The position numbers and the translations under genes were made by a program. Positions 1-64,000 of a stretch of DNA of 64,000 bases are shown here, piece by piece. Position 1 is the first letter of the stretch, and every line of letters begins with the position of its first letter. The DNA is from an uncultured bacterium (GTDB taxonomy: Bacteria > CSSED10-310 > CAZUFC01), in contig CAZUFC010000012.1 in assembly GCA_964619725.1 (NCBI GenBank), forward strand, positions 21,161-85,160, written 5' to 3'. The notes beneath the pieces were generated by a model. The model searched no databases and was not told where the DNA came from. It saw only the letters and a list, made by a program, of their open reading frames with translations.

Positions 1-1
1 C

Positions 2-295
2 CAGGCATTCAGGAAATGGCGACAAACCGGGGGAAGACTTTCCGATCATATTGCCGGAGTTAGGGATATGCCTCGAAGCGTGGTGGAGATGTTTCGTTCG
101 GGAGAGGAGACAGGCAATCTGGACGACATGATGTTCCGTGCGGGGCGGAATCTTGAAGAAGAGGCAGAAACGACGCTGCAAAGGTTTACGAAATTGATCG
201 GGCCTGTTATTCTGTTGCTGGCGTTGCTTGTACTGGCATTTTTAATTTTTAATTTTTACAATCGGTTATTTTCCAGTTTTTCAGGATTATCATAG
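2..295 (+). CDS. GspF/PilC-family secretion or pilus platform protein, C-terminal fragment (5' end lies outside the window)
   Basis: The frame is open from the window edge to TAG at 293-295. The segment EMFRSGEETGNLDDMM...LQRF plus the terminal TM helix LIGPVILLLALLVLAFLIF matches the conserved C-terminal repeat of T2SS-F/PilC proteins. Confidence 0.7.
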   Translation, partial: QAFRKWRQTGGRLSDHIAGVRDMPRSVVEMFRSGEETGNLDDMMFRAGRNLEEEAETTLQRFTKLIGPVILLLALLVLAFLIFNFYNRLFSSFSGLS

Positions 296-309
296 ATTCC
301 GGCGCAGCC

Positions 310-1620
310 ATGGGCATTTTAACGAAAATACATAATGAGCAAGGGGTAATATTCCGGCGACGAATGTTCGTCCTTTTTCTGCAGCTGTTTTTTCTCGCCG
401 TTCAGGCATCAGGGCTCGAAATAGAGTTGGAATCTTTTTCCGGTAATGATTACCCGGAGATATCCATGTTGTTCAGCGTAAGAGAATCCGGCCGAAGGAT
501 GCTGGCATTGGATGCGGAATATTTTGGCGTCATTGAGGACGACCGGCATCTGGAAAGAGGGACGAAGGAACCTGACGAGCAGTCTGTTTCAGGTTATATG
601 ATCGAGGAAAAACCGGAAGGGTATTTTCTGAGTTACGTCAGTCCTTCCTCCAGAGGACCCGGAGCGGTTCATACGGTGGAGATATCGGTGAAATACGGAA
701 CGCAGAGCGCCCGAACATCTTTCGAGTATTTAGAGGAAAACGGATTACGGGAAGCCCCGGAAACCGGAGAAATGAAAAGTGAGGAACCGGGACGAGAGGG
801 ATACATTATCGAAGCCGTAATATTTTCAGCCGTATTGCTGATTGCAGCGGTCGTCGCCTGTTTAATGATCAAGAAGAAACGAAAGGCGCGCGTAAGGCGT
901 TGCCCCCGCTGCGGCGAACCGTATGAAAAGGGAATCAGTTATTGCATATATTGCGAAGACGGCAGTGAGATTTCTGAAGAGGCGGCGGAATCGTCGCGGG
1001 AGGTTCTCGGCGAGGATATTAACGAGAAGAAACCGAAGGAAGAAAAGGCCTTGATTGAGGAGGATCGGGATACTGAAAGGGAAGGCGTTCAGGCGGAAGA
1101 AGAACAGGAGGCTGGTTCGGTTGAAAAGGAGCAGGATGAAGGTGAGGAAGGAGCGGGTGAGACCTGGGAAACGGAAGAACCTGTTGAAGGCGAGGGTCGT
1201 GAGCAAGCGGGAGCAGGAATTGATGTAAGCGATGAAGAGGAGAGAGTCGCAGAATTGGACGAGGCGGAGGAATCAGAAGCAGACATTGATAAAACCCCTG
1301 TTTACAGGCAAATACACGCAATCATGATCGAAACCAGAGACGAAAAGCCTCTTGAAGTTAAGCTGGATCAAACGAGAAAGTACCTGATAGGCCGGCATGA
1401 GACGGCTGACATTGCATTGAGCGATGATAAGCTCAGTCCGATACAGGCGGAATTATCTTTCCATGAGGGCGCCTGGTTATTGAAGAATTTGAATCAGGCT
1501 TTAGAAATGACGGTCAACGGAGCAGTCGAAAAGGAACATGTATTAAAGTCTAAAGACGAAGTGCGGATAGGTCAGACGACCATCCGGTATTCATTCGAAT
1601 TAAAGAGGACTCAGACATAG
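310..1620 (+). CDS. FHA-domain membrane protein with zinc-ribbon and acidic linker
   Basis: It has an N-terminal signal/TM, a TM helix (AVIFSAVLLIAAVVACLMI), a CPRCG...CIYCEDG zinc ribbon and a Glu-rich low-complexity stretch. The C-terminus (YLIGRHETADIALSDDKLSPIQAEL...VRIGQTTIRY) is an FHA fold signature. Confidence 0.7.
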   Translation: MGILTKIHNEQGVIFRRRMFVLFLQLFFLAVQASGLEIELESFSGNDYPEISMLFSVRESGRRMLALDAEYFGVIEDDRHLERGTKEPDEQSVSGYMIEEKPEGYFLSYVSPSSRGPGAVHTVEISVKYGTQSARTSFEYLEENGLREAPETGEMKSEEPGREGYIIEAVIFSAVLLIAAVVACLMIKKKRKARVRRCPRCGEPYEKGISYCIYCEDGSEISEEAAESSREVLGEDINEKKPKEEKALIEEDRDTEREGVQAEEEQEAGSVEKEQDEGEEGAGETWETEEPVEGEGREQAGAGIDVSDEEERVAELDEAEESEADIDKTPVYRQIHAIMIETRDEKPLEVKLDQTRKYLIGRHETADIALSDDKLSPIQAELSFHEGAWLLKNLNQALEMTVNGAVEKEHVLKSKDEVRIGQTTIRYSFELKRTQT

Positions 1621-1639
1621 AATCGGAGGAACAAGCAGT

Positions 1640-2461
1640 ATGCAGCATCACGGCATTATAACGTTAACCACGGATTTCGGATTAAAAGACCCTTTCGTAG
1701 GTATAATGAAAGGCGTGATCCTCTCGATTTTTCCGGAAGCGAACATCATTGACGTGACTCACAATATAGACACCTTCAGCATTGAAAAGACGGCTTATTT
1801 GCTGGAGTATGCGTATGCGAATTTTCCCAGCCGCACTGTTCACATAGTGGTGGTTGATCCGGGAGTCGGCGGGCCAAGGCGGCCGATTGTAGTATCGGCT
1901 GACGATCATTTTTTTATGGCGCCCGACAACGGGGTATTGACCAGGATATTGAACAAGACGATGAGTCCACTTATTTTTGAATTGCAGCAGACTCATTATT
2001 TTTTTAAATCCGGCAAGGGAACGACTTTTCAGGGAAGGGACATTTTTGCGGCTGCGGCGGCCTGGTTGAGCAAGACGCTCGAGCCTGCCAATTTCGGTGA
2101 GGAAGTCAATGACCCTGTGCTTTTGGATTTACCTGAAGCGCAGGAGCAGGGAAATCGCATATCAGGGGAAATCATATACATTGATCATTTCGGCAATTTA
2201 ATCTCCAATATAACTCAGGATTACGTAATGGAATTCCTGAAGCGGAAGGGTGCGGAGAACGCAACCGTTACGATCGGCGATCACAGGATCAAGGGGATTT
2301 CGACGGCGTATGAGGAAAGCGACGGCAGGCGACCGGTAGCCGTTTTCGACGGACTGGGCGCACTGGAGATAGCGGTAAAGGAAAATTCAGCAGAAAAGGT
2401 TCTTGGATTAAGCAGGAAAGAGAAGATCATAGTGGAAGCTTCCGGAGGAAATATACAATGA
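1640..2461 (+). CDS. SAM hydrolase / SAM-dependent halogenase family protein (DUF62, SAM hydroxide adenosyltransferase-like)
   Basis: The N-terminus ITLTTDFGLKDPFVGIMKGVI and the VVVDPGVG motif are characteristic of the DUF62 family. Confidence 0.8.
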   Translation: MQHHGIITLTTDFGLKDPFVGIMKGVILSIFPEANIIDVTHNIDTFSIEKTAYLLEYAYANFPSRTVHIVVVDPGVGGPRRPIVVSADDHFFMAPDNGVLTRILNKTMSPLIFELQQTHYFFKSGKGTTFQGRDIFAAAAAWLSKTLEPANFGEEVNDPVLLDLPEAQEQGNRISGEIIYIDHFGNLISNITQDYVMEFLKRKGAENATVTIGDHRIKGISTAYEESDGRRPVAVFDGLGALEIAVKENSAEKVLGLSRKEKIIVEASGGNIQ

Positions 2462-3264
2462 AGGGGACGGCAAACAGAAGGAACGCGATTTTATCCGCAG
2501 CAGCAATATTCTTTGCTCTGGTCATCATGTCCTTGACGGGGTGCGCATCGTTGAAGAAGAACAAAGAGCTGAGAATGAAGGCTCAGATCAATTACAATAC
2601 GGGCGTGGAGTATCTCAATATAGGCGAATACAGCGTGGCGATGGACAATTTTCTGAAAGCCCAGCAGTATGCGCCGGACGATCCCATGATACACAACGGC
2701 AAAGGACTGGCTTTTCTGGGTCAGGGACGTCCTCATGAGGCTCGTATTGAATTTGAAAAGGCGCTGGAGTTAAACGACGACATACCGGAGATATACACGA
2801 ATCTGGGCAATGCTTTGATGGCACAGGGATTATATGACAAGGCCATTGAAAAATTTCAGGAAGCGTTGAATGACCCGGGCTACCGTTATCCTGCTTCGGC
2901 TTTGTATGCGAAAGCTCAATGTCTTATCAGTCTGGGTCGGGATGAGGATGCCCGGGAAGCGCTGCAGGAGGCCATCCGGCACGAGCCTTCTTACGACAGA
3001 CCCTATTACAGTTTGGGTATGCTGGCCAGAAAGGACGACAAGCTCCGGGAAGCTATCAGGTATTTCGATTCTGCAGTCAAGAGCAATCCGTATGCATGGG
3101 AGTCCTGGTATCAGTCCGCGCTGACCTATTTAGACATGAACGATGAGGAAGAAGCGATAAGGCGTTTAAGAAGAATAAGAAATAATGCGCCGGAAAATAC
3201 GATTTTTTATAAAAAAGCAGGCGAATTGCTTCAGTCGCTCGAAACGCCCGTCTTAAACCGGTGA
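2458..3264 (+). CDS. TPR-repeat lipoprotein (PilF/PilW-like)
   Basis: It has a lipobox (LTGCAS) after a hydrophobic signal and multiple TPR-type repeats (YNTGVEYLNIGEYSVAMDNFLKAQ...). Its start overlaps the upstream stop by 4 nt. Confidence 0.6.
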   Translation: MKGTANRRNAILSAAAIFFALVIMSLTGCASLKKNKELRMKAQINYNTGVEYLNIGEYSVAMDNFLKAQQYAPDDPMIHNGKGLAFLGQGRPHEARIEFEKALELNDDIPEIYTNLGNALMAQGLYDKAIEKFQEALNDPGYRYPASALYAKAQCLISLGRDEDAREALQEAIRHEPSYDRPYYSLGMLARKDDKLREAIRYFDSAVKSNPYAWESWYQSALTYLDMNDEEEAIRRLRRIRNNAPENTIFYKKAGELLQSLETPVLNR

Positions 3265-3276
3265 CGCAATACCGCC

Positions 3277-4185
3277 ATGAGCCCCTTATATAAAAGCAGT
3301 CTGGATTCCGGCCGATTGGACCGGAAGAGGGAACAAGCGAAACGCATGTTGCAGCAATGCCGTTTATGTCCCCGGTTATGTGAAATCGACAGGACAACCG
3401 GACAACTCGGGTATTGCCGGGCCGGCATCGAACCCGTTATTTCCGGCGCTCATGCGCACTTCGGAGAAGAAGCCCCGCTCGTCGGTCATTCCGGGTCGGG
3501 AACCATTTTCATGACTTATTGCAGTTTAGGCTGCATCTTTTGTCAGAACTATGATATCAGTCATCTTCACAGAGGTAAAAAAATAAGCGTGGAACAGCTC
3601 GCGGCAATTATGCTGGAGCTTCAGAGGCAGGGTTGCTGCAATATAAACGCCGTCTCTCCCACTCACTACGTTCCGCAAATAATAGAAGCCCTGCGCAAAG
3701 CGGCGGAACAGGGCTTGAGTATTCCTTTCGTTTACAATTGCGGCGGCTATGAAGAGCAGGAGACCTTAAAAATCCTGGACGGCATTACGGATATTTACAT
3801 GCCTGATTTTAAATTTCTCGACAAGGATGTATGCCGTAAATTTTTGAATGCTTCGGATTACCCCGAAAAGATTAAAGCCGCTCTAAAAGAAATGCATCAT
3901 CAGGTCGGAGACCTGGTTATAAATCGAAAAGGGACGGCTGAGAGGGGGCTGCTGATTCGTCACCTGGTCATGCCCGGAATGCTTAAAGACACGAAGGAAA
4001 TCTTGCGTTTTATCGCGGAAGAAATATCAGAAAATACTTACGTTAACATCATGAAGCAATATCATCCCCAATACAGGGCGTTTGATTATCCCGAAATTTC
4101 CAGGCGAATCACCAGGAAAGAATATGAAGAAGCTTGCCGGTTCGCACTGGAATTAGGCTTACACAGGGGATTCCCTCATTTTTGA
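3277..4185 (+). CDS. Radical SAM protein, PflX-like (related to pyruvate formate-lyase activase)
   Basis: It carries the CxxxCxxC cluster motif CSLGCIFCQNYDIS, preceded by a Cys-rich N-terminus (CRLCPRLCE...GYCR). Confidence 0.75.
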   Translation: MSPLYKSSLDSGRLDRKREQAKRMLQQCRLCPRLCEIDRTTGQLGYCRAGIEPVISGAHAHFGEEAPLVGHSGSGTIFMTYCSLGCIFCQNYDISHLHRGKKISVEQLAAIMLELQRQGCCNINAVSPTHYVPQIIEALRKAAEQGLSIPFVYNCGGYEEQETLKILDGITDIYMPDFKFLDKDVCRKFLNASDYPEKIKAALKEMHHQVGDLVINRKGTAERGLLIRHLVMPGMLKDTKEILRFIAEEISENTYVNIMKQYHPQYRAFDYPEISRRITRKEYEEACRFALELGLHRGFPHF

Positions 4186-4223
4186 ACCGGCGACGGTCCT
4201 GGAGATGTTAAAGGAGGAGGCAT

Positions 4224-6590
4224 TTGAAACTTCTTTCAAAATTCAAGATACGAAAATTGGAAAAATCGATAAAACGATACCCTCATATAGCCGAAAATTA
4301 CTTTGAATTGGCAAGATCGTATCGTGATGCTGAGAATTATGAGGAAGCCGCTTCGACGATACGCGACTTTCTGGAGGCGAACCCGGAATCGGAAGAGCGC
4401 AACCGCGGCCTTTTCTTGCTGGCCGATACAGCGTACCGGAGCGGCAATCATGATGAGGCATGGCAATGGTTGTCGAAAATAGAAGGGCTGCAGAACAGTG
4501 AATTGCAATCGGAAATATCTTATTTGAAAGGCAGTTTGCTGTATTTGAATGCCGAATCGGAACCGGAAAAGACTGATGCCGCCATTGAGGAGTTAAAGGC
4601 CGGCGCAGCAGGGATAAAGGATGCTGAGAGAAGGACGGTGGCGAACGACCGATTGGCGACTCTTTATGAGAAGAAAGGAGACTGGGGCAACGCGGTAAAG
4701 CATTGGGAAGCGAAAATAGAGCTTATGGGCAAGCAGTCGGAGAAGAGCCGGGAGCGGACTGCGGCATTAATGAAGGCGGCGGAGACATCAGAAAAAAAAC
4801 TGAACGATTCGGTAAAAGCGGCGCGATATTATGAAAAAATATTACAGGAGGGGGATATTCCGCTTGACGAGACGATTTATATTTACTTGAGATTAGCCGA
4901 CATATCGAAAAGGGACGAGGACCCTATCAGCGCCGTGGAGAAATATGAGACGGCATTGCGTTACATAGGGCGTGAGGATTCGGAGAGGGCGGCTGAAACG
5001 ATGGTGAAGCTGTCGGAGCTTTACCGTGAGACGGGGCGTGATGAACAGGCGAAGCAGGAGCTGGGCCGTGCGATGAAATTAAAAGAGGTTCCGTCAGGAT
5101 TACGTTACAGGATACTGAAGGATTTGGCAGAACAGGACCGAGAGCGTGAGCAGCACGAAGCAGCGCTGGCTCTGGAGCGTCAAGCGGAGCAGTATGGAGA
5201 CGAGGCGCAGAAAAAGGAGACTCGATATCGTCAGGGAGAGGATTTAATGAATCTCGGCAGACGCGACGAGGCTCTGGAGCTGATCGAGCCGGCGCTTCAT
5301 GACGAGGGAGCTTCTGAGGAGATGTCTGTCGAAGCCTATTATAAAATGAAAGCTCTGGCGGCCAGGATTTACTTTTCACGGGGAAATATTGCTGCGGCGG
5401 CGACTTACGCTAGCGAGGCGGCCGAGGAAGAAAACGTTCCGGACCTTTATTGGATACTGGCCGAAACAGCCTATGATGATGATCGGATCATTGAATCTTT
5501 AAGATATTATTTGAGGATATGCGATGAATTTCGGGGCTCCCCGGAGCGATCCGAAGCCATGAAAAAGCTGAAGCGGATTCGGGAAAGGTTTTCTTCGGAG
5601 GAAGAACGAAGTAAAGCGTCGCTCAGCCGCAAGGAGATGCAGGAGCTGGATCGAATATTGGAGACGGTTGGCGAGGAGACGGACCTGATCCGCCGATTAA
5701 GAAAAGGACTGACGAAAACCCAGATGGGACTGGTAGGCGGCATTGAGAACCTTCTGCGAGGAAGAAGCGACATTGATGAGGATGTTCTTGATGAGCTGGA
5801 GGAGCTTCTCATATTGTCGGATATGGGAGTTGAAACGACGCAATCCATCATGGACCCGATACGCGAGGGTTTGGAGCGAGGAGAAATCAAGGGACCTCAA
5901 AGCGTGCGGGACCAGATACGTTCTAATTTGCAGGAGATATTATCGGATCATACGGCCCAAATTAACATAGATGCTCATAAACCTTTCGTCATAATGATGG
6001 TGGGCGTTAACGGGGTGGGGAAAACCACAACGATCGCCAAGCTGGCCAGGAAGTTCAAGGATGAAGGAAAATCGGTATTGCTGGCTGCAGCGGACACTTT
6101 TCGGGCGGGAGCGATTGAACAGCTTACGGAATGGGGCAATCGGCTTGAGCTGGACGTCGTCAAACAGAAAGCCGGTACAGACCCTTCGGCTGTGGCTTAT
6201 GATGCCGTGCAGGCCGCCGTATCGCGGGACATGGATTGTCTGATTATCGATACGGCAGGTCGCCTTCATACAAAGGTCAACCTGATGGAAGAACTGAAAA
6301 AGATCAGGCGTGTTATCTCGAAGAACCTGGATGGCGCCCCGCACGAAATATTACTGGTGGTAGATGCCACCACAGGACAGAATGCGGTCAACCAGGCGCA
6401 GATTTTCAAGGAAGCCGTGGATGTGAGCGGTCTGATTCTGACCAAGCTGGACGGCACCGCCAAGGGCGGAATTATCGTGAGAATCGCTAATGAATATAAT
6501 ATCCCTATTGAATTTATCGGAATAGGCGAAAAAATGGATGATTTGCGCCAATTCAAAGCCGACGAATTCGTCAAGGCGCTGTTCGACTGA
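4224..6590 (+). CDS. ftsY: Signal recognition particle receptor FtsY with a ~480-aa helical-repeat N-terminal extension
   Basis: The C-terminal NG domain shows GVNGVGKTTTIAKLA, DTAGRLH, TKLDGTAKGG and IGIGEKMDDL. The start codon is TTG. Confidence 0.9.
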   Translation: MKLLSKFKIRKLEKSIKRYPHIAENYFELARSYRDAENYEEAASTIRDFLEANPESEERNRGLFLLADTAYRSGNHDEAWQWLSKIEGLQNSELQSEISYLKGSLLYLNAESEPEKTDAAIEELKAGAAGIKDAERRTVANDRLATLYEKKGDWGNAVKHWEAKIELMGKQSEKSRERTAALMKAAETSEKKLNDSVKAARYYEKILQEGDIPLDETIYIYLRLADISKRDEDPISAVEKYETALRYIGREDSERAAETMVKLSELYRETGRDEQAKQELGRAMKLKEVPSGLRYRILKDLAEQDREREQHEAALALERQAEQYGDEAQKKETRYRQGEDLMNLGRRDEALELIEPALHDEGASEEMSVEAYYKMKALAARIYFSRGNIAAAATYASEAAEEENVPDLYWILAETAYDDDRIIESLRYYLRICDEFRGSPERSEAMKKLKRIRERFSSEEERSKASLSRKEMQELDRILETVGEETDLIRRLRKGLTKTQMGLVGGIENLLRGRSDIDEDVLDELEELLILSDMGVETTQSIMDPIREGLERGEIKGPQSVRDQIRSNLQEILSDHTAQINIDAHKPFVIMMVGVNGVGKTTTIAKLARKFKDEGKSVLLAAADTFRAGAIEQLTEWGNRLELDVVKQKAGTDPSAVAYDAVQAAVSRDMDCLIIDTAGRLHTKVNLMEELKKIRRVISKNLDGAPHEILLVVDATTGQNAVNQAQIFKEAVDVSGLILTKLDGTAKGGIIVRIANEYNIPIEFIGIGEKMDDLRQFKADEFVKALFD

Positions 6591-7771
6591 TGGAAAGTGA
6601 ATTTACCGAGCTGGATGCCGTTTTCATGCGAAAAGCGCTGAAACTGGCGCAAAAGGGCAGCGGACGCACAAGCCCCAATCCAATGGTTGGAGCGGTCATA
6701 GTCTCTGACGGCAAAGTCGTTTCTCAAGGTTATCATCATTATTTGGGAGCTCCTCACGCAGAAGCGGATGCCCTCAGTAAAGCAGTATCATCAGGAACGG
6801 ATTTGACAGGAGCGACTTTATACGTCAACCTGGAACCCTGTTGTCACTATGGTCGAACGCCTCCATGCGTTCACATCATCATTGAATCAGGCATCAAGAG
6901 GGTTGTGGCCGCCATGAAGGACCCCAATCCCCTGGTCGGCGGTAAAGGCTTTGATATACTGAGAAACAGCGGCATATCCGTCAACTGCGGATTGCTTGAA
7001 AAGGAAGCGCGAAAACTCAACGAGGCTTACGTCAAATTTATAACGACATCCATGCCTTTTGTTACCGTTAAAGCAGCCATAAGTCTCGACGGCAAAACCA
7101 GCACGGCGGCAGGAGATTCCCGCTGGATCAGCAGCCCCCAATCACTGAAACGATCCCGCCGCGCCAGGTCGTTCGTGGATGCCATCGTCGCAGGAAAGAC
7201 TACCGTTCTAAAGGATAATCCTCTTCTGACGGCACGGAACGAAAAAAAAACATTAACCGCACAACCTCTCGCCGTTATCCTAGATTCACGCCTGGAAATA
7301 CCGCCTGATTATAAAATATTTACGACAACCGAAAGAAGAAAAGTATTCGTATATTGCAGCTTAGATGCACCAAAGGAGAAAGTTAAACGACTTCAAAATG
7401 AAGGCATCGACGTTATTCCTGTTCCAGACTGCCCATATTCCGGAAAACCACCCGCCCGATCACCCTCTTCCCGCAGCGGACTTGATCTTCATGCCGTCAT
7501 GAGAGACCTGGGACAAAAACAAACGGCGTCAGTACTCGTCGAAGGCGGTCCGACGCTCCATTTTTCTTTTTTCGAGAGCAGGCTGGCGGATAAAATCGAA
7601 TTTTACATCGCTCCTATGATAATCGGTGGCGTTAAAGCGCCGACGGCTGTGGACGGGAAAGGTTTTTCAGCGATCGGCGATACGATCGGAATCGAAGACA
7701 TGCAAGTAAGGCGGCTCGGAAATGACTTATTTATTCAGGGATATCCGGTTTATCCGGAATCGGACAAATGA
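6590..7771 (+). CDS. ribD: Bifunctional riboflavin biosynthesis deaminase/reductase RibD
   Basis: It has the deaminase motifs HAEADAL and LEPCCHYGRTPPC, plus a C-terminal reductase domain. Its start overlaps the ftsY stop (ATGA). Confidence 0.92.
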   Translation: MESEFTELDAVFMRKALKLAQKGSGRTSPNPMVGAVIVSDGKVVSQGYHHYLGAPHAEADALSKAVSSGTDLTGATLYVNLEPCCHYGRTPPCVHIIIESGIKRVVAAMKDPNPLVGGKGFDILRNSGISVNCGLLEKEARKLNEAYVKFITTSMPFVTVKAAISLDGKTSTAAGDSRWISSPQSLKRSRRARSFVDAIVAGKTTVLKDNPLLTARNEKKTLTAQPLAVILDSRLEIPPDYKIFTTTERRKVFVYCSLDAPKEKVKRLQNEGIDVIPVPDCPYSGKPPARSPSSRSGLDLHAVMRDLGQKQTASVLVEGGPTLHFSFFESRLADKIEFYIAPMIIGGVKAPTAVDGKGFSAIGDTIGIEDMQVRRLGNDLFIQGYPVYPESDK

Positions 7772-7857
7772 CTTTTTTTATAAAGGCGCCGGTACAGAGG
7801 CGAAAGAATGCTGTCCGGCCGTTTTAGAACCTATTTCAATCGCCGGGATGATCTGAA

Positions 7858-8466
7858 ATGTTTACAGGCATAATAACAGAAATCGGCAGAATCGAATCTA
7901 TGAAAAACCACGGCCGGAGAGGCGCCGAATTAACTCTTGCCGCTCCCGAAACGACCGACGGCCTTTCAGTCGGACAAAGCGTCGCAGTAAACGGCTGTTG
8001 CCTCACCGTAACTTCCCTAAGAGGAAAAACCTTCACCGCTGACGTCTCACCGGAAACTTTAAATAAATCCAATCTGGACTCGCTGAAAAGGGGAAGCATT
8101 GTAAACCTGGAAAGGGCTATGGGACTTCAGGACCGACTGGAAGGGCATCTCGTCCAGGGCCACGTCGATGGTACAGGAAAAATCAAAAAAATACGGAAAC
8201 TCTCGCAGTTCACCGAATTGCACATCAATATTCCCTCCCCACTGGCTGAACAGTTGATCCTCAAAGGGTCCATCGCCCTGGATGGAGTCAGTCTCACCAT
8301 CAACGATTTGAAGGGGAACGTTCTCTTCGTTACCGTAATTCCTCATACGGCATCTCAAACCATCATTAAAAACTACAAAACCGCCTCCGTCGTAAATATT
8401 GAAACAGACATGATCGGCAAGTATGTGCGCCGGTACCTGGACAGCATGGGACGCTCCTTTCGTTAA
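7858..8466 (+). CDS. ribE: Riboflavin synthase (alpha chain)
   Basis: It has the MFTGIITEIGRI start and the duplicated lumazine-binding repeat (GCCLTV / GVSLTI). Confidence 0.92.
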   Translation: MFTGIITEIGRIESMKNHGRRGAELTLAAPETTDGLSVGQSVAVNGCCLTVTSLRGKTFTADVSPETLNKSNLDSLKRGSIVNLERAMGLQDRLEGHLVQGHVDGTGKIKKIRKLSQFTELHINIPSPLAEQLILKGSIALDGVSLTINDLKGNVLFVTVIPHTASQTIIKNYKTASVVNIETDMIGKYVRRYLDSMGRSFR

Positions 8467-8573
8467 ATTATTTGCCGCTCCAATAGCTTCGCTCTCACGA
8501 GTATCGCAAACCGCTGTTACTTGCCCGGAATGAATAAAATTCATACAGATATGAAAAGAATCCGATTATTAAC

Positions 8574-8602
8574 TTGCCAATATCTTTTCTTTAACATATA
8601 AT
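8574..8602 (+). promoter_or_regulatory. Sigma-70-type promoter for ribBA-ribH-nusB
   Basis: TTGCCA, a 17-nt spacer, then TATAAT, lying 44 nt upstream of ATG 8646. Confidence 0.5.
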
Positions 8603-8645
8603 GAAATGCTCATAATTCCCTTTGTTTCAGCAAGGAGAGGCAAAA

Positions 8646-9866
8646 ATGAGCGAAAGAGATACTTTCGAATTCGATTGCATAGAGGATGCAGTAGAAGATA
8701 TTCGTCAGGGTAAAATCGTCATCGTGGTTGATGATGAGGACCGCGAGAACGAAGGTGATTTCCTGATGGCTGCGGAAAAAGCTTCGCCTGAAGCGATCAA
8801 TTTCATGGCTCAGCACGGTCGCGGACTTATCTGTTTGCCTATGACGAAAAAACGATTGGATGAACTTAATTTACAATTGATGGTGTCAGAAAACACGGCG
8901 CCCTATAAAACCGCTTTCACCGTTTCGATTGACGCACGGGAGGGCATAACGACAGGCATATCGGCCGCCGACCGGGCGGTCACTATACTGAAGGCGGCTG
9001 ACCCTCATTCCAAAGCGGAAGATTTCGTCAGGCCGGGTCACATGTTTCCTTTGGTGGCCAAGAAGGGCGGCGTACTTAAAAGGACCGGACACACTGAGGC
9101 GGCCATTGACCTGACTCGACTGGCCGGATTCTATCCTGCAGGCGTCATTTGCGAAATTCTTCGCCCGGATGGAACTATGGCCCGGCTTCCCGATCTGATG
9201 AAATATCGCGAAGAATTCGGCTTAAAAATAATAACGGTGGCCGATCTGATCGAGTATCGCATCAAGACGGAAAAGCTGGTCAAGAGGGTTGCTGAAACGG
9301 TCCTGCCGACCGACTTCGGCGACTTCCGGCTCATAGTCTTCGAGTCGTTGGTCGACGCCGAGCAGCATGTCGCTCTGGTCAAGGGCGAAATTGATCCGGA
9401 AAAGCCCGTCCTGTGTCGCGTTCATTCGGCTTGTCTGACGGGAGACGTTTTCGGATCGCACAGGTGCGATTGCGGTCAGCAGTTGCAAAAAGCCATGGAG
9501 TTGACGACGAAAGAAGGCAGCGGCGTAATAATATACATGCAGCAGGAGGGACGCGGCATCGGTCTGGGTAATAAGATCAAGGCTTACAGGCTTCAGGATC
9601 ACGGGAAAGACACGGTGCAGGCCAATCTGGAGCTGGGCTTTAAAGTCGATGAACGGAATTACGGCATTGGGGCCCAGATTTTTCGCGACCTGGGCGTCAG
9701 AAAAATCAGGCTGATGACCAACAATCTCAAAAAATTCGTCGCCCTGAAAGGTTACGGATTGACGGTTGTTGAGCGAGTCCCGCTGGAAATTTGTCCATTG
9801 AAGGAAAATCAGAAATATCTTAAAACCAAGAAAGAAAAAATGGGCCATTTATTAACACTGGTTTGA
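8646..9866 (+). CDS. ribBA: Bifunctional 3,4-dihydroxy-2-butanone-4-phosphate synthase / GTP cyclohydrolase II
   Basis: It shows [11 protein letters not shown] (DHBP synthase) and CDCG...QQEGRGIGL (GCH II). I prefer ATG at 8646 with an AGGAGAGG RBS over the TTG at 8622 in the ORF track. Confidence 0.92.
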
Positions 9867-9891
9867 CGAAATACCGTACAGAAGGTTTAAC

Positions 9892-10356
9892 ATGAACACC
9901 ATAAACGGACAATACAAGGGAAAAGACGTAAGAATCGGCATCGTGGTCAGCCGATTCAATGAAGCAGTCACAGGAAAATTGCTGGAAGGAGCGATAGATG
10001 CTTTAACCCGGCATGAGGTAAAAGATGAGCATATAACGACGATTTGGACGCCTGGCGCATTTGAAATTCCGGCTACGGCCCAAAGAGTTGTGGAAACCAA
10101 CAGATATGAAGCCGTCATATGTTTAGGAGCGGTTATACGAGGCGATACGCCTCATTTTGATTACATTGCCGCGGAAGTGACCAAGGGTATTGCTCAGGTG
10201 AGCATGACGGCACAGATTCCCGTTATTTTCGGCGTCTTGACGACGGATACGGTCGAACAGGCCGTCGACAGGGCCGGCGCTAAAGCCGGCAACAAGGGAT
10301 TTAATGCCGCTCTGGCAGCGCTGGAAATGATCAGTCTGTATAAAACGATAGTTTGA
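9892..10356 (+). CDS. ribH: 6,7-dimethyl-8-ribityllumazine synthase
   Basis: It shows IGIVVSRFNE...TPGAFEIP...GAVIRGDTPHFDYI, the canonical RibH motifs. Confidence 0.93.
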   Translation: MNTINGQYKGKDVRIGIVVSRFNEAVTGKLLEGAIDALTRHEVKDEHITTIWTPGAFEIPATAQRVVETNRYEAVICLGAVIRGDTPHFDYIAAEVTKGIAQVSMTAQIPVIFGVLTTDTVEQAVDRAGAKAGNKGFNAALAALEMISLYKTIV

Positions 10357-10362
10357 ACGCCC

Positions 10363-10791
10363 ATGAGATTAAAGCGAAAAGCAAGAGAAGCGGCTCTGCA
10401 ACTTCTATATCAGATCGAATTGCTGAAAGACTGGAAAGGTGATTCTATAGAAGATTACTGGAAAAATTACAGACGAAAAGCCGACTATCGCGAGTATGCC
10501 GAACTTCTGGTAAAAGGAGTTATGCTGAACAAAGATAAATTGGACGCCCGGATTCAGACATCTCTTCATCACTGGAAAATAGACCGTCTGCCGGTTGTAG
10601 ACCGCAACATCATCAGAATAGCGGCATTTGAAATGTCCTTGAAAAACATTCCCAGAAAAGTAGCCATTAACGAAGCGATAGAAATTGCAAAAAAATACGG
10701 ATCGGACCAGAGTCCTCGGTTCGTGAATGGAGTGCTGGACGGTATGACTCAAAAAAAAACGGAAAGAGCGACTGAAGCCCTTAAACATTGA
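10363..10791 (+). CDS. nusB: Transcription antitermination factor NusB
   Basis: It shows [10 protein letters not shown]...[12 protein letters not shown]...[13 protein letters not shown]. The position after ribH is a common arrangement. Confidence 0.9.
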
Positions 10792-10813
10792 ATTCAAGCT
10801 GGAGTAGCAATCT

Positions 10814-11545
10814 TTGAGATACTGCATTTTTTCCGACGTACACGGCAATCTGGAAGCATTAAAAGCATTTTTCGAGCATGCTGAATCACGAGAACAATTA
10901 AAATATATATTCCTGGGGGACATAGTAGGGTACGGTCCCAATCCCAATGAATGCGTTGAGTTGTTAAGGAACAGGACGGAACATATCATCATGGGGAATC
11001 ATGATGAGGCGACATTTGAAGAGAACGTCGACATAGAAAGTTTCAATCCTTTTGCCCGTAAAGTCATTCTTTGGACGCGCCGCGCCTTGAAACAGGAACA
11101 TCGTGAATTCCTGCGGTCTCTTCAGTATGAAATTGTACATAACGGCATCCGATTCGTTCATGCCACTCCATTTCAGCCTGACCGCTGGCATTATATTTTT
11201 ACAAGTGAAGATGCGGAAATCAATTTTCGTTCGTTCACTGAGCAAGTTTGTTTCGTAGGGCATTCGCATCAACCGATAATCATTCTTCAGGACCCTGCGG
11301 GTGAAGTCGACTCACTGGACCCTCAGACTTACAGGTTGGAGCCGAATCATCAATACATCATCAATGACGGAAGCATCGGTCAACCGAGAGACGGGTCGCC
11401 GAAAGCCTGTTACATCATTTATGATTCGGAGACCAGAAAAGTGGAATTTCATCGCGTTGCTTATGATTTTACTATAACGCAGCAGAAGATGAAAGACGAG
11501 GGCATACCGGAGTATCTGTGCAAAAGGCTTCAATACGGTCGATGA
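10814..11545 (+). CDS. Metallophosphoesterase family protein
   Basis: It has the SDVHGN, GDIVGYGP, GNHD and GHSH metal-binding motifs. The start codon is TTG. Confidence 0.75.
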   Translation: MRYCIFSDVHGNLEALKAFFEHAESREQLKYIFLGDIVGYGPNPNECVELLRNRTEHIIMGNHDEATFEENVDIESFNPFARKVILWTRRALKQEHREFLRSLQYEIVHNGIRFVHATPFQPDRWHYIFTSEDAEINFRSFTEQVCFVGHSHQPIIILQDPAGEVDSLDPQTYRLEPNHQYIINDGSIGQPRDGSPKACYIIYDSETRKVEFHRVAYDFTITQQKMKDEGIPEYLCKRLQYGR

Positions 11546-11719
11546 CCCGGCGCCTTTTCCGGTATGCGGAGAATCGTTTACTATTCTCAGGCGGTACGGT
11601 TCACAATCGTTCCGCTTTAAGCTGCTTTGAACTTTACAGGAAGTCCTTTTTCATGTGTAATGATGGTAATGATGGAGATTGCAAGCGACCCTTTGAACGA
11701 TCAATTTCATTAACGTATC

Positions 11720-12916
11720 ATGATGGTGAAATCATTTTATAAAAATATCATTAACGTTAGGGCCGCTCTTGCCGTTTTATTCAGCATCATGAGCGCAGCC
11801 GATTTTAAAATAACGGAATGTACGGCGCAGACCATATTCTGTTCAGGAACTCACATGGTTCGATACGAAATCCGGGACCCCCAGGAAGCTTTAATCATTC
11901 AACCGATGAAAAACGATTCCTACCGGCTGAAAATCCTCGAAAAAAACGTAAAAAAGACGGTAATCGAAATAAAAGCCACAGCGGAACCTCTTACCGAAAG
12001 GACCCATTTCAAATTGCCGACTCATCTGAAAGAAGACAGGCATCTATTTCCCAAAGATTTGCTGAAGCGTCTGAAGGCAGCGCAGTATCTGCATCAGGCC
12101 GTAGAGGAGGTCCTTGATTGGATATCCGATCATATAGAATATGACGACACAGCGCTGGACAGGGAACCTCAAAGCATCTTAAAGAATAAAAAGGCTGCCT
12201 GCCGGGGGTTGGTCAATCTGGCGAGGTATTTTTTAGACCTTATGGGCATAAAAACGCGTTCAGCTCACGGGGTTCTGGCGGATACCATCGATCGGGAAGG
12301 AAAAGCACGACTAAAGGATGCGGTATTTCATCGCTGGCTTGAAGTTTATTATGATGATATCGGTTGGCTGCCTTCAGGTCCCGGATATTCCAAAAACTTC
12401 GTGAACGCTTATCATATCGCTGCCCGTATTAATCCTGAGATACTGTTTGTTTTGAAGAATCCTATTACGTGTTTGAGTAATCTGGGAATAAAAGTTAAAA
12501 TATTGGATGAGCGGCAGGAAATGCTGGATATCGACGTCAAAAAGGATTGTATGAAACCCGTCAGAGCCCGGAAAATGACGCACATACAATATTACGGAAC
12601 CCTGCTGGGAAAAATAGAAACTCTGAAAGGCGAGCCGCTGAAAGAGGGAACAGTAATGTTGAAAGGAAAGCGAAGGAGATATACGACGAAGTTGAATTCG
12701 GCAGGACGATTTGCCTTTTACGGGCTTGATTCGGGAATGTATACGCTTTCGTTAGCGGGTTTATCATTGACGAATTGTCATCGCGCTTTGTATGTCAAAA
12801 AAGGCGAACTTCGAAATATTAATTTAAAGATAGCGGAGGGCCGAAGCGATCTGGGTCGTGAATATCCGGACGGTCTCCGCACCGGTTTTCATCAGGGAAT
12901 GGACAGTCATGAATGA
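11720..12916 (+). CDS. Secreted transglutaminase-like protein with a C-terminal carboxypeptidase-regulatory-like domain
   Basis: Transglutaminase core residues appear in context (AACRGLVNL..., FHRWLEVYYDDIGWLP). The C-terminal segment GTVMLKGKRRRYTTKLNSAGRFAFYGLDSGMYTLSL is a CarboxypepD_reg-type fold signature. Confidence 0.65.
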   Translation: MMVKSFYKNIINVRAALAVLFSIMSAADFKITECTAQTIFCSGTHMVRYEIRDPQEALIIQPMKNDSYRLKILEKNVKKTVIEIKATAEPLTERTHFKLPTHLKEDRHLFPKDLLKRLKAAQYLHQAVEEVLDWISDHIEYDDTALDREPQSILKNKKAACRGLVNLARYFLDLMGIKTRSAHGVLADTIDREGKARLKDAVFHRWLEVYYDDIGWLPSGPGYSKNFVNAYHIAARINPEILFVLKNPITCLSNLGIKVKILDERQEMLDIDVKKDCMKPVRARKMTHIQYYGTLLGKIETLKGEPLKEGTVMLKGKRRRYTTKLNSAGRFAFYGLDSGMYTLSLAGLSLTNCHRALYVKKGELRNINLKIAEGRSDLGREYPDGLRTGFHQGMDSHE

Positions 12917-14738
12917 TGGAAGAATAAAGATAATGCCTGAGCGTTTGGCCAACAAGATAGCGGCGGGCGAAGTCATCGAGAGGCCGGCATCGGTGGTGAA
13001 GGAGTTAGTGGAAAATTCAATAGATGCAGGGGCAGCGCATATTCTCATCGAAGTGAAATACGGCGGCAAGTCTTTGATTCGCATAACGGATGACGGTTGC
13101 GGTTTAAGTCCTGACGATGCCTTGCTGGCTTTTGAGCGCCATGCTACGAGTAAAATAAAGGAATTTTCAGACATTGAAAACATCAGGACGTTAGGATTCA
13201 GGGGTGAAGCCTTGCCCAGCATCGTTTCGGTCTCCCGCTTCAAACTCCTGACGGCCTGTTCCGATGCTGAAACAGGAACTGAGATAACCTTCGAGGGCGG
13301 GAAGCTTATCCGGGCCAGGGAAGCTCTGCATAAAAAAGGCGCTGTTATTGAAGTGCGGTCCTTGTTTTTCAATGTTCCGGCAAGAAAAAAGTTCATGAAA
13401 ACGACTTTGACGGAAATGAGCCACATAACGGAAGCGGTCGTCAACATGGCGCTGGGGCATCCTGAAGTTGGTTTCAGGCTGATTCATAATGACGATGCTG
13501 TTCTGGATTTTTATTATTCTCAGAATCTTGACGAAAGACTTGCTTCAATTATCGGGCATGACGTCAAACAGGAGATGCTTGAAGTCGAACATAATTCATC
13601 ACAGATGAGACTCAGGGGCTGGATAAGTCAACCGAAGAATACTCGGGCGGGAAAGAGGCATCAGAAGTTCTTCCTGAACGGTCGTTATATCAGAGACAAG
13701 ATATTAAGCAGCGCGTTGTACAGCGCCTACCGGGGATCGATGGCCGAAGGCCGTCATCCCATGGCTTATCTGTTTTTGGAACTTCCGACCAACCTCGTGG
13801 ACGTTAACGTTCATCCGACGAAAACTGAAGTAAGGTTCTGGAATTCAGGAGAAGTTCATGGAATTGTTTCCGAAGCAGTGAAAAACGCTTTGAATCAATC
13901 TATCTACAGGGAACTTCAAAAAAACGGCGACATCTCTCTCGCTTCCCGGAAAAGGAGCTCCGGCAGAAGCGAGGTAGCCGATCAGGTTCTGAAACCTCAA
14001 TCCGCCGTCTCGCCATTGCCTTTCAAGAGCGGTTACAGAAGCTTTCCGGAAAAAGAGAGGGAAAACGAAGTCGTTCCATGGGTTTTCCATAAAGGTCAAA
14101 ATCAGAAATCCCAACCTGAAGCTCAGCAACAGGAAACTCCGACTAAAGAATTCATGCCGGATTTGAACTTGCCTCGTTACATCGGTCAATTGAATGCCAC
14201 CTTTTTAGTTCTGGCGGACGGAAGCGACCTCCTTCTCATTGATCAGCACACGGCTCACGAACGTATACTTTTTGAAAAAATCAAGCAGGCCCATTCCAAA
14301 GGCTCGATCCACATGCAGAGGCTCTTATACCCCGTAACCCTGGAACTTTCGACTCGCGACGTTCAGATTATGAATCGCCGGCTGGAGGACCTCAGGAAAT
14401 TCGGCTTTGAAATAGAGCCTTTCGGCAGGAATACGTTTGCCGTCAAAACCGTCCCTTCGCTCATGCCCAAAAAAGACATTAAAAAACTTATTCTCGACAT
14501 GCTGGACGATCTGGCTGAATTGGGAAAGACCAGCCGAACAGAGGTGCTGTATGAGGGCATAATGAAAAGCATGGCCTGTCAGGGTGCGGTCAAAGCGCAT
14601 TCAGCGCTGGACCCTTCAGCGGTTGACGCTTTAATAAAGCAGCTTTTCATCACGGGAAACCCGGCTGTTTGTCCTCATGGTCGTCCCATTATCATGCGAA
14701 TTCCTGAAAAAGATATTATGAAGTATTTTAAAAGATGA
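12909..14738 (+). CDS. mutL: DNA mismatch repair protein MutL
   Basis: It shows LANKIAAGEVIERPASVVKELVENSIDAGA and GFRGEALPSI. I moved the start to ATG 12909 because the 17 codons upstream in the ORF track overlap the previous gene. Confidence 0.9.
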   Translation: MNDGRIKIMPERLANKIAAGEVIERPASVVKELVENSIDAGAAHILIEVKYGGKSLIRITDDGCGLSPDDALLAFERHATSKIKEFSDIENIRTLGFRGEALPSIVSVSRFKLLTACSDAETGTEITFEGGKLIRAREALHKKGAVIEVRSLFFNVPARKKFMKTTLTEMSHITEAVVNMALGHPEVGFRLIHNDDAVLDFYYSQNLDERLASIIGHDVKQEMLEVEHNSSQMRLRGWISQPKNTRAGKRHQKFFLNGRYIRDKILSSALYSAYRGSMAEGRHPMAYLFLELPTNLVDVNVHPTKTEVRFWNSGEVHGIVSEAVKNALNQSIYRELQKNGDISLASRKRSSGRSEVADQVLKPQSAVSPLPFKSGYRSFPEKERENEVVPWVFHKGQNQKSQPEAQQQETPTKEFMPDLNLPRYIGQLNATFLVLADGSDLLLIDQHTAHERILFEKIKQAHSKGSIHMQRLLYPVTLELSTRDVQIMNRRLEDLRKFGFEIEPFGRNTFAVKTVPSLMPKKDIKKLILDMLDDLAELGKTSRTEVLYEGIMKSMACQGAVKAHSALDPSAVDALIKQLFITGNPAVCPHGRPIIMRIPEKDIMKYFKR

Positions 14739-15709
14739 GCGAACCCTGCTTGATTGTGATCTGCGGACCGACGGGCGTCCGAAAAACGAGTATAGCCGTT
14801 GAAACGGCCCGCGTCCTGAAAACGGAAATTATCAGCGCTGATTCGCGTCAAATTTACCGTATGTTGGACATAGGTTCCGGAAAACCGACCGCTGAGGAAA
14901 GAAAAGATGTCATTCATCATGGCCTGGACATCGTCGATCCTTCCGAAAAGTATTCCGTCGCTAAATTTGCCCGTTATGCCCGAACCCTCATCGAAAAAAT
15001 TCAGAAAAAAAACAAAATTCCCATCCTGGAAGGAGGATCGGGTTTATATATCAGAGGAACTCTCCAGGGGCTTACTGATGCTCCGGCCTGCGACCCGGAA
15101 CTTCGCAGCTCCTTAAAAGAAAAGGAAAAACGCGAAGGTCCGGGAACCTTATACCGCAGACTGCAGGATGTCGATCCCGAGGCGGCGACTCGAATCAAAC
15201 CCGCCGATCAAATAAGAGTTATACGCGCCCTGGAGGTTTACGAGAAAACAGGCGTTACTCTTTCGCAACGATTACGGGATGACCCCGGTCAAAAGCTCAA
15301 CTGCAAACAGTTCATATACGGCGTTTTTCTTCCCCGAAAGGCTCTTTACGAAGCCGTAAACAGAAGGGTCGAGGATATGTTCGCAAGAGGATTCATTGAT
15401 GAGGTCAAACGATTGAAAGAGAAAGGATACGGTAATGCCGTCAGGACGCTGCATGGCCTTGGCTACGCCGCAGCAATGGATTATATTGACGGTAAAATCA
15501 ACCTTGAGGAAACCCGCGACATTATGAAAAGGGAAACCCGGCGGTACGCCAAAAGACAGATAACCTGGTTCAAAAAAACCGAGGGGCTGATCTGGCTGGA
15601 GGGAGGCTCCCCGGAAAAAGAAAAAACGGCAGTGAGGAAAATTCTTTCTGATGTAAAAGATTGTCTCGGCTGCCCGGATGACGTATTGAAACTTTATGAC
15701 ATGGACTGA
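14735..15709 (+). CDS. miaA: tRNA dimethylallyltransferase MiaA
   Basis: It has a GPTGVRKTSIA P-loop, SADSRQIYR and GGSGLY. Its start overlaps the mutL stop by 4 nt. Confidence 0.9.
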   Translation: MSEPCLIVICGPTGVRKTSIAVETARVLKTEIISADSRQIYRMLDIGSGKPTAEERKDVIHHGLDIVDPSEKYSVAKFARYARTLIEKIQKKNKIPILEGGSGLYIRGTLQGLTDAPACDPELRSSLKEKEKREGPGTLYRRLQDVDPEAATRIKPADQIRVIRALEVYEKTGVTLSQRLRDDPGQKLNCKQFIYGVFLPRKALYEAVNRRVEDMFARGFIDEVKRLKEKGYGNAVRTLHGLGYAAAMDYIDGKINLEETRDIMKRETRRYAKRQITWFKKTEGLIWLEGGSPEKEKTAVRKILSDVKDCLGCPDDVLKLYDMD

Positions 15710-15824
15710 TCAAATATTTATTACGATGTTTTACGAAAGCAGGTCGTTTTTTTTCATGCTGGATCGCGCTTCTGAAGCGGTCCGTACTGCTGCCGTCGAC
15801 TCTTGATACGGGGAAAGGAACTGC

Positions 15825-17090
15825 ATGGAGGAAAAAAAAGATAAAGAACGTTGCCTTCTGATCGGCGTAAAAGGCATTCGGACTTCAAAGCTCCATCACG
15901 ATGTCACTTTAAACGAGCTGGAGTTGCTGACGGATACGGCCGGCGGCAAGGTGATCGATAAAACAGTCGCAGATTTAAAACGAATATCGCCCGCAACCTA
16001 TATTCATTCGGGTAAAGTCGAAGAAATAGCAGAATTATGCAGAGAACAAGAAATCAACCTGGTCGTTTTCGACGAAGAATTATCGCCGTCTCAACAGAAA
16101 AACCTGGAAAACGCGTTCAAAGTTCCCGTAATAGATCGTACTGGCCTCATCCTGGATATCTTTTCTCAAAGAGCCAGAACTAAAGAGGGAAAACTCCAGG
16201 TGGAACTGGCCCAACTCGAATATCGCCTGCCTCGATTGACCCGCATGTGGGAACACCTCTCCCGACTGGGCGGTGGAATAGGTACCAGGGGTCCCGGGGA
16301 AACTCAATTGGAAGTCGATCGCCGGTCTATTCGTCGAAAAATATTCAAAGTTAAAAAGGAAATAGAAAAAGTCAAAAAGCACAGGGAATTGTATCGCAGA
16401 AAAAGACGCCGGATATCTTTAACGCGCGCCGCTTTGATTGGATACACCAATGCCGGCAAATCAACCGTTTTTAATGCCTTAACCAATCTCAACACTTTTA
16501 CGGAAGATAAACTCTTCGCTACGCTCGACCCGCTGACAAGAAAAGTCAGCCCCGAAAACGGCTCGGAGTTCCTCGTTACCGATACCGTCGGATTTATCCG
16601 AAAACTCCCCCACCAGCTCATTGCAGCCTTCATGGCGACTCTCGAAGAAGTGAAGGAAGCTGACCTGCTGCTGCATGTCGTCGATGCTCATGATCTGAAT
16701 TTTACCGAGCAGATGGAGTCTGTGGATAATGTCCTCAGACTCCTGGATGCTGATGGAAAATATACTATCAATATATACAACAAACGCGACCTTATGCCTG
16801 AAGACTCTAGCTGGAGGCCCGATGCCGGCGATCCACGGGGCGTATTCGTCTCTGCCTTGAAAAACGAAGGCATGGATGAACTGATGGACAAAATTGAAAT
16901 CTTCATCTCATCGCGTAAAATAAGAATAAAATTGAGATTGCCTTTTGAAAAAGGTGATGTCCTTTCCCGTCTTAAGGAAAGGAATATGGTCGAAAATCTG
17001 AAATACCTTGAAGAAGGCATCGAACTGGTTACTGAAGTTGACCGCTCCGTCGCTATGAAATTAAGCGAATATATAGTCGATATGCCTTAA
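15825..17090 (+). CDS. hflX: GTPase HflX
   Basis: It has an HflX N-domain (IFSQRARTKEGKLQVELAQLEY) and the G motifs GYTNAGKST, DTVGF and NKRD. Confidence 0.9.
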   Translation: MEEKKDKERCLLIGVKGIRTSKLHHDVTLNELELLTDTAGGKVIDKTVADLKRISPATYIHSGKVEEIAELCREQEINLVVFDEELSPSQQKNLENAFKVPVIDRTGLILDIFSQRARTKEGKLQVELAQLEYRLPRLTRMWEHLSRLGGGIGTRGPGETQLEVDRRSIRRKIFKVKKEIEKVKKHRELYRRKRRRISLTRAALIGYTNAGKSTVFNALTNLNTFTEDKLFATLDPLTRKVSPENGSEFLVTDTVGFIRKLPHQLIAAFMATLEEVKEADLLLHVVDAHDLNFTEQMESVDNVLRLLDADGKYTINIYNKRDLMPEDSSWRPDAGDPRGVFVSALKNEGMDELMDKIEIFISSRKIRIKLRLPFEKGDVLSRLKERNMVENLKYLEEGIELVTEVDRSVAMKLSEYIVDMP

Positions 17091-17120
17091 AATCAAGGAA
17101 CCTCATCGCATTGTTCAATC

Positions 17121-17579
17121 ATGAAAAACGAAAATCAAAAAAGAAAGAAAGCCGAAGAAATAGTCCGCCGACACGTATTGCTGACAGTCGAAAACTGCAG
17201 CGATCATGCGCCGCTGATCGATATGGAACCTCTCTGTGACTTGCAAAGCGCCATGTTTGACGAAATTTGCGGACTTTATAACGTCAAATACACAAAAGCT
17301 GACGCAAGAGCCTGGTTTTCACGGCTCAGCGAACAATTTCTTTCCGATTTCATCGAACAGGCAGGCGTCAGGTTTATTCCTGAAAGAGGCTTTTTAGTCG
17401 GAAATTTTCCCTTATCAATTTTAGCCGGCGCATCGACTTATGCATTAGGCAGGATGCTCATCAGACAAATTGAGAAAAAAAATGTGAACCTTCGGGAAGT
17501 TGAATCCCTCAAGAAAGAATTCCAGCAAGAATGCAGAAAGGGTAAGCACACGATATCTCAATCTGTTCAAAGCGCCTGA
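17121..17579 (+). CDS. Hypothetical protein (weak DUF697-like pattern)
   Basis: The ORF sits in a compact gene context. Only a loose resemblance (PLIDMEPLCDLQSAMFDEICGLYNV) supports a family call. Confidence 0.4.
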   Translation: MKNENQKRKKAEEIVRRHVLLTVENCSDHAPLIDMEPLCDLQSAMFDEICGLYNVKYTKADARAWFSRLSEQFLSDFIEQAGVRFIPERGFLVGNFPLSILAGASTYALGRMLIRQIEKKNVNLREVESLKKEFQQECRKGKHTISQSVQSA

Positions 17580-17625
17580 TCCAGCGCCGCCGGATACTTC
17601 TGAATCATACAACCCAAAGCGCGGT

Positions 17626-18516
17626 TCAAATTTTTTTCATTTTTCTACGTATGTACGTACGGATCATGAATGAAATGAGGATAACGGATATTCCTACAAA
17701 CACAGGACCGGCGTTTGCTTCGATATGTTCTTCGATTTTTGCGATTTCTGGATTCCCGGGAAGGTACCGGACGGATATTTTACCTGATCCCATGGCCCTG
17801 TCGTACGCGTTTTTCTGAACCGAGAATTCTTTTCGCAATTTTTCGCTCTTTTCAGGAGCATAATCTACGATCAGCCTGTATACGACTCTATCTCCGCCGG
17901 TATTGATAATGCTGCTGTCATATATCTCGCCGATAACGGTTTGGCCTCTGGTTTGAAGCATATGTATTTGATAACAGTGAAAAAGTCCGAAAAGAAGTAT
18001 GGCCGGCCCAGCGATGAAACCCAGCAGCATGAGAAGTTTCATTTTTTTTACGATTTTCGGACGAAGTTTAAATTTCTTCGCTTCGTCTAGCGATTGAAGT
18101 GAGTCAGGAGAAAGTTTAATTTTCTCACCTGAACGGACATTACGCCGTTTCTTTTTCGATTGCATCGTATTTAAATATTTTTTTCGTTCCTTTCTTGAAT
18201 TCCACAAGCGGAATTTCACGGGTATCGCCATATGAGGATATTTTTCAGGCACGATTTGATCGATACGCCTCATCAGTTCCCGGTGCTCTCTGCGGCAGAT
18301 AACGATTATCCTGACGTCATTAACGGAGAATCCGGGATAATCCAGTGAGAAATCTTCACTAGCGGCGTAATTTGCGTAACTCTGTAATTTTCTTCGCAGT
18401 TTGTCGATACGTTCTTCCGGATTACTTAGAGCTCCGGAATCGGTTATGATAAGGTCTATTCCCCCCGATTCGTTTTTACTGATCATATCGATCGTTTTGG
18501 TGTCTTCAAGCGGCAT
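17626..18516 (-). CDS. Membrane protein with a C-terminal DUF3592-like domain
   Basis: It has two TM helices flanking a beta-rich segment (TVIGEIYDSS...YRLIVDY...ISVRYLPGNPEIAKI) typical of DUF3592. The N-terminal soluble domain has unknown function. Confidence 0.55.
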   Translation of the reverse strand: MPLEDTKTIDMISKNESGGIDLIITDSGALSNPEERIDKLRRKLQSYANYAASEDFSLDYPGFSVNDVRIIVICRREHRELMRRIDQIVPEKYPHMAIPVKFRLWNSRKERKKYLNTMQSKKKRRNVRSGEKIKLSPDSLQSLDEAKKFKLRPKIVKKMKLLMLLGFIAGPAILLFGLFHCYQIHMLQTRGQTVIGEIYDSSIINTGGDRVVYRLIVDYAPEKSEKLRKEFSVQKNAYDRAMGSGKISVRYLPGNPEIAKIEEHIEANAGPVFVGISVILISFMIRTYIRRKMKKI

Positions 18517-18770
18517 TGGAATTCATTCTCAGGATAAAAATAAAAAAAGCGACTTCGCGGTCATAGAGGATACATATTCCTGCACCCTGAACGACCGATA
18601 TGATTTTACAGGAAAATACGAAAAATTTAAACCGGTCCGGGTTAAAACCGGGGTTCCGGCAAACGAGAACCCGGCCTGATAAGCTTTAATTATTCAGCGC
18701 CTGTCCAGCAGGCATTATATTTTTGCCGCCAAACGATTTTATGGACACGGGTCGTTCGATTTTTTGGGAT

Positions 18771-18840
18771 TGATTAAACCGTGGTTACACTTCTTTCAAA
18801 ACTTTTGACAGTTTGTTTCAGTAATCGTGATCGGTATCGA
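18771..18840 (+). repeat. Dispersed intergenic element, copy A
   Basis: It reads TGATTAAACCGTGGTTACACTTCTTTCAAAACTTTTGACAGTTTGTTTCAGTAATCG followed by NNATCG hexamers. Confidence 0.85.
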
Positions 18841-18851
18841 TTTTCCACGAA

Positions 18852-21800
18852 TCAGCGGAATGAAAACCTCCTTTTATTTTCATGATAAGTGAAAGCGCCG
18901 TTTTGTATTCGCATTTCTGAAAAGTCGTCTGCCGGATGCAGAATAATAATATCGGAACGGTCTCCATTCCGGCATTCATCACATTTAACAAGAAAAGACA
19001 ATACGGCTATCCGGCCCGGCGTTTCGGTCATAATTGGCGAGAAGGGATCGAACGCCCCGATTCTGATCGTTCCGGGTTCACGTTCGTTATACTGGAACAT
19101 TTCCTACGAGCGTAAAAGATCGCCTTTCCGGCATTCCAGAAATTCAAGCATTTTTGGATCGTATGCTATGTTCAAGCCGAAAGCATCCGTTTTCAACGTT
19201 TGATTGTGCAATGTAGCGATCGCATGGACAATATCGCCTTTTTTTCCGTAGAGGTTATTCAGGCTTAAGGTTCCGTCAGGATTTTCCATGAAGGACGACA
19301 TATCCGGGGGTAAGAATGATTCCGCATTTTCGTATGAACAGGATCGACGCAATCACAATCCAATTCGGCGTAGTGCATCAGAATACATTGGGCATCGCCG
19401 GGCGTTACCATTTCTCCGCCGTCGCAATCTGCCGAACAATTTTCTTCATGGGTGGGATAAGGGATGAACATGAGATAAATATCAAAAGCCATCAGGCCGT
19501 CATTGGGGGTTATTTCACCGTTATTGTCCACATCGCCGTCGTTCCAGCAGAAAGTCGGACAGGGCGCTTCCTGGCTGCTGCTCAACCAGGGTTCGTAAAC
19601 GTTTGACCGTATATCTCATCGCCGTTGCCGGTTGCCTCTCCGGAAGGACCGTCTGAAGCGCCCCAGTAATTGAAGTCGGCCCTGAAAGGGTCTCCCGATG
19701 CGTTGGAATCCACCTTTAATCCGTATACGGAATTATTCCTCACATTATTGTAAGCCATATAACCGCCGGGAATATCGTACGGACCGCCGTAAATTCCGCC
19801 TCCGCCGAAAATGAAAACTCCTTCGGCGTTATCTTCGACGTCGTTGCAGATGCAGGTCAGGTTAAGGACGTCCCAGAACCTGAATCCTTGTCCTTCCCCG
19901 CCGGAACCCTGTATGACGTTATCCACAGAGTTGTATGCGACGTATGCCGTAAGAGCATGATTGATTTCCAATGCGCAAAAGTGAGAACCGGGTTCTCCCT
20001 GATTACCTCCGATGTAACTCCATATGTTATCCTGCACGTCCAGGATATCTGTAAGGTCGCCGTAATTTCCTCGAAGCGCCGTAGTTCCATTGCAATGATG
20101 GATGTAATTGCCGGTAAAAGTTATTTCCGTCAAAGCCAATTCGGATTCGCCTTCCAGACCGGGGGCTTCGACGTCCGTATCCATCACTGCAGCGCCGAGG
20201 ATATTTCTGAATTCGCAGTTCGTAACAGCGAGCGATTCGCTGAATTTATTGCCGTAAAGCCCGTGCCTGCCGGCGACGTTTTCTCCGTCCAGTATGCAGT
20301 CATTCATCGTGAAACCGCTGACGGCTCCGGCATTATCCATTTGAATGATTTTATTCGACCCGGCATCGCCAGTGAAAATGAAATGTTCGATAGTGAGCGA
20401 ATCGATCGGTCCTGTATTATCAAAACGAACGCCTGCGGTGACTTCAGGCAAATCATAAGCATCGCCGGTAAGGGTGAGTTCATCGTTGGTGAAACCGGAG
20501 GCGAAATGAACGGTTTCGTTATAAACGCCGGGATTGACGATTATCGTGCCGGAAAAGGCGACATGAGACAACGCGTCGTTGATATTATCGAAGGCGTCAT
20601 ATCCGAATATATGGCCGTCGACGATCTGACCGGGTGAAGCTCCAGTCCAGTCGTCGTCTGCCCATACGGTCATCGGCGGCGGAGCCGGCGTTGGAGTGTA
20701 AGTGGGCGCCGGCGTATCGGATGGCGTAAGCGGCGGAGTAAAGGTTATGGTCGGCGTAGGTTCCGGAGTAGGCGTATAGGTAGGCGTTGACGTCGGACTT
20801 ACGGTGGGAGTCGGCGTCTCGGTAGGTGTGGGCGACGTATGCCTTATTTCCAGAGCGTAATTGCCTTTATGGGACTGACCAAGACCGTCAACCCAGATAA
20901 AATAATCGCCTGTCTCCAGGTTGCCGCTCCAGTTGATGTAATCGCTTCCTGAATTCACGATATCTCCGCATCCGGGATCAAGATGGTCGCCGTACTGGTC
21001 AGCGCAAAGTATATCCGCTGCAGCGCCGCATGTCGTCGATATGCTCCAGTCAGCATTATAGTCGGCCTCGCCTATTATCTGTACGAAAGTCTCCTGTATA
21101 AGTTCCAGATGATATACTCTGTCCGCTCCTTCATGACCTCCGTTACAGTCATGTTCATCGCCGTAATTCATGGTATTTCCGGTGACGCAATCGCCCAGGC
21201 TGATCGTCTCCGCGCTTTCACAGGTTTCACCCGGAAGCTGTTCGCTTACTTCCAATGCGAACGAGCCGGTCTGAGCTGCGTTTTCGCCGTCGACCCAGAT
21301 ATAATAAGTCCCCGGACCCAGCGTTTCGTTCCAGTTGATGAAACCCTCAACATGCGAATCTATGTTGCCGCAGGAAGGGTCAGTATGAATCCCCCAGGCA
21401 TCTACGCACAATATATCCGCAGCTCCGCCGCAGTCGCTGGTTATGGTCCAGTCCGCCTCATAGTCGGCTTCGCCCACTATCGAAAGATGTTTCTCCGTAG
21501 GTAAATCCAGGCGGTATACCCGATCGCGGCCGTTATGACCTGGATTGCATTGATGGTCGTTCAGATAATTTTCCGTGCTGCCTTCCACACATGAGTCGTA
21601 ACCGATGGTTTCCGCGGTGGAGCATGTTTCGCCCGGCAACTGATCTCTTACCTCCAGAGCATATTGTCCTGAATGAGAATAAGTTTGTCCGTCGATCCAT
21701 AAATAATAGTCGCCCGATGGCAATGTTCCGTTCCAGGCTATATAGCCTTCGACATGATTATCAATTCCCCCGCAGGATAATCCGCCTCGCCGATAACCGT

Positions 21801-22856
21801 CAGGTGCTTCTCCGAATTCAACGTCAGCCCGAATACCCGGTCTGCCCCGTTATGCCCGGGATTACATTGATGATCGTTTAAATATCCTTCCGTCGTTCCC
21901 GTTATGCATGCGCCGTATTGTAACGACTCATAAGAATCACAGGTATCTCCACCTCTCTGTTCCTTGATCTCAAGCGCATAATTCCCGTAATTGGTCTGGT
22001 ATTGACCGTCCACCCAAAGATAATAGGTCCCCGCAGCAAGCGTTCCATTCCAACTGATGCATCCGCCGCCGTTGTGTTCTATGTTTCCGCATGAAGGGTC
22101 GACATGGATGCCCGCCGAATCCTCACAGAAAATATCTCCTGTATTCCCGCACGTCGAAGAAAGCGTCCAGTCCGCCTCAAAATCACCTTCACCCGTGATC
22201 GTTAAATCCCTCTCACTGCTCAATACCAGCTCATACACCCTGTCCGGACCATGATGATTGGGATTGCATTCGTGATCGTTCGTATACCACTCAGTCGATC
22301 CAGTTACACAGTCTCCCACGCTTATCGATTCCGCTGTTTCGCAGGTTTCTCCCGGCAATTGTGTCACAATCTCAAAGGCATAATCGCCGGAATTGCTCCC
22401 ATAAAATCCGTCGACCCAGATATATTACGTTCCGGCTGAAAGAGAGCCGCTCCACGTCACGTCGCCGTTCGATAAATGCACTACAGAGCCGCAAGAGGGG
22501 TCCAGGTGTATCCCGGAAGTGTTCTCACAAAGAACGTCTCCCTCATGGCCGCAACTTGTCGCTATCGTCCAGTCTGCATTAAAATCTCCCTCAGCGATGA
22601 ACGTTACGTCCCGCTGCTGCGACAAGGTCATCTGATAAACGCGGTCTGGCCCCCCATGACCGTTCCCGCAATCATGATCGTCCGCATAGCCGTCCGTGCT
22701 TCCCGTGATGCATTGCCCGAAACTGATAACTTCCGGATTCGAACAATCCTCGCCGATCAGAAAAATTGGCTTCGCCTGCGCTTCTAAGTTATTAAAATTT
22801 AAAAAAATTGCCGTCGACACAACGACCATAAAAAAGACCAAAGAAAACCTGAACAT
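18852..22856 (-). pseudogene. Disrupted gene for a giant secreted repeat protein (PPC-like repeats, PT linker, beta-helix, dockerin-like, cohesin-like)
   Basis: The domain order is a signal peptide, then 5 tandem ~135-aa Cys-rich repeats (GETC...YYIWVDG...YALE). These are followed by a PT-rich linker, a right-handed beta-helix-like region and a duplicated dockerin-like DxDxNGxIT segment. The C-terminus is cohesin-like. Five lesions interrupt it. An in-frame TAA at 22425-22427 replaces the Tyr of GTYYIWVDG. A repeat-internal deletion with a frame change lies at ~21766. Frame changes lie at ~19600 and ~19336. An in-frame TAG lies at 19104-19106. Confidence 0.6.
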
Positions 22857-22962
22857 AAAAAAACTCCCCCTTCGATGATTTCAACCTTTTCGACAAAAAA
22901 AAATTCCTCACTGAGGTTTAAAACCGTTAAAATGTTGCTGATAAATAATTAACTCATAACTC

Positions 22963-22991
22963 AATGTAAAACAAAAATCCGGTCAAGTCAA
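22963..22991 (-). promoter_or_regulatory. Candidate sigma-70-type promoter of the disrupted repeat-protein gene
   Basis: The minus strand reads TTGACT, a 17-nt spacer, then TACATT. Confidence 0.3.
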
Positions 22992-23254
22992 TAAGCGTTC
23001 TCCTGATTCTGCGCCGGCTGATAGTACTTTTTTTTCCGCCTGGCTTTTTTATTTCTCGAACAGTCGTAATAAATTTTACCGTATGAACAGCGCAAAACCT
23101 GCCGGGCGAACAAGCCTGAAAAATGTAAAACCTCTGGTGAAAATCCCGATCTATTGCGTTTAAATGACTCTATAACTGCAGGATTCAATGGCAGGCGTTC
23201 AAGCTCCCCGAAGCGGACTGATCCATTTTCGTGCGGCGAGAATTAATAAACCTC

Positions 23255-26200
23255 TTATTCAAACCCCCATTCGACCCAATCGATTTCACCGATCAGCTCC
23301 CAGGAACCGGGCTCCAGGAAAGCGGCCCAGAATTTAAGATTGTGCAGCGAGCCGGCTTCTTCCGGCCAGATGAAATACAGTATCTCTTTCGAGTAATTGC
23401 ATCCGGCGGCCAGCGGCTCGACCACGTAATCCATATCCTGTGACCAGTCGTCATAGAACCAGTATTCCTGATAAATATCCAGAACGATGAACAGCAGGAG
23501 TTCCCTTTCACCGCCGGGATTGATGCATCGGCAGTTCAGGTCGAATTCATCACCGGAGCGGAACATATCACGGTTCAGCGATAATTCTACTGCGGGGCAG
23601 GCGGGAGTAGCGGTAAACTCAAAGGGCGCCGTCGGATAGGGAGTTATTGTCTGAACAGATGTGGGAATGGAGGTGGGTATGAGCGGCGGAGTATAAGTGG
23701 GTGTTTTGGTGAGAACATCCGTAGGGGTTTCGGTAGGAAGTTGCGTCGGGGTATGCGTTGAAGTATGGGTAATTGTCGGAGAACATGTCGGCGAGTGAGT
23801 CGGGGTTGAAGTAGGAATCAGCGTAGAGGTAAAAGTCGGCGTTGGAGTATTCGTAGCCGGTCCCAGAGTGGGCGTCGGAGAAACGGGATAGCTGAGAGAA
23901 CTCAGCCAGGCGGCCGTATTGACGACGAGGTTCTCTCTGGCCGTTTCATCCGTAACGTCGGCTATAGTGAAAGAATAAAACACGACCTGGCCTCCGTTAT
24001 ACCAGTCGCTGTCGTCGTCATAAGCCATCACTCCCCCTCCTGCTGCCGACGTCCACCCGTAAACAGCGTCGACATCGCCTGCAGGCTCGCAGGCATCTTC
24101 ATCGTAATAGGAGGAATAATTGTGAGGAATAATATCCGGCAACAAGTACGGCAGATTCTTTATGGGATGACTTCCTGTCTGGACGGAAAGGTCGCCGGAA
24201 AAATCAACGTTCCAATCCAGAACATGACAAACATTTTCAAGAAAATCAGGATCGGAATAATAGAAATCATAGGCTATTTCTCCGCCTTCTATCAGCAAGC
24301 GCCCACCGTCAGACGTATAATCCGTCAAATCTGAACGCCACTGACCGCTTGATACGGGCTGGGAATTGTCGCCGGCGCTCCAAACCACAAAAGAGTAACC
24401 GCCCCACGTCATAGGATCGGTATCCTGAGCCGCTTCTTCCGTCACATCATAACCGTTTGCCGATAAAACGTCGGCATAGACTGCAGGATTGGCCCCGCCG
24501 CCGTCGTCTATAACCAGGATCGGTCTGGCGCCTATGATCAGAGACAAGGGAATATTACCGCTGAAAAAATCAGCCGAAATGTTGAAGTTCAACAAAACTT
24601 CCTGTCCCACGGGGGCATCGCCGAGTATGTTCAGGATGAAATGGGGCGCCAGCGATTGTTCCGTACCGCCGGAACCGATGTTCGGCCATTCAGCAGAATC
24701 GTCGGTTATTTCAATGTGCGTCGACATGGTACTTAAAATGCCTTGAACGTTTTGCGCCATGCAGTGACCGTCGTTATGGAGCGTTAACGGCAGAGAGATG
24801 CTTTCTCCCGGATCGGGTATCCCGTCGCCGTTTCCGCCTGCCGAATCATCAATAACATGGTCATAATAATCAAGAACAGGCGCTTTTATCATTTCAGAAA
24901 ATCCGCAAACTCCGCTTCCCTCCAAGCATTCCCACGAAACCTCAAAATTAACCGCTTCACCGTCCGGAGCATCTTCGTCGATATCCCACTCCAGATGCGG
25001 TTCCAGTGAGGAGGCGGAAGTATGAGCCGGAATATCCGGAAAAGCGATCTCTTCATTCGTAATCGCCACATAAGGATTTCCTGTCGTTATTAACGCTGTC
25101 ACGCCGGTCGCGTCGAAAATGGAATTATTATAAAAGACAAGCTCGGAGGCGATGCTTTCGCCCGGATTCGCTTCACCGTCGTCGTTGCCGCCGGAATCAT
25201 CCACCGTGTGGCTTTCATAAATCAGATACGGAGCATCACAGGGCGCTTCATAGGAAATGACCATATCGTCAATATTCCACCCGCAGTAAACGTATGAGCT
25301 GTCTGTCGGCCCCATAGTCCATCTTATATAGACCGTGCTCTGACCGTCGGCCGTTTCCGAAATGTCGTAAGTCTGTTTCACCCATTCCCCGTCAGAAAGA
25401 CTCGAACTGTTGTGAAAATATTCATCCCAGTTCGTCCCGTCATTGGATACGTCAAGAACAGCGTGATCGTACGTGCTGGACTCCACGCCCAACCAGCGAT
25501 AAAAACTCAGCTTCGTGCCCAAAGCTCCCGAACAGTTAACGGGAGTTGAAGTCAGCCGGCATGCATTCATGTAATTCTCATAATCTCCATATAGATTATA
25601 TCCGTAAACATTAGTCCCCGTGTATCCGGAAGTCGGATCAGGATCGCCGTGCTCTCCTCCCTGGCCTGTCGGCTGGCCGAATTCCCAGTTTCCGGCTGAA
25701 ATTGTCCAGCCCGGGTCTGTATTCATGGGCTCCGAATACAATTCAACTATCTGATAAGTCGTAAAATCGTAATATGCCCCGCTGTTGTCGTCCACAGTCT
25801 CATTTGAAGCCCGATCCACAGCCTTCACCGCAAAAAAATACTCCATGCAGGTCTCCAGGCCTGTGACCGTAAATTCATGTTCGAACGCAACCTCTTCATC
25901 TGCGGCGACTTGCGCAGGCGGAACAGAAGAACCGTATAGTATCTCGCCGGCAGTCGGCTCGTTCGTAGTCCAGCTCAAGGTGAACCGCTGTGCGCCAATC
26001 ACGACGATGACCACATCCGATATTTCAGGGGATATGCAATCCGCTTCAGCTTCAAAAGTAATCTCCATCGGACCTGTGCCGCCGTAATCTTCATCCAGAT
26101 AAACCGCAGTTATGACGTCCTCATGAGCGATCTGAAGAATGCCGTCAGCCGCCGGCGCGCCGCTCTGGGTCTGCATCACACCCTGAAAAACGCCGTCTTC

Positions 26201-27634
26201 GACTTCAGTCAGAGCTGCGACTTCAGGTTCGGTTTCCGTAGAACTGCTTATTTCAATATCCAGAGTCCCTGTTCCCGCAAGGTCGCTGTCCATAACCGTC
26301 ATACCGATCTCATCATCGCAATTGAAGTAATCTGAACTTAATTCCAGAGCTCCTTCGGAAGTCGGGCCCGATCCCCATAAGGTGACTGTCGCGCCGTAAC
26401 CCTCCGGGTTTTCATCATACTGAGGCGTTTCATCCGCCGTATCATGCTCCTCTGCAAAAAGAAAAGCCTCGTGCATATCTACAACGCCGTCATCGTTCGC
26501 ATCCGCATCAACAGGATTCCCGTACGCATCCTCCCAGTTCACCGCCGCAGTCCAATAAAAAACGTATTCGTCATACTCGTATTCCGGCGGCATTGCCCAG
26601 GACGGCTCATCATATCGGGCTGCAGAGGAAAACACACGGTTCGGACCATGCAGATCATCCAGAAATCCCCCGGAATAGCATTGCTCCCATACCGTCACCA
26701 CGTCCCGGCATTCGACCTGATCAAGCATGTCCGCAAATACGTCGTCCTGCAGGTCCGGACTGGGGTCCCACATTACAAGCACTGTCTCCCAGCCGCCCTC
26801 GCTCGACCCGTGATCAGTCGCATAAACAAAAAGCATGTCTTGCGGACCGATCAATCCGCTCAACTCGTCGAATACCGCCTGAAGATTATCCACCGTTGCA
26901 GAATACATGATGTCCTCGTCTCCGTCACCGTCAAGATCAGGGTCCGAATTCGTGCCGTCTGACCTGTCAGGAGCCGGGTCCAGTCCGTCCGAACATAATA
27001 CGTAGATATGATCGTCCAAATATTCATAAGTGTTCACCAGACATTTATAAATGCTGGAAATATCGTTCCAGTAACGCACATAATTGGAATATTGGGAACC
27101 GCCGCCGGATATGATCACAGCCCATAAATGCTCGGCAGATTTCGCATATCGCGGACGTACCATTTCCCCCTTGTCCCCGCCCGACCACGAAGACTCCATC
27201 GAAATCACCCTCTCACGCCTTCGACTGATTACTTTTTTCATACGCTTAATCATCCGGGGCGGCCGGGTCCAGTTCTTTATGCTTAAACGCCTTCCCCCCG
27301 GCTCAATCAACATATACCGGCAGGGGTGCTCCCAGTTCGCTCCCGGCATGTCATCCGCAAATATGAACCAGGAAGCCGCTTTTATATCTAATACTTCTCC
27401 CTGCCAATCCTCAATCACCGTTCCCGAAGGCAAAGGCTCAGCGCTTACGTAAATTTCCACAGGTTCCTCCAGTGAATCGAACCATTCTTCCTCAATCACC
27501 GGAACCAGTCCCTCCAGGCTCTCCGGCGCCGACAGGGCCGTCATTATGACTTCATCATACTCCGCTCCGCTCACACCGGTTGCAATAAAAAGCGCCGTCA
27601 ACAAAATTGTAATCAGCATCTTGCCCCGCTTCAT
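23255..27634 (-). CDS. Giant secreted multidomain protein with a clan-CD (legumain/gingipain-like) cysteine peptidase module
   Basis: It has a signal peptide and a His/Cys dyad in typical context (VYATDHGS ... VWEQCYSGGF). It also has an FN3-like domain, a jelly-roll (MAM-like) domain, CARDB-like Ig domains and a PT-rich linker. A ~150-aa C-terminal domain has no recognisable family. Confidence 0.7.
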   Translation of the reverse strand: MKRGKMLITILLTALFIATGVSGAEYDEVIMTALSAPESLEGLVPVIEEEWFDSLEEPVEIYVSAEPLPSGTVIEDWQGEVLDIKAASWFIFADDMPGANWEHPCRYMLIEPGGRRLSIKNWTRPPRMIKRMKKVISRRRERVISMESSWSGGDKGEMVRPRYAKSAEHLWAVIISGGGSQYSNYVRYWNDISSIYKCLVNTYEYLDDHIYVLCSDGLDPAPDRSDGTNSDPDLDGDGDEDIMYSATVDNLQAVFDELSGLIGPQDMLFVYATDHGSSEGGWETVLVMWDPSPDLQDDVFADMLDQVECRDVVTVWEQCYSGGFLDDLHGPNRVFSSAARYDEPSWAMPPEYEYDEYVFYWTAAVNWEDAYGNPVDADANDDGVVDMHEAFLFAEEHDTADETPQYDENPEGYGATVTLWGSGPTSEGALELSSDYFNCDDEIGMTVMDSDLAGTGTLDIEISSSTETEPEVAALTEVEDGVFQGVMQTQSGAPAADGILQIAHEDVITAVYLDEDYGGTGPMEITFEAEADCISPEISDVVIVVIGAQRFTLSWTTNEPTAGEILYGSSVPPAQVAADEEVAFEHEFTVTGLETCMEYFFAVKAVDRASNETVDDNSGAYYDFTTYQIVELYSEPMNTDPGWTISAGNWEFGQPTGQGGEHGDPDPTSGYTGTNVYGYNLYGDYENYMNACRLTSTPVNCSGALGTKLSFYRWLGVESSTYDHAVLDVSNDGTNWDEYFHNSSSLSDGEWVKQTYDISETADGQSTVYIRWTMGPTDSSYVYCGWNIDDMVISYEAPCDAPYLIYESHTVDDSGGNDDGEANPGESIASELVFYNNSIFDATGVTALITTGNPYVAITNEEIAFPDIPAHTSASSLEPHLEWDIDEDAPDGEAVNFEVSWECLEGSGVCGFSEMIKAPVLDYYDHVIDDSAGGNGDGIPDPGESISLPLTLHNDGHCMAQNVQGILSTMSTHIEITDDSAEWPNIGSGGTEQSLAPHFILNILGDAPVGQEVLLNFNISADFFSGNIPLSLIIGARPILVIDDGGGANPAVYADVLSANGYDVTEEAAQDTDPMTWGGYSFVVWSAGDNSQPVSSGQWRSDLTDYTSDGGRLLIEGGEIAYDFYYSDPDFLENVCHVLDWNVDFSGDLSVQTGSHPIKNLPYLLPDIIPHNYSSYYDEDACEPAGDVDAVYGWTSAAGGGVMAYDDDSDWYNGGQVVFYSFTIADVTDETARENLVVNTAAWLSSLSYPVSPTPTLGPATNTPTPTFTSTLIPTSTPTHSPTCSPTITHTSTHTPTQLPTETPTDVLTKTPTYTPPLIPTSIPTSVQTITPYPTAPFEFTATPACPAVELSLNRDMFRSGDEFDLNCRCINPGGERELLLFIVLDIYQEYWFYDDWSQDMDYVVEPLAAGCNYSKEILYFIWPEEAGSLHNLKFWAAFLEPGSWELIGEIDWVEWGFE

Positions 27635-27853
27635 CTCACCCTCCCTTCCCTGAACTGCTTTGCCGCTTGAATATAAAAATCCGCTCGGCTCCCCTGCCAG
27701 GGAGAAAATATTATTGTTTTTCCAATAGCCGGTCCATCATCGAATTTTTAACCTTCCACTTACCTGAGTATCTTCTTATTAAATCAGACCGCAAAGGTCA
27801 AGTCAGCGCCTTAGGAAGTTCGGCTTATTGTCATGCGGGACAAACCCGGCGGG

Positions 27854-29197
27854 TTATTCGATGCCGTATTTGTTCAGCTTGGTGCGGAGCGTTTTTCTGT
27901 CTATTCCCAGGAGTCCTGCAGCCTCCGTCTTGTTTCCGGAAGTCAGCGTCATCACCTTCTCGATGTGCTCCCGCTCAGCATCCTCCAAACTCAACGACTC
28001 CTCTGAAATCCACTTCTGATCCATGCCGGTGGAAGTCGGATAAAACAGGTCCTCTGATTCCAGCCGGTCCCCCGTCGACAAAACCACTGCCCTCTCTATA
28101 ACGTTCTCCAGCTCCCGTACGTTACCCGGCCAATCATACTGCACCAACATCCTCATAGCTTTATCCGATATGCCCTTTATTTCCTTCTTCCGCTTCTCAG
28201 CGTATTTCCTCACCGCATAATCCACCAGAAGCGGTATGTCCTCTTTTCTTTCCCTTAACGGCGGTATGAATATCGGGACCACGCTTATCCTGAAATAAAG
28301 ATCATCCCGGAACTTCCCCTCCTTCACTTTTTTCATAAGCTCCTGGTTGGCCGCACATATGATCCTCACGTCTATTTTAAACGACCTGGTTCCGCCGACC
28401 CTGGTGATCTCCCTCTCCTGCAAAGCACGCAACAGCTTCGACTGCGTATTTATACTTAAATTTCCTATCTCATCCAGGAATATTGTTCCACCGTTCGCCA
28501 ACTCGAAACGTCCGTGCTTCGTGGAAACGGCGCCGGTGAATGAACCCTTGACATGCCCGAACAGTTCGCTTTCAAATAATGACTCGACAAGACTCCCGCA
28601 ATCAACCGGCACAAAAGGTTTATCCGCCCTGTTGCCTGAACGGTGGATCGATTTGGCCACCAGCTCCTTGCCCGTACCGCTCTCACCCGTTATCAATACC
28701 GTACTGTCCGTAGGCGCCACTCGCGATACCAGACTCATCACCCTCTTCATCCCATCACTCTTGCCGATGATCTGATTCTCCTGGAACGTCCAATCCAGAG
28801 CGCTCTTTAAATACATGTTCTCCATAGTCAAATCGATTTTTTCGACTGCCCTTTTGATCACAGCCTTTATCTCGTCGGGAGAAAAAGGTTTGGACAGATA
28901 ATCATATGCTCCCAGCTTCATCGCCTCCACCGCTGAAGCCACCGTCGCATATCCCGTGATCATGATGACAACCGTGTCCGGATGCTCCGCCTTGATCTTC
29001 TTAAGCAATTCAAAACCGCCAATATCCGGCAACTTCAAATCCAGCAGAACTATCGGGTAATAAACGTGCTTTAAATACTCCTTACCCTCGCTCCCGTTCT
29101 CCGCCGCATCAACTTCATATCCCTCCTGCGTCAAAATGCGGTTCAAAGAACGACGCACTATCTTCTCATCATCTATTACCAGTATCCTGGTCGACAT
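27854..29197 (-). CDS. Sigma-54-dependent response regulator (NtrC family)
   Basis: It has a REC domain (LVIDDE...LLDLKLPD), an AAA+ module (GESGTGKE, GSFTGA, a variant of the GAFTGA loop) and a C-terminal Fis-type HTH (NKTEAAGLLGIDRKTLRTKL). Confidence 0.9.
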   Translation of the reverse strand: MSTRILVIDDEKIVRRSLNRILTQEGYEVDAAENGSEGKEYLKHVYYPIVLLDLKLPDIGGFELLKKIKAEHPDTVVIMITGYATVASAVEAMKLGAYDYLSKPFSPDEIKAVIKRAVEKIDLTMENMYLKSALDWTFQENQIIGKSDGMKRVMSLVSRVAPTDSTVLITGESGTGKELVAKSIHRSGNRADKPFVPVDCGSLVESLFESELFGHVKGSFTGAVSTKHGRFELANGGTIFLDEIGNLSINTQSKLLRALQEREITRVGGTRSFKIDVRIICAANQELMKKVKEGKFRDDLYFRISVVPIFIPPLRERKEDIPLLVDYAVRKYAEKRKKEIKGISDKAMRMLVQYDWPGNVRELENVIERAVVLSTGDRLESEDLFYPTSTGMDQKWISEESLSLEDAEREHIEKVMTLTSGNKTEAAGLLGIDRKTLRTKLNKYGIE

Positions 29198-29362
29198 CCT
29201 CCTGCCTCGTTTCCCCGGTCCCTACGCCGTAAAATATGACCCTTACGCTCCCGGCGACTCTTCATTAAAATAAATCGAACCGGTCACCGCGTCAACCTCC
29301 TTCTCCCAAATACGGAAGAAATTGAACATGAATAACCCTGAACTCATCATGCTGACGGAGAA

Positions 29363-29391
29363 AAATTCCCCGCTCAGACTGAAATTCCCCG
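29363..29391 (+). promoter_or_regulatory. Direct repeat AAATTCCCCG x2 (possible activator-binding site)
   Basis: Two identical 10-mers lie 19 nt apart, about 90 nt upstream of the sigma-54 promoter. Confidence 0.2.
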
Positions 29392-29465
29392 ATTTTTATC
29401 CTCCCATTTTTCTGATACCAAACCTGTAACCATTTGTTATCAATGAATTGGTCTTTCTCTCAATT

Positions 29466-29481
29466 CGGCACGGTTCTTGCT
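29466..29481 (+). promoter_or_regulatory. Sigma-54 (-24/-12) promoter of the REC / REC-kinase / REC-malic-enzyme operon
   Basis: CGGCACGGTTCTTGCT compares to the consensus TGGCACG-N4-TTGCW with correct GG-N10-GC spacing. It lies 75 nt upstream of the 29556 start and is divergent from an NtrC-type activator gene. Confidence 0.6.
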
Positions 29482-29555
29482 CCTCAACAGGAGGTTTGCT
29501 TCCCTTTGGCTGAGGAGGAAATCCTGATGCCAGGGAAGGACGACAGGAAAAGAGA

Positions 29556-29948
29556 ATGAATGAGAAGGTACTGATAATAGAGCACGACAAAGAATCACTG
29601 AAAAAATTTCTTACGATTCTGAAGGATTGCGGATGCATTGCGGAAGCATCTTCTTCTTTAATGGAAGGACTTCAAAAAATAAAACAGGAATATTTCGATT
29701 GCATAGTCATGGATATAGGAACATATGACTCGCCTGATTTTAACAGCATACCTCTCGTAAAAGCCGTATCGCCCGAAAGCCGGATAATTGCGACAACGGC
29801 AGCCAATTCGCGACGATTAGAAGCCGGCGCCAGGCAGTACGGAATTTTTTATTATTATGTTAAATCCTTTGATTTACAGGAACTTAAATTAGCTGTCATC
29901 GATGCACTGCGTCATCGAAGGAAGGAAATTTCCCGTGAAAGAGGATAA
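29556..29948 (+). CDS. Single-domain response-regulator receiver protein
   Basis: It has the REC fold pattern (VLIIEHD...CIVMDIG...IIATTA...YVKS). The N-terminal acidic pair is E-x-D rather than DD. Confidence 0.7.
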   Translation: MNEKVLIIEHDKESLKKFLTILKDCGCIAEASSSLMEGLQKIKQEYFDCIVMDIGTYDSPDFNSIPLVKAVSPESRIIATTAANSRRLEAGARQYGIFYYYVKSFDLQELKLAVIDALRHRRKEISRERG

Positions 29949-29949
29949 T

Positions 29950-31041
29950 ATGAATCCAAAAGCTAAAATTCTCGTTATCGACGATGAAGATATCGTATTG
30001 CGGTCATGCTCACGAGTTTTGAGCAAAGACGGTTATGAAATTGTAACCGCTCGAAACGGTTACGACGGATTGGCGAAAGCGGCGGGGGAGAAACCGGACC
30101 TGGCGCTCGTAGATTTGAAAATGCCCGGTATGAGCGGACTGGAGGTCCTTTCGAAATTGAAAGAAATCGACGAACATATAGTGACTGTCATGATAACCGG
30201 GCACGGCACGATCGACCGCGCCGTCGAAGCTATGAAACGCCATGCTTTCGACTTCATCACCAAACCCTTCGAAGCTGAAAAGCTGCGATTCGTGGTCAAA
30301 CGCGGTCTTAAGCTCAGGCACTATGCCTTGGAAGCTCAAAGATTGACCAGGGAAAAGGAAAAAATGAAAAACAGCTTCATCACTATGGTGACTCATCAGT
30401 TGAAATCGCCCCTGAGCACTGTGGAACAATATATACAAGTTCTGCTGGACGGGATGCAGGACGATGCCGATCCTGAAAGCAAAGAAATAATTCTGCGCAT
30501 TCAGGACAGGATAAAGCAACTCATGCAATTGATTGCGGATTGGCTGGGTAAAGAAAAAATTGACGCAGAAAACCTCAAAAAATATTTCACTTCACTCAAT
30601 ATTGGACCTCTCCTGAAAGAAGCCATCGACCTCAATAAACCCATAGCCGAACAAAAAAATGTGGAAATAAAATCAGATATACCGCCATTGCCTCCCCTGA
30701 ACGGCGACAGGGATGCTTTACGCGAAGCCTTCTCCAATTTAATCGGAAATGCCGTTAAATATAACCGTGAAGGAGGCAGCGCCTTTATCAGGGGGGCGGA
30801 GAAAGAAGGTGAGTTGATTGTAAGCATAACGGATACGGGAATAGGGATATCCGAAGAGCACATACCCCGGATTTTCGACGATTTTTACAGAATCAAAAAC
30901 GATCAGACTAGAAATACGGGAGGAACCGGCCTGGGATTGTCTATAGTAAAGAAGATCATTGACGTTCATAAAGGCCGGATCGAAGTTCAAAGCAAGCCGG
31001 GCGAAGGCACGACTTTCAAAGTATTCTTATCGGTCGTATAG
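29950..31041 (+). CDS. Hybrid receiver-histidine kinase (REC-HisKA-HATPase, no sensor or TM domain)
   Basis: It has REC (ILVIDDEDIV...LVDLKMPG), an H-box (HQLKSPLS), an N-box (NLIGNAVKYN) and G-boxes (DTGIGI, GGTGLGLSIV). I moved the start to ATG 29950, directly after the upstream stop and behind an AAGAGGA RBS. Confidence 0.85.
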   Translation: MNPKAKILVIDDEDIVLRSCSRVLSKDGYEIVTARNGYDGLAKAAGEKPDLALVDLKMPGMSGLEVLSKLKEIDEHIVTVMITGHGTIDRAVEAMKRHAFDFITKPFEAEKLRFVVKRGLKLRHYALEAQRLTREKEKMKNSFITMVTHQLKSPLSTVEQYIQVLLDGMQDDADPESKEIILRIQDRIKQLMQLIADWLGKEKIDAENLKKYFTSLNIGPLLKEAIDLNKPIAEQKNVEIKSDIPPLPPLNGDRDALREAFSNLIGNAVKYNREGGSAFIRGAEKEGELIVSITDTGIGISEEHIPRIFDDFYRIKNDQTRNTGGTGLGLSIVKKIIDVHKGRIEVQSKPGEGTTFKVFLSVV

Positions 31042-31136
31042 CGGCTTGTCTTAATACATTCGTTACAACCTGAGGAATTAAAAGAATAAATTGATAAAAA
31101 TCATTGATGAAAATTTCATCTTTTACGGAGGATAAG

Positions 31137-32903
31137 ATGGACGAACGAGATAAAGAACACGATAAAAGAATTCTGATAATTGACGACGACCCGGATTACG
31201 TGAAAGCGACGAAGCTTCTGCTGCAAAAGGATTCCTACATTTGCCATGAAGCTTATTCCGGCGAGGAAGGACTCAAAAAAGTCAAGGAAATAAAACCCGA
31301 TCTGATCATTCTCGACGTCATGATGGAACATATGACGGCGGGATTCGACGTGATCAAGACCCTGAGGAATCCGGACAGGTCGTCGCCCTATTACGAAGTC
31401 TCAAAGGTCCCGGTGTTGATGATATCTTCTATTCAAAAGATTATGAATAAAGGGTATGAGGAGCTGGCCGGGACGAAGATGCTTAAGATAGACGCTTTTC
31501 TCGAAAAGCCGGTGCTCAAGGAAGTTCTTCGTAAAAAGGTACGGGAACTGACAAAAACGTTCACGTTTGAGGAGCTGCTGGAGAAGGCCAAGAAGCCCGG
31601 CGAGGATGCCATGCGTCTTCATCCTTATTACCACGGCAAGATAGAAGTGATTCCGAAGTGCCGGGTAAAGGACTTCAGCGATTTCGCCATCTGGTATACG
31701 CCCGGAGTGGCCCAGCCCTGCGAGGACATCCGCCTTCATCCTCAAAAAGTCCTGGAACATACGAACAAGGGAAATTTCGTTGCGGTAGTTTCGGACGGAT
31801 CGCGGGTCCTGGGATTGGGCAATATCGGCCCGGAAGCGGCCATGCCTGTTATGGAAGGCAAGGCGTTGCTGTATAAATACCTGGGTGGAGTAGATGCCTT
31901 TCCGATTTGTCTCTCCACGAAATCGGCTGAAGAGATGATTCAGGCGGTGCGATGGCTCTCGCCTACTTTCGGCGGCGTTAATCTTGAGGACATAGAACAA
32001 CCCAAATGTTTTAAAATCCTGGATACGTTGAGAGGCGACTGTTCCATACCGGTATGGCATGACGATCAGCAGGGCACGGCTACCGTTACCCTGGCGGGAT
32101 TCATCAATGCCCTCAAGATAGTGAACAAGAGAATCCAGGACATCAGCATCGCCATGATAGGCATGGGCGCCGCCAATACCGCAACCCTGAGAATGCTGCT
32201 GGCCGCCGGACTGAATCCGGAAAACGTCTACGCCTGCGACGAACATGGTATGCTTCACCCCGGCAGAACAGATTTCGATAGAGATGATCCCCGTTTCCAT
32301 TTCTGCCGTATCACCAACAAGGAAGGCCGTAAAGGCGGAATTCCGGAAGCTATGAAAGGAACGGACGCAGTTATCGCTTATTCAAAACCCGACCCCAATA
32401 CGATTCAAAACAAATGGATCATCTCAATGACCAAAGACCCCATCGTATTCGCATGCGCTAATCCTGTTCCCGAAATCTGGCCATGGGAAGCCCAGAAAGC
32501 CGGAGCCGCCGTAGTCGCCACAGGAAGAGGCGATTTTCCTAACCAGGTTAATAACTCATTAGGTTTCCCCGGAATCTTTCGCGGCGCCCTCGACGTCATG
32601 GCTAAAACCATTACCGACGAAATGTGCATCGCCGCTGCTCAAGAACTGGCTCAATGTGCTGAAGATAAAGGCCTGTCAGAAGAAAAAATCGTACCCACCA
32701 TGGACGACTGGGAAGTCTATCCTAGAGAAGCCGTCGCCGTCGGTATGAAAGCCATTGAACAAGGCATCGCTAATATAGTCCTCACTCGCGACGAACTTTA
32801 TCAGAAAGCCGCACAAATTATCAGACACGCCAGAGAAGAAACTCAATCCCTGATGTCAAACGGCTTTATCAAAGATATGCCGCAGGAAACCGCTTCCTCC
32901 TGA
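31137..32903 (+). CDS. Receiver domain fused to NAD(P)-dependent malic enzyme
   Basis: The N-terminal REC is complete (IIDDDP, LIILDVMM, MISS, LEKP). A full malic-enzyme core follows (YHGKIEVIPKC...YTPGVAQPC...VVSDGSRVLGLGNIGP...MEGKALLYK). I prefer ATG 31137 behind a GGAGGA RBS. Confidence 0.85.
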   Translation: MDERDKEHDKRILIIDDDPDYVKATKLLLQKDSYICHEAYSGEEGLKKVKEIKPDLIILDVMMEHMTAGFDVIKTLRNPDRSSPYYEVSKVPVLMISSIQKIMNKGYEELAGTKMLKIDAFLEKPVLKEVLRKKVRELTKTFTFEELLEKAKKPGEDAMRLHPYYHGKIEVIPKCRVKDFSDFAIWYTPGVAQPCEDIRLHPQKVLEHTNKGNFVAVVSDGSRVLGLGNIGPEAAMPVMEGKALLYKYLGGVDAFPICLSTKSAEEMIQAVRWLSPTFGGVNLEDIEQPKCFKILDTLRGDCSIPVWHDDQQGTATVTLAGFINALKIVNKRIQDISIAMIGMGAANTATLRMLLAAGLNPENVYACDEHGMLHPGRTDFDRDDPRFHFCRITNKEGRKGGIPEAMKGTDAVIAYSKPDPNTIQNKWIISMTKDPIVFACANPVPEIWPWEAQKAGAAVVATGRGDFPNQVNNSLGFPGIFRGALDVMAKTITDEMCIAAAQELAQCAEDKGLSEEKIVPTMDDWEVYPREAVAVGMKAIEQGIANIVLTRDELYQKAAQIIRHAREETQSLMSNGFIKDMPQETASS

Positions 32904-33005
32904 TCCCCTCCAGCCCGGATTTTTCATGCCGAATCCCCTAAACCGGCAGGAAAAATCCGGGCGACCCACTAAAAAAAAGGGCTGCCACGGGGGTTGCCAC
33001 GGGGG

Positions 33006-33059
33006 TCAGAGCCCGTCGCAAACTCTTGATGGGGTTAGAGCCCGTCGCAAACTCTTGAT
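33006..33059 (+). repeat. Direct 25-nt repeat x2 abutting the vapC stop codon
   Basis: T(C/T)AGAGCCCGTCGCAAACTCTTGAT occurs twice, 29 nt apart. It is preceded by TGCCACGGGGG x2 (32883-33005). Confidence 0.9.
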
Positions 33060-33472
33060 CAGAAGGGATTCTCTATTCTTACGCCTCTTATGATCTGACC
33101 GTCGGTTAATCCCTCACTCAACATCCTGTCGCATGTCGCCCGTTCGGCGCTGATCACTGCCAGAGAATCCCGGAAAGACATCTGATTAATTATGCTGCAG
33201 TTAACCGCTTCATTGATCATTACAGCATCAATAATCACATTCTCAAAAATTTCAAACGTGGTCAGGATGCCCTTTACTTTTAATCGCTCAATACCCAGAA
33301 TCCTCGTCGATATCATATAAAACTCCTGCATTACCTGCGTCGAAATTACTCCCCGGATTCCCTCGTTCAGCGACCTTATCAGGGATTGCGCCTTTTCCCG
33401 TTTCCGCGGATAATGCCGGTCCAGGGCATAAATTAAAATATCCGTATCAAAAAATACTTTATCAATAATCAT
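33059..33472 (-). CDS. vapC: PIN-domain toxin (VapC family)
   Basis: The start MIIDKVFFDTDILIYALD carries the first PIN acidic residue. The size is ~137 aa. It overlaps the upstream antitoxin-like ORF by 11 nt. Confidence 0.75.
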   Translation of the reverse strand: MIIDKVFFDTDILIYALDRHYPRKREKAQSLIRSLNEGIRGVISTQVMQEFYMISTRILGIERLKVKGILTTFEIFENVIIDAVMINEAVNCSIINQMSFRDSLAVISAERATCDRMLSEGLTDGQIIRGVRIENPF

Positions 33473-33686
33473 CGCTATCTCCGCCTCGCCATTTTTTCCC
33501 GCCTGAATCGACATTAACCGCGTCCATACGCTCAAGACATTCCAAAACCATATTCTCTTTCGATCTCATCACGGCCTGCGACAGCAGTCGCCTGATAAGC
33601 ATATTAAAGGATATATTCTGTTTCTCAGCATATTCACGCGCAGCCGAAAGCAATTCATCATCTACGGCCAAAGTTATATTCTTCAT
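33462..33686 (-). CDS. Antitoxin of the vapC module (ribbon-helix-helix-like)
   Basis: A 74-aa ORF (MKNITLAVDDELLSAAREYAEKQNISFNMLIRRLL) lies immediately upstream of the PIN gene and overlaps it. Confidence 0.65.
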   Translation of the reverse strand: MKNITLAVDDELLSAAREYAEKQNISFNMLIRRLLSQAVMRSKENMVLECLERMDAVNVDSGGKKWRGGDSDDY

Positions 33687-33843
33687 CCTTTATCGCCTCC
33701 TGTGCCGCAGTATAAGCAAACGCCCTGCCTACGTCAAACGGAACCCGTCCAATGATCTCTGCCGCGAGGCGATAAATTACACGGCTTCGAAAAAAGCCGT
33801 CCGGGCGACTGTCGCTCCCGCCCGATTCCGTCATCAACCGCCG

Positions 33844-35004
33844 TTATCTGCGACCGTTTTTGTTCGCAGAACCCGAATTTTTCCTGCCGGAATTCCTTAA
33901 TTCAATTATTCCTTCTGATAATAACTTATACAATGCTCCCAGAGCATTCTCCCGCGACATCCCGCTCACTTTCACCAATTCCTTCAGGTTCAATTTTCCA
34001 TCTATCCTCGATACTAAAAATCCCTCCTGAGCGGTCAGCTTGATTTTGGGGAACGACGGGTCTTCCGGAGGTATGCGTAATACCGGCACCCTGTCGTCTT
34101 CCCTCAACTTCTTCACAATCTCATTCTGTATCAGTCTATTCAATTCATTGCATTCCCTCTTCAGTTCCTGGTTTTCAGGCGACAGCTCCAGAGCATCTTT
34201 CAGCACTTCGGAAGCGCGACTGTAATTCTTTTCCGCTTTGTAAATCGCCGACTGATGCAATAATTTCTGTATCTTCGAATGAGCCTTCTCCTCCAACCTC
34301 TCACCCGCAATTGACACCAAATCCTTGTCCAGCATTCGATACAAAAGATTGTATATCTCGAATTCATCAAATCCAGGAAGCTCTATCAACTCCGCCACAG
34401 ACTTGTCTTCCTTCATCTGACGCAACAACATCGAAGAACGCCTGCCGTTTACCCTCTTTTCGTATTCCAATCCCTTATGCGTTACTCGGAAAACCAGTCC
34501 TTCATGAGGAATAGCCTCCCGTATCCGCTCCCATTCGTCAATTTTTACCGACGTCTCCATGATCAGGTTTTCTATCGATGTCGGCCGCTTGAAAATGCCG
34601 TCAAATTCACTGTTCTTTTCGTGAAATTTGAAATTCCCATGCGAATTCGTAAACAGCTCAAATACTGATCGGGCCATGTACTTCTTTACTACCTTTTCCA
34701 GCTTATCTCCGTCTATGAGCTTCAGATCGGTTATGATCTTTTCCATGCTGCAATTGGAATACCTCATCAATGTCCTGATGTGCTTCAACTGCTCTGTATC
34801 AATCAACTGCATCTTCGTGAATAGACGCAGCAGACTATCGGGATTCCGCGGGTCTCGAACATATATCAATGTTCCTTCCTGAAAAAACAGACGATATCTC
34901 CCCTCAGGATGATCAACTGTCAGCGTCCCCGTCTTCTGACTGACGCTCAGCCATTGAAGTACGTCCGACATCTGCATTGTTGAAAGTTTACCCTCGATAC
35001 CCAT
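33844..35004 (-). CDS. DUF4388 (PATAN-like) domain protein
   Basis: The N-terminus LSTMQMSDVLQWLSVSQKTGTLTV...LFFQEGTLIYV is the DUF4388 signature. The remainder is a helical/TPR-like region. Confidence 0.65.
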   Translation of the reverse strand: MGIEGKLSTMQMSDVLQWLSVSQKTGTLTVDHPEGRYRLFFQEGTLIYVRDPRNPDSLLRLFTKMQLIDTEQLKHIRTLMRYSNCSMEKIITDLKLIDGDKLEKVVKKYMARSVFELFTNSHGNFKFHEKNSEFDGIFKRPTSIENLIMETSVKIDEWERIREAIPHEGLVFRVTHKGLEYEKRVNGRRSSMLLRQMKEDKSVAELIELPGFDEFEIYNLLYRMLDKDLVSIAGERLEEKAHSKIQKLLHQSAIYKAEKNYSRASEVLKDALELSPENQELKRECNELNRLIQNEIVKKLREDDRVPVLRIPPEDPSFPKIKLTAQEGFLVSRIDGKLNLKELVKVSGMSRENALGALYKLLSEGIIELRNSGRKNSGSANKNGRR

Positions 35005-35136
35005 GCTGTCTCGCTTTACCCGAAAAATAATTTGAGGAAAGGCTTAGCGCCTTGTCGTCAACGCTTGACGATCTGAGCTTCCTTGACGTCTCCCCCTTTA
35101 TCCCTGACGAAAAATTTCATTAGATCGCCCTCTTTT

Positions 35137-35165
35137 AAAATATTAGAAAAAATTATTAAAGTCAA
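35137..35165 (-). promoter_or_regulatory. Candidate sigma-70-type promoter for the DUF4388 gene
   Basis: The minus strand reads TTGACT, a 17-nt spacer, then TATTTT. Confidence 0.35.
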
Positions 35166-35281
35166 GAAAATGAACTTTCTCAGCGCTCCAATCCTTTCGC
35201 CTTTAATACAATTCCATGTCAAAAAATTTGCTTTTTTACGAATAATTCGAATGCTCGCCGCATACCAAAATTGCCGGCCGT

Positions 35282-36295
35282 TCAACCCATCCGGCCCGCT
35301 TTTTCCTCGAAAGCACTCTGCGCCTCCTCCCTCAGAAAAGAAGCGTTTTTTTCATAACGTCGTGAGAAGTGAAAAACCGAAAATCTTTTTACGCCGGCGA
35401 GTGCGGCGATCTCACCGGCCTGCTTTGCGGTCAAGTGCCCGCGGCGCATCGCCAATTCCTCGTCCGCATGTGAAAAAGCGCCTTCGATAAAGAGATGATC
35501 TGCATTCCGCACAAGTCTTACAATTTCAGCGATATTACTCTCATTGCCTTTTGCATCAGAGACATACCCCAGTTTATTTCCGGGACGAATCAGGGCGATA
35601 CGGGCGGCCAGGTCGCCGAGTCTGTAAATCGCGTTCCCTGTCCTGACGGGGACGTTTATTTTCTGATTTGAGTCGGATTGATTTTTGATTTTAGTCTTGA
35701 ACTCGTCCAGCCATTCTCCCGGTTCTGCATTCAGTTTCTGCAGCTCTTCTTTATTGATGTCGATATGCATTCTTTCGCTGAGGCTGAAAGCCAGGCAGGG
35801 AATGGCGTGATCGAGGATCACGGATTCAACGGCAATATGGGCATCCTGGCAAATAGTCGTTAGCGAGTTTTCTCTTTTTCGGGATTTCACGTTTGTAGGC
35901 CGGAAAGCGTTTGGTGCGGGATATGTGGAAGAAATAACGGAATCCCTGCGTATTTCAAATGCCTGTATGGTCAGGGGATAGGATTGGATCAGGTTCCAGG
36001 CGTAACCGTTCAATTTTGATTCCAGGCATCTCAGGAATCCCTCAGGACCATAAAATCGTAATTTTTTATCGCGAGCCAGAAAAACCCTCAAAACGTGATC
36101 GAATCCTATGAAATGATCAATATGAGTATGGGTTACGAAAATGTCGGTGACTTTAAGGAGGATACGTGAAGGAACGTGAGAACATTGCCCCAGGTCGAAA
36201 AGCAGGTATCTGTTCAAGCGGTTCAATTTGACGAGCAGTCCGGGATCGTCGAAAGGTGAGGAATTGACGAATTCGGGATGAAAAAATCGTGACAT
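35282..36295 (-). CDS. MBL-fold metallo-hydrolase (RNase Z/BN-like)
   Basis: It has the HTHIDH motif in the context VTDIFVTHTHIDHFIGFD, plus C-terminal His/Asp ligands. Confidence 0.7.
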   Translation of the reverse strand: MSRFFHPEFVNSSPFDDPGLLVKLNRLNRYLLFDLGQCSHVPSRILLKVTDIFVTHTHIDHFIGFDHVLRVFLARDKKLRFYGPEGFLRCLESKLNGYAWNLIQSYPLTIQAFEIRRDSVISSTYPAPNAFRPTNVKSRKRENSLTTICQDAHIAVESVILDHAIPCLAFSLSERMHIDINKEELQKLNAEPGEWLDEFKTKIKNQSDSNQKINVPVRTGNAIYRLGDLAARIALIRPGNKLGYVSDAKGNESNIAEIVRLVRNADHLFIEGAFSHADEELAMRRGHLTAKQAGEIAALAGVKRFSVFHFSRRYEKNASFLREEAQSAFEEKAGRMG

Positions 36296-36309
36296 GAGCC
36301 GTCGATTTT

Positions 36310-37731
36310 CTATTCGGCATAACCGAGCGCTTCAAGCATCCGTTTCGTATCTTCATCAAACTCATACGGCGTTATTTCAATTTTACCTTTCATCTCCAGC
36401 CACGCTTTCAGTTTTTTGGCAAACGATTGTACGATTCGGGGCCGCTCCCTGGAAACATCTGTGTTTTCCTCGGCGTCAGAAGTAAGATCAAACAATTCAT
36501 AAGCCCCGTTTTCAATATTGAATACAAGCTTCCATTCGTCGCTCCGTATGCACTCCAGCAAAGGCGGATTCGTGGCCGAAAAAAGATAGTTCTCTTTGCA
36601 ATGCTCATCATTGATAATTTGCATCAGGTTCCGTCCCTGATATTCGTTTTCCGTTTTCACGTTCAACAAATGAAGGGCGGTGGGCATTACGTCGAGATTG
36701 CTGACCATACCGGAAAAGCGCTCTCCCGCAGGAATTTTCCCGGGCATATGCATAATGAGCGGAACTATTATTTCACTGTCGAACAGAAGTTCCCCGTGAT
36801 CGAACATGTATTCGCTCCCGTCGATTTTTCTGTCCAGGGTTTCGCCGTGATCTGCCGTAACCGTCACCAGAGTCCTACTGATCAGCCCGCTTTTCCGCAG
36901 ATAATCAATAATTTCGCCTATCTGCCTGTCCAGTTCCAGAATTTCCGCATCATAGTTGTCAATGAGTTTTCGAACATTCTGCGGATCGCTGATCAGTTCT
37001 CGGAACTTCTGCTTCATTTCATCTTTCGAAAGTTCCAACCAGGCTTTTATTTGCTCGCTTTCCTTATCGTTCAAATCCGCCAGAGCATCCTGCAATTTTA
37101 CTTCTTTCTTCTGCAATTGCTCGAATACCATCCAAAGATCAATAGCGCTTTTCTCACCGTTTCCCGACATGTCGATATAAGGAAAATGAGGGTCCCAGAG
37201 ATGAACCCACAGGAAAAATCTCTTGTTTTTGTTTTCTTCGAGCCATTCCAGAACTTGGGGCGTTACATCGCGGCTCAACCGCGCATGTCCTTCCAGGACC
37301 TGGTTGAATTCCCGGAATCCCTGCCAGTACCCTTCTGTAGCCAGATGTTCCACGCTGACGAAAGCTGCGGTATGATAACCCGCATCGCTTAGAATCTCCG
37401 CCAGCGTCGTTTCCGATTCTCTCAGCGGATATGCGTTTTTCACCACTCCGTGAAAATGAGGATAACGGGACGTCATTAATGAAATATGAGAAGGATCGGT
37501 TTCCGGCATCGGCACCACAGCATTCTCAAACAGTATGCCCCCACCTGCCAGCTCCTTCAGCGCCGGCGTCGTCTCCTTCTCATACCCGTAAACGCTCATG
37601 TGATCGGCTCTCACCGTATCCATCGTGATAAGAAGAAAATTACCGCCGTCCCTTTCCGGTCCCGAACATCCGCAGATCAGACCCATCAGCCCAGCTGCAA
37701 CATACCATATTAATTTCACCCTTTTCCTCAT
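36310..37731 (-). CDS. Sulfatase / alkaline-phosphatase-superfamily lipoprotein
   Basis: It shows LLITMDTVRADHMSVYGYEKETTP and TADHGE motifs and a lipobox (LICGCS). I chose the start at MRKRVK; the ORF track extends it to 37788. Confidence 0.7.
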   Translation of the reverse strand: MRKRVKLIWYVAAGLMGLICGCSGPERDGGNFLLITMDTVRADHMSVYGYEKETTPALKELAGGGILFENAVVPMPETDPSHISLMTSRYPHFHGVVKNAYPLRESETTLAEILSDAGYHTAAFVSVEHLATEGYWQGFREFNQVLEGHARLSRDVTPQVLEWLEENKNKRFFLWVHLWDPHFPYIDMSGNGEKSAIDLWMVFEQLQKKEVKLQDALADLNDKESEQIKAWLELSKDEMKQKFRELISDPQNVRKLIDNYDAEILELDRQIGEIIDYLRKSGLISRTLVTVTADHGETLDRKIDGSEYMFDHGELLFDSEIIVPLIMHMPGKIPAGERFSGMVSNLDVMPTALHLLNVKTENEYQGRNLMQIINDEHCKENYLFSATNPPLLECIRSDEWKLVFNIENGAYELFDLTSDAEENTDVSRERPRIVQSFAKKLKAWLEMKGKIEITPYEFDEDTKRMLEALGYAE

Positions 37732-38134
37732 CTCTCTGACGCTCCTTTCCTCATCTGCAATTTTCATAACTTCTGACTGCTCAGTCAAGTCATTTCATCT
37801 CCAGGTTCCGTTTCCTGGTTTTGTCAATAAATGACGATCTTCTCGTTTCTCTGCGTCATTCTTCAGACTTGATTGTGCGGCGCATGCCCGATATGTCTCC
37901 GAACTAATTCTTGAATTCCTTGATAAATAAAAAACTCTCATTTCTGGATCAAAAACTCGCAGCGCCTGGCCGGCAACAATGTTTGAATCGACAATCGACT
38001 TTGTGGACAGGCGCTCACAAACTTTTTTCCCAGGAGGCGCTCCTTAATTGAACTGACCTTTGTCAACCCCCCTTTTTACATAAAATCAATAAATTATAAT
38101 AAGATCAACATAAATTTTTTTTTCGCTTCATTTC

Positions 38135-38163
38135 TTGACATCTCATGACCCTTTTACTATATT
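38135..38163 (+). promoter_or_regulatory. Sigma-70-type promoter for the 1274-aa surface protein gene
   Basis: TTGACA, a 17-nt spacer, then TATATT. It would give a ~155-nt leader. Confidence 0.55.
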
Positions 38164-38323
38164 CGAAGCGGTAATGAACTGACAAAAGGACTGAAATAAA
38201 TAAATGAAGGGGCACAAAGGAGGTGAGAAAAAAACGGGAAATCGCCTTAATTTATTTGTTCACACTCATTTTTGAGAATGAGAGGGGAGTAATCGCTCTT
38301 GAGATGAAAAAGGAGGATTTTTT

Positions 38324-41300
38324 ATGAAAAAGATTTGGGTCTTTTTTTTAATAACTGTTGCGTTGATGATCTGGAATACGCCATATAGCGCGACGCAAGC
38401 TCATGTTAAATCGAATGAGGTACATCCCATCATTAAGACTCTGCCGGCGGATTCCAATCGAGTGATGGAGAGTCCCAAAAGGGAAGGCGATGCAAACTTC
38501 ATCACGTGCACATTGGGCTCTGACGCTTATGACTCTTATTACCCCTCATGGCCTTTTACGGCAGGGGATAGTTACATGTATTTCTTCGATCCGGACGATT
38601 GTGCGATGTCGTGCGACGAATGGGATGCATTGACGGTTCAGTTTATGATTTATGCGCCTTATGTATTCAGCGATTTCGACATTGTCGTAAGCATCAACGA
38701 GGCAACGTTAGTCGGCGGGAGTTGTTATGAGCCGGGAGCGCAGGTTTGCTCGCAAACGTATACGATATCGGACACGGGCGCCGCAGTGCAGACTCACAGC
38801 ATTGATTTACCTGCGGACTGTTGCTCCGGATGGTGTTCCGGTCCGTTTTTCCTGGGATATGAGATAGTAACGACGCCGCCCGAGGGTGTATGGAACTTAT
38901 TCCTGGATGCAACGGCAATCGGCGAATGCGTATGGTATTATAACTTTGAATCGGCCTGGTATGATCTCTGTGCGAATGAAGAAATGTGCCTGGAGATGGC
39001 CATGCAGGTCGACATAGACTGCAACGCTGCTGCGTTTTCTGATGCAGCGGCCTTGTATCTTAAAGTCGAGCCGGGGGACACTGAATTAAGGATGTATCAG
39101 GACCATACGGTATATGCTTACATTCAGAACAACGGCAGCGCGCTGGAGTTCATCACTGCGACGGCGACGGACGGACAGGGTTGGACGGGAACCGCCGGAC
39201 CGATAGCGGTTAATGCCGGCTCCTGTGCGATGTTCACATTTTCTCCGGTCTGGCATCCCACCAGCGGGTGTCCGACGGTTTATGCCCTGGAAGCGACGGC
39301 GGTAGTTTCCGGAGATGAAGACCCAACCAACGATACGGTAGCGGTTCCGAAGTCAGGGGTTGTTCCGGGACCGGCGACGGAAATGTGGCGGCATGACAAC
39401 GGAACCATACCGCCTGAAAACGGCATAGGTTTCATTGGATCGCCCAGTTATTTCGTATGTTCGAAATTCACGCCGGATTATTATCCGACGACGCTGCGTT
39501 ATGTTTCCGCAACCGTTTATGACGGATGGCCGGCGGACAAATATTCCCGCTGCCGGTTCGGTATATGGCTGGAAGACCCTGAAACGGGACTGCCCCAGGA
39601 GAACCCCGTTTATATCGATGATCACATCTGGGATTTGCCTGACGGCGATCCTGCCCAGTATGAAGAAGTATACGCGGTTCCTCAGCCTGACTGTCCGCTT
39701 CAAATTACAGAGGGGAGCTTCTGGGTAGGCGTTTCTTCCCAGGAAGACTGCGTGACGGGCAACAAATCTATGGCCCTGTCCTGCGATATAGGCGAATCAG
39801 ACCCTGACAACAACTGGTTTCACAATTACGGGACGGGAGCCTGGGGATACCTGTCCGATGTAGGCGGCACAGGCGACGTCTACATTCATGCGCATGTCGA
39901 ATATGATCTGCCGGATGCCGAAGTGGAACTGACGCCCGATTATGAAGGCGGCGGAGATGATCCGGGCAATACGGTCGAATATGTTTTCACGGTTGAAAAC
40001 CGCGGGGACGACGCTGACACATTCGATCTTTCCGCTGTATCCGATCCGGCCTGGACGACGCAAATTACCGACCTGAGCGACAACCCGATTACTCAGATCG
40101 GACCTGTAGCTTCCCTGGGTACGGAGCAATTCAAAGTGCATGTGACCGTTGGCGCCGACGATTTCTGCGAAACGGAAGTTACGGCGACTTCACAGCAGGA
40201 CGCTACAGCCTATGACATGTCTGATCTGCGCACTGAATCGACCACACAGGAAGCGCCTTATTGCGATCCGTTCGATTTCCGAACGAACATAGCCCCTTGG
40301 ACAGTCTCCAACAGTCTGGCGCATACGGCTGAAGACGAATGGGAACTTCATGAATACGTGGATGCTCCGGGCAACGGCTATATGATCGTAGGCGCCTGGG
40401 ATACGGAAGGCATTCATGACACTTCGTTGCACAGTCCTTACATCGATTGCACCACTCACGGCAGTTACACGCTTTACCTGCAGTATCTGACGCGCTGGAT
40501 CAATGTGGATACGGCGGGATGTACTGCTCGCACCAGAGTGCATGACGGAAGCAGTTGGACCGTAGTCAATGAATGGGATGAAACCACGGGCGATCAATTG
40601 GGTTATGCTTTGATCGACGTGACCGCTGAATTGGGTGCGGCGACTAACGCCAGGGTAGGTTTCCAGTTCTGGAGCGACGGCAACCAGGAAGGCGACGAAT
40701 ACTGGCTGGTCGATGAATTCTGCCTGTTCTGGGAAGCTGACGTCGATATTACGCCTTCTTCTATCACCATGACTCTGCCTCAGGGCGCAGCAGACACCGC
40801 TCCCGTCACTGTCGACAATACCGGCGGATCGACTCTGACTTACGACATTTTCAAAATGCCGCCCTACACGCCTGCCAAGTCAGCGCCGCAAAAGGTCAAA
40901 ATGATCAAGGACATCAGAAGCATGCCCCAGGATGCGGCCAAACCCGGCGAAATTATTCGTATAGGGAGCGATCAAAAACAGATCGGCATTTCTGCCGGAC
41001 AGGGCATAAAAGCCAATACGGCTTCTCCGGCCTTTAAAGTTCCGTTCAAGGGAGAATCGCACAGAAAAGTCGATATGCCCAAAGAAATGTTCGACTGGAT
41101 GTTCGGATGGAACGCAGACGTCGTCACATCCAGCGATTATCTCATGGGATGCGAACTTGTAGGAGAAAACGCCTGGGTCGTGGATTGGGATGCGGCGGAC
41201 CCGCCTACGGTAGGACCGCACGCTTACGCTTTCGACGCTAAAACAGGCTCGCTGCTGCTCGATTTCGACATTCCCAATCAACCCGACGACTCATGGATAT

Positions 41301-42148
41301 TCGACCTGGCCCACGACGGAGCTAATTTCTGGGGAGGCGTCTGGGACGACCTCAACAGTTATCCCGGCGTCATCTACTCCTTCACCGATGCCGGCATGCC
41401 GGGAACTCCCGCGTCCATTACTTCCACAGACCTGGCCGCAGACGATTATCCGGTCCTCGGAGTCGCTTACGACGACGATATGGGTCAATGGTGGATAGGC
41501 GCACTGAATTCCGACATCTATCGCATCAACGCCTCCGGCGCCACGACCATGACTCTGCCCTATTCGCTCCACGGTCTTGAAGCCGTTACAGGGCTCGCCT
41601 ACGACGGCGAAAGTCCCGGAGGTCCTTACCTCTGGATCGCCAGCCAGGATGTGCCCGGCTTTGAAGGCGGTTTCGCCGCTTACTGGCAATGGAAAATCGG
41701 CTCCACCGATCCTCCGGAACTCAAAGTCGTCTACTCCGCATACGCCGACGTCGCCCTTGGCGCAGGACTCGACTTCTCCAGCGACTTCATAGACGGCTAC
41801 ACATCTCTCGTCGGTCTCGCTCAGACTGAAAACGACGTCCTCTTCGGCATTGAAGTCGACGGCTGGAACACCTGCGATCCCATGTTCGGATACGTCGCCG
41901 CCGACGGACTCGAATCCGAAATCGTCAGCGTCACAAACGATACCGTCGGGCTCTCTACCAGACCAGTCGGCACATACAACATGCAACTCGATATCTATAC
42001 CAATGATCCTGATGAAGACCTCATCCCGATCGACGTTACTCTCAACGTCACTGAATTGCAGGTCCCCAGTCTGGGAAGCATTGGACTCGGCCTGTTGATT
42101 ATTCTCTTTACCAGTATAATCTCTTTTCTCGGTTTCAGAAAAAAATAA
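38324..42148 (+). CDS. Giant surface protein with CARDB-like and MAM-like domains and an IPTL-CTERM-like sorting tail
   Basis: It has a strong RBS (AAGGAGGA), a signal peptide, a CARDB-like segment (NTVEYVFTVENRGDDADTFDL) and a jelly-roll segment. The C-terminus is VPSLGSIGLGLLIILFTSIISFLGFRKK. Confidence 0.75.
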   Translation: MKKIWVFFLITVALMIWNTPYSATQAHVKSNEVHPIIKTLPADSNRVMESPKREGDANFITCTLGSDAYDSYYPSWPFTAGDSYMYFFDPDDCAMSCDEWDALTVQFMIYAPYVFSDFDIVVSINEATLVGGSCYEPGAQVCSQTYTISDTGAAVQTHSIDLPADCCSGWCSGPFFLGYEIVTTPPEGVWNLFLDATAIGECVWYYNFESAWYDLCANEEMCLEMAMQVDIDCNAAAFSDAAALYLKVEPGDTELRMYQDHTVYAYIQNNGSALEFITATATDGQGWTGTAGPIAVNAGSCAMFTFSPVWHPTSGCPTVYALEATAVVSGDEDPTNDTVAVPKSGVVPGPATEMWRHDNGTIPPENGIGFIGSPSYFVCSKFTPDYYPTTLRYVSATVYDGWPADKYSRCRFGIWLEDPETGLPQENPVYIDDHIWDLPDGDPAQYEEVYAVPQPDCPLQITEGSFWVGVSSQEDCVTGNKSMALSCDIGESDPDNNWFHNYGTGAWGYLSDVGGTGDVYIHAHVEYDLPDAEVELTPDYEGGGDDPGNTVEYVFTVENRGDDADTFDLSAVSDPAWTTQITDLSDNPITQIGPVASLGTEQFKVHVTVGADDFCETEVTATSQQDATAYDMSDLRTESTTQEAPYCDPFDFRTNIAPWTVSNSLAHTAEDEWELHEYVDAPGNGYMIVGAWDTEGIHDTSLHSPYIDCTTHGSYTLYLQYLTRWINVDTAGCTARTRVHDGSSWTVVNEWDETTGDQLGYALIDVTAELGAATNARVGFQFWSDGNQEGDEYWLVDEFCLFWEADVDITPSSITMTLPQGAADTAPVTVDNTGGSTLTYDIFKMPPYTPAKSAPQKVKMIKDIRSMPQDAAKPGEIIRIGSDQKQIGISAGQGIKANTASPAFKVPFKGESHRKVDMPKEMFDWMFGWNADVVTSSDYLMGCELVGENAWVVDWDAADPPTVGPHAYAFDAKTGSLLLDFDIPNQPDDSWIFDLAHDGANFWGGVWDDLNSYPGVIYSFTDAGMPGTPASITSTDLAADDYPVLGVAYDDDMGQWWIGALNSDIYRINASGATTMTLPYSLHGLEAVTGLAYDGESPGGPYLWIASQDVPGFEGGFAAYWQWKIGSTDPPELKVVYSAYADVALGAGLDFSSDFIDGYTSLVGLAQTENDVLFGIEVDGWNTCDPMFGYVAADGLESEIVSVTNDTVGLSTRPVGTYNMQLDIYTNDPDEDLIPIDVTLNVTELQVPSLGSIGLGLLIILFTSIISFLGFRKK

Positions 42149-42173
42149 TCGACAGTCATAAATAAAAGCCTTT

Positions 42174-42207
42174 AAAAAGCCCTTCCACTCCGGCGGAAGG
42201 GCTTTTT
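42174..42207. terminator. Bidirectional rho-independent terminator
   Basis: AAAAA-GCCCTTCC-(8-nt loop)-GGAAGGGC-TTTTT lies between convergent genes. Confidence 0.8.
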
Positions 42208-42352
42208 CGTCATTAAAGACAATCAAACGAGTCTCGACTTTACTGAATCTTTTTCAGCCCCTCGAAACATTAACATTTAATCAATACCCGTGCTGTTGAT
42301 CACTGGTCAAATCCGAGCAATGCACAAGGCCAAACAGAACCAATCGTTCGGA

Positions 42353-44476
42353 TCATCTGAAATACGCCGCCAGGCAGTCATACCGGCGTAAAATCTTCTC
42401 ATCCAGTTCCAATACGGCAATCTTGTCTCTTGTAAATTCAGGTACAGTGATCCGCACACGGTATAAATTTTCATCAAAAAGCGTATTGCCGAAGTTTCCT
42501 TCTACTTTTTCAAACCGGCTTCTTAAAATCGTATTTAATTTTATGACAATATTTTTCGTCTTTATGTTCTGATCTGCAGAATGAACCATGGCCGTTTCAG
42601 TCAGCGGATGCCCTGCTTCTCCCTTTTTCAGAAGCGTCAGCTCGATGAAACGCGCGGAAAGATACTCATCAAATGCGGTTCTCAAAGTATCAGTACGGGG
42701 TCGCATGTCGGGCGTCAACAGCTTATTCTCCCCCAGAAAGGGGCTGTCCTTATGAATTCTTATCGCCTCTACCCGTCCTGTCATCCGGCCGTTTTTAATG
42801 ATGGGAGAGCGTATCAGTGAGGTTTGTCGGTCTGCAGTCCATAGACTGCCGTAAAAAACCACTATACAGGCCGATAATATGAAGCGCCAGGCGCCGCTCT
42901 TTACACGTATTCTCATTGATTTGTCGAATAAAAGAAAAGCGATGCCTGCAGGAATAAAAAACAGAACAAGAAAACCGATCAGCCTGGCCAGTGTCTTTTT
43001 GAACTCAATTCCTGATGCTGCTTTGATGAACAGCTTTCCCGCCATGGAAAAATCCCTGAACCATACCGCATTATCGGATGCCAGTTCAGGCAAATGCATG
43101 AAACTCGGACCGATCCATCCGAAAATGTGCTCCTGGTAAGGACCACGATCGTTCACCAGCTTCATATATGCGCCGGCTGTCCCTCGCCTGAATTGATGAT
43201 GATAGAATTCCGCCATAAATAAAAAATTCCATAACACAAAAATAAAAATAATCACATATGAAATTATCCGCAGAAATCTTCTCCTGCATAAATCCAGCAG
43301 AAAAGCCGCTCCAGGCATAAGAAGCATAGTGAAACCCGCCATGCGACGGCCGCTGAATCCCATGCTCCACCAGTCGGTCCGCGTGCTGTTATAAAATAAT
43401 TCCCCGATAAATACGAACATTAAAGGGAAGCCCCAACGGGGTTTCTTCCAGGAAAAGAGACAAAGACCGACGAAGAAAACAGCCAATAAAGGCATCCAGG
43501 AGAACAGACCGTGATATTGGGAAAAAAGCAAAGGAATTATCTCAGGCTTAAACCAATTGAGCGAGGGCATTGCCGAAGCGCCCATTTTGGCCGGTGGAAT
43601 AAAGAACGAGTCGTACGTTATTTTCCAGTACAGGTTCTGGACGCCTACAATGAAAATGAAGCCGGCGACGAATGTCCAGCCGGCATGCCGGAACAAACTC
43701 ACCAGCTTTTCATTTTTCCGCCGCCTTTTAATCACTCCCAGGCCGGCATCTATTACCGGGACGGCTAACATTATCCCATCCTGGTATCGAACGATCAGAG
43801 CCAGTCCCCCTACCATTCCCCATAAAAGGTAATGCCCTGGTCTGGCGGATTCGCGGGAACGGCGCCAAAGCTCCAGGAATGCCGCTGTCAGGAAAAAATT
43901 GAACCCATGGGAAAAGGTGACGTCGATGAAAATGAAAGGGAGAATATTTGAAGCGCCTGCAGTCGCTATTACGGCGACGGCGGCCGTCGCCGGCTTGAAA
44001 AACCTGCTCAGGAAACGAAACGCCAGCGCCAGACCAAGTAAGTGCCAGAAAATGTTCCAGGATGAAAAGGCAAACAGGTAAGGCCATGAGTAACCGTCGT
44101 CCGGATAATGCATGCTCAGAGATGGAAAGACACAATAGGCGACTTTCGTTAAAGTCATGGGAAATAGCCAGAAAAACGTATTGCCCATCGGCATAAAAGC
44201 GAATTTGTACCCGCGTTCGGTGTATTCAGGCCGGTTCATGAAGCGCAGCAGGGGCCTATCTCTTTTTTGCAGCAACGTGCGAGCATGAACATCCTCCCAT
44301 CCCGGTCCCGTGAAATAATAATTTTCGTTGTAGACGTTCAGGTCCTGATCGAAAACGAGAGAACGCGCCGTTTCAAGATAAACCAGACCGTCATAGCGAA
44401 GCTTCGGATTGAACAGGAAAACGTACGAGAAAAAACTGAAACCGAAAAGGGCATAAAGCCAGGCTTTTTTATTCAT
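42353..44476 (-). CDS. Polytopic membrane protein, GT-C-fold glycosyltransferase-like (ArnT/PMT-like), with a C-terminal soluble domain
   Basis: It has at least 12 predicted TM helices and an early acidic loop (YDGLVYLETARSLVFDQD). The family assignment rests on architecture only. Confidence 0.45.
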   Translation of the reverse strand: MNKKAWLYALFGFSFFSYVFLFNPKLRYDGLVYLETARSLVFDQDLNVYNENYYFTGPGWEDVHARTLLQKRDRPLLRFMNRPEYTERGYKFAFMPMGNTFFWLFPMTLTKVAYCVFPSLSMHYPDDGYSWPYLFAFSSWNIFWHLLGLALAFRFLSRFFKPATAAVAVIATAGASNILPFIFIDVTFSHGFNFFLTAAFLELWRRSRESARPGHYLLWGMVGGLALIVRYQDGIMLAVPVIDAGLGVIKRRRKNEKLVSLFRHAGWTFVAGFIFIVGVQNLYWKITYDSFFIPPAKMGASAMPSLNWFKPEIIPLLFSQYHGLFSWMPLLAVFFVGLCLFSWKKPRWGFPLMFVFIGELFYNSTRTDWWSMGFSGRRMAGFTMLLMPGAAFLLDLCRRRFLRIISYVIIFIFVLWNFLFMAEFYHHQFRRGTAGAYMKLVNDRGPYQEHIFGWIGPSFMHLPELASDNAVWFRDFSMAGKLFIKAASGIEFKKTLARLIGFLVLFFIPAGIAFLLFDKSMRIRVKSGAWRFILSACIVVFYGSLWTADRQTSLIRSPIIKNGRMTGRVEAIRIHKDSPFLGENKLLTPDMRPRTDTLRTAFDEYLSARFIELTLLKKGEAGHPLTETAMVHSADQNIKTKNIVIKLNTILRSRFEKVEGNFGNTLFDENLYRVRITVPEFTRDKIAVLELDEKILRRYDCLAAYFR

Positions 44477-44503
44477 ATATCAATCTGCTCGCGGATAGAA
44501 AAT

Positions 44504-46678
44504 TCAGGGTACGCTCAAATAAGGCCATGTAGCGGAGCGTTTTCCCGATTTGTCTATCGCTTCAATTTGAAAAATAAATTCTTCGGGAAAGATGCCGGCG
44601 GGAAGATTTATCTGATGAGAATATACGCCGTCTCCAGAGGTTTTATCCCCGTAGACCCCCTGGTCATTCAAACTGAAAAGCTCGTATTCCCCCCACCAGA
44701 CTTTTACTTCCGCAATATTTTCCTGCCCTAGAGGATGGAGAACACGAGCCCGAACCAGAAGCATTCCCGGATTATCCTTCGTAACGGTGGACTCAAATCC
44801 TGCGGACAGTATATAAGGCGCAAGCGAACCGTTCTGTGAAAAAGATCGCCTCGACGCCACGGAAGGCCCTGTATCCTCCAGGACCGTTTCCTCGTGACGG
44901 AAAGCATCAGAATAATAACTCCTTTGCTGGTCATTGCCGGAAGCAATTTGAAAATAAGGCCAGACTCTACTGACATGCCCCGCTTCATCGTGCGCTCTTA
45001 TACGAAAAAAATACCGGCCTGAAGGCGGCGAAAAAGGGAAAAACAGGCTGCGCATGTAAATGCCGTCCCCTTCCCTCAAATCTCCATTCAATCCATCGTC
45101 GTTCAGTAAAATGCCCGTCGGACATTCTCCATAATACAACTCGACCCTCTCCAGGTCCATATCAACATCATAAACCCAGGCTCGAATCGTCATAAAACTG
45201 GGTCCTGACGGCGAAAAGCAGGTCGAATCCCATCCTGCAGCCCGAATGACCGGTTCGTCGCGGGGAACCGGACATACGCTCAATTTCAATCCCGGCGCCC
45301 CTTTTTCATGCGTCATCAACATCAGTTCGTCATCCACTGACGCTTTAAAATGAAAAAAATCATTATCTTCTTTCCTGATCTTCTCTGGAGAAGCGAACGA
45401 ACCGTTTAAATCATTCAGATAATAAAACGCTCCGTCCGTATGACTTATAATGTGCAAAGCATCAGACGAATCAGAACTCAGATCGAACCTGATCATTTCT
45501 TCCGATTTCATCACTACGCGGGGCTCTCCGAACTCTCCTTCTTCTCCCAGACAATACTTCAAATAACGCTCTTCGCCGAATAGCGGCCATTCCTCCCAGG
45601 CCGCAACCGGCTCGCCGTTTATGTCTACCGTCAATCTCGCATTCCTGACGAATCCATAATCCGTTCGATAAACCCTGCGGAAATTGGAAAATTCCTCCCC
45701 TGTCTTACTCATATAACAAACCGCAGAAGAGTAGGAACGCTTAAAAGTCCATAACGCATGAACGTTCTGGCTGATGTCTATATAAAGATTAAGGTCTCTG
45801 TAAGGTCTGTGATGTTCGTCAATCTCTTCCACCGGCAAAACCTGCTCATATTGAACTATCGTATAATAAAGTCCGGACTCACTCCACCCCTCATTCGTCC
45901 ATAACAGATGCGCCCTTGACTTCCGATCGACCTCCATTTGGTACGGAAGCGACTCATCCAGCGGATGAAACTTCACGAAAAACTCGACCGGTTCGTGAAA
46001 ATCACCGAACTGGTTCGTCGAATACTTCATTTTGTCCCCGTCCTCCGTATGGCTGTACCATAATATATGGACCCCGCCGGCGGCGCCCCAGCGAATTATC
46101 GGCGCCTTGTACGCATGTTCATCCAGAAGGAACGCCTCCTCCCAACCCTCCGATTTCAAAAAAACATAATAGAGCTTATGGTCCAGATTCACCGCAACAT
46201 GCATTGTACCGTTCGCTTCCTGCACGAAGTCAGCGCCCTGAAAACTCATTTCCTCTTCAAAGGGAAGCCTTTCCGTCACGGAAAATCGGGAAACGCGAAA
46301 ACTGAACGCATCCCTGAACCATTCTTCTCTGCCGGCATATCTGACGCCCAACTCTGCATCGATCCAGTGCAATCCAAAATAAGGGCAGTCCGGAACATAC
46401 TTGATGACCCATTCATCCTCACCCGATCTTTCCGCCTTTCCCTCAACCAGCCGCTCCTCAATCCGGATAATAACCGCATTCATATCCAGAGCAGCGCCGG
46501 CATCTCTTATCCTCCACTCTATTGGCGCATAGGGAGAAACTCCCTCTTCACCCGCTTCAGGACTGCGCTTCGTCACATCAATCGTAAAAGCGACATCTAC
46601 ACTCAACACAACCGCTGAGGCAGTTATGCCGATAAATAACATTATCTTTAACAAAAAATTTGAAGACGGTTTTTTCAT
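44504..46678 (-). CDS. Secreted repeat protein (propeller-like repeats plus two C-terminal Ig-like modules with an LNDxGxxGDxxxGDGxY motif)
   Basis: It has a signal peptide and about 6 repeats of the form H-hydrophobic-x-W...Y...G-x-F-x-x-P. The duplicated C-terminal modules each end in WPYxxx. It lies 27 nt upstream of the membrane protein gene. Confidence 0.55.
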   Translation of the reverse strand: MKKPSSNFLLKIMLFIGITASAVVLSVDVAFTIDVTKRSPEAGEEGVSPYAPIEWRIRDAGAALDMNAVIIRIEERLVEGKAERSGEDEWVIKYVPDCPYFGLHWIDAELGVRYAGREEWFRDAFSFRVSRFSVTERLPFEEEMSFQGADFVQEANGTMHVAVNLDHKLYYVFLKSEGWEEAFLLDEHAYKAPIIRWGAAGGVHILWYSHTEDGDKMKYSTNQFGDFHEPVEFFVKFHPLDESLPYQMEVDRKSRAHLLWTNEGWSESGLYYTIVQYEQVLPVEEIDEHHRPYRDLNLYIDISQNVHALWTFKRSYSSAVCYMSKTGEEFSNFRRVYRTDYGFVRNARLTVDINGEPVAAWEEWPLFGEERYLKYCLGEEGEFGEPRVVMKSEEMIRFDLSSDSSDALHIISHTDGAFYYLNDLNGSFASPEKIRKEDNDFFHFKASVDDELMLMTHEKGAPGLKLSVCPVPRDEPVIRAAGWDSTCFSPSGPSFMTIRAWVYDVDMDLERVELYYGECPTGILLNDDGLNGDLREGDGIYMRSLFFPFSPPSGRYFFRIRAHDEAGHVSRVWPYFQIASGNDQQRSYYSDAFRHEETVLEDTGPSVASRRSFSQNGSLAPYILSAGFESTVTKDNPGMLLVRARVLHPLGQENIAEVKVWWGEYELFSLNDQGVYGDKTSGDGVYSHQINLPAGIFPEEFIFQIEAIDKSGKRSATWPYLSVP

Positions 46679-46748
46679 TTATTCCATCCCGGCGCTTCAA
46701 CGGTCCTCTGACTTATATGCCGATTAACTTCCGGCAATATTTTATTCC

Positions 46749-47450
46749 CTATTCACCGGTCTCGAATTCAGGCATGACTATCTCTACAGCCGCATTCGAC
46801 CTGCCGTATGCCAGCGCCAGCACCTTTTCCGTCTCCGCGTACCCCCGGGCCGTCGCCCTGAAACGGTATATGTTGACTCGTTTTTCCAGTACGCTGTCCA
46901 ACGTCAACAAGTAAAGTTCGCCGTTCTCGTCCGTATACTCACTCGCTATCAGAACATCTATGTAATCCGTGAAACCGTAATCCCCCTTCGCTCTCTCAAA
47001 TATATCCACTAAAGCGTTCGCTACCGGTTCACCCGAAACGCCATTTACGCTTACTTTTACGCTTACCGTGCTGTTCTCCGGAATATATCTCATCACGAAA
47101 TTCATCTCTTTCGTCTGATCTTGCTCTACGTCTACATAACGAGTCATGCTTTCATACTGGTCCTTCTCAAGCTTTATCTTGTTCAAACCGAACTGAACGT
47201 CTTCTAGATAATATTCGCCGTTCTCATTCGAAAACGTCTCCACAATCCTGTCGTTCTTTAATGAACGCGCGTATACGTAAACATCAGCCAACGGCACAGG
47301 GGTCTCCTGACCGAAATAACTCGGCTTGATATCCTCTATCCTGCCCCGCACATTACCCCTGTAGTCATCAGTGCACCCCAAAATTGAAAATAACAGCGCC
47401 GTTACGATCAATAACGTCGCTGTTTGCCTTTTTTCATCTTTTTTCATCAT
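46749..47450 (-). CDS. Lipoprotein with carboxypeptidase-regulatory-like domains
   Basis: It starts MMKKDEK behind a GGGAGCAGAGAG RBS and has a lipobox (SILGC). Two CarboxypepD_reg-type segments are present (FSNENGEYYLEDVQFG..., TDENGELYLL). Confidence 0.65.
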   Translation of the reverse strand: MMKKDEKRQTATLLIVTALLFSILGCTDDYRGNVRGRIEDIKPSYFGQETPVPLADVYVYARSLKNDRIVETFSNENGEYYLEDVQFGLNKIKLEKDQYESMTRYVDVEQDQTKEMNFVMRYIPENSTVSVKVSVNGVSGEPVANALVDIFERAKGDYGFTDYIDVLIASEYTDENGELYLLTLDSVLEKRVNIYRFRATARGYAETEKVLALAYGRSNAAVEIVMPEFETGE

Positions 47451-47888
47451 CTCTCTGCTCCCATTATTTGGAACGATCCCAGGAGAACGCTGTTTGAAAT
47501 ATATGTTATGGGTTCGGGAAGAGTCAAGAGCGTTCCTTTTCTCTTTCAGCATGAACTGGCGGAACCGCCGTCCAATACACTCTTCACCGCCGGCTCTCAT
47601 TACACTCCCGAAGATTCTCTCGACACCCCTTCCTTTTTCCTCGCCGGCTCTTTACAATCTTTCCTGAATTCCCTAATCTGATACTTCTGATCTTTTCTCC
47701 TGTTGCTTTATCCACGCGAACCATTTGAAACGAGAGAGAAAGGCAATGACGCATATCACAATCATTATCATAACCGACAAAAGCCCGCTGTCGAGCAGCC
47801 TCACATCTACTCTGGAAGTATGATTTTTTTCCATCGGAAAAAAATAAAATCTTCAAGGAACTATTTCAACCAGAAACGGTTTAAGTAA

Positions 47889-48518
47889 ATGGCAGAACGG
47901 GAAGAACCAAGGGGAATGCCGTCGAAGAAAACTTTTACGGATGAACAATTAATGTTGCAAGTCAGGGATGGCGACAGGAAAAGCTTTGAAGAATTAATGA
48001 AACGCTATAAAAAATCGCTTTTTAACTACATTTACCGGTTTTCGGGCAATCGTCACACTAGTGAGGACATATTTCAGGAAACCTTCCTGAAGATTTATCA
48101 ACACGCCGGGAGATACAAGCCCAAATCGAAATTCTCCACCTACCTCTACACAATCGCAACGAACCTTTCCATCAATGAAATGAAAAAAAGGAAAATTCGG
48201 CAACACGAAACATTGGAAAGCGGATACATCGAAGGGCGACAGAATCCCCACATTTATGAAAGCTCTCTTCCCTCGGACGTTTCGACGCCGGCGACGGAAA
48301 CTGAACGGGAAGAAAACAGGCGCCTAATATGGGAAGGATTGGACCAGTTGAGTCCGAAACATCGTTCAGTATTGATCTTGAGTGAATTTGAAGAACTGCC
48401 GTATGAAGAAATAGCGCAGATAACGAAAACCAGGGTCGGTACGGTCAAATCACGGCTGCACCGAGCCAAAATTCAACTGAAAGAATGGATAGAAAAACAT
48501 GAGCAGATGTCGGTTTGA
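47889..48518 (+). CDS. ECF-type RNA polymerase sigma factor
   Basis: Region 2 shows FEELMKRYKKSLFNYIYR...EDIFQETFLKIY. Region 4 shows PYEEIAQITKTRVGTVKSRLHRAK. Confidence 0.88.
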   Translation: MAEREEPRGMPSKKTFTDEQLMLQVRDGDRKSFEELMKRYKKSLFNYIYRFSGNRHTSEDIFQETFLKIYQHAGRYKPKSKFSTYLYTIATNLSINEMKKRKIRQHETLESGYIEGRQNPHIYESSLPSDVSTPATETEREENRRLIWEGLDQLSPKHRSVLILSEFEELPYEEIAQITKTRVGTVKSRLHRAKIQLKEWIEKHEQMSV

Positions 48519-49104
48519 ACGTACAATAGTCTACTACTTCGATCATTCGCTCTCTCAAAAAGAGAAGTCCGAAACCGAAAAACATCTCAAAGACTGTTCT
48601 CATTGCCGGTCCACCCTGGAAGGACTTAAAAAAATGAGACACGCCGTTCGCTGCCTGGAAAGCGTTTCTCCTCCAACTGATCTTGTGCCGAGAGTCCTTG
48701 AAAATCTTGATCAGCCGAAACAGCGGTTTCGCTGGAAACTTCCAGTCGGAATAAGCTTAAAACCGGCCCTGGCCGGCGCCTTCGTCATATTATTAGTCGC
48801 TTTATTCAGTTACCGGCAATTTTTCTATTCTCCCGCTGAACAAAACACTAATTTTACGGCGGACAAAAGCGACGTGCCGACTTCTGCAACCATTCCTCCC
48901 AGCGACACCCTTTATTACATGGAAGAAAATACGGATGTCCGGGAATTCCTGCTCTCCAGCGCTTTGACGAAAGTCAGCCGAACGGGTTATTCGCAAGAGG
49001 ACAAAAACGTTTATCGCAACAGGGGATTTGAAAATGAATTTCACATTCGCAAGGATGCCGTCAAATCCAATAAAGTCTCAAACGTTCACGTCATTCCCCT
49101 GTGA
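48499..49104 (+). CDS. Anti-sigma factor (zf-HC2 type, single TM)
   Basis: It has the HLKDCSHCRSTL zinc-binding motif and a TM helix (ALAGAFVILLVALF). It overlaps the sigma gene. Confidence 0.75.
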   Translation: MSRCRFERTIVYYFDHSLSQKEKSETEKHLKDCSHCRSTLEGLKKMRHAVRCLESVSPPTDLVPRVLENLDQPKQRFRWKLPVGISLKPALAGAFVILLVALFSYRQFFYSPAEQNTNFTADKSDVPTSATIPPSDTLYYMEENTDVREFLLSSALTKVSRTGYSQEDKNVYRNRGFENEFHIRKDAVKSNKVSNVHVIPL

Positions 49105-49160
49105 GGCGGAAATGCCTTTGCGCGTATTCATCCTTTTTACCGGAGAGAATTACGGAGCCA

Positions 49161-50384
49161 ATGATGCCTGTTTTTAAAACTTTCCTTCTCTTGAGTATCT
49201 TTTGTTTCAGCATCGTTTCTTCTGTTTTCGCCGAAGATATCCTTTTATTCGACAAGGCCAACCGGTTTTATGTCGCTGAACAGTACGACAAGGCGCTTAC
49301 CTATTACGTCAAGGCCCTGGAAAGCGACGAAAAAGGCGAGTATACAGACCTGACTATCCTTCTGATCGGAAAATGCCTGAAAAAATTAGGAAATTGGGAA
49401 AAAGCGGAAGAAACCCTGGGAACCCTGATGAAAAAGTATCCCCGAAGCGAATGGGCCGACGATGCCTTGCTTTGTTTGAGCGAACACTATTTAAACAAAG
49501 CATCCAAACAGAATTATCTGAAATCGATCGACCTGCTCAAACAGATCATTACTCATTTTCCAAACAGGGACACAGCGCCTAAAGCCATGAATAAAATCGG
49601 CGAATGTTATCTGAACATGGGAGAATTTAAAAAAGCCGAACAGTGGTTCAACGTTTTGCTGAAAAGAACTCAAGACACAGACCTGCTGGCAGCCGCATTT
49701 TTTAATCTGGCTCGCATCTATTCTTCACCGGGATTCGATAAAAAAAATCCCGAAAAATCCATCGAATTCCTTAAAGCCATCCTGCAGCATCACCCGGATT
49801 ATCCGCGTCTGCCTGCCGTCTATTTCGCTCTGGGCAATATTTACCTGGAATTACAGAAATACCGTGAAGCTTTCGATATGTTTACCAGCGTGGTGGATAA
49901 ATTTCCCGATTCATGGTACGCCGCTTTCTCTCAATCTCAAAAACTCCTTTATCATAAAAATTTAAAAGATTATTCCACTCTGACGGATGAATATGAAAAA
50001 TTCATAAAAAATTATCCGGTCCCGCCCAACAACCTGATCGAACACCCCTTACCGGAAAACAAATCCGAAAAATCCACCGACAATGAATTGAAAATAAAAG
50101 CTGACCACTTGGAATACCGTTACTTCTCGAACGTCGAAACCGTCTGGGAAGACATAAAAATAATAGCCGATCAAGCCTTGTACAACTCCGAAACCTTAAC
50201 CCTGCAATGCAGCGGACACGTCAAATTAATCAAGTCCTCCGGCTTGACCGTAACCGGCGATTATATAAACATCTTCTTTGAAACTCAGGAAGGATTCGCC
50301 GGCGGAAACGCCCTGCTGAAACGTAAAACCCAGGACGGAGAAAAAATCGAAAAAGGTCAAACCATTCGATTCAAACTTAATTAG
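49161..50384 (+). CDS. Secreted TPR protein (BamD/YbgF-like repeats) with an OstA/LptA-like C-terminal domain
   Basis: It has a signal peptide starting at MMPVFKTFLLLSIF and several TPR units. The C-terminal beta segment is IKADHLEY...GHVKLI...TGDYINIFF...GGNALL. Confidence 0.6.
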   Translation: MMPVFKTFLLLSIFCFSIVSSVFAEDILLFDKANRFYVAEQYDKALTYYVKALESDEKGEYTDLTILLIGKCLKKLGNWEKAEETLGTLMKKYPRSEWADDALLCLSEHYLNKASKQNYLKSIDLLKQIITHFPNRDTAPKAMNKIGECYLNMGEFKKAEQWFNVLLKRTQDTDLLAAAFFNLARIYSSPGFDKKNPEKSIEFLKAILQHHPDYPRLPAVYFALGNIYLELQKYREAFDMFTSVVDKFPDSWYAAFSQSQKLLYHKNLKDYSTLTDEYEKFIKNYPVPPNNLIEHPLPENKSEKSTDNELKIKADHLEYRYFSNVETVWEDIKIIADQALYNSETLTLQCSGHVKLIKSSGLTVTGDYINIFFETQEGFAGGNALLKRKTQDGEKIEKGQTIRFKLN

Positions 50385-50440
50385 TGTCTGTCCACAAACT
50401 CGAATCTCGATTCAAAATTTGATGCTGGACAGCCACTTGG

Positions 50441-50583
50441 GTTTTTGATCCATAAACGGGCGAATTTTTCTTAAGGTTAGGAAGGCAAGGATTTGCGAAG
50501 AAGGCGTATTTATTATATGTTGACTGAGCAAATCGTTAGCCTGACGCAGCATTGGGGGAAATTCGCCGTTTATGGACAAAAAC
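50441..50583. repeat. ~143-nt imperfect palindrome
   Basis: The arms GTTTTTGATCCATAAACGGGCGAATTT and AAATTCGCCGTTTATGGACAAAAAC pair with each other. An inner pair AGGCAAGGATTTGC / GCAAATCGTTAGCCT is also present. Confidence 0.8.
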
Positions 50584-50631
50584 TAATTAGCGCCTCTCCA
50601 TAAACTCGTTTTCCAATTCAAATTTCGGCGC

Positions 50632-50717
50632 TGATCAAACGTGGACCGCACTTCTTTCAAACCTTTTGACAGTTTTTTCAGTAATCGGGGTCGGGATCGG
50701 GATCGGCATCGTAATCG
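50632..50717 (+). repeat. Dispersed intergenic element, copy B
   Basis: It reads TGATCAAACGTGGACCGCACTTCTTTCAAACCTTTTGACAGTTTTTTCAGTAATCG followed by GGGTCG GGATCG GGATCG GCATCG TAATCG. Confidence 0.85.
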
Positions 50718-50808
50718 CAACCTCAAAAGATGCATTTTTGATCAATGCCCCAAATTTCGCTGCCGAACACGCGCTGCCTCAAATACTCCTTGCTTTTTTA
50801 ACGACTTG

Positions 50809-50824
50809 TGGCACTATTATAGCG
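50809..50824 (+). promoter_or_regulatory. Candidate sigma-54 promoter upstream of the secretin gene
   Basis: TGGCACTATTATAGCG has correct GG-N10-GC spacing, but the -12 element is TAGC rather than TTGC. Confidence 0.3.
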
Positions 50825-51041
50825 ATTTGCCTTTGAAAGGCTTTCGATGCAAAACAAAAGACAAGATGTAATCTGACTGTCTGTGGATCACTTGTCAAGA
50901 CTGATCAAATGGAGGTTACAATTTTTGCGAATCGCTTCTTCCTTATCCGTGATAATCAGCGCTGTCTGCCGCTGCGGACTCTTTGCAATCGTTTCCAGGT
51001 TCCCTGGTATTTTATTTATCGCCCCTGTGTTTTCTGAACTG

Positions 51042-53420
51042 ATGCCGTTTTATTCATCAGATATAAAACCAGGAAATAAAGCCGTTTCGCTGCCGGTCGT
51101 CATTTTTTCCCTGTTTTTGTCGGCAGCTCTGCTTACGGGCTGTGCAGCCAGGAAGAGTTACGTGCAGGGATTGCGGGCCTGGAATGAAGGAAATCCTGAG
51201 AAGGCTTTAAAGCATTTTCAGGCTGCGGTGGAAAAAAAACCGGCCAATACTTCGTTTTTGAGAGCTCGAGACGACTGCCTGAATATTATTCTGGAAGAAA
51301 AATGGAAAGAAGCGCAGGAAGCGTTTGATGAGGAAAATTACGGAAGTGCGGAAGCCGCCGTGGAGTATATTCTCGATGTGGACCCTGCCAATACATTGGC
51401 CTGGCGTTTACTTCAACAGATTAAAAGACAGCGGATTAAAGCTGGACTTCTTTCAGAAATCGAAAGGGCATGGAGGCAGAACGACCGGGAAGCGGCCGAA
51501 CGGACTTTGATTGAATTAAAAAGACAATTCCCTGATGATCAGGAAGTAGTCGAACTGCTTGAACAGTATGATCGGATCAGCCGCCGTAATGCGGATTTCG
51601 ACAGGTATACAAGCGGATTGGAAATCAGCGTTAATTTTGCTGATGCGCTTCTGTCTGAAGTATTGCGTTCCCTGTCGGAAATCAGCGGACTCAATTTTAT
51701 TCTTGATCATGCTGTCGAGGATCGTTATCTCAGCATTAGCCTTTACAATGTTTCCATTGAAAAAATAATCGATCATGTTTTAACCGTCTGCGATCTGTTC
51801 TCCGTACCAGTGGATGAAAAAACCCGTTTGATCCTCAATGACGACCCATCCAACAGAAGAAAATACCGCCAGGAAACCATGAAAATCTTTTACCTCCAAT
51901 ACGCTCAATCAGAAGAAATCGTTACCCTGTTGACGAAAATGATCCGCGGCGCCTCATCAGTTTCCAACAACAATTTAAATGCGGTCATCGTAAAGGGGAG
52001 CCCGGAAAAAATTATAATGGCGGAAAAATTGATCGAGGCCAATGACGTTCGGAATAATGAGATATTGTTGGAGCTTGAGGTATTGGAAGTGAACCGCAGC
52101 CGTTTGCGGGAATTGGGGACGCGATTCGGATCATACGCCGTGGAAGGCAAAATAACGGGCCATCTGGGAAGACAAGACGGGAAATATCTTACGTGGCATT
52201 CATTGGGAAGTTTGAGCGGCAAGGAATTCATGATTACTGTGCCGTCTATCGCTTATTATTTTCTCAAATCCGACGATTTAACGCGAACGCTTGCCCAACC
52301 AAAACTCAGAATACTGGACAGGAACAAGGCTAAACTGCATATCGGCGAAAAGGTGCCCATCAGGATATTCACGAGCGTTTTCAGGGATACTAACGAAGAA
52401 ACGGTATCCTATGAGTATCGCGACATTGGCATTCTGATGGAGATAACGCCTGTTATTCATGGAACGAGTGAAGTTACTCTTAATTTAAAGCTGGAGATCA
52501 GTTCCATTTTATCCGGCAGCCGGGACGAACAGCCTTCGATCGGCGCCAGGACCGTTGAAACGTCGCTGCGTTTAAACAATAACGAAAAACAGATTCTGGC
52601 CGGTTTAATAAGGGATAATGAGCGAACGGAAACTGCTGAAATACCTGTCCTGGGGCAAATACCGCTGATAGGCCATTTTTTCTCCGGCAGAGCGCGTTCG
52701 GGACAGGAAACAGATATCGTGCTTACCTTGAATCCGCACATTCTGCATCCCGCCGGCGATTATGCGGGGAAATCGTCCATCCTGTGGGAAGGCAAGCCTG
52801 AAGAATCCTCATCCTCCTTGAAGGACTATGAGACCGTCAAACGGAGCGATCTGATCCGGGATAGAACGGCACGGGATGCTTCAACGATGATGGACTCTTT
52901 TCCTTCCGGCTCTCCCGATGAGTCCGAAGAACAGGCTGATTCTGCAGAAACGGCAACCCCGGAACCGGACCAGGACGAAACTCCACAAGATGGGCCTTCC
53001 GTTCCTGCCAAAGTTTATTTTTCTCCGGCTACCGCCCAGGTCATGCGAGGCGGAGAGGAAACCGTTGATTTGAAAATTAGAGACGGTTACAATGTGGCGG
53101 GCTGTCCTTTTCATCTGGTATTCGATCCCGATAAAATCAACATCACAGAGGCTGCAGAAGGTGAATTCCTGGGAAGAGACGGCGTTGCGACTTCCTTTAT
53201 CACCGCTATTGATAATGAAAGCGGCGTTTTAATCGTAGGATTGTCGCGTTTAGGCGAGCAACAAAATGGGATGTACGGGTCAGGCACGCTCTTAACTATT
53301 AAATTTAAAGGCATAGCTCCGGGTTATTCCGACCTTGTATTCAAAAATGAAAATCTTTTGGACCCTGCCGCTCATCAACTGCCGGCCGCTTTTCAAAACG
53401 GTCGCGTCGTTATTCGGTAA
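51042..53420 (+). CDS. Secretin-family outer-membrane lipoprotein with a C-terminal cohesin domain
   Basis: It has a lipobox (LLTGC), a TPR-like N-terminus and Secretin_N-type domains. The secretin core shows AQPKLRILDRNKAKLHIGEKVPI...IPVLGQIPLIGHFF. The last 137 aa (53007-53417) follow the cohesin pattern. The start is uncertain: the ORF track gives GTG 50883. Confidence 0.8.
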   Translation: MPFYSSDIKPGNKAVSLPVVIFSLFLSAALLTGCAARKSYVQGLRAWNEGNPEKALKHFQAAVEKKPANTSFLRARDDCLNIILEEKWKEAQEAFDEENYGSAEAAVEYILDVDPANTLAWRLLQQIKRQRIKAGLLSEIERAWRQNDREAAERTLIELKRQFPDDQEVVELLEQYDRISRRNADFDRYTSGLEISVNFADALLSEVLRSLSEISGLNFILDHAVEDRYLSISLYNVSIEKIIDHVLTVCDLFSVPVDEKTRLILNDDPSNRRKYRQETMKIFYLQYAQSEEIVTLLTKMIRGASSVSNNNLNAVIVKGSPEKIIMAEKLIEANDVRNNEILLELEVLEVNRSRLRELGTRFGSYAVEGKITGHLGRQDGKYLTWHSLGSLSGKEFMITVPSIAYYFLKSDDLTRTLAQPKLRILDRNKAKLHIGEKVPIRIFTSVFRDTNEETVSYEYRDIGILMEITPVIHGTSEVTLNLKLEISSILSGSRDEQPSIGARTVETSLRLNNNEKQILAGLIRDNERTETAEIPVLGQIPLIGHFFSGRARSGQETDIVLTLNPHILHPAGDYAGKSSILWEGKPEESSSSLKDYETVKRSDLIRDRTARDASTMMDSFPSGSPDESEEQADSAETATPEPDQDETPQDGPSVPAKVYFSPATAQVMRGGEETVDLKIRDGYNVAGCPFHLVFDPDKINITEAAEGEFLGRDGVATSFITAIDNESGVLIVGLSRLGEQQNGMYGSGTLLTIKFKGIAPGYSDLVFKNENLLDPAAHQLPAAFQNGRVVIR

Positions 53421-53452
53421 AACCGGAGTGCAGGGATGAATGGAGGAACAAA

Positions 53453-54820
53453 ATGAAGGCTTTTCTTACCGGCGCCGTTCAACGGTTCTCTTCTCAATGC
53501 GATTACCTGGAAGTGAGGATCGAAGAAACTTCGACCAGTTCCATCGCCTTTAAAGGACCGAATCTTGACATCCTCAGGGAATCAGAAGGTCGCGGCGGAT
53601 GCGTGCGCGCTCTAACGAACGGAGGTTGGGGTTTCGTCACCTTCAACAAGCTCGATGCTCTCGAAGATCACATCGCGGCAGCAGTCAGACAGGCAAAAAT
53701 GGTCGGCAGGCAGGAAAGCAACCTCGCTGAAGCGCCGGTCGTCGTCGATAAAGTTACTCCCGAAATGAAACTCGATCCTCGATACATTCCCCTCGGTAAA
53801 AAAATGGAGCTTCTCCAGAATTACAACGAGCTGATGATGGATTACCATGAGGCGGTTAAATCGACAGTGGTGAGTTACGGAGACTCGTCCCGTAAAATAT
53901 GGCTGGCTAATTCTCAAGGGACTTATATCGAACAGGAAAAAAGGGACATGGGCGCCAATTTTATCCCCGTCTGCATCAAAAACGGAGAAACACAAATGGC
54001 CGTCGTAGGCTGCGGCAGCTCCACTGACTTCAACGTCATCAGCGGCCTGGAAGAAGAATTGAAAAACGCCTGCAGCATCGCCGTCGATCTGCTCGATGCC
54101 CCCAGCATCCAGGGCGGAGCATACTCTGTAGTTGCCGATCCCCACATGGCCGGCGTATTTATCCATGAAGCCTTCGGACATATGAGCGAAGCAGAAAAAG
54201 TCTATGAAAATAAAAAACTCCAGGAAATAATGAAAATGGGCGCCCAAATCGGTTCCCCCCTTCTCACCGTTTACGATACAGGCCTCGTGGAAGGCAGTCG
54301 CGGCGCCATTCATTACGACGAGGAAGGCGTCAGAGCCCAAAAAACATACATCCTGAAAAATGGTATCCTGGAAGGACGGCTCCATACCAGGGAAACCGCC
54401 GGCAAACTAAATGAAAAACCCACCGGCAACGCCAGGGCCGTCGGGTATTCCTTTCCACCTATCTCACGAATGAGAGTTACCTGCATCGACCAGGGCGATA
54501 CTCCATTCGAAGATATGATCAAGGACATTAAATCAGGCGTCTATGCCTGTGATGCTTTCGGCGGACAGGGCGGAGAAATGTTCACTTTTACCGCAGGAAG
54601 AGGATACATGATCAGGAACGGCAAAATTGAAGAAATGGTTAAAAACGTTACCCTCTCCGGAAACTTGTTCACCACATTGAAAAACATTGACCGGATCGGA
54701 AATGATTTTACTCTGCATGAATCCGGCGGAGGATGCGGCAAAGGCGCCCAGTTTCCTCTGCCCGTCGCAGACGGAAGCCCGCATATACGTATTCAAAACG
54801 TCGTAATAGGAGGTCAGTGA
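53453..54820 (+). CDS. tldD: Metalloprotease TldD
   Basis: It has the HEAFGH motif (FIHEAFGHMSEAE) and a GGQGGEMFTF C-terminal region. Confidence 0.88.
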   Translation: MKAFLTGAVQRFSSQCDYLEVRIEETSTSSIAFKGPNLDILRESEGRGGCVRALTNGGWGFVTFNKLDALEDHIAAAVRQAKMVGRQESNLAEAPVVVDKVTPEMKLDPRYIPLGKKMELLQNYNELMMDYHEAVKSTVVSYGDSSRKIWLANSQGTYIEQEKRDMGANFIPVCIKNGETQMAVVGCGSSTDFNVISGLEEELKNACSIAVDLLDAPSIQGGAYSVVADPHMAGVFIHEAFGHMSEAEKVYENKKLQEIMKMGAQIGSPLLTVYDTGLVEGSRGAIHYDEEGVRAQKTYILKNGILEGRLHTRETAGKLNEKPTGNARAVGYSFPPISRMRVTCIDQGDTPFEDMIKDIKSGVYACDAFGGQGGEMFTFTAGRGYMIRNGKIEEMVKNVTLSGNLFTTLKNIDRIGNDFTLHESGGGCGKGAQFPLPVADGSPHIRIQNVVIGGQ

Positions 54821-54822
54821 TA

Positions 54823-56172
54823 ATGGACCGTTTTCTCCATGAAATGATGAAAAATGTCGACCAGGCGGAAATTTTCCACATGAACAGCAATCACTGTTCC
54901 GTTTCCTACAACAATAATAAACTCAAAGACATCAGCAAATCGGACAGCGAAGGATTAGGCATCAGAATAATTAAAAACAATAAACTCGCTCAGGGCGCTA
55001 CCTCCAATATGCTTAACTTGAATAACTTCGCTCAAAAACTGATCAAAGCCTCTGAATACGGCGAAACCGTTAACTTCAACCTCCCCCAAGCGCCGGTATC
55101 CCTTCAAAAAATTACTCTCTTCGATCCCGCAGTCAATCAGATAAAAGTCGAAGACCTGGTGGCCAGAGGACAAAAAGTCATCGACGACATACTGAATTAC
55201 GATCCTAATCTGCTGGCCTTCGCAGGATTCGCCGTCGGACTGGAAAAAAACAGGATAATGAATTCAAACGACATCGATCATTCCTACAAAATATCCTCTT
55301 TCGACTTCGGCCTGGGCGCTCAACTGGTCGAAGAAAACAATATTCTGTTCGTACACCGGGTATACATGGGCAACAGTCCCTGGACTGAAGAAGACATCGA
55401 AACCAGGCTGGAAGCATGCCTGAAAGACCTCAGCGTAGCCAGGAAAAACGTAACCGGGCCCACCGGACCCACTCCCGTTATTTTTACGCCTAACGCCATG
55501 GCCGACATTCTGTGCACCCTGGAAGAAGGCATCAACGGCGCCAATGCAGCCAAAGGCGCTTCTCCATTACTGGGAAAAACAGGACAGAAAATTTTCAGCG
55601 AAAAATTAACTATATTGGACGACGCTCTTAATCCCTACGGAACACAGTCCGCTCCCATCGACGACGAAGGCGTTCCCTGCAGAACAACAGAAATCGTTAA
55701 AGACGGCGTTTTCAAAAACTTCGTGCTCGACCTCAAAAACAGCTCACTCCTGAATATGGAACCCACAGGAAACGGCTTCAGAAGAAAAAGCCTCATCAAA
55801 AGCCATGAATACGCCGCTCCCGTTGCACCCTGCCCCTCCAACATCATGATCGCTCCCGGAAATACCCCCCTCAAAGACCTCATTGCAGACATCAAAAACG
55901 GTTACATCATCGATCAGATCACGGGAATACTGCTCGGTAACCTCCTTAACGGAGACTTCTCAGGCAACATCAACCTCGGCCTGGTCATCAAAGACGGTAA
56001 ACCCGCAGGCAGAATTAAAAACGCCATGGTCGCCGGCAATTTCTACACCATCTTCAGTCAAAAACTGATCGAATTAAGCAGCGATACCTACTGGACTGGA
56101 AACTTCGGAGGAGGCGCAGGCAGCTATAACCTCCCCTGGACCTACTTTAAAGACATAAGGATATCTGTATGA
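54823..56172 (+). CDS. pmbA: TldD partner protein PmbA/TldE
   Basis: It is a PmbA/TldD-family paralog lacking HExxxH. I placed the start at ATG 54823, 2 nt after the tldD stop, because the ORF-track N-terminus overlaps tldD. Confidence 0.8.
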   Translation: MDRFLHEMMKNVDQAEIFHMNSNHCSVSYNNNKLKDISKSDSEGLGIRIIKNNKLAQGATSNMLNLNNFAQKLIKASEYGETVNFNLPQAPVSLQKITLFDPAVNQIKVEDLVARGQKVIDDILNYDPNLLAFAGFAVGLEKNRIMNSNDIDHSYKISSFDFGLGAQLVEENNILFVHRVYMGNSPWTEEDIETRLEACLKDLSVARKNVTGPTGPTPVIFTPNAMADILCTLEEGINGANAAKGASPLLGKTGQKIFSEKLTILDDALNPYGTQSAPIDDEGVPCRTTEIVKDGVFKNFVLDLKNSSLLNMEPTGNGFRRKSLIKSHEYAAPVAPCPSNIMIAPGNTPLKDLIADIKNGYIIDQITGILLGNLLNGDFSGNINLGLVIKDGKPAGRIKNAMVAGNFYTIFSQKLIELSSDTYWTGNFGGGAGSYNLPWTYFKDIRISV

Positions 56173-56233
56173 ACTGAAAGTAGAAAGGTTTCCGGCATCA
56201 TCCCCCCAGTGAAATCGTCCAACAGGGCGCTGA

Positions 56234-56590
56234 TTAATTCTGATCCTGGCTTTTTTCCATAAATATAATTATTTCTTGAATTTTCGCTTTCACTTCAGGC
56301 AAACGATTTCTTATCGTAGTCCAAACGATATTGTCGTCAATGCCAAAGTAAAAATGTATGAGTCTATCTCTCATACCTGCCATTTCTTTCCAGGGCACAT
56401 TGGGATAACATCGTCTAATTTCATCCGGCAAATTTTTTACTGCTTCACCGATTATTTCAAATTTCCGAATAACAGCGCTCGATGTTTTATCATCTGCGCA
56501 GAACTCCTCAAATTTCATTCCTTTCGTGAAATTTTCAATGCTGTTAATAGCTGAAAGAATGTCCTTCACATACAACAGATAGTCTCTCAT
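56234..56590 (-). CDS. hepT: HepT-like (DUF86) RNase toxin
   Basis: It has the Rx4HxY motif in RDRLIHFYF and is 118 aa. It overlaps the upstream nucleotidyltransferase gene by 4 nt. Confidence 0.8.
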   Translation of the reverse strand: MRDYLLYVKDILSAINSIENFTKGMKFEEFCADDKTSSAVIRKFEIIGEAVKNLPDEIRRCYPNVPWKEMAGMRDRLIHFYFGIDDNIVWTTIRNRLPEVKAKIQEIIIFMEKSQDQN

Positions 56591-56886
56591 AACTTTACGG
56601 CCTCATTCAGTATCTTCTGTTTCAGTTCATCCCTGAGAGCCCTTCGCGATACGACATCTACTCTGCATTGAAAAACATCCTCCAAAAAAATCGCCAGTCC
56701 CGTAAGATCGAACAGGTCTGCTTCATCTTCAAATTCCGCCAGAATGTCTATGTCGCTGTCGGGATGTTGTTTATTTCGAACGATGGAGCCGAATAATCGG
56801 ATTTCTTTAACTCTGTACTTTTTTATCATTTCAGGTTTCAATTCACGTAAACGATCAAGAATTTGCTCTGTGGTCAAAAAAACCAT
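56587..56886 (-). CDS. mntA: MNT-type nucleotidyltransferase antitoxin
   Basis: It has the GSIVRNKQHPDSDIDIL motif (GSx10DxD). I chose the start at MVFLTT. Confidence 0.8.
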   Translation of the reverse strand: MVFLTTEQILDRLRELKPEMIKKYRVKEIRLFGSIVRNKQHPDSDIDILAEFEDEADLFDLTGLAIFLEDVFQCRVDVVSRRALRDELKQKILNEAVKL

Positions 56887-57131
56887 GGCTTCTCCCTTTA
56901 ACCTGATCAATCAGGTTCTGCGATACCCTTCGAAAGAAACTTGCCGACCGAAAATACTCCTTAAGATGCCGCAAGCTCAACTATTTATTTTACCCGGATT
57001 CCAAAAGAATTCCAATACTCAGATGGAGTCAGCATCCGGAATGGGGTCAGAGCCCTCCGCAAAACAATGAAAACGGTTTTCCCTTTTCCGTGATCAATCT
57101 GCTGAATCCAGCGCCCGGCAATCTGCCCGGT

Positions 57132-58079
57132 CTAACCATCGAATAAATCCGTGGATAAATATCTTTCTCCGGAATCAGGCAGGATCACCACTATTGTTTT
57201 TTTACGGCATTCCGGTCTGGAAGCGACAAGAACGGCAGCCCATAGGGCGGCTCCGGAGGATATGCCGGCGAAGATGCCTTCCTTTTTCGCCAGGATACGA
57301 GTCATTAAAGCGGCATCCCGGTCGTCAACATGCATAATTTCATCAATGATATCCATATTTAAAATATCAGGGATAAATCCGGCTCCGATACCCTGAATAC
57401 CGTGTCGGCCGGGCCGGCCGCCGGAGAGCACATTCGAGGCGGACGGTTCGACGGCAACAGTCCGTAATGTAAACTTTATATCTTTCAGCGTTTCTGAAAT
57501 TCCCGTTATAGTTCCGCCTGTACCAACGCCGGCGATCAGGCAGTCTATCTGACGGTTTGTCTGTTCCCAGATTTCTAGAGCTGTCGTGCGGCGATGAGCT
57601 TCCGGATTCGCTGGATTCTTGAATTGCTGGGGCATGAAGTACTCTTTTCCGCTTCCGACCAGTTCATCGGCCTTTTCAATGGCTGCTTTCATGCCGCCCG
57701 AAGCCGGCGTGAGAACCAGCTCGGCCCCGAACGCCTTCATCAGCTTGCGGCGTTCCCCGCTCATATTCTCCGGCATGACCACCAGCATCCTGTAACCTTT
57801 GGCTGCTGAAATCAGCGACAAACCTATTCCCGTGTTGCCGCTGGTCGGTTCCACTATCGTCATGCCCGGCTTTAATCTACCGTCCCGCTCGGCTGCTTCA
57901 ACCATCGCTTTCGCAACCCTGTCTTTGATCGAACCTCCGGGATTGAAAAATTCCAGCTTAGCGTAAATGTCGCCTGGAAGCTCATGGTCTAATTTATTCA
58001 ATTTCACCAAAGGCGTATTGCCGATCAGCTCCGTTATATTTCTAACAGGAACGGCATATCCACGTTTCATTTTTTCCAT
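57132..58079 (-). CDS. cysK: Cysteine synthase A (O-acetylserine sulfhydrylase)
   Basis: It has the PLP-lysine context FFNPGGSIKDR, plus TSGNTGI and GTGGTITG loops. Confidence 0.9.
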   Translation of the reverse strand: MEKMKRGYAVPVRNITELIGNTPLVKLNKLDHELPGDIYAKLEFFNPGGSIKDRVAKAMVEAAERDGRLKPGMTIVEPTSGNTGIGLSLISAAKGYRMLVVMPENMSGERRKLMKAFGAELVLTPASGGMKAAIEKADELVGSGKEYFMPQQFKNPANPEAHRRTTALEIWEQTNRQIDCLIAGVGTGGTITGISETLKDIKFTLRTVAVEPSASNVLSGGRPGRHGIQGIGAGFIPDILNMDIIDEIMHVDDRDAALMTRILAKKEGIFAGISSGAALWAAVLVASRPECRKKTIVVILPDSGERYLSTDLFDG

Positions 58080-58139
58080 TTAGAGTCTCCCTTTCTATAG
58101 GAAACTTTCTTCGCTTCAGCGCCTGTCCACACAGAAACC

Positions 58140-59042
58140 TTAATTTCCCATGCTCGTCATGACTCTGGCTCCCGGCGGCACATCCTTCGTCACCCACATA
58201 TTGCCTCCGATTACCGCGCCTTTCCCGATAGTTATTCTCCCCAGAATGGTTGCTCCCGAATATATGATCACATCATCCTCAACGACAGGATGCCGGGGAA
58301 TTCCCTTTATCGGATTCCCGTTCTCATCCAGCGGAAAACTCTTCGCTCCCAGCGTCACCCCCTGGTAAACGCGCACGTTGCGCCCGATTTCACAGGTCTC
58401 TCCTATCACTATACCCGTTCCATGGTCCATGAAAAAACGCTCGCCTATTGTCGCTCCCGGATGAATATCTATCCCGTTCTCCGAATGCGCTGCTTCCGTT
58501 ATGATACGGGGGATCAAATCCACCCCCAGCAGATGCAACTCATGCGCAAGCCGAAAATGGGTCATCGCATTGATGCTGGGATAACAAAAAATAGTCTCCC
58601 TGGGACTCTTAGCCGCAGGATCGCCCTCATACGCAGCATGAACGTCCTGTGAAAGCAACGTCCTTATCGACGGCAGCTTCTCAATGAACTCTGACGTGAT
58701 TCGTCGCGCCCGGCTCTCGCAGTCTTCGCAATCCACCGTTTCATCCGCAGGACAGGAAAAGCAGAATCCGCGCTTCACCTGGTCCGTAAGCAACCGGAAT
58801 ACTTCATCAATCATTGCTCCTACGTGATACATCATCGTTCTCGGAGACAACTCAGGCGCCCAGAAATAACCCGGAAAAAGCACCCCCTTCAATATGTTCA
58901 CCGCCTGCTTTAATATCGCAACAGAAGGCATCGGCATCTCATGATCATGACGATGAACCACCGACCGATAAGATTCCGGTCGACATAATTCCTTCGTCGT
59001 CCTGTCTATCGTCTCCTCATATCTCGTTTCATCTTCCTTCAT
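58140..59042 (-). CDS. cysE: Serine O-acetyltransferase
   Basis: It has an SATase N-domain and a hexapeptide-repeat C-terminus (GATIGERFFMDHGTGIVIGETCEIG...). It lies directly upstream of cysK. Confidence 0.88.
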   Translation of the reverse strand: MKEDETRYEETIDRTTKELCRPESYRSVVHRHDHEMPMPSVAILKQAVNILKGVLFPGYFWAPELSPRTMMYHVGAMIDEVFRLLTDQVKRGFCFSCPADETVDCEDCESRARRITSEFIEKLPSIRTLLSQDVHAAYEGDPAAKSPRETIFCYPSINAMTHFRLAHELHLLGVDLIPRIITEAAHSENGIDIHPGATIGERFFMDHGTGIVIGETCEIGRNVRVYQGVTLGAKSFPLDENGNPIKGIPRHPVVEDDVIIYSGATILGRITIGKGAVIGGNMWVTKDVPPGARVMTSMGN

Positions 59043-59075
59043 ATTATCCTTCCCTTCCTTCTCATTTACCTCAAT

Positions 59076-59104
59076 ACTTTATCACTTATGCCCCGTCTTT
59101 TCAA
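59076..59104 (-). promoter_or_regulatory. Candidate sigma-70-type promoter for cysE-cysK
   Basis: The minus strand reads TTGAAA, a 17-nt spacer, then TAAAGT, ~30 nt upstream of the cysE start. Confidence 0.3.
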
Positions 59105-59725
59105 AATCCAGTTACGCTAGCCATGCTCAAAATCCATAGAGGTTTTTTGCATATCAAGCCATGACAGAAAAAAAAAGACGTTTAAAATTCAGGGACTGCC
59201 CGAATCGCCGTTTGCGGATCAGAAACCGCAGCGCCTTTACAGCAGCGAGATTGTATCGGCTATTGATTTTATGGACCAGCGCTGTTTAACGAATTCAGCG
59301 CTGTATTTTTTGATCGAAAGCAGCTTATATCGCCAATCGGCGGGCGGTATCGGCATCGGAGTCGAAACAAATAATCACCAGGAGTTTTCCCGAAAAACCG
59401 GCTGCTTATCAAACGATCAGCTCGATGACCTCCCCACAGATATCTGACTATTGCACACACGTGACACAATAGTTCAATTGGGTCTGTTCTTTATTTTAGA
59501 TTTACGATTGTGTTGCCTATACCGACTCCGATTCCCGACAGAGGCTGTGTGGGATAAAAAATAATGGACTGCCTGAATCAGACAGTCAAACAGCGCTCAC
59601 AGGCAAAGTCCCCCCGCTTGCGGCTTTGGCATTAGGATAAGAATGCCGACTTATTAAATTAAGGTATTGATTAAGAATGCGTCTATTGAGGTGACGATTT
59701 TTCAGAATTTCTCATCATTTTATTT

Positions 59726-59807
59726 CGATTACGAATCCGATAGCGACCCCGGACTTCCGAAACTGACTGTCGAACGTTTTGAAAAAAGTGTAATCCTGGT
59801 TTGATCA
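59726..59807 (-). repeat. Dispersed intergenic element, copy D
   Basis: The reverse complement reads TGATCAAACCAGGATTACACTTTTTTCAAAACGTTCGACAGTCAGTTTCGGAAGTCCGGGGTCGCTATCGGATTCGTAATCG. Confidence 0.8.
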
Positions 59808-59885
59808 GTCGTAAAAAATGTAACCTTGAAAAATGTATATATGATCAGAGCCGGAATTATTAAAGCGAACAAAATGAATTCTGTT

Positions 59886-59923
59886 GTCCTTTCCGTCCCT
59901 TTGGTCCTTTTCGTCCTTTCAAA
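59886..59923 (-). repeat. Degenerate GGGAC-type array R3
   Basis: The reverse complement reads AGGACGAAA AGGACCAAA GGGACGGAA AGGACAACA. It has the same orientation as R2. Confidence 0.7.
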
Positions 59924-60022
59924 AAGGATGTGAAATTCTACGGCGCCATTCTGGACGATGAAGTGAACGATATCATGGGCTATCAGGATGTTGTTGAATT
60001 TGGGTAGGGGCTTTAATATAAA

Positions 60023-60095
60023 GGGACAAAGGGACAAAGGGACAAAGGGACAAAGGGACCTAAGGGACCTAAGGGACCTAAGGGACAGAAGGGAC
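60023..60095 (+). repeat. GGGAC short-tandem-repeat array R1
   Basis: The array is (GGGACAAA)x4 (GGGACCTAA)x3 GGGACAGAA GGGAC, read directly. Confidence 0.95.
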
Positions 60096-60314
60096 TTTTG
60101 GCGCTTAAAATCATTTGGTTAAGCAAAACTTTTATTTGAAAATTAACCTTCTTCAGAAAGATACTGAATTTTTGGATTGATCTTACCGGGGGTGCAGTTT
60201 TTCATAAAACCTTTGACTGATTACAATTTCCATTAAATAAACTGAATTTTACCCAAAATTATCTGTTTGACGACTTCACCGCCGGCTCTTCATCAATGGC
60301 CATTTATTTCTATA

Positions 60315-60385
60315 CCGACATTGACCTGCGATTACCGTAACAAACTGACAAACGTTTTGAAAGAAGTGCAGCCACGTCATGATCA
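60315..60385 (-). repeat. Dispersed intergenic element, copy C (inside the R1/R2-bracketed segment)
   Basis: The reverse complement reads TGATCATGACGTGGCTGCACTTCTTTCAAAACGTTTGTCAGTTTGTTACGGTAATCG... Confidence 0.85.
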
Positions 60386-60467
60386 GTCCCAAAATTCCGT
60401 TTATTTTTAGAGACAGTTATTCTTCAGATGCCGGTTTTTGCTTATACAAGTGATTCATATTCCAGTC

Positions 60468-60550
60468 GTCCCTTCTGTCCCTTAGGTCTCTTAGGTCCCT
60501 TAGGTCCCTTTGTCCCTTTGTCCCTTTGTCCCTTTGTCCCTTTGTCCTTT
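60468..60550 (-). repeat. GGGAC array R2, the inverted copy of R1
   Basis: Its reverse complement equals R1 with one substitution (GAGACCTAA) plus one extra degenerate 8-mer. It lies 372 bp from R1. Confidence 0.95.
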
Positions 60551-60815
60551 AATCAATATAACCCGTACATAAATACAATCACGGCATAATCGCCCCTGAT
60601 GAAAAGGGATCAGAGCCCCTGGGAAGCCTATAATATCAGGAATTTTTGTTTTATCTTCCGACATTATTATAATGATACGAGGATTGTCGAAGCTGAGCAT
60701 TTGTCCGAAAAAATCCCGTAAGGAGCAGATCGCGATAAAAGAGAATGTTCATCTCTCACGATTCGAAGTTCGTCCCGAACGAAAAGCCTTTTCATTCACC
60801 GAAAGGAGGAGGATT

Positions 60816-62675
60816 TTGAAGAAAAATTACATTGCTGAATTGGGATTGATTATACTGACCGTATTTGCTGCCGCTGCAGGCGTTTATGCAATACCGGAAG
60901 GGATTAATTACCAGGGAAAGATCGAGGTAGACGGGGAACCTTTCTCGGGAACCGCTTACTTTCGTTTCGCCATTGTAGACGCATCGGGCATGATTACCTA
61001 CTGGAGCAACGACGGCTTGGAGATTCCTCAGACTGATATTGAACTGTCCGTAACCAACGGGTTGTATAATGTTGTCCTGGGCAAATCGATGAATCCGCTG
61101 CCTGCCGACGTTTTTCAGAATGACGAATTGTACTTGAGAATATGGTTTGAAGACGGACCTTCGGGAATTTACGACATGCAATTACTGAGTCCCGATCAAC
61201 CTCTGACGAACGTAAGTTTTGCATATCAGGCAGGTGACGTTTACGACAGGGAAATTTCCCCTAAAAAAGTATCCATTGCCGGTTACGGGGAAGTTATTGA
61301 TGCGCTGGGTCAGTGGGTTGGAGACCCCACCGGTCTGGAAGGACCGACGGGTCCTCAGGGAGATACCGGACCTCTCGGACCGCAGGGACATACCGGAACT
61401 GTCGGGCCGCAGGGAGATACCGGACCCATCGGACCGCAAGGAAATACCGGAACTGTCGGGCCGCAGGGAGACACTGGACCCATCGGACCGCAAGGACACA
61501 CTGGACCCGTCGGACCGCAGGGAGACACCGGACCCGCCGGACCGCAAGGACATACCGGACCTGTCGGGCCACAGGGAGATACCGGACCCCTCGGACCGCA
61601 GGGACATACCGGAACTGTCGGGCCGCAGGGAGACACCGGTCCCATCGGACCGCAAGGACACACCGGACCCGTCGGACCGCAGGGAGACACCGGACCCGCC
61701 GGACCGCAAGGACATACCGGACCTGTCGGACCGCAGGGAGATACCGGAACTGTCGGGCCGCAGGGAGACACCGGTCCCCTCGGACCGCAGGGACACACCG
61801 GACCCGTCGGACCGCAGGGAAATACCGGACCCGTCGGGCCGCAGGGAGATACCGGACCCCTCGGACCGCAGGGTGCGACCGGTCCGCAAGGAGACACTGG
61901 TCCGACAGGACCCATAGGCGGCGCCAACATGCAACTTCTTTATAACGACAACGGTCTTACAGGAGGTGCAGACATCTATTATAATGACTCCTCGTCCTAC
62001 CTGGGTATCGGAACGTCATCTCCAGCATCAATATTGCACCTCTACGGGCAGGATGCGGTCAGATTTAAAATTACAAGCATCGGCGACGGTTGGCCCATCA
62101 TCGACCTTTACTCCGATTCCAAATTATGGCAGATAACCCAACACGACACAGTCGGCTATTTCGGAGTATGGGAAGACGGTACTTTGAGTCGACTCATCAT
62201 TAAGGAAGGCGGCGACGTTGGAATAGGAACGACCGATCCCGTCAGCAAACTTGAAGTTAACGGCACAATCACGGCAACCGCCTTTGTAGGTGACGGCTCC
62301 GGATTAACCGGCGTCGGCTCCGACCCCGTTCCCATCGGCGGCATTATACCCTGGGCTAAAAATATTCCCGGAGTGCCTGCTCTGCCGGCAAACTACGTCG
62401 AATGCAACGGACAGGTCCTCAACGATCCGCAAAGCCCCCTCAACGGACAAACCATCCCGGACTTGAACGGCGCATCAGGTTCACAGCGCTTCCTCCGCGG
62501 CAGCACGAGTTCAGGGGCAGTCGGCGGTGCAGATACTCATTCCCATTCCATTCCGAACCATTACCCCAATGGACAATGGGACGGCGACTGGGGCGACAAT
62601 TTCGGACCTCAGACAGGGGCGTCCAGCTCACTCCCCAGCTACTACGAAACCGTTATGGTTATGAGGATCAAATAG
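60816..62675 (+). CDS. Secreted collagen-like triple-helix repeat protein with a tail-fibre / tail-collar-like C-terminus
   Basis: The TTG start lies 5 nt after a GGAGGAGG RBS, followed by a signal peptide. About 65 Gly-X-Y triplets are present, including 19 consecutive GPQG(D/H/N)TGxx nonapeptides. The C-terminus (IPWAKNIPG...YVECNGQVL...IPDLNG...FLRG...GGADTHSH) resembles phage tail-collar domains. Confidence 0.8.
61350..61865 (+). repeat. 27-nt tandem repeat (about 19 units) inside the collagen-like gene
   Basis: The unit is GGnCCGCArGGAnAnACnGGnnCnnTC, encoding GPQG(D/H/N)TGxx. Confidence 0.9.
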
Positions 62676-62720
62676 AAAATTACATCCTCTTTTTGCAATC
62701 CCGGTACGCCCCTATGCTCT

Positions 62721-62768
62721 AAAAAAAACGCCGGACCCGCCGCAGAAGCGCCCGTCCGGCGTTTTCTT
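62721..62768. terminator. Bidirectional rho-independent terminator
   Basis: An A8 run is followed by a perfect 10-bp stem (AACGCCGGAC / GTCCGGCGTT), a 17-nt loop and a T-rich tail. It lies between convergent genes. Confidence 0.8.
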
Positions 62769-62781
62769 ACAATATGAGCGT

Positions 62782-63222
62782 CTATTCGCCGCCGTGATGC
62801 CTCAGTTGATACTGCAGTCCGCTGTCGCAAGGACCCAATTCAAACGTTACTATCGTCTCAAATCCTGCTTCGATTAATACTGTTTCTTCGTCCCTGCCTA
62901 TACCCTTTTTTCGAGCCTTTGCCGTATACTCGCCTGCCGGTATGTCTTCAATGTAAAATTCGCCGAATTCATCCGTCGTGTCCGAATATATCATTCCATG
63001 CGGGCCGTGAGGTCCATAAGGTCCGCCGCCGCCAAGCTCATCTTCTTCAGCCGGGCATACTACGACAAATACATAAGCCCCTTCAACCAATTCCTCAGTT
63101 TCCAGATCAATGACCATTCCGCTGAGAACCCCGACTTCATCGCCGCCGGCATAACTCATACTTGAAATGACGCCCATCAGCAGCACACTCATAGCGATTA
63201 ACAGTAATTTTTTCAATTTCAT
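62782..63222 (-). CDS. Small secreted protein with a carboxypeptidase-regulatory-like fold
   Basis: It has a signal peptide and the segments GMVIDLETEELVEGAYVFV...TTDEFGEFYIEDIPAGEYTAKARKKG. A sigma-54 promoter lies upstream. Confidence 0.65.
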   Translation of the reverse strand: MKLKKLLLIAMSVLLMGVISSMSYAGGDEVGVLSGMVIDLETEELVEGAYVFVVVCPAEEDELGGGGPYGPHGPHGMIYSDTTDEFGEFYIEDIPAGEYTAKARKKGIGRDEETVLIEAGFETIVTFELGPCDSGLQYQLRHHGGE

Positions 63223-63287
63223 CCTCCTGTTTTGATTAATGATGCTTTCTCAGTCAACCTCTGCCTCGAAGCAGTCATCCTATGAAC

Positions 63288-63303
63288 CAGCAATTGCCGT
63301 GCC
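63288..63303 (-). promoter_or_regulatory. Sigma-54 (-24/-12) promoter
   Basis: The minus strand reads TGGCACGGCAATTGCT, a full match to TGGCACG-N4-TTGCW. It lies ~65 nt upstream of the 63222 start. Confidence 0.65.
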
Positions 63304-63582
63304 AAAACAATATTAACCCCACCCAAACGATACCTGCAAATTCTCTGGGGCTTCTCTCTCAAAACTTAACATCCATAAGTCAGCCTTACTCATTCGTTTT
63401 GCTGAATATTGCCTCATAACCGGTATCCCACGTCACCATACTTTTTTTGTTCCTGCATTGTATCGTTTCGAGACAACTCATTTTTCTGTATCGATATGAA
63501 ACAATCAGAAGACAGGTACCCGACAAGAAAACGTTTTCAGTTTAAAAAGAAATCTGAAAAAAAGTAAGATATGAGGAAAACA

Positions 63583-64000
63583 TTAAGGGGTTTTAAGCCC
63601 CAGGCGTTCAGCTTCTTCTTTGTTTCCCATTTTCAGAAACAAAGCAGCGGCTTCTTTCTGCATTTGCAGGGATTTTTCAGGCAATCCTTTAACTTTATAG
63701 CATTCGGAGAGTTCTCTAAGGCACTCGGCGCGACCCAAGGCAATATCCATCTTTTGGAAAGCGGAAAGCGCTTTTTTGAGCCATTTTTCAGCCTGCTCCA
63801 GTTTATTTTGTTTAAGTGCGATAAGCCCCATAAGATGCAGAGTTTCCGCTGCTCCTGGATGATCCCCTAATCTTTTCTGAAGTTTCAGATTTTTTCGAGC
63901 CAGGGACAGACCGAAGGCAAAGTCTTGTTGTAATATTAATACTTCGATTGCAGTGAGCCCAATATTAGCTTCAAGTCCTAGGTCGGAAAGCTCCAGAGCC
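63583..64000 (-). CDS. TPR-repeat protein, C-terminal part (5' end outside the window)
   Basis: The frame is open from the window edge to the stop at 63583. TPR-like units are present (AETLHLMGLIALKQNKLEQAEKWLKKAL...). Confidence 0.6.
   Translation of the reverse strand, partial: ALELSDLGLEANIGLTAIEVLILQQDFAFGLSLARKNLKLQKRLGDHPGAAETLHLMGLIALKQNKLEQAEKWLKKALSAFQKMDIALGRAECLRELSECYKVKGLPEKSLQMQKEAAALFLKMGNKEEAERLGLKTP

Follow-up and report, generated by a model that had tools for sequence, protein, structure and literature searches.

In a stretch of DNA of 64,000 nucleotides (64 kb, hereafter the window), divergent genes for cysE and a collagen-like fibre protein are separated by 1.77 kb, within which two long arrays of GGGAC units face each other across a few hundred base pairs. 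The presence of long inverted repeats next to the gene of a surface protein raises the question of whether this locus is an invertible switch, a mobile element, a set of binding sites for a protein, or a cluster of repeats that acts, if it acts at all, through its folding. The coordinates of the features discussed below are collected in Table 1.

Table 1. Features of the cysE–fibre locus and of the dispersed element, numbered from the first letter of the window.
Feature	Position	Strand or direction	Description and evidence
cysE	58140–59042	−	Left neighbour, divergent from the fibre gene
Non-coding divergent interval	59043–60815	.	cysE on one side, collagen-like fibre gene on the other; ORF list, six-frame translation
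Terminator-like hairpin and T-run	59567–59587	−	Consensus scan
Module M1	59733–59923	rightward	
Element copy D (module M1)	59733–59818	−	nhmmer E 5.7e-22; alignments
Decayed third array	59886–59923	G-rich on −	GTCCTTTCC GTCCCTTTG GTCCTTTTC GTCCTTTC; TRF, repeat families, sequence
Short ORF stub	59930–60007	+	VKFYGAILDDEVNDIMGYQDVVEFG*; between the third array and R1; six-frame translation
Module M2	60020–60237	leftward	
R1, left arm (module M2)	60020–60095	+	G-rich array; sequence, repeat search, TRF
Bracketed segment	60096–60467	.	372 nt; diverged palindrome with predicted rod-like fold; pairwise alignment, RNA fold, inverted repeat
Element copy E (module M2)	60164–60237	+	About 78 nt from R1; nhmmer E 1.3e-13, alignment
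Module M3	60311–60550	rightward	
Element copy C (module M3)	60311–60400	−	79 nt from R2; nhmmer E 9.1e-24
R2, right arm (module M3)	60468–60550	G-rich on −, C-rich on +	Sequence, repeat search, TRF
Second dispersed motif	60606–60634	+	GGGRTCAGAGCCC..., with a perfect terminal TATAAT; between R2 and the fibre gene; repeat family
Collagen-like fibre gene	60816–62675	+	TTG start after GGAGGAGG; Pfam Collagen 9.7e-29
Element copy A	18757–18843		nhmmer profile search of the window
Element copy B	50618–50704		nhmmer profile search of the window

Inverted GGGAC arrays in a non-coding interval

The left arm, R1, reads (GGGACAAA)x4 (GGGACCTAA)x3 GGGACAGAA GGGAC between positions 60023 and 60095, with a period that changes from 8 to 9 nt within the one array. 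The 5-nt core of the arrays is invariant, and the spacers vary in sequence as well as in length. R2 is the reverse complement of R1, save for one substitution (GGTCTC, 60486–60491) and an extra degenerate outer unit, GTCCTTT. As an inverted repeat, the arms comprise 60020–60095 and 60468–60543, with 75 of their 76 nt matched and 372 nt between them. R1 contains nine GGG tracts with loops of 5–6 nt, and R2, read on the − strand, contains eight intact GGG tracts, one GAGAC unit where the substitution lies, and one degenerate outer GGAC. Two close GGGAC cores are rarely expected by chance: GGGACN3GGGAC was counted eight times against 0.12 expected and GGGACN4GGGAC six times against 0.16, and every match to either pattern falls within the two arrays. 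A G-quadruplex is predicted by the energy model for the (GGGACAAA)4 block of R1, and the arrays on their own are computed to be essentially unstructured or G4-prone. R2 precedes the fibre gene by 265 nt and is antisense to it. The third, decayed array was placed by TRF at 59888–59920, with a period of 9 and 3.7 copies, and 75 nt separate it from element copy D at the latter's TGATCAGTC end.

The array pair is confirmed as a real feature. The initial annotation had described inverted GGGAC arrays with a switch of period from 8 to 9 nt, on which sequence, repeat search and TRF agree; its 372 bp between the arms were recovered by the repeat search, and its decayed third array by TRF and in the sequence. 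It had also seen no credible gene in the locus and no recombinase gene in the window, and the following searches bear out both statements. The ORF list gives at most 102 aa for 59043–60815, where the longest stop-free frames are of 108 and 129 aa. A Pfam search of ten stop-free frames of this interval returned zero domains at E<=0.1, an Rfam search of it at gathering and permissive thresholds gave a best match of only E 2.8, and a tRNA scan of it found none. When the whole interval was compared by blastn with plasmids and phages, no match was obtained. Domains of recombinases, integrases and transposases are absent from all ORFs of at least 120 aa in the 64-kb window.

With short reads, the orientation of a segment lying between 76-nt inverted repeats is secure only where reads span the arms. 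In the one other assembly of the same strain (Logan SRR7048225), a contig is 100% identical and stops at 59549, short of the arrays. When the fibre protein, its neighbouring gene and two ORFs from within the locus were looked up by exact match, nothing was returned from other assemblies of this strain.

Several smaller features accompany the arrays. Judging from the consensus scan, the hairpin with its T-run would stop leftward transcripts ahead of cysE. The short ORF stub has 25 codons and no usable ribosome-binding spacing; the third array lies 6 nt upstream of it on the antisense strand, and R1 starts 12 nt past its stop. In a search within the window, this stub weakly resembles the C-terminal end of the product of 23255–27634 (−) (E 0.057), and it may be what is left of a gene at its 3′ end. 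The second dispersed motif is a candidate proximal promoter element of the fibre gene, which went uncalled in the sigma-70 scan because a −35 match is absent. The translated fibre protein has a signal peptide and a weak tail-collar-like C-terminus, and TRF detects about 19 repeats of 27 nt in its gene. A phage-tail context was considered for this gene and rejected, as the PHROG matches of the protein are limited to its collagen repeats and the Tail Collar match of its C-terminus (E 0.0015) is under the cut-off.

Three modules and a diverged palindrome

The segment bracketed by R1 and R2 is built symmetrically. Its interior halves are 59% identical and clearly homologous (alignment z 8.1), and its RNA fold, computed for the segment by itself, reaches −92.1 kcal/mol (z −4.5). 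The arms are 99% identical and the interior halves 59%; therefore, the arrays alone appear to have been homogenised. Two copies of a dispersed element about 90 nt long are present within the segment, of which C scores 79 bits and E 47 bits against the element profile. Copy C had already been assigned to this segment, which the nhmmer search upholds, but the inverted copy E had been overlooked and was detected by the same search (Table 1). A consensus scan places sigma-70-like sites inside the segment on both strands.

Together with copy D, these copies define a module that consists of the element, a spacer of 75–79 nt and an array, and that is found three times at the locus with a constant distance from element to array. 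The initial annotation had noticed that the third array and its element copy repeat the layout of R2 and its element; with copy E, the same layout is found in three equally spaced modules. M2 and M3 are arranged head to head and form a quasi-palindrome of 531 bp (60020–60550) that has arrays at both ends. Copies A and B, located elsewhere in the window, have no arrays attached and are oppositely oriented with respect to their flanking genes.

For the dispersed element itself, a conserved RNA structure was ruled out, since the structure search found no covariation and a consensus energy of about 0 on both strands. Readings of the element as an enhancer site or as part of a sigma-54 system were dropped, copy B possibly excepted, because a search of the locus found no sigma-54 promoter.

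GGGAC arrays in other genomes and related repeat classes

Arrays of the type GGGACN3 x4 occur in the genomes of more than 120 species among the matches listed, spread over many phyla, as well as in 62 viral contigs, and their length ranges across loci from 4 to 22 units. Where an intergenic array has an upstream ORF on the same strand, it begins no more than 60 nt past the stop codon in 25 of 35 instances, and 16 of the 19 arrays in co-directional cases are closer to the upstream stop than to the downstream start. Control octamer cores are similarly numerous in viral contigs (GGGCA 73 and GGACG 64, compared with 62 for GGGAC); therefore, GGGAC arrays are not uniquely frequent, and a special status of this core by frequency was ruled out. 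Spacer heterogeneity with a kept core is seen in 46–57% of GGGAC arrays and in 21–29% of control arrays, which hints at a constraint beyond slippage. Other convergent inverted pairs of arrays were found (L087, L093, L101, L157), and a further locus, L122, has a true hairpin with the same order of units. The spacers of the pairs seen measure 9–215 nt and are exceeded by the 372-nt spacer described here.

The organism has only distant relatives. The nearest among 5.8 billion proteins are 70% identical for CysE, 44% for MutL and 43% for the N-terminal domain of the fibre protein. The contigs of two of the three fibre-domain homologues were inspected, and they have neither arrays nor a large intergenic gap. 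The 22-mer of the array junction was found in two contigs of the JGI metagenomes, both of them unrelated.

Heptameric simple sequence repeats that form G-quadruplexes have been described in Xanthomonas (GGGAATC) and Nostoc (GGGGA(C/T)T, STRR type) (Rehm et al. 2015, PMC4692102). They lie directly behind stop codons when on the sense strand, or ahead of genes when in antisense orientation; each Xanthomonas genome contains 70–75 convergent inverted pairs capable of forming stem-loops, and the pair type is conserved between species (PMC4692102). The GGGAC arrays have in common with this class their short tandem units with a GGG(A) tract, their intergenic location and their dispersal in many genomes. 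R1 and R2 are composed, as the class is defined, of at least four head-to-tail units of 7–9 nt, each with a run of at least three G, and, being G-rich on the + and then on the − strand, they form a convergent inverted pair, as do the pairs named above. The placement rule of the heptamers is matched by GGGAC arrays elsewhere, whereas no extant gene has its 3′ end beside the arrays in the window. In contrast to the heptamers, the repeats described here have units of 8–9 nt, built on a GGGAC core, and switch period within one array; their arms are of 76 nt and 99% identical, their 372-nt spacer is palindromic and carries two element copies, and their host belongs to an unsampled deep-branching lineage. 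By the evidence of their sequence, R1 and R2 are a long-spacer variant of a widespread class of G-rich, G4-prone bacterial microsatellites.

Two other kinds of repeated motif offer a more limited likeness. Intergenic direct repeats of the heptamer TAACTGA are present in Beggiatoaceae, cyanobacteria and Bacteroidetes (MacGregor 2015, PMC4679880). They differ in sequence, in lying mostly a few nt upstream of start codons, in having 2–6 copies, and in comprising one inverted set only (PMC4679880). sRNAs of the CsrB/RsmZ type share with the locus a cluster of GGA motifs in a non-coding region, and titration of CsrA had been among the suggestions of the initial annotation. In those RNAs, however, GGA stands in hairpin loops and in the context A(N)GGA, whereas here it recurs every 8–9 nt along a run that lacks structure or is prone to form G4, and no discrete promoter or terminator delimits an sRNA. 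Rfam gave no match to the CsrB/Rsm families in the interval, csrA was not found by tblastn within the 64-kb window, and a CsrA-titrating sRNA was rejected.

Switching, mobility, protein binding and folding

A near-perfect inverted repeat of 76 nt beside a surface-protein gene would suit an invertible switch, in which homologous (RecA-type) or site-specific recombination at R1 and R2 would flip 60096–60467, turn the other copy, C or E, towards the fibre gene and thereby make fibre expression variable. Homogenised arms around a 41% diverged interior point to continuing exchange between the arms, crossovers of this kind invert the segment, and, as C and E differ in their scores, the two orientations are not necessarily alike in effect. 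However, the interior is quasi-symmetric, and either orientation offers an element copy at equal distance and with equal polarity. Inversion would bring E to the place of C, about 79 nt from R2, with the orientation unchanged, so that an on/off promoter flip at 60096–60467 is unlikely. The same symmetry, together with the lack of a recombinase in 64 kb and with arms that are generic microsatellite arrays, known from many phyla and without associated invertases, leaves the switch decidedly improbable; on these grounds the phase-switch reading of the initial annotation is weakened, and its own doubt about a classical inverton is shared. Known invertible promoter switches (fimS/FimBE, hin/hix, Bacteroides invertons) likewise have a non-coding segment, a few hundred bases long, that lies between inverted repeats ahead of a gene for a surface structure, but their recombinase sites are of 9–35 bp, compared with the long tandem arrays found here, a cognate tyrosine or serine recombinase is encoded nearby, whereas the 64-kb window has none, and they hold one directional promoter, whereas here elements and sigma-70-like sites are found on both strands. 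A non-autonomous mobile element of the fold-back or MITE type, with the arrays as its termini, would comprise the 531 bp of 60020–60550, or else the module of about 230 nt would be the mobile unit. Such an element would be small and non-coding, as this one is; the palindrome begins and ends exactly with the arrays, three copies of the module are found at the locus, the inner element is dispersed (copies A and B), and short AT-rich direct repeats flank the unit (TAATAT on the left and CAATAT on the right, offset by 4 nt). FB transposons and palindromic MITEs are also non-coding; they measure less than 600 bp, bear long inverted repeats at their termini and fold back as a whole, and FB elements, which are eukaryotic, have terminal inverted repeats made of tandem sub-repeats. 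We know of no described bacterial transposon family with 8/9-mer arrays as its ends. The flanking TAATAT/CAATAT repeat, imperfect and low in complexity, gives no clear target-site duplication, copies A and B have no arrays, searches of the window, of plasmids and phages and, with the junction 22-mer, of JGI metagenomes yielded no second 531-bp copy, and a partner transposase is absent from the window, which makes a mobile element quite unlikely.

Selection that acts on the sequence of the arrays, for instance as sites for protein binding, is another possible cause of arms that are nearly identical around an interior with 41% divergence. The arrays, (AAAGGGAC)n and (GUCCCUUU)n, would be iterated recognition sites in DNA, as operators, or in RNA, each module would be a regulated promoter or leader, and R1 and R2 would be alike because both must bind one factor. 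Parallels for iterated sites are offered by MetJ with its tandem met boxes of 8 bp, by omega with its arrays of heptads and by TRAP, which binds spaced RNA triplets. An invariant 5-nt core with spacers that vary in sequence and length is consistent with recognition, as are the higher share of heterogeneous spacers in GGGAC arrays than in controls, the constant distance to the element in three modules, an arm identity far above that of the flanks, and the strand-specific placement of arrays beside stop codons elsewhere. Yet an array length that varies with the locus, over 4 to 22 units, does not suit a fixed oligomer, the 8/9 switch of period disfavours a phased DNA-binding filament, in viral contigs GGGAC arrays are no commoner than those of GGGCA or GGACG, and both a candidate binding protein and csrA are absent from the window. 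The compositional signal for loading of Rho is just about 2 sd (C minus G on the C-rich strand, over the window mean) and outside the top windows, and a rut reading of that strand was rejected. Recognition sites are thus an unlikely explanation. In a wider form, the GGGAC arrays would be sites for an oligomeric protein common to PVC bacteria, Acidobacteriota, Bacteroidota, cyanobacteria and phages, and would serve here as a regulatory hub for the fibre gene, with about 28 sites in three promoter-like modules and with R1 and R2 identical through binding selection and not through recombination; this proposal seems to us rather improbable.

The explanation that we prefer, tentatively and with slightly less than even confidence, is a cluster of repeats that arose by inverted duplication of modules, with arrays homogenised by recombination and an action based on folding rather than driven by a recombinase. 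Successive inverted duplication of one module of about 230 nt would have built the locus, and gene conversion or template switching between the inverted copies most likely keeps only the arrays identical; the same exchange process would now and then invert the interior too. A transcript or a single DNA strand spanning both arms would form a 76-bp stem that closes the rod-like interior. For the region across both arms, the predicted fold reaches −256.4 kcal/mol (z −22), in line with the RNA hairpin that the initial annotation had expected of co-transcribed arms. Such a stem would block, terminate or provoke cleavage of read-through transcription, and the fibre gene would thereby be insulated from its divergent neighbour cysE, so that, as we propose, its expression would come from a start downstream of R1. 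We infer this functional part of the explanation, and the cluster may equally be a structure with little or no selected function.

Arrays of G-rich repeats of 7–9 nt are widespread in many under-studied phyla, and with this locus the known class of G-rich repeats comes to include octamers and nonamers, and a deep-branching lineage among its hosts. Identical inverted arrays amid diverged surroundings indicate that either recombination or selection acts on the arrays themselves. If reads showed flipping of the segment, the locus would be a recombinase-free inversion system made of microsatellites, and if a binding protein were found, the arrays would represent a widespread regulatory code. For genome scans, they call for caution, since G-rich arrays of this sort can mimic invertons.

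Inverted arrays and element modules in a gene-free interval

The interval separating the divergent cysE and fibre genes is the largest gene-free stretch of the window, in which housekeeping genes (rib operon, nusB, mutL, miaA, hflX, ftsY, cysEK, tldD/pmbA) are otherwise tightly packed. It contains no ORF longer than 102 aa (the longest stop-free frames are 108 and 129 aa), ten of its stop-free frames have no match in Pfam, a tRNA search found none, and Rfam returned nothing better than E 2.8, in agreement with the initial annotation of the locus as gene-free. The lack of a recombinase reported there also holds, since no recombinase, integrase or transposase domain was found in the 46 larger window ORFs scanned.

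The two oppositely oriented GGGAC-core arrays, R1 and R2, were recovered both by the repeat search and by Tandem Repeats Finder (TRF), the latter also detecting the decayed third array. The spaced cores GGGACN3GGGAC and GGGACN4GGGAC occur eight and six times in the window, compared with 0.12 and 0.16 expected by chance, and all matches lie within R1 and R2. The inverted-array feature is thus real, and its anatomy had been well described from inspection of the sequence.

Searching the 64 kb with a profile of the ~90-nt dispersed element gave five full copies, three of them within the array locus. The presence of copy C in the bracketed segment, noted earlier, is confirmed by the profile, although a second copy in the opposite orientation, E, had been overlooked. 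Within the element there are an inverted repeat (ACTGATCAAA ... TTTGACAGT) and a hexamer resembling TTGACA, and its tail is made up of GATCGG-type hexamer repeats; neither strand gave evidence of conserved RNA structure or covariation. Copies A and B are oppositely oriented relative to their flanking genes, which is the behaviour of an intergenic repeat indifferent to orientation and not of a defined promoter. The distance from element to array is 75–79 nt for C to R2, E to R1 and D to the decayed array, so that the locus consists of three copies of one element–spacer–array module (M1–M3). M2 and M3, placed head to head, form a 531-bp quasi-palindrome, the ends of which coincide exactly with the array ends.

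Coordinates of the features of the array locus and of other features in the window
Feature	Position	Strand or direction	Description
Non-coding interval	59043-60815		between cysE and fibre gene
cysE	58140-59042	-	
Fibre gene	60816-62675	+	collagen-like
R1 array	60023-60095		(GGGACAAA)x4 (GGGACCTAA)x3 GGGACAGAA GGGAC; sequence inspection
R2 array	60468-60550		reverse complement of R1 apart from one substitution and an additional degenerate unit on the outer side; sequence inspection
Inverted-repeat arms	60020-60095 / 60468-60543		76 nt, 99% complementary, 372 nt apart; repeat search
Decayed array	59886-59923		59888-59920 by TRF
Element copy A	18757-18843	+	profile search
Element copy B	50618-50704	+	profile search
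Element copy C	60311-60400	-	profile search; inside bracketed segment
Element copy D	59733-59818	-	profile search
Element copy E	60164-60237	+	profile search; inside bracketed segment
Partial element copies	50895-50935; 59516-59548		
GATCGG-type repeats	50684-50711		TRF
Module M1	59733-59923	rightward	element–spacer–array
Module M2	60020-60237	leftward	element–spacer–array
Module M3	60311-60550	rightward	element–spacer–array
Second dispersed motif, GGGRTCAGAGCCC...	33002-33059; 57043-57071; 60606-60634		first is a tandem 29-mer x2
TATAAT	60629-60634		perfect; ends the second-motif copy upstream of fibre gene
ORF stub	59930-60007		25 codons, between decayed array and R1
Peptidase-C13-domain protein	23255-27634		1459 aa; last 26 residues at 23255-23341
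Sigma-54 consensus	63289-63304	-	perfect (TGGCACGGCAATTGCT); 67 nt upstream of CarboxypepD_reg-domain gene 62782-63222 (-)
Sigma-54 sites	29466-29481; 50809-50824	+	one-/two-mismatch versions, upstream of response-regulator gene (29556) and secretin gene (50883)
Sigma-54 activator gene	27854-29197		
HepT/MNT toxin-antitoxin pair	56234-56910	-	nucleotidyltransferase type; between pmbA/tldD and cysK
Three consecutive short ORFs	18852-19585	-	after gene 19582-21723; include dockerin-like stretch (DGDVDNNGEITPNDGL)
~100-nt inverted repeat	37924-38025 / 50373-50473		73-76% complementary; two intergenic regions 12 kb apart

The short ORFs at 18852-19585 seem to continue the gene they follow in frameshifted or decayed form, and the 1-kb gap there is therefore not truly non-coding. 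Within the array locus, R1 starts 12 nt past the stop of a 25-codon ORF stub that has no usable ribosome-binding spacing. The stub weakly resembles the C terminus of the 1459-aa peptidase-C13-domain protein (KF.A.L...G..D.VE.G, E 0.057 within the window) and may be a relic of the 3' end of a paralogue; the original array would then have lain in the 3' flank of that gene.

Probable exchange between the arms and alternative readings

The interior halves of the bracketed segment align at 59% identity (z 8.1 versus shuffles), whereas the arms are identical at 75 of 76 positions. Arms diverging like the interior would show 41% differences, which makes a single mismatch in 76 essentially impossible, and independent slippage could not yield the same block order (four AAA, three CTAA and one AGAA units) in both. 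The near-identity of the arms beside a diverged interior, together with this shared order, argues that R1 and R2 are probably exchanging sequence, through gene conversion or through template switching during replication, or alternatively that strong selection acts on the array sequence; no mechanistic statement firmer than this is allowed by the data.

Since crossovers that turn the interior around can accompany exchange between inverted repeats, it is plausible that the segment flips over evolutionary time. Such an inversion would, however, put E at the present position and polarity of C, and sigma-70-like sites are found on both strands of this quasi-symmetric segment, so that the anatomy does not point to a promoter simply flipped ON and OFF; RecA-type flipping of the segment is considered unlikely. 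For the same reasons, and with no recombinase in the window, the recombinase-driven, inverton-type phase switch considered, with doubts, in the initial annotation is not supported, nor is its CsrA-type titration, the window having no csrA. Mobility of the locus as a fold-back element is improbable to a similar degree, and protein binding to the arrays is given an equally small chance. Control by sigma-54 was rejected, as the interval has no sigma-54 promoter; good ones lie elsewhere in the window. Rho loading was rejected too, since the C minus G value of the C-rich strand exceeds the mean of the window by only ~2 sd. From R2 to the fibre gene, a scan found no promoter of the sigma-70 consensus.

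GGGAC arrays in other genomes

The best database identities for proteins of the window (CysE 70%, MutL 44%, fibre N-domain 43%) identify no close relative, and the named matches are scattered over unrelated phyla; judged by these matches, the lineage of the organism appears to branch deeply and to be essentially unsampled. Look-ups of proteins from the locus and searches of the interval against plasmids and phages gave no match, and a search with the array junction 22-mer found unrelated contigs only. The only other same-strain assembly found, an independent one (Logan contig SRR7048225_85783), ends at 59549, immediately next to a partial copy of the element's tail, as would be expected if repeats cause short-read assemblies to break up at this locus.

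When one genome per species was scanned for runs of four GGGAC cores spaced at period 8, at least 120 loci were obtained, with Acidobacteriota, Planctomycetota/Phycisphaerae, Verrucomicrobiota, Kiritimatiellales, Bacteroidota, Ignavibacteria, Gemmatimonadota, cyanobacteria, Chloroflexota and actinomycetes among the matches listed; in many of these arrays the core is constant and the spacer variable. About half of the listed arrays lie inside an ORF, by crude calls that are unreliable for high-GC genomes. Of the 35 listed intergenic arrays that have an ORF upstream on the same strand, 25 start within 60 nt of its stop codon, and in 16 of the 19 co-directional cases listed the array is nearer to the upstream stop than to the downstream start. 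At inspected loci, the stop codon lies a few bases ahead of the first unit and a hairpin often follows 3' of the array. In Acidobacteriota and some Bacteroidota (loci L024, L047, L055, L064, L010 and others) the 3-nt spacers are mostly the stop codons TAA, TGA and TAG, which at period 8 puts stops in all three frames directly after the gene's own stop. Several high-GC phage-like contigs carry 4–11 arrays each (L125/L133/L165, on one 42.8-kb IMG/VR contig, L157 and L141). Their arrays, on the sense strand, nearly fill the short same-strand gaps from stop codon to next start, a placement that suggests a role within polycistronic mRNAs.

The core itself is not uniquely frequent, since a scan of viral contigs found 62 stretches for GGGAC compared with 73 for GGGCA, 64 for GGACG (partly the same arrays, rotated) and 30 for GGGAT. 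Mixed spacers are nevertheless found in 46% (viral contigs) and 57% (genomes) of GGGAC arrays, versus 21% for GGGCA and 29% for GGACG, a hint, though not proof, of constraint on the core.

The placement rules are the same as those reported for the G-quadruplex-forming heptamer repeats GGGAATC of Xanthomonas and GGGGA(C/T)T of Nostoc (PMC4692102). Convergent pairing is also shared with Xanthomonas, which has 70–75 convergent inverted pairs per genome, with the pair type conserved between species (PMC4692102). Convergent GGGAC pairs are separated by 51 nt (L087), 35 nt followed by a T-run (L093), 215 nt between convergent genes (L101) and 36 nt (L157). In most of the sampled pairs the two arrays differ in their spacers and are independent of each other; true inverted duplications are the pair in the window and L122, on an AT-rich metagenome contig. 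In L122 (1487-1605), four GGGAC units (spacers AAA, CTAA, CTCA), a 9-nt loop and the inverted units make up a perfect hairpin, with the AAA and CTAA unit types of the window and with flanks that pair as well; it is located between divergent genes and ends ~20 nt before one of them.

Reading of the locus

On the best reading, recombination has shaped the locus into a cluster of three modules, each an element plus a microsatellite. Its two outer arrays would be an example of the convergent pairs of G-rich repeats already known from bacteria, here with a long spacer and truly duplicated. Folded as RNA, the interior alone is predicted to form a rod (-92 kcal/mol, z -4.5), and the region with both arms, the fold called for by the initial annotation, a stable fold-back (-256 kcal/mol, z -22). 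The most likely mode of action, if any, would be structural, with RNA or single-stranded DNA folding back very stably and the G-rich strands having G-quadruplex potential. Such a fold-back would insulate or process transcription across the divergent cysE–fibre interval.
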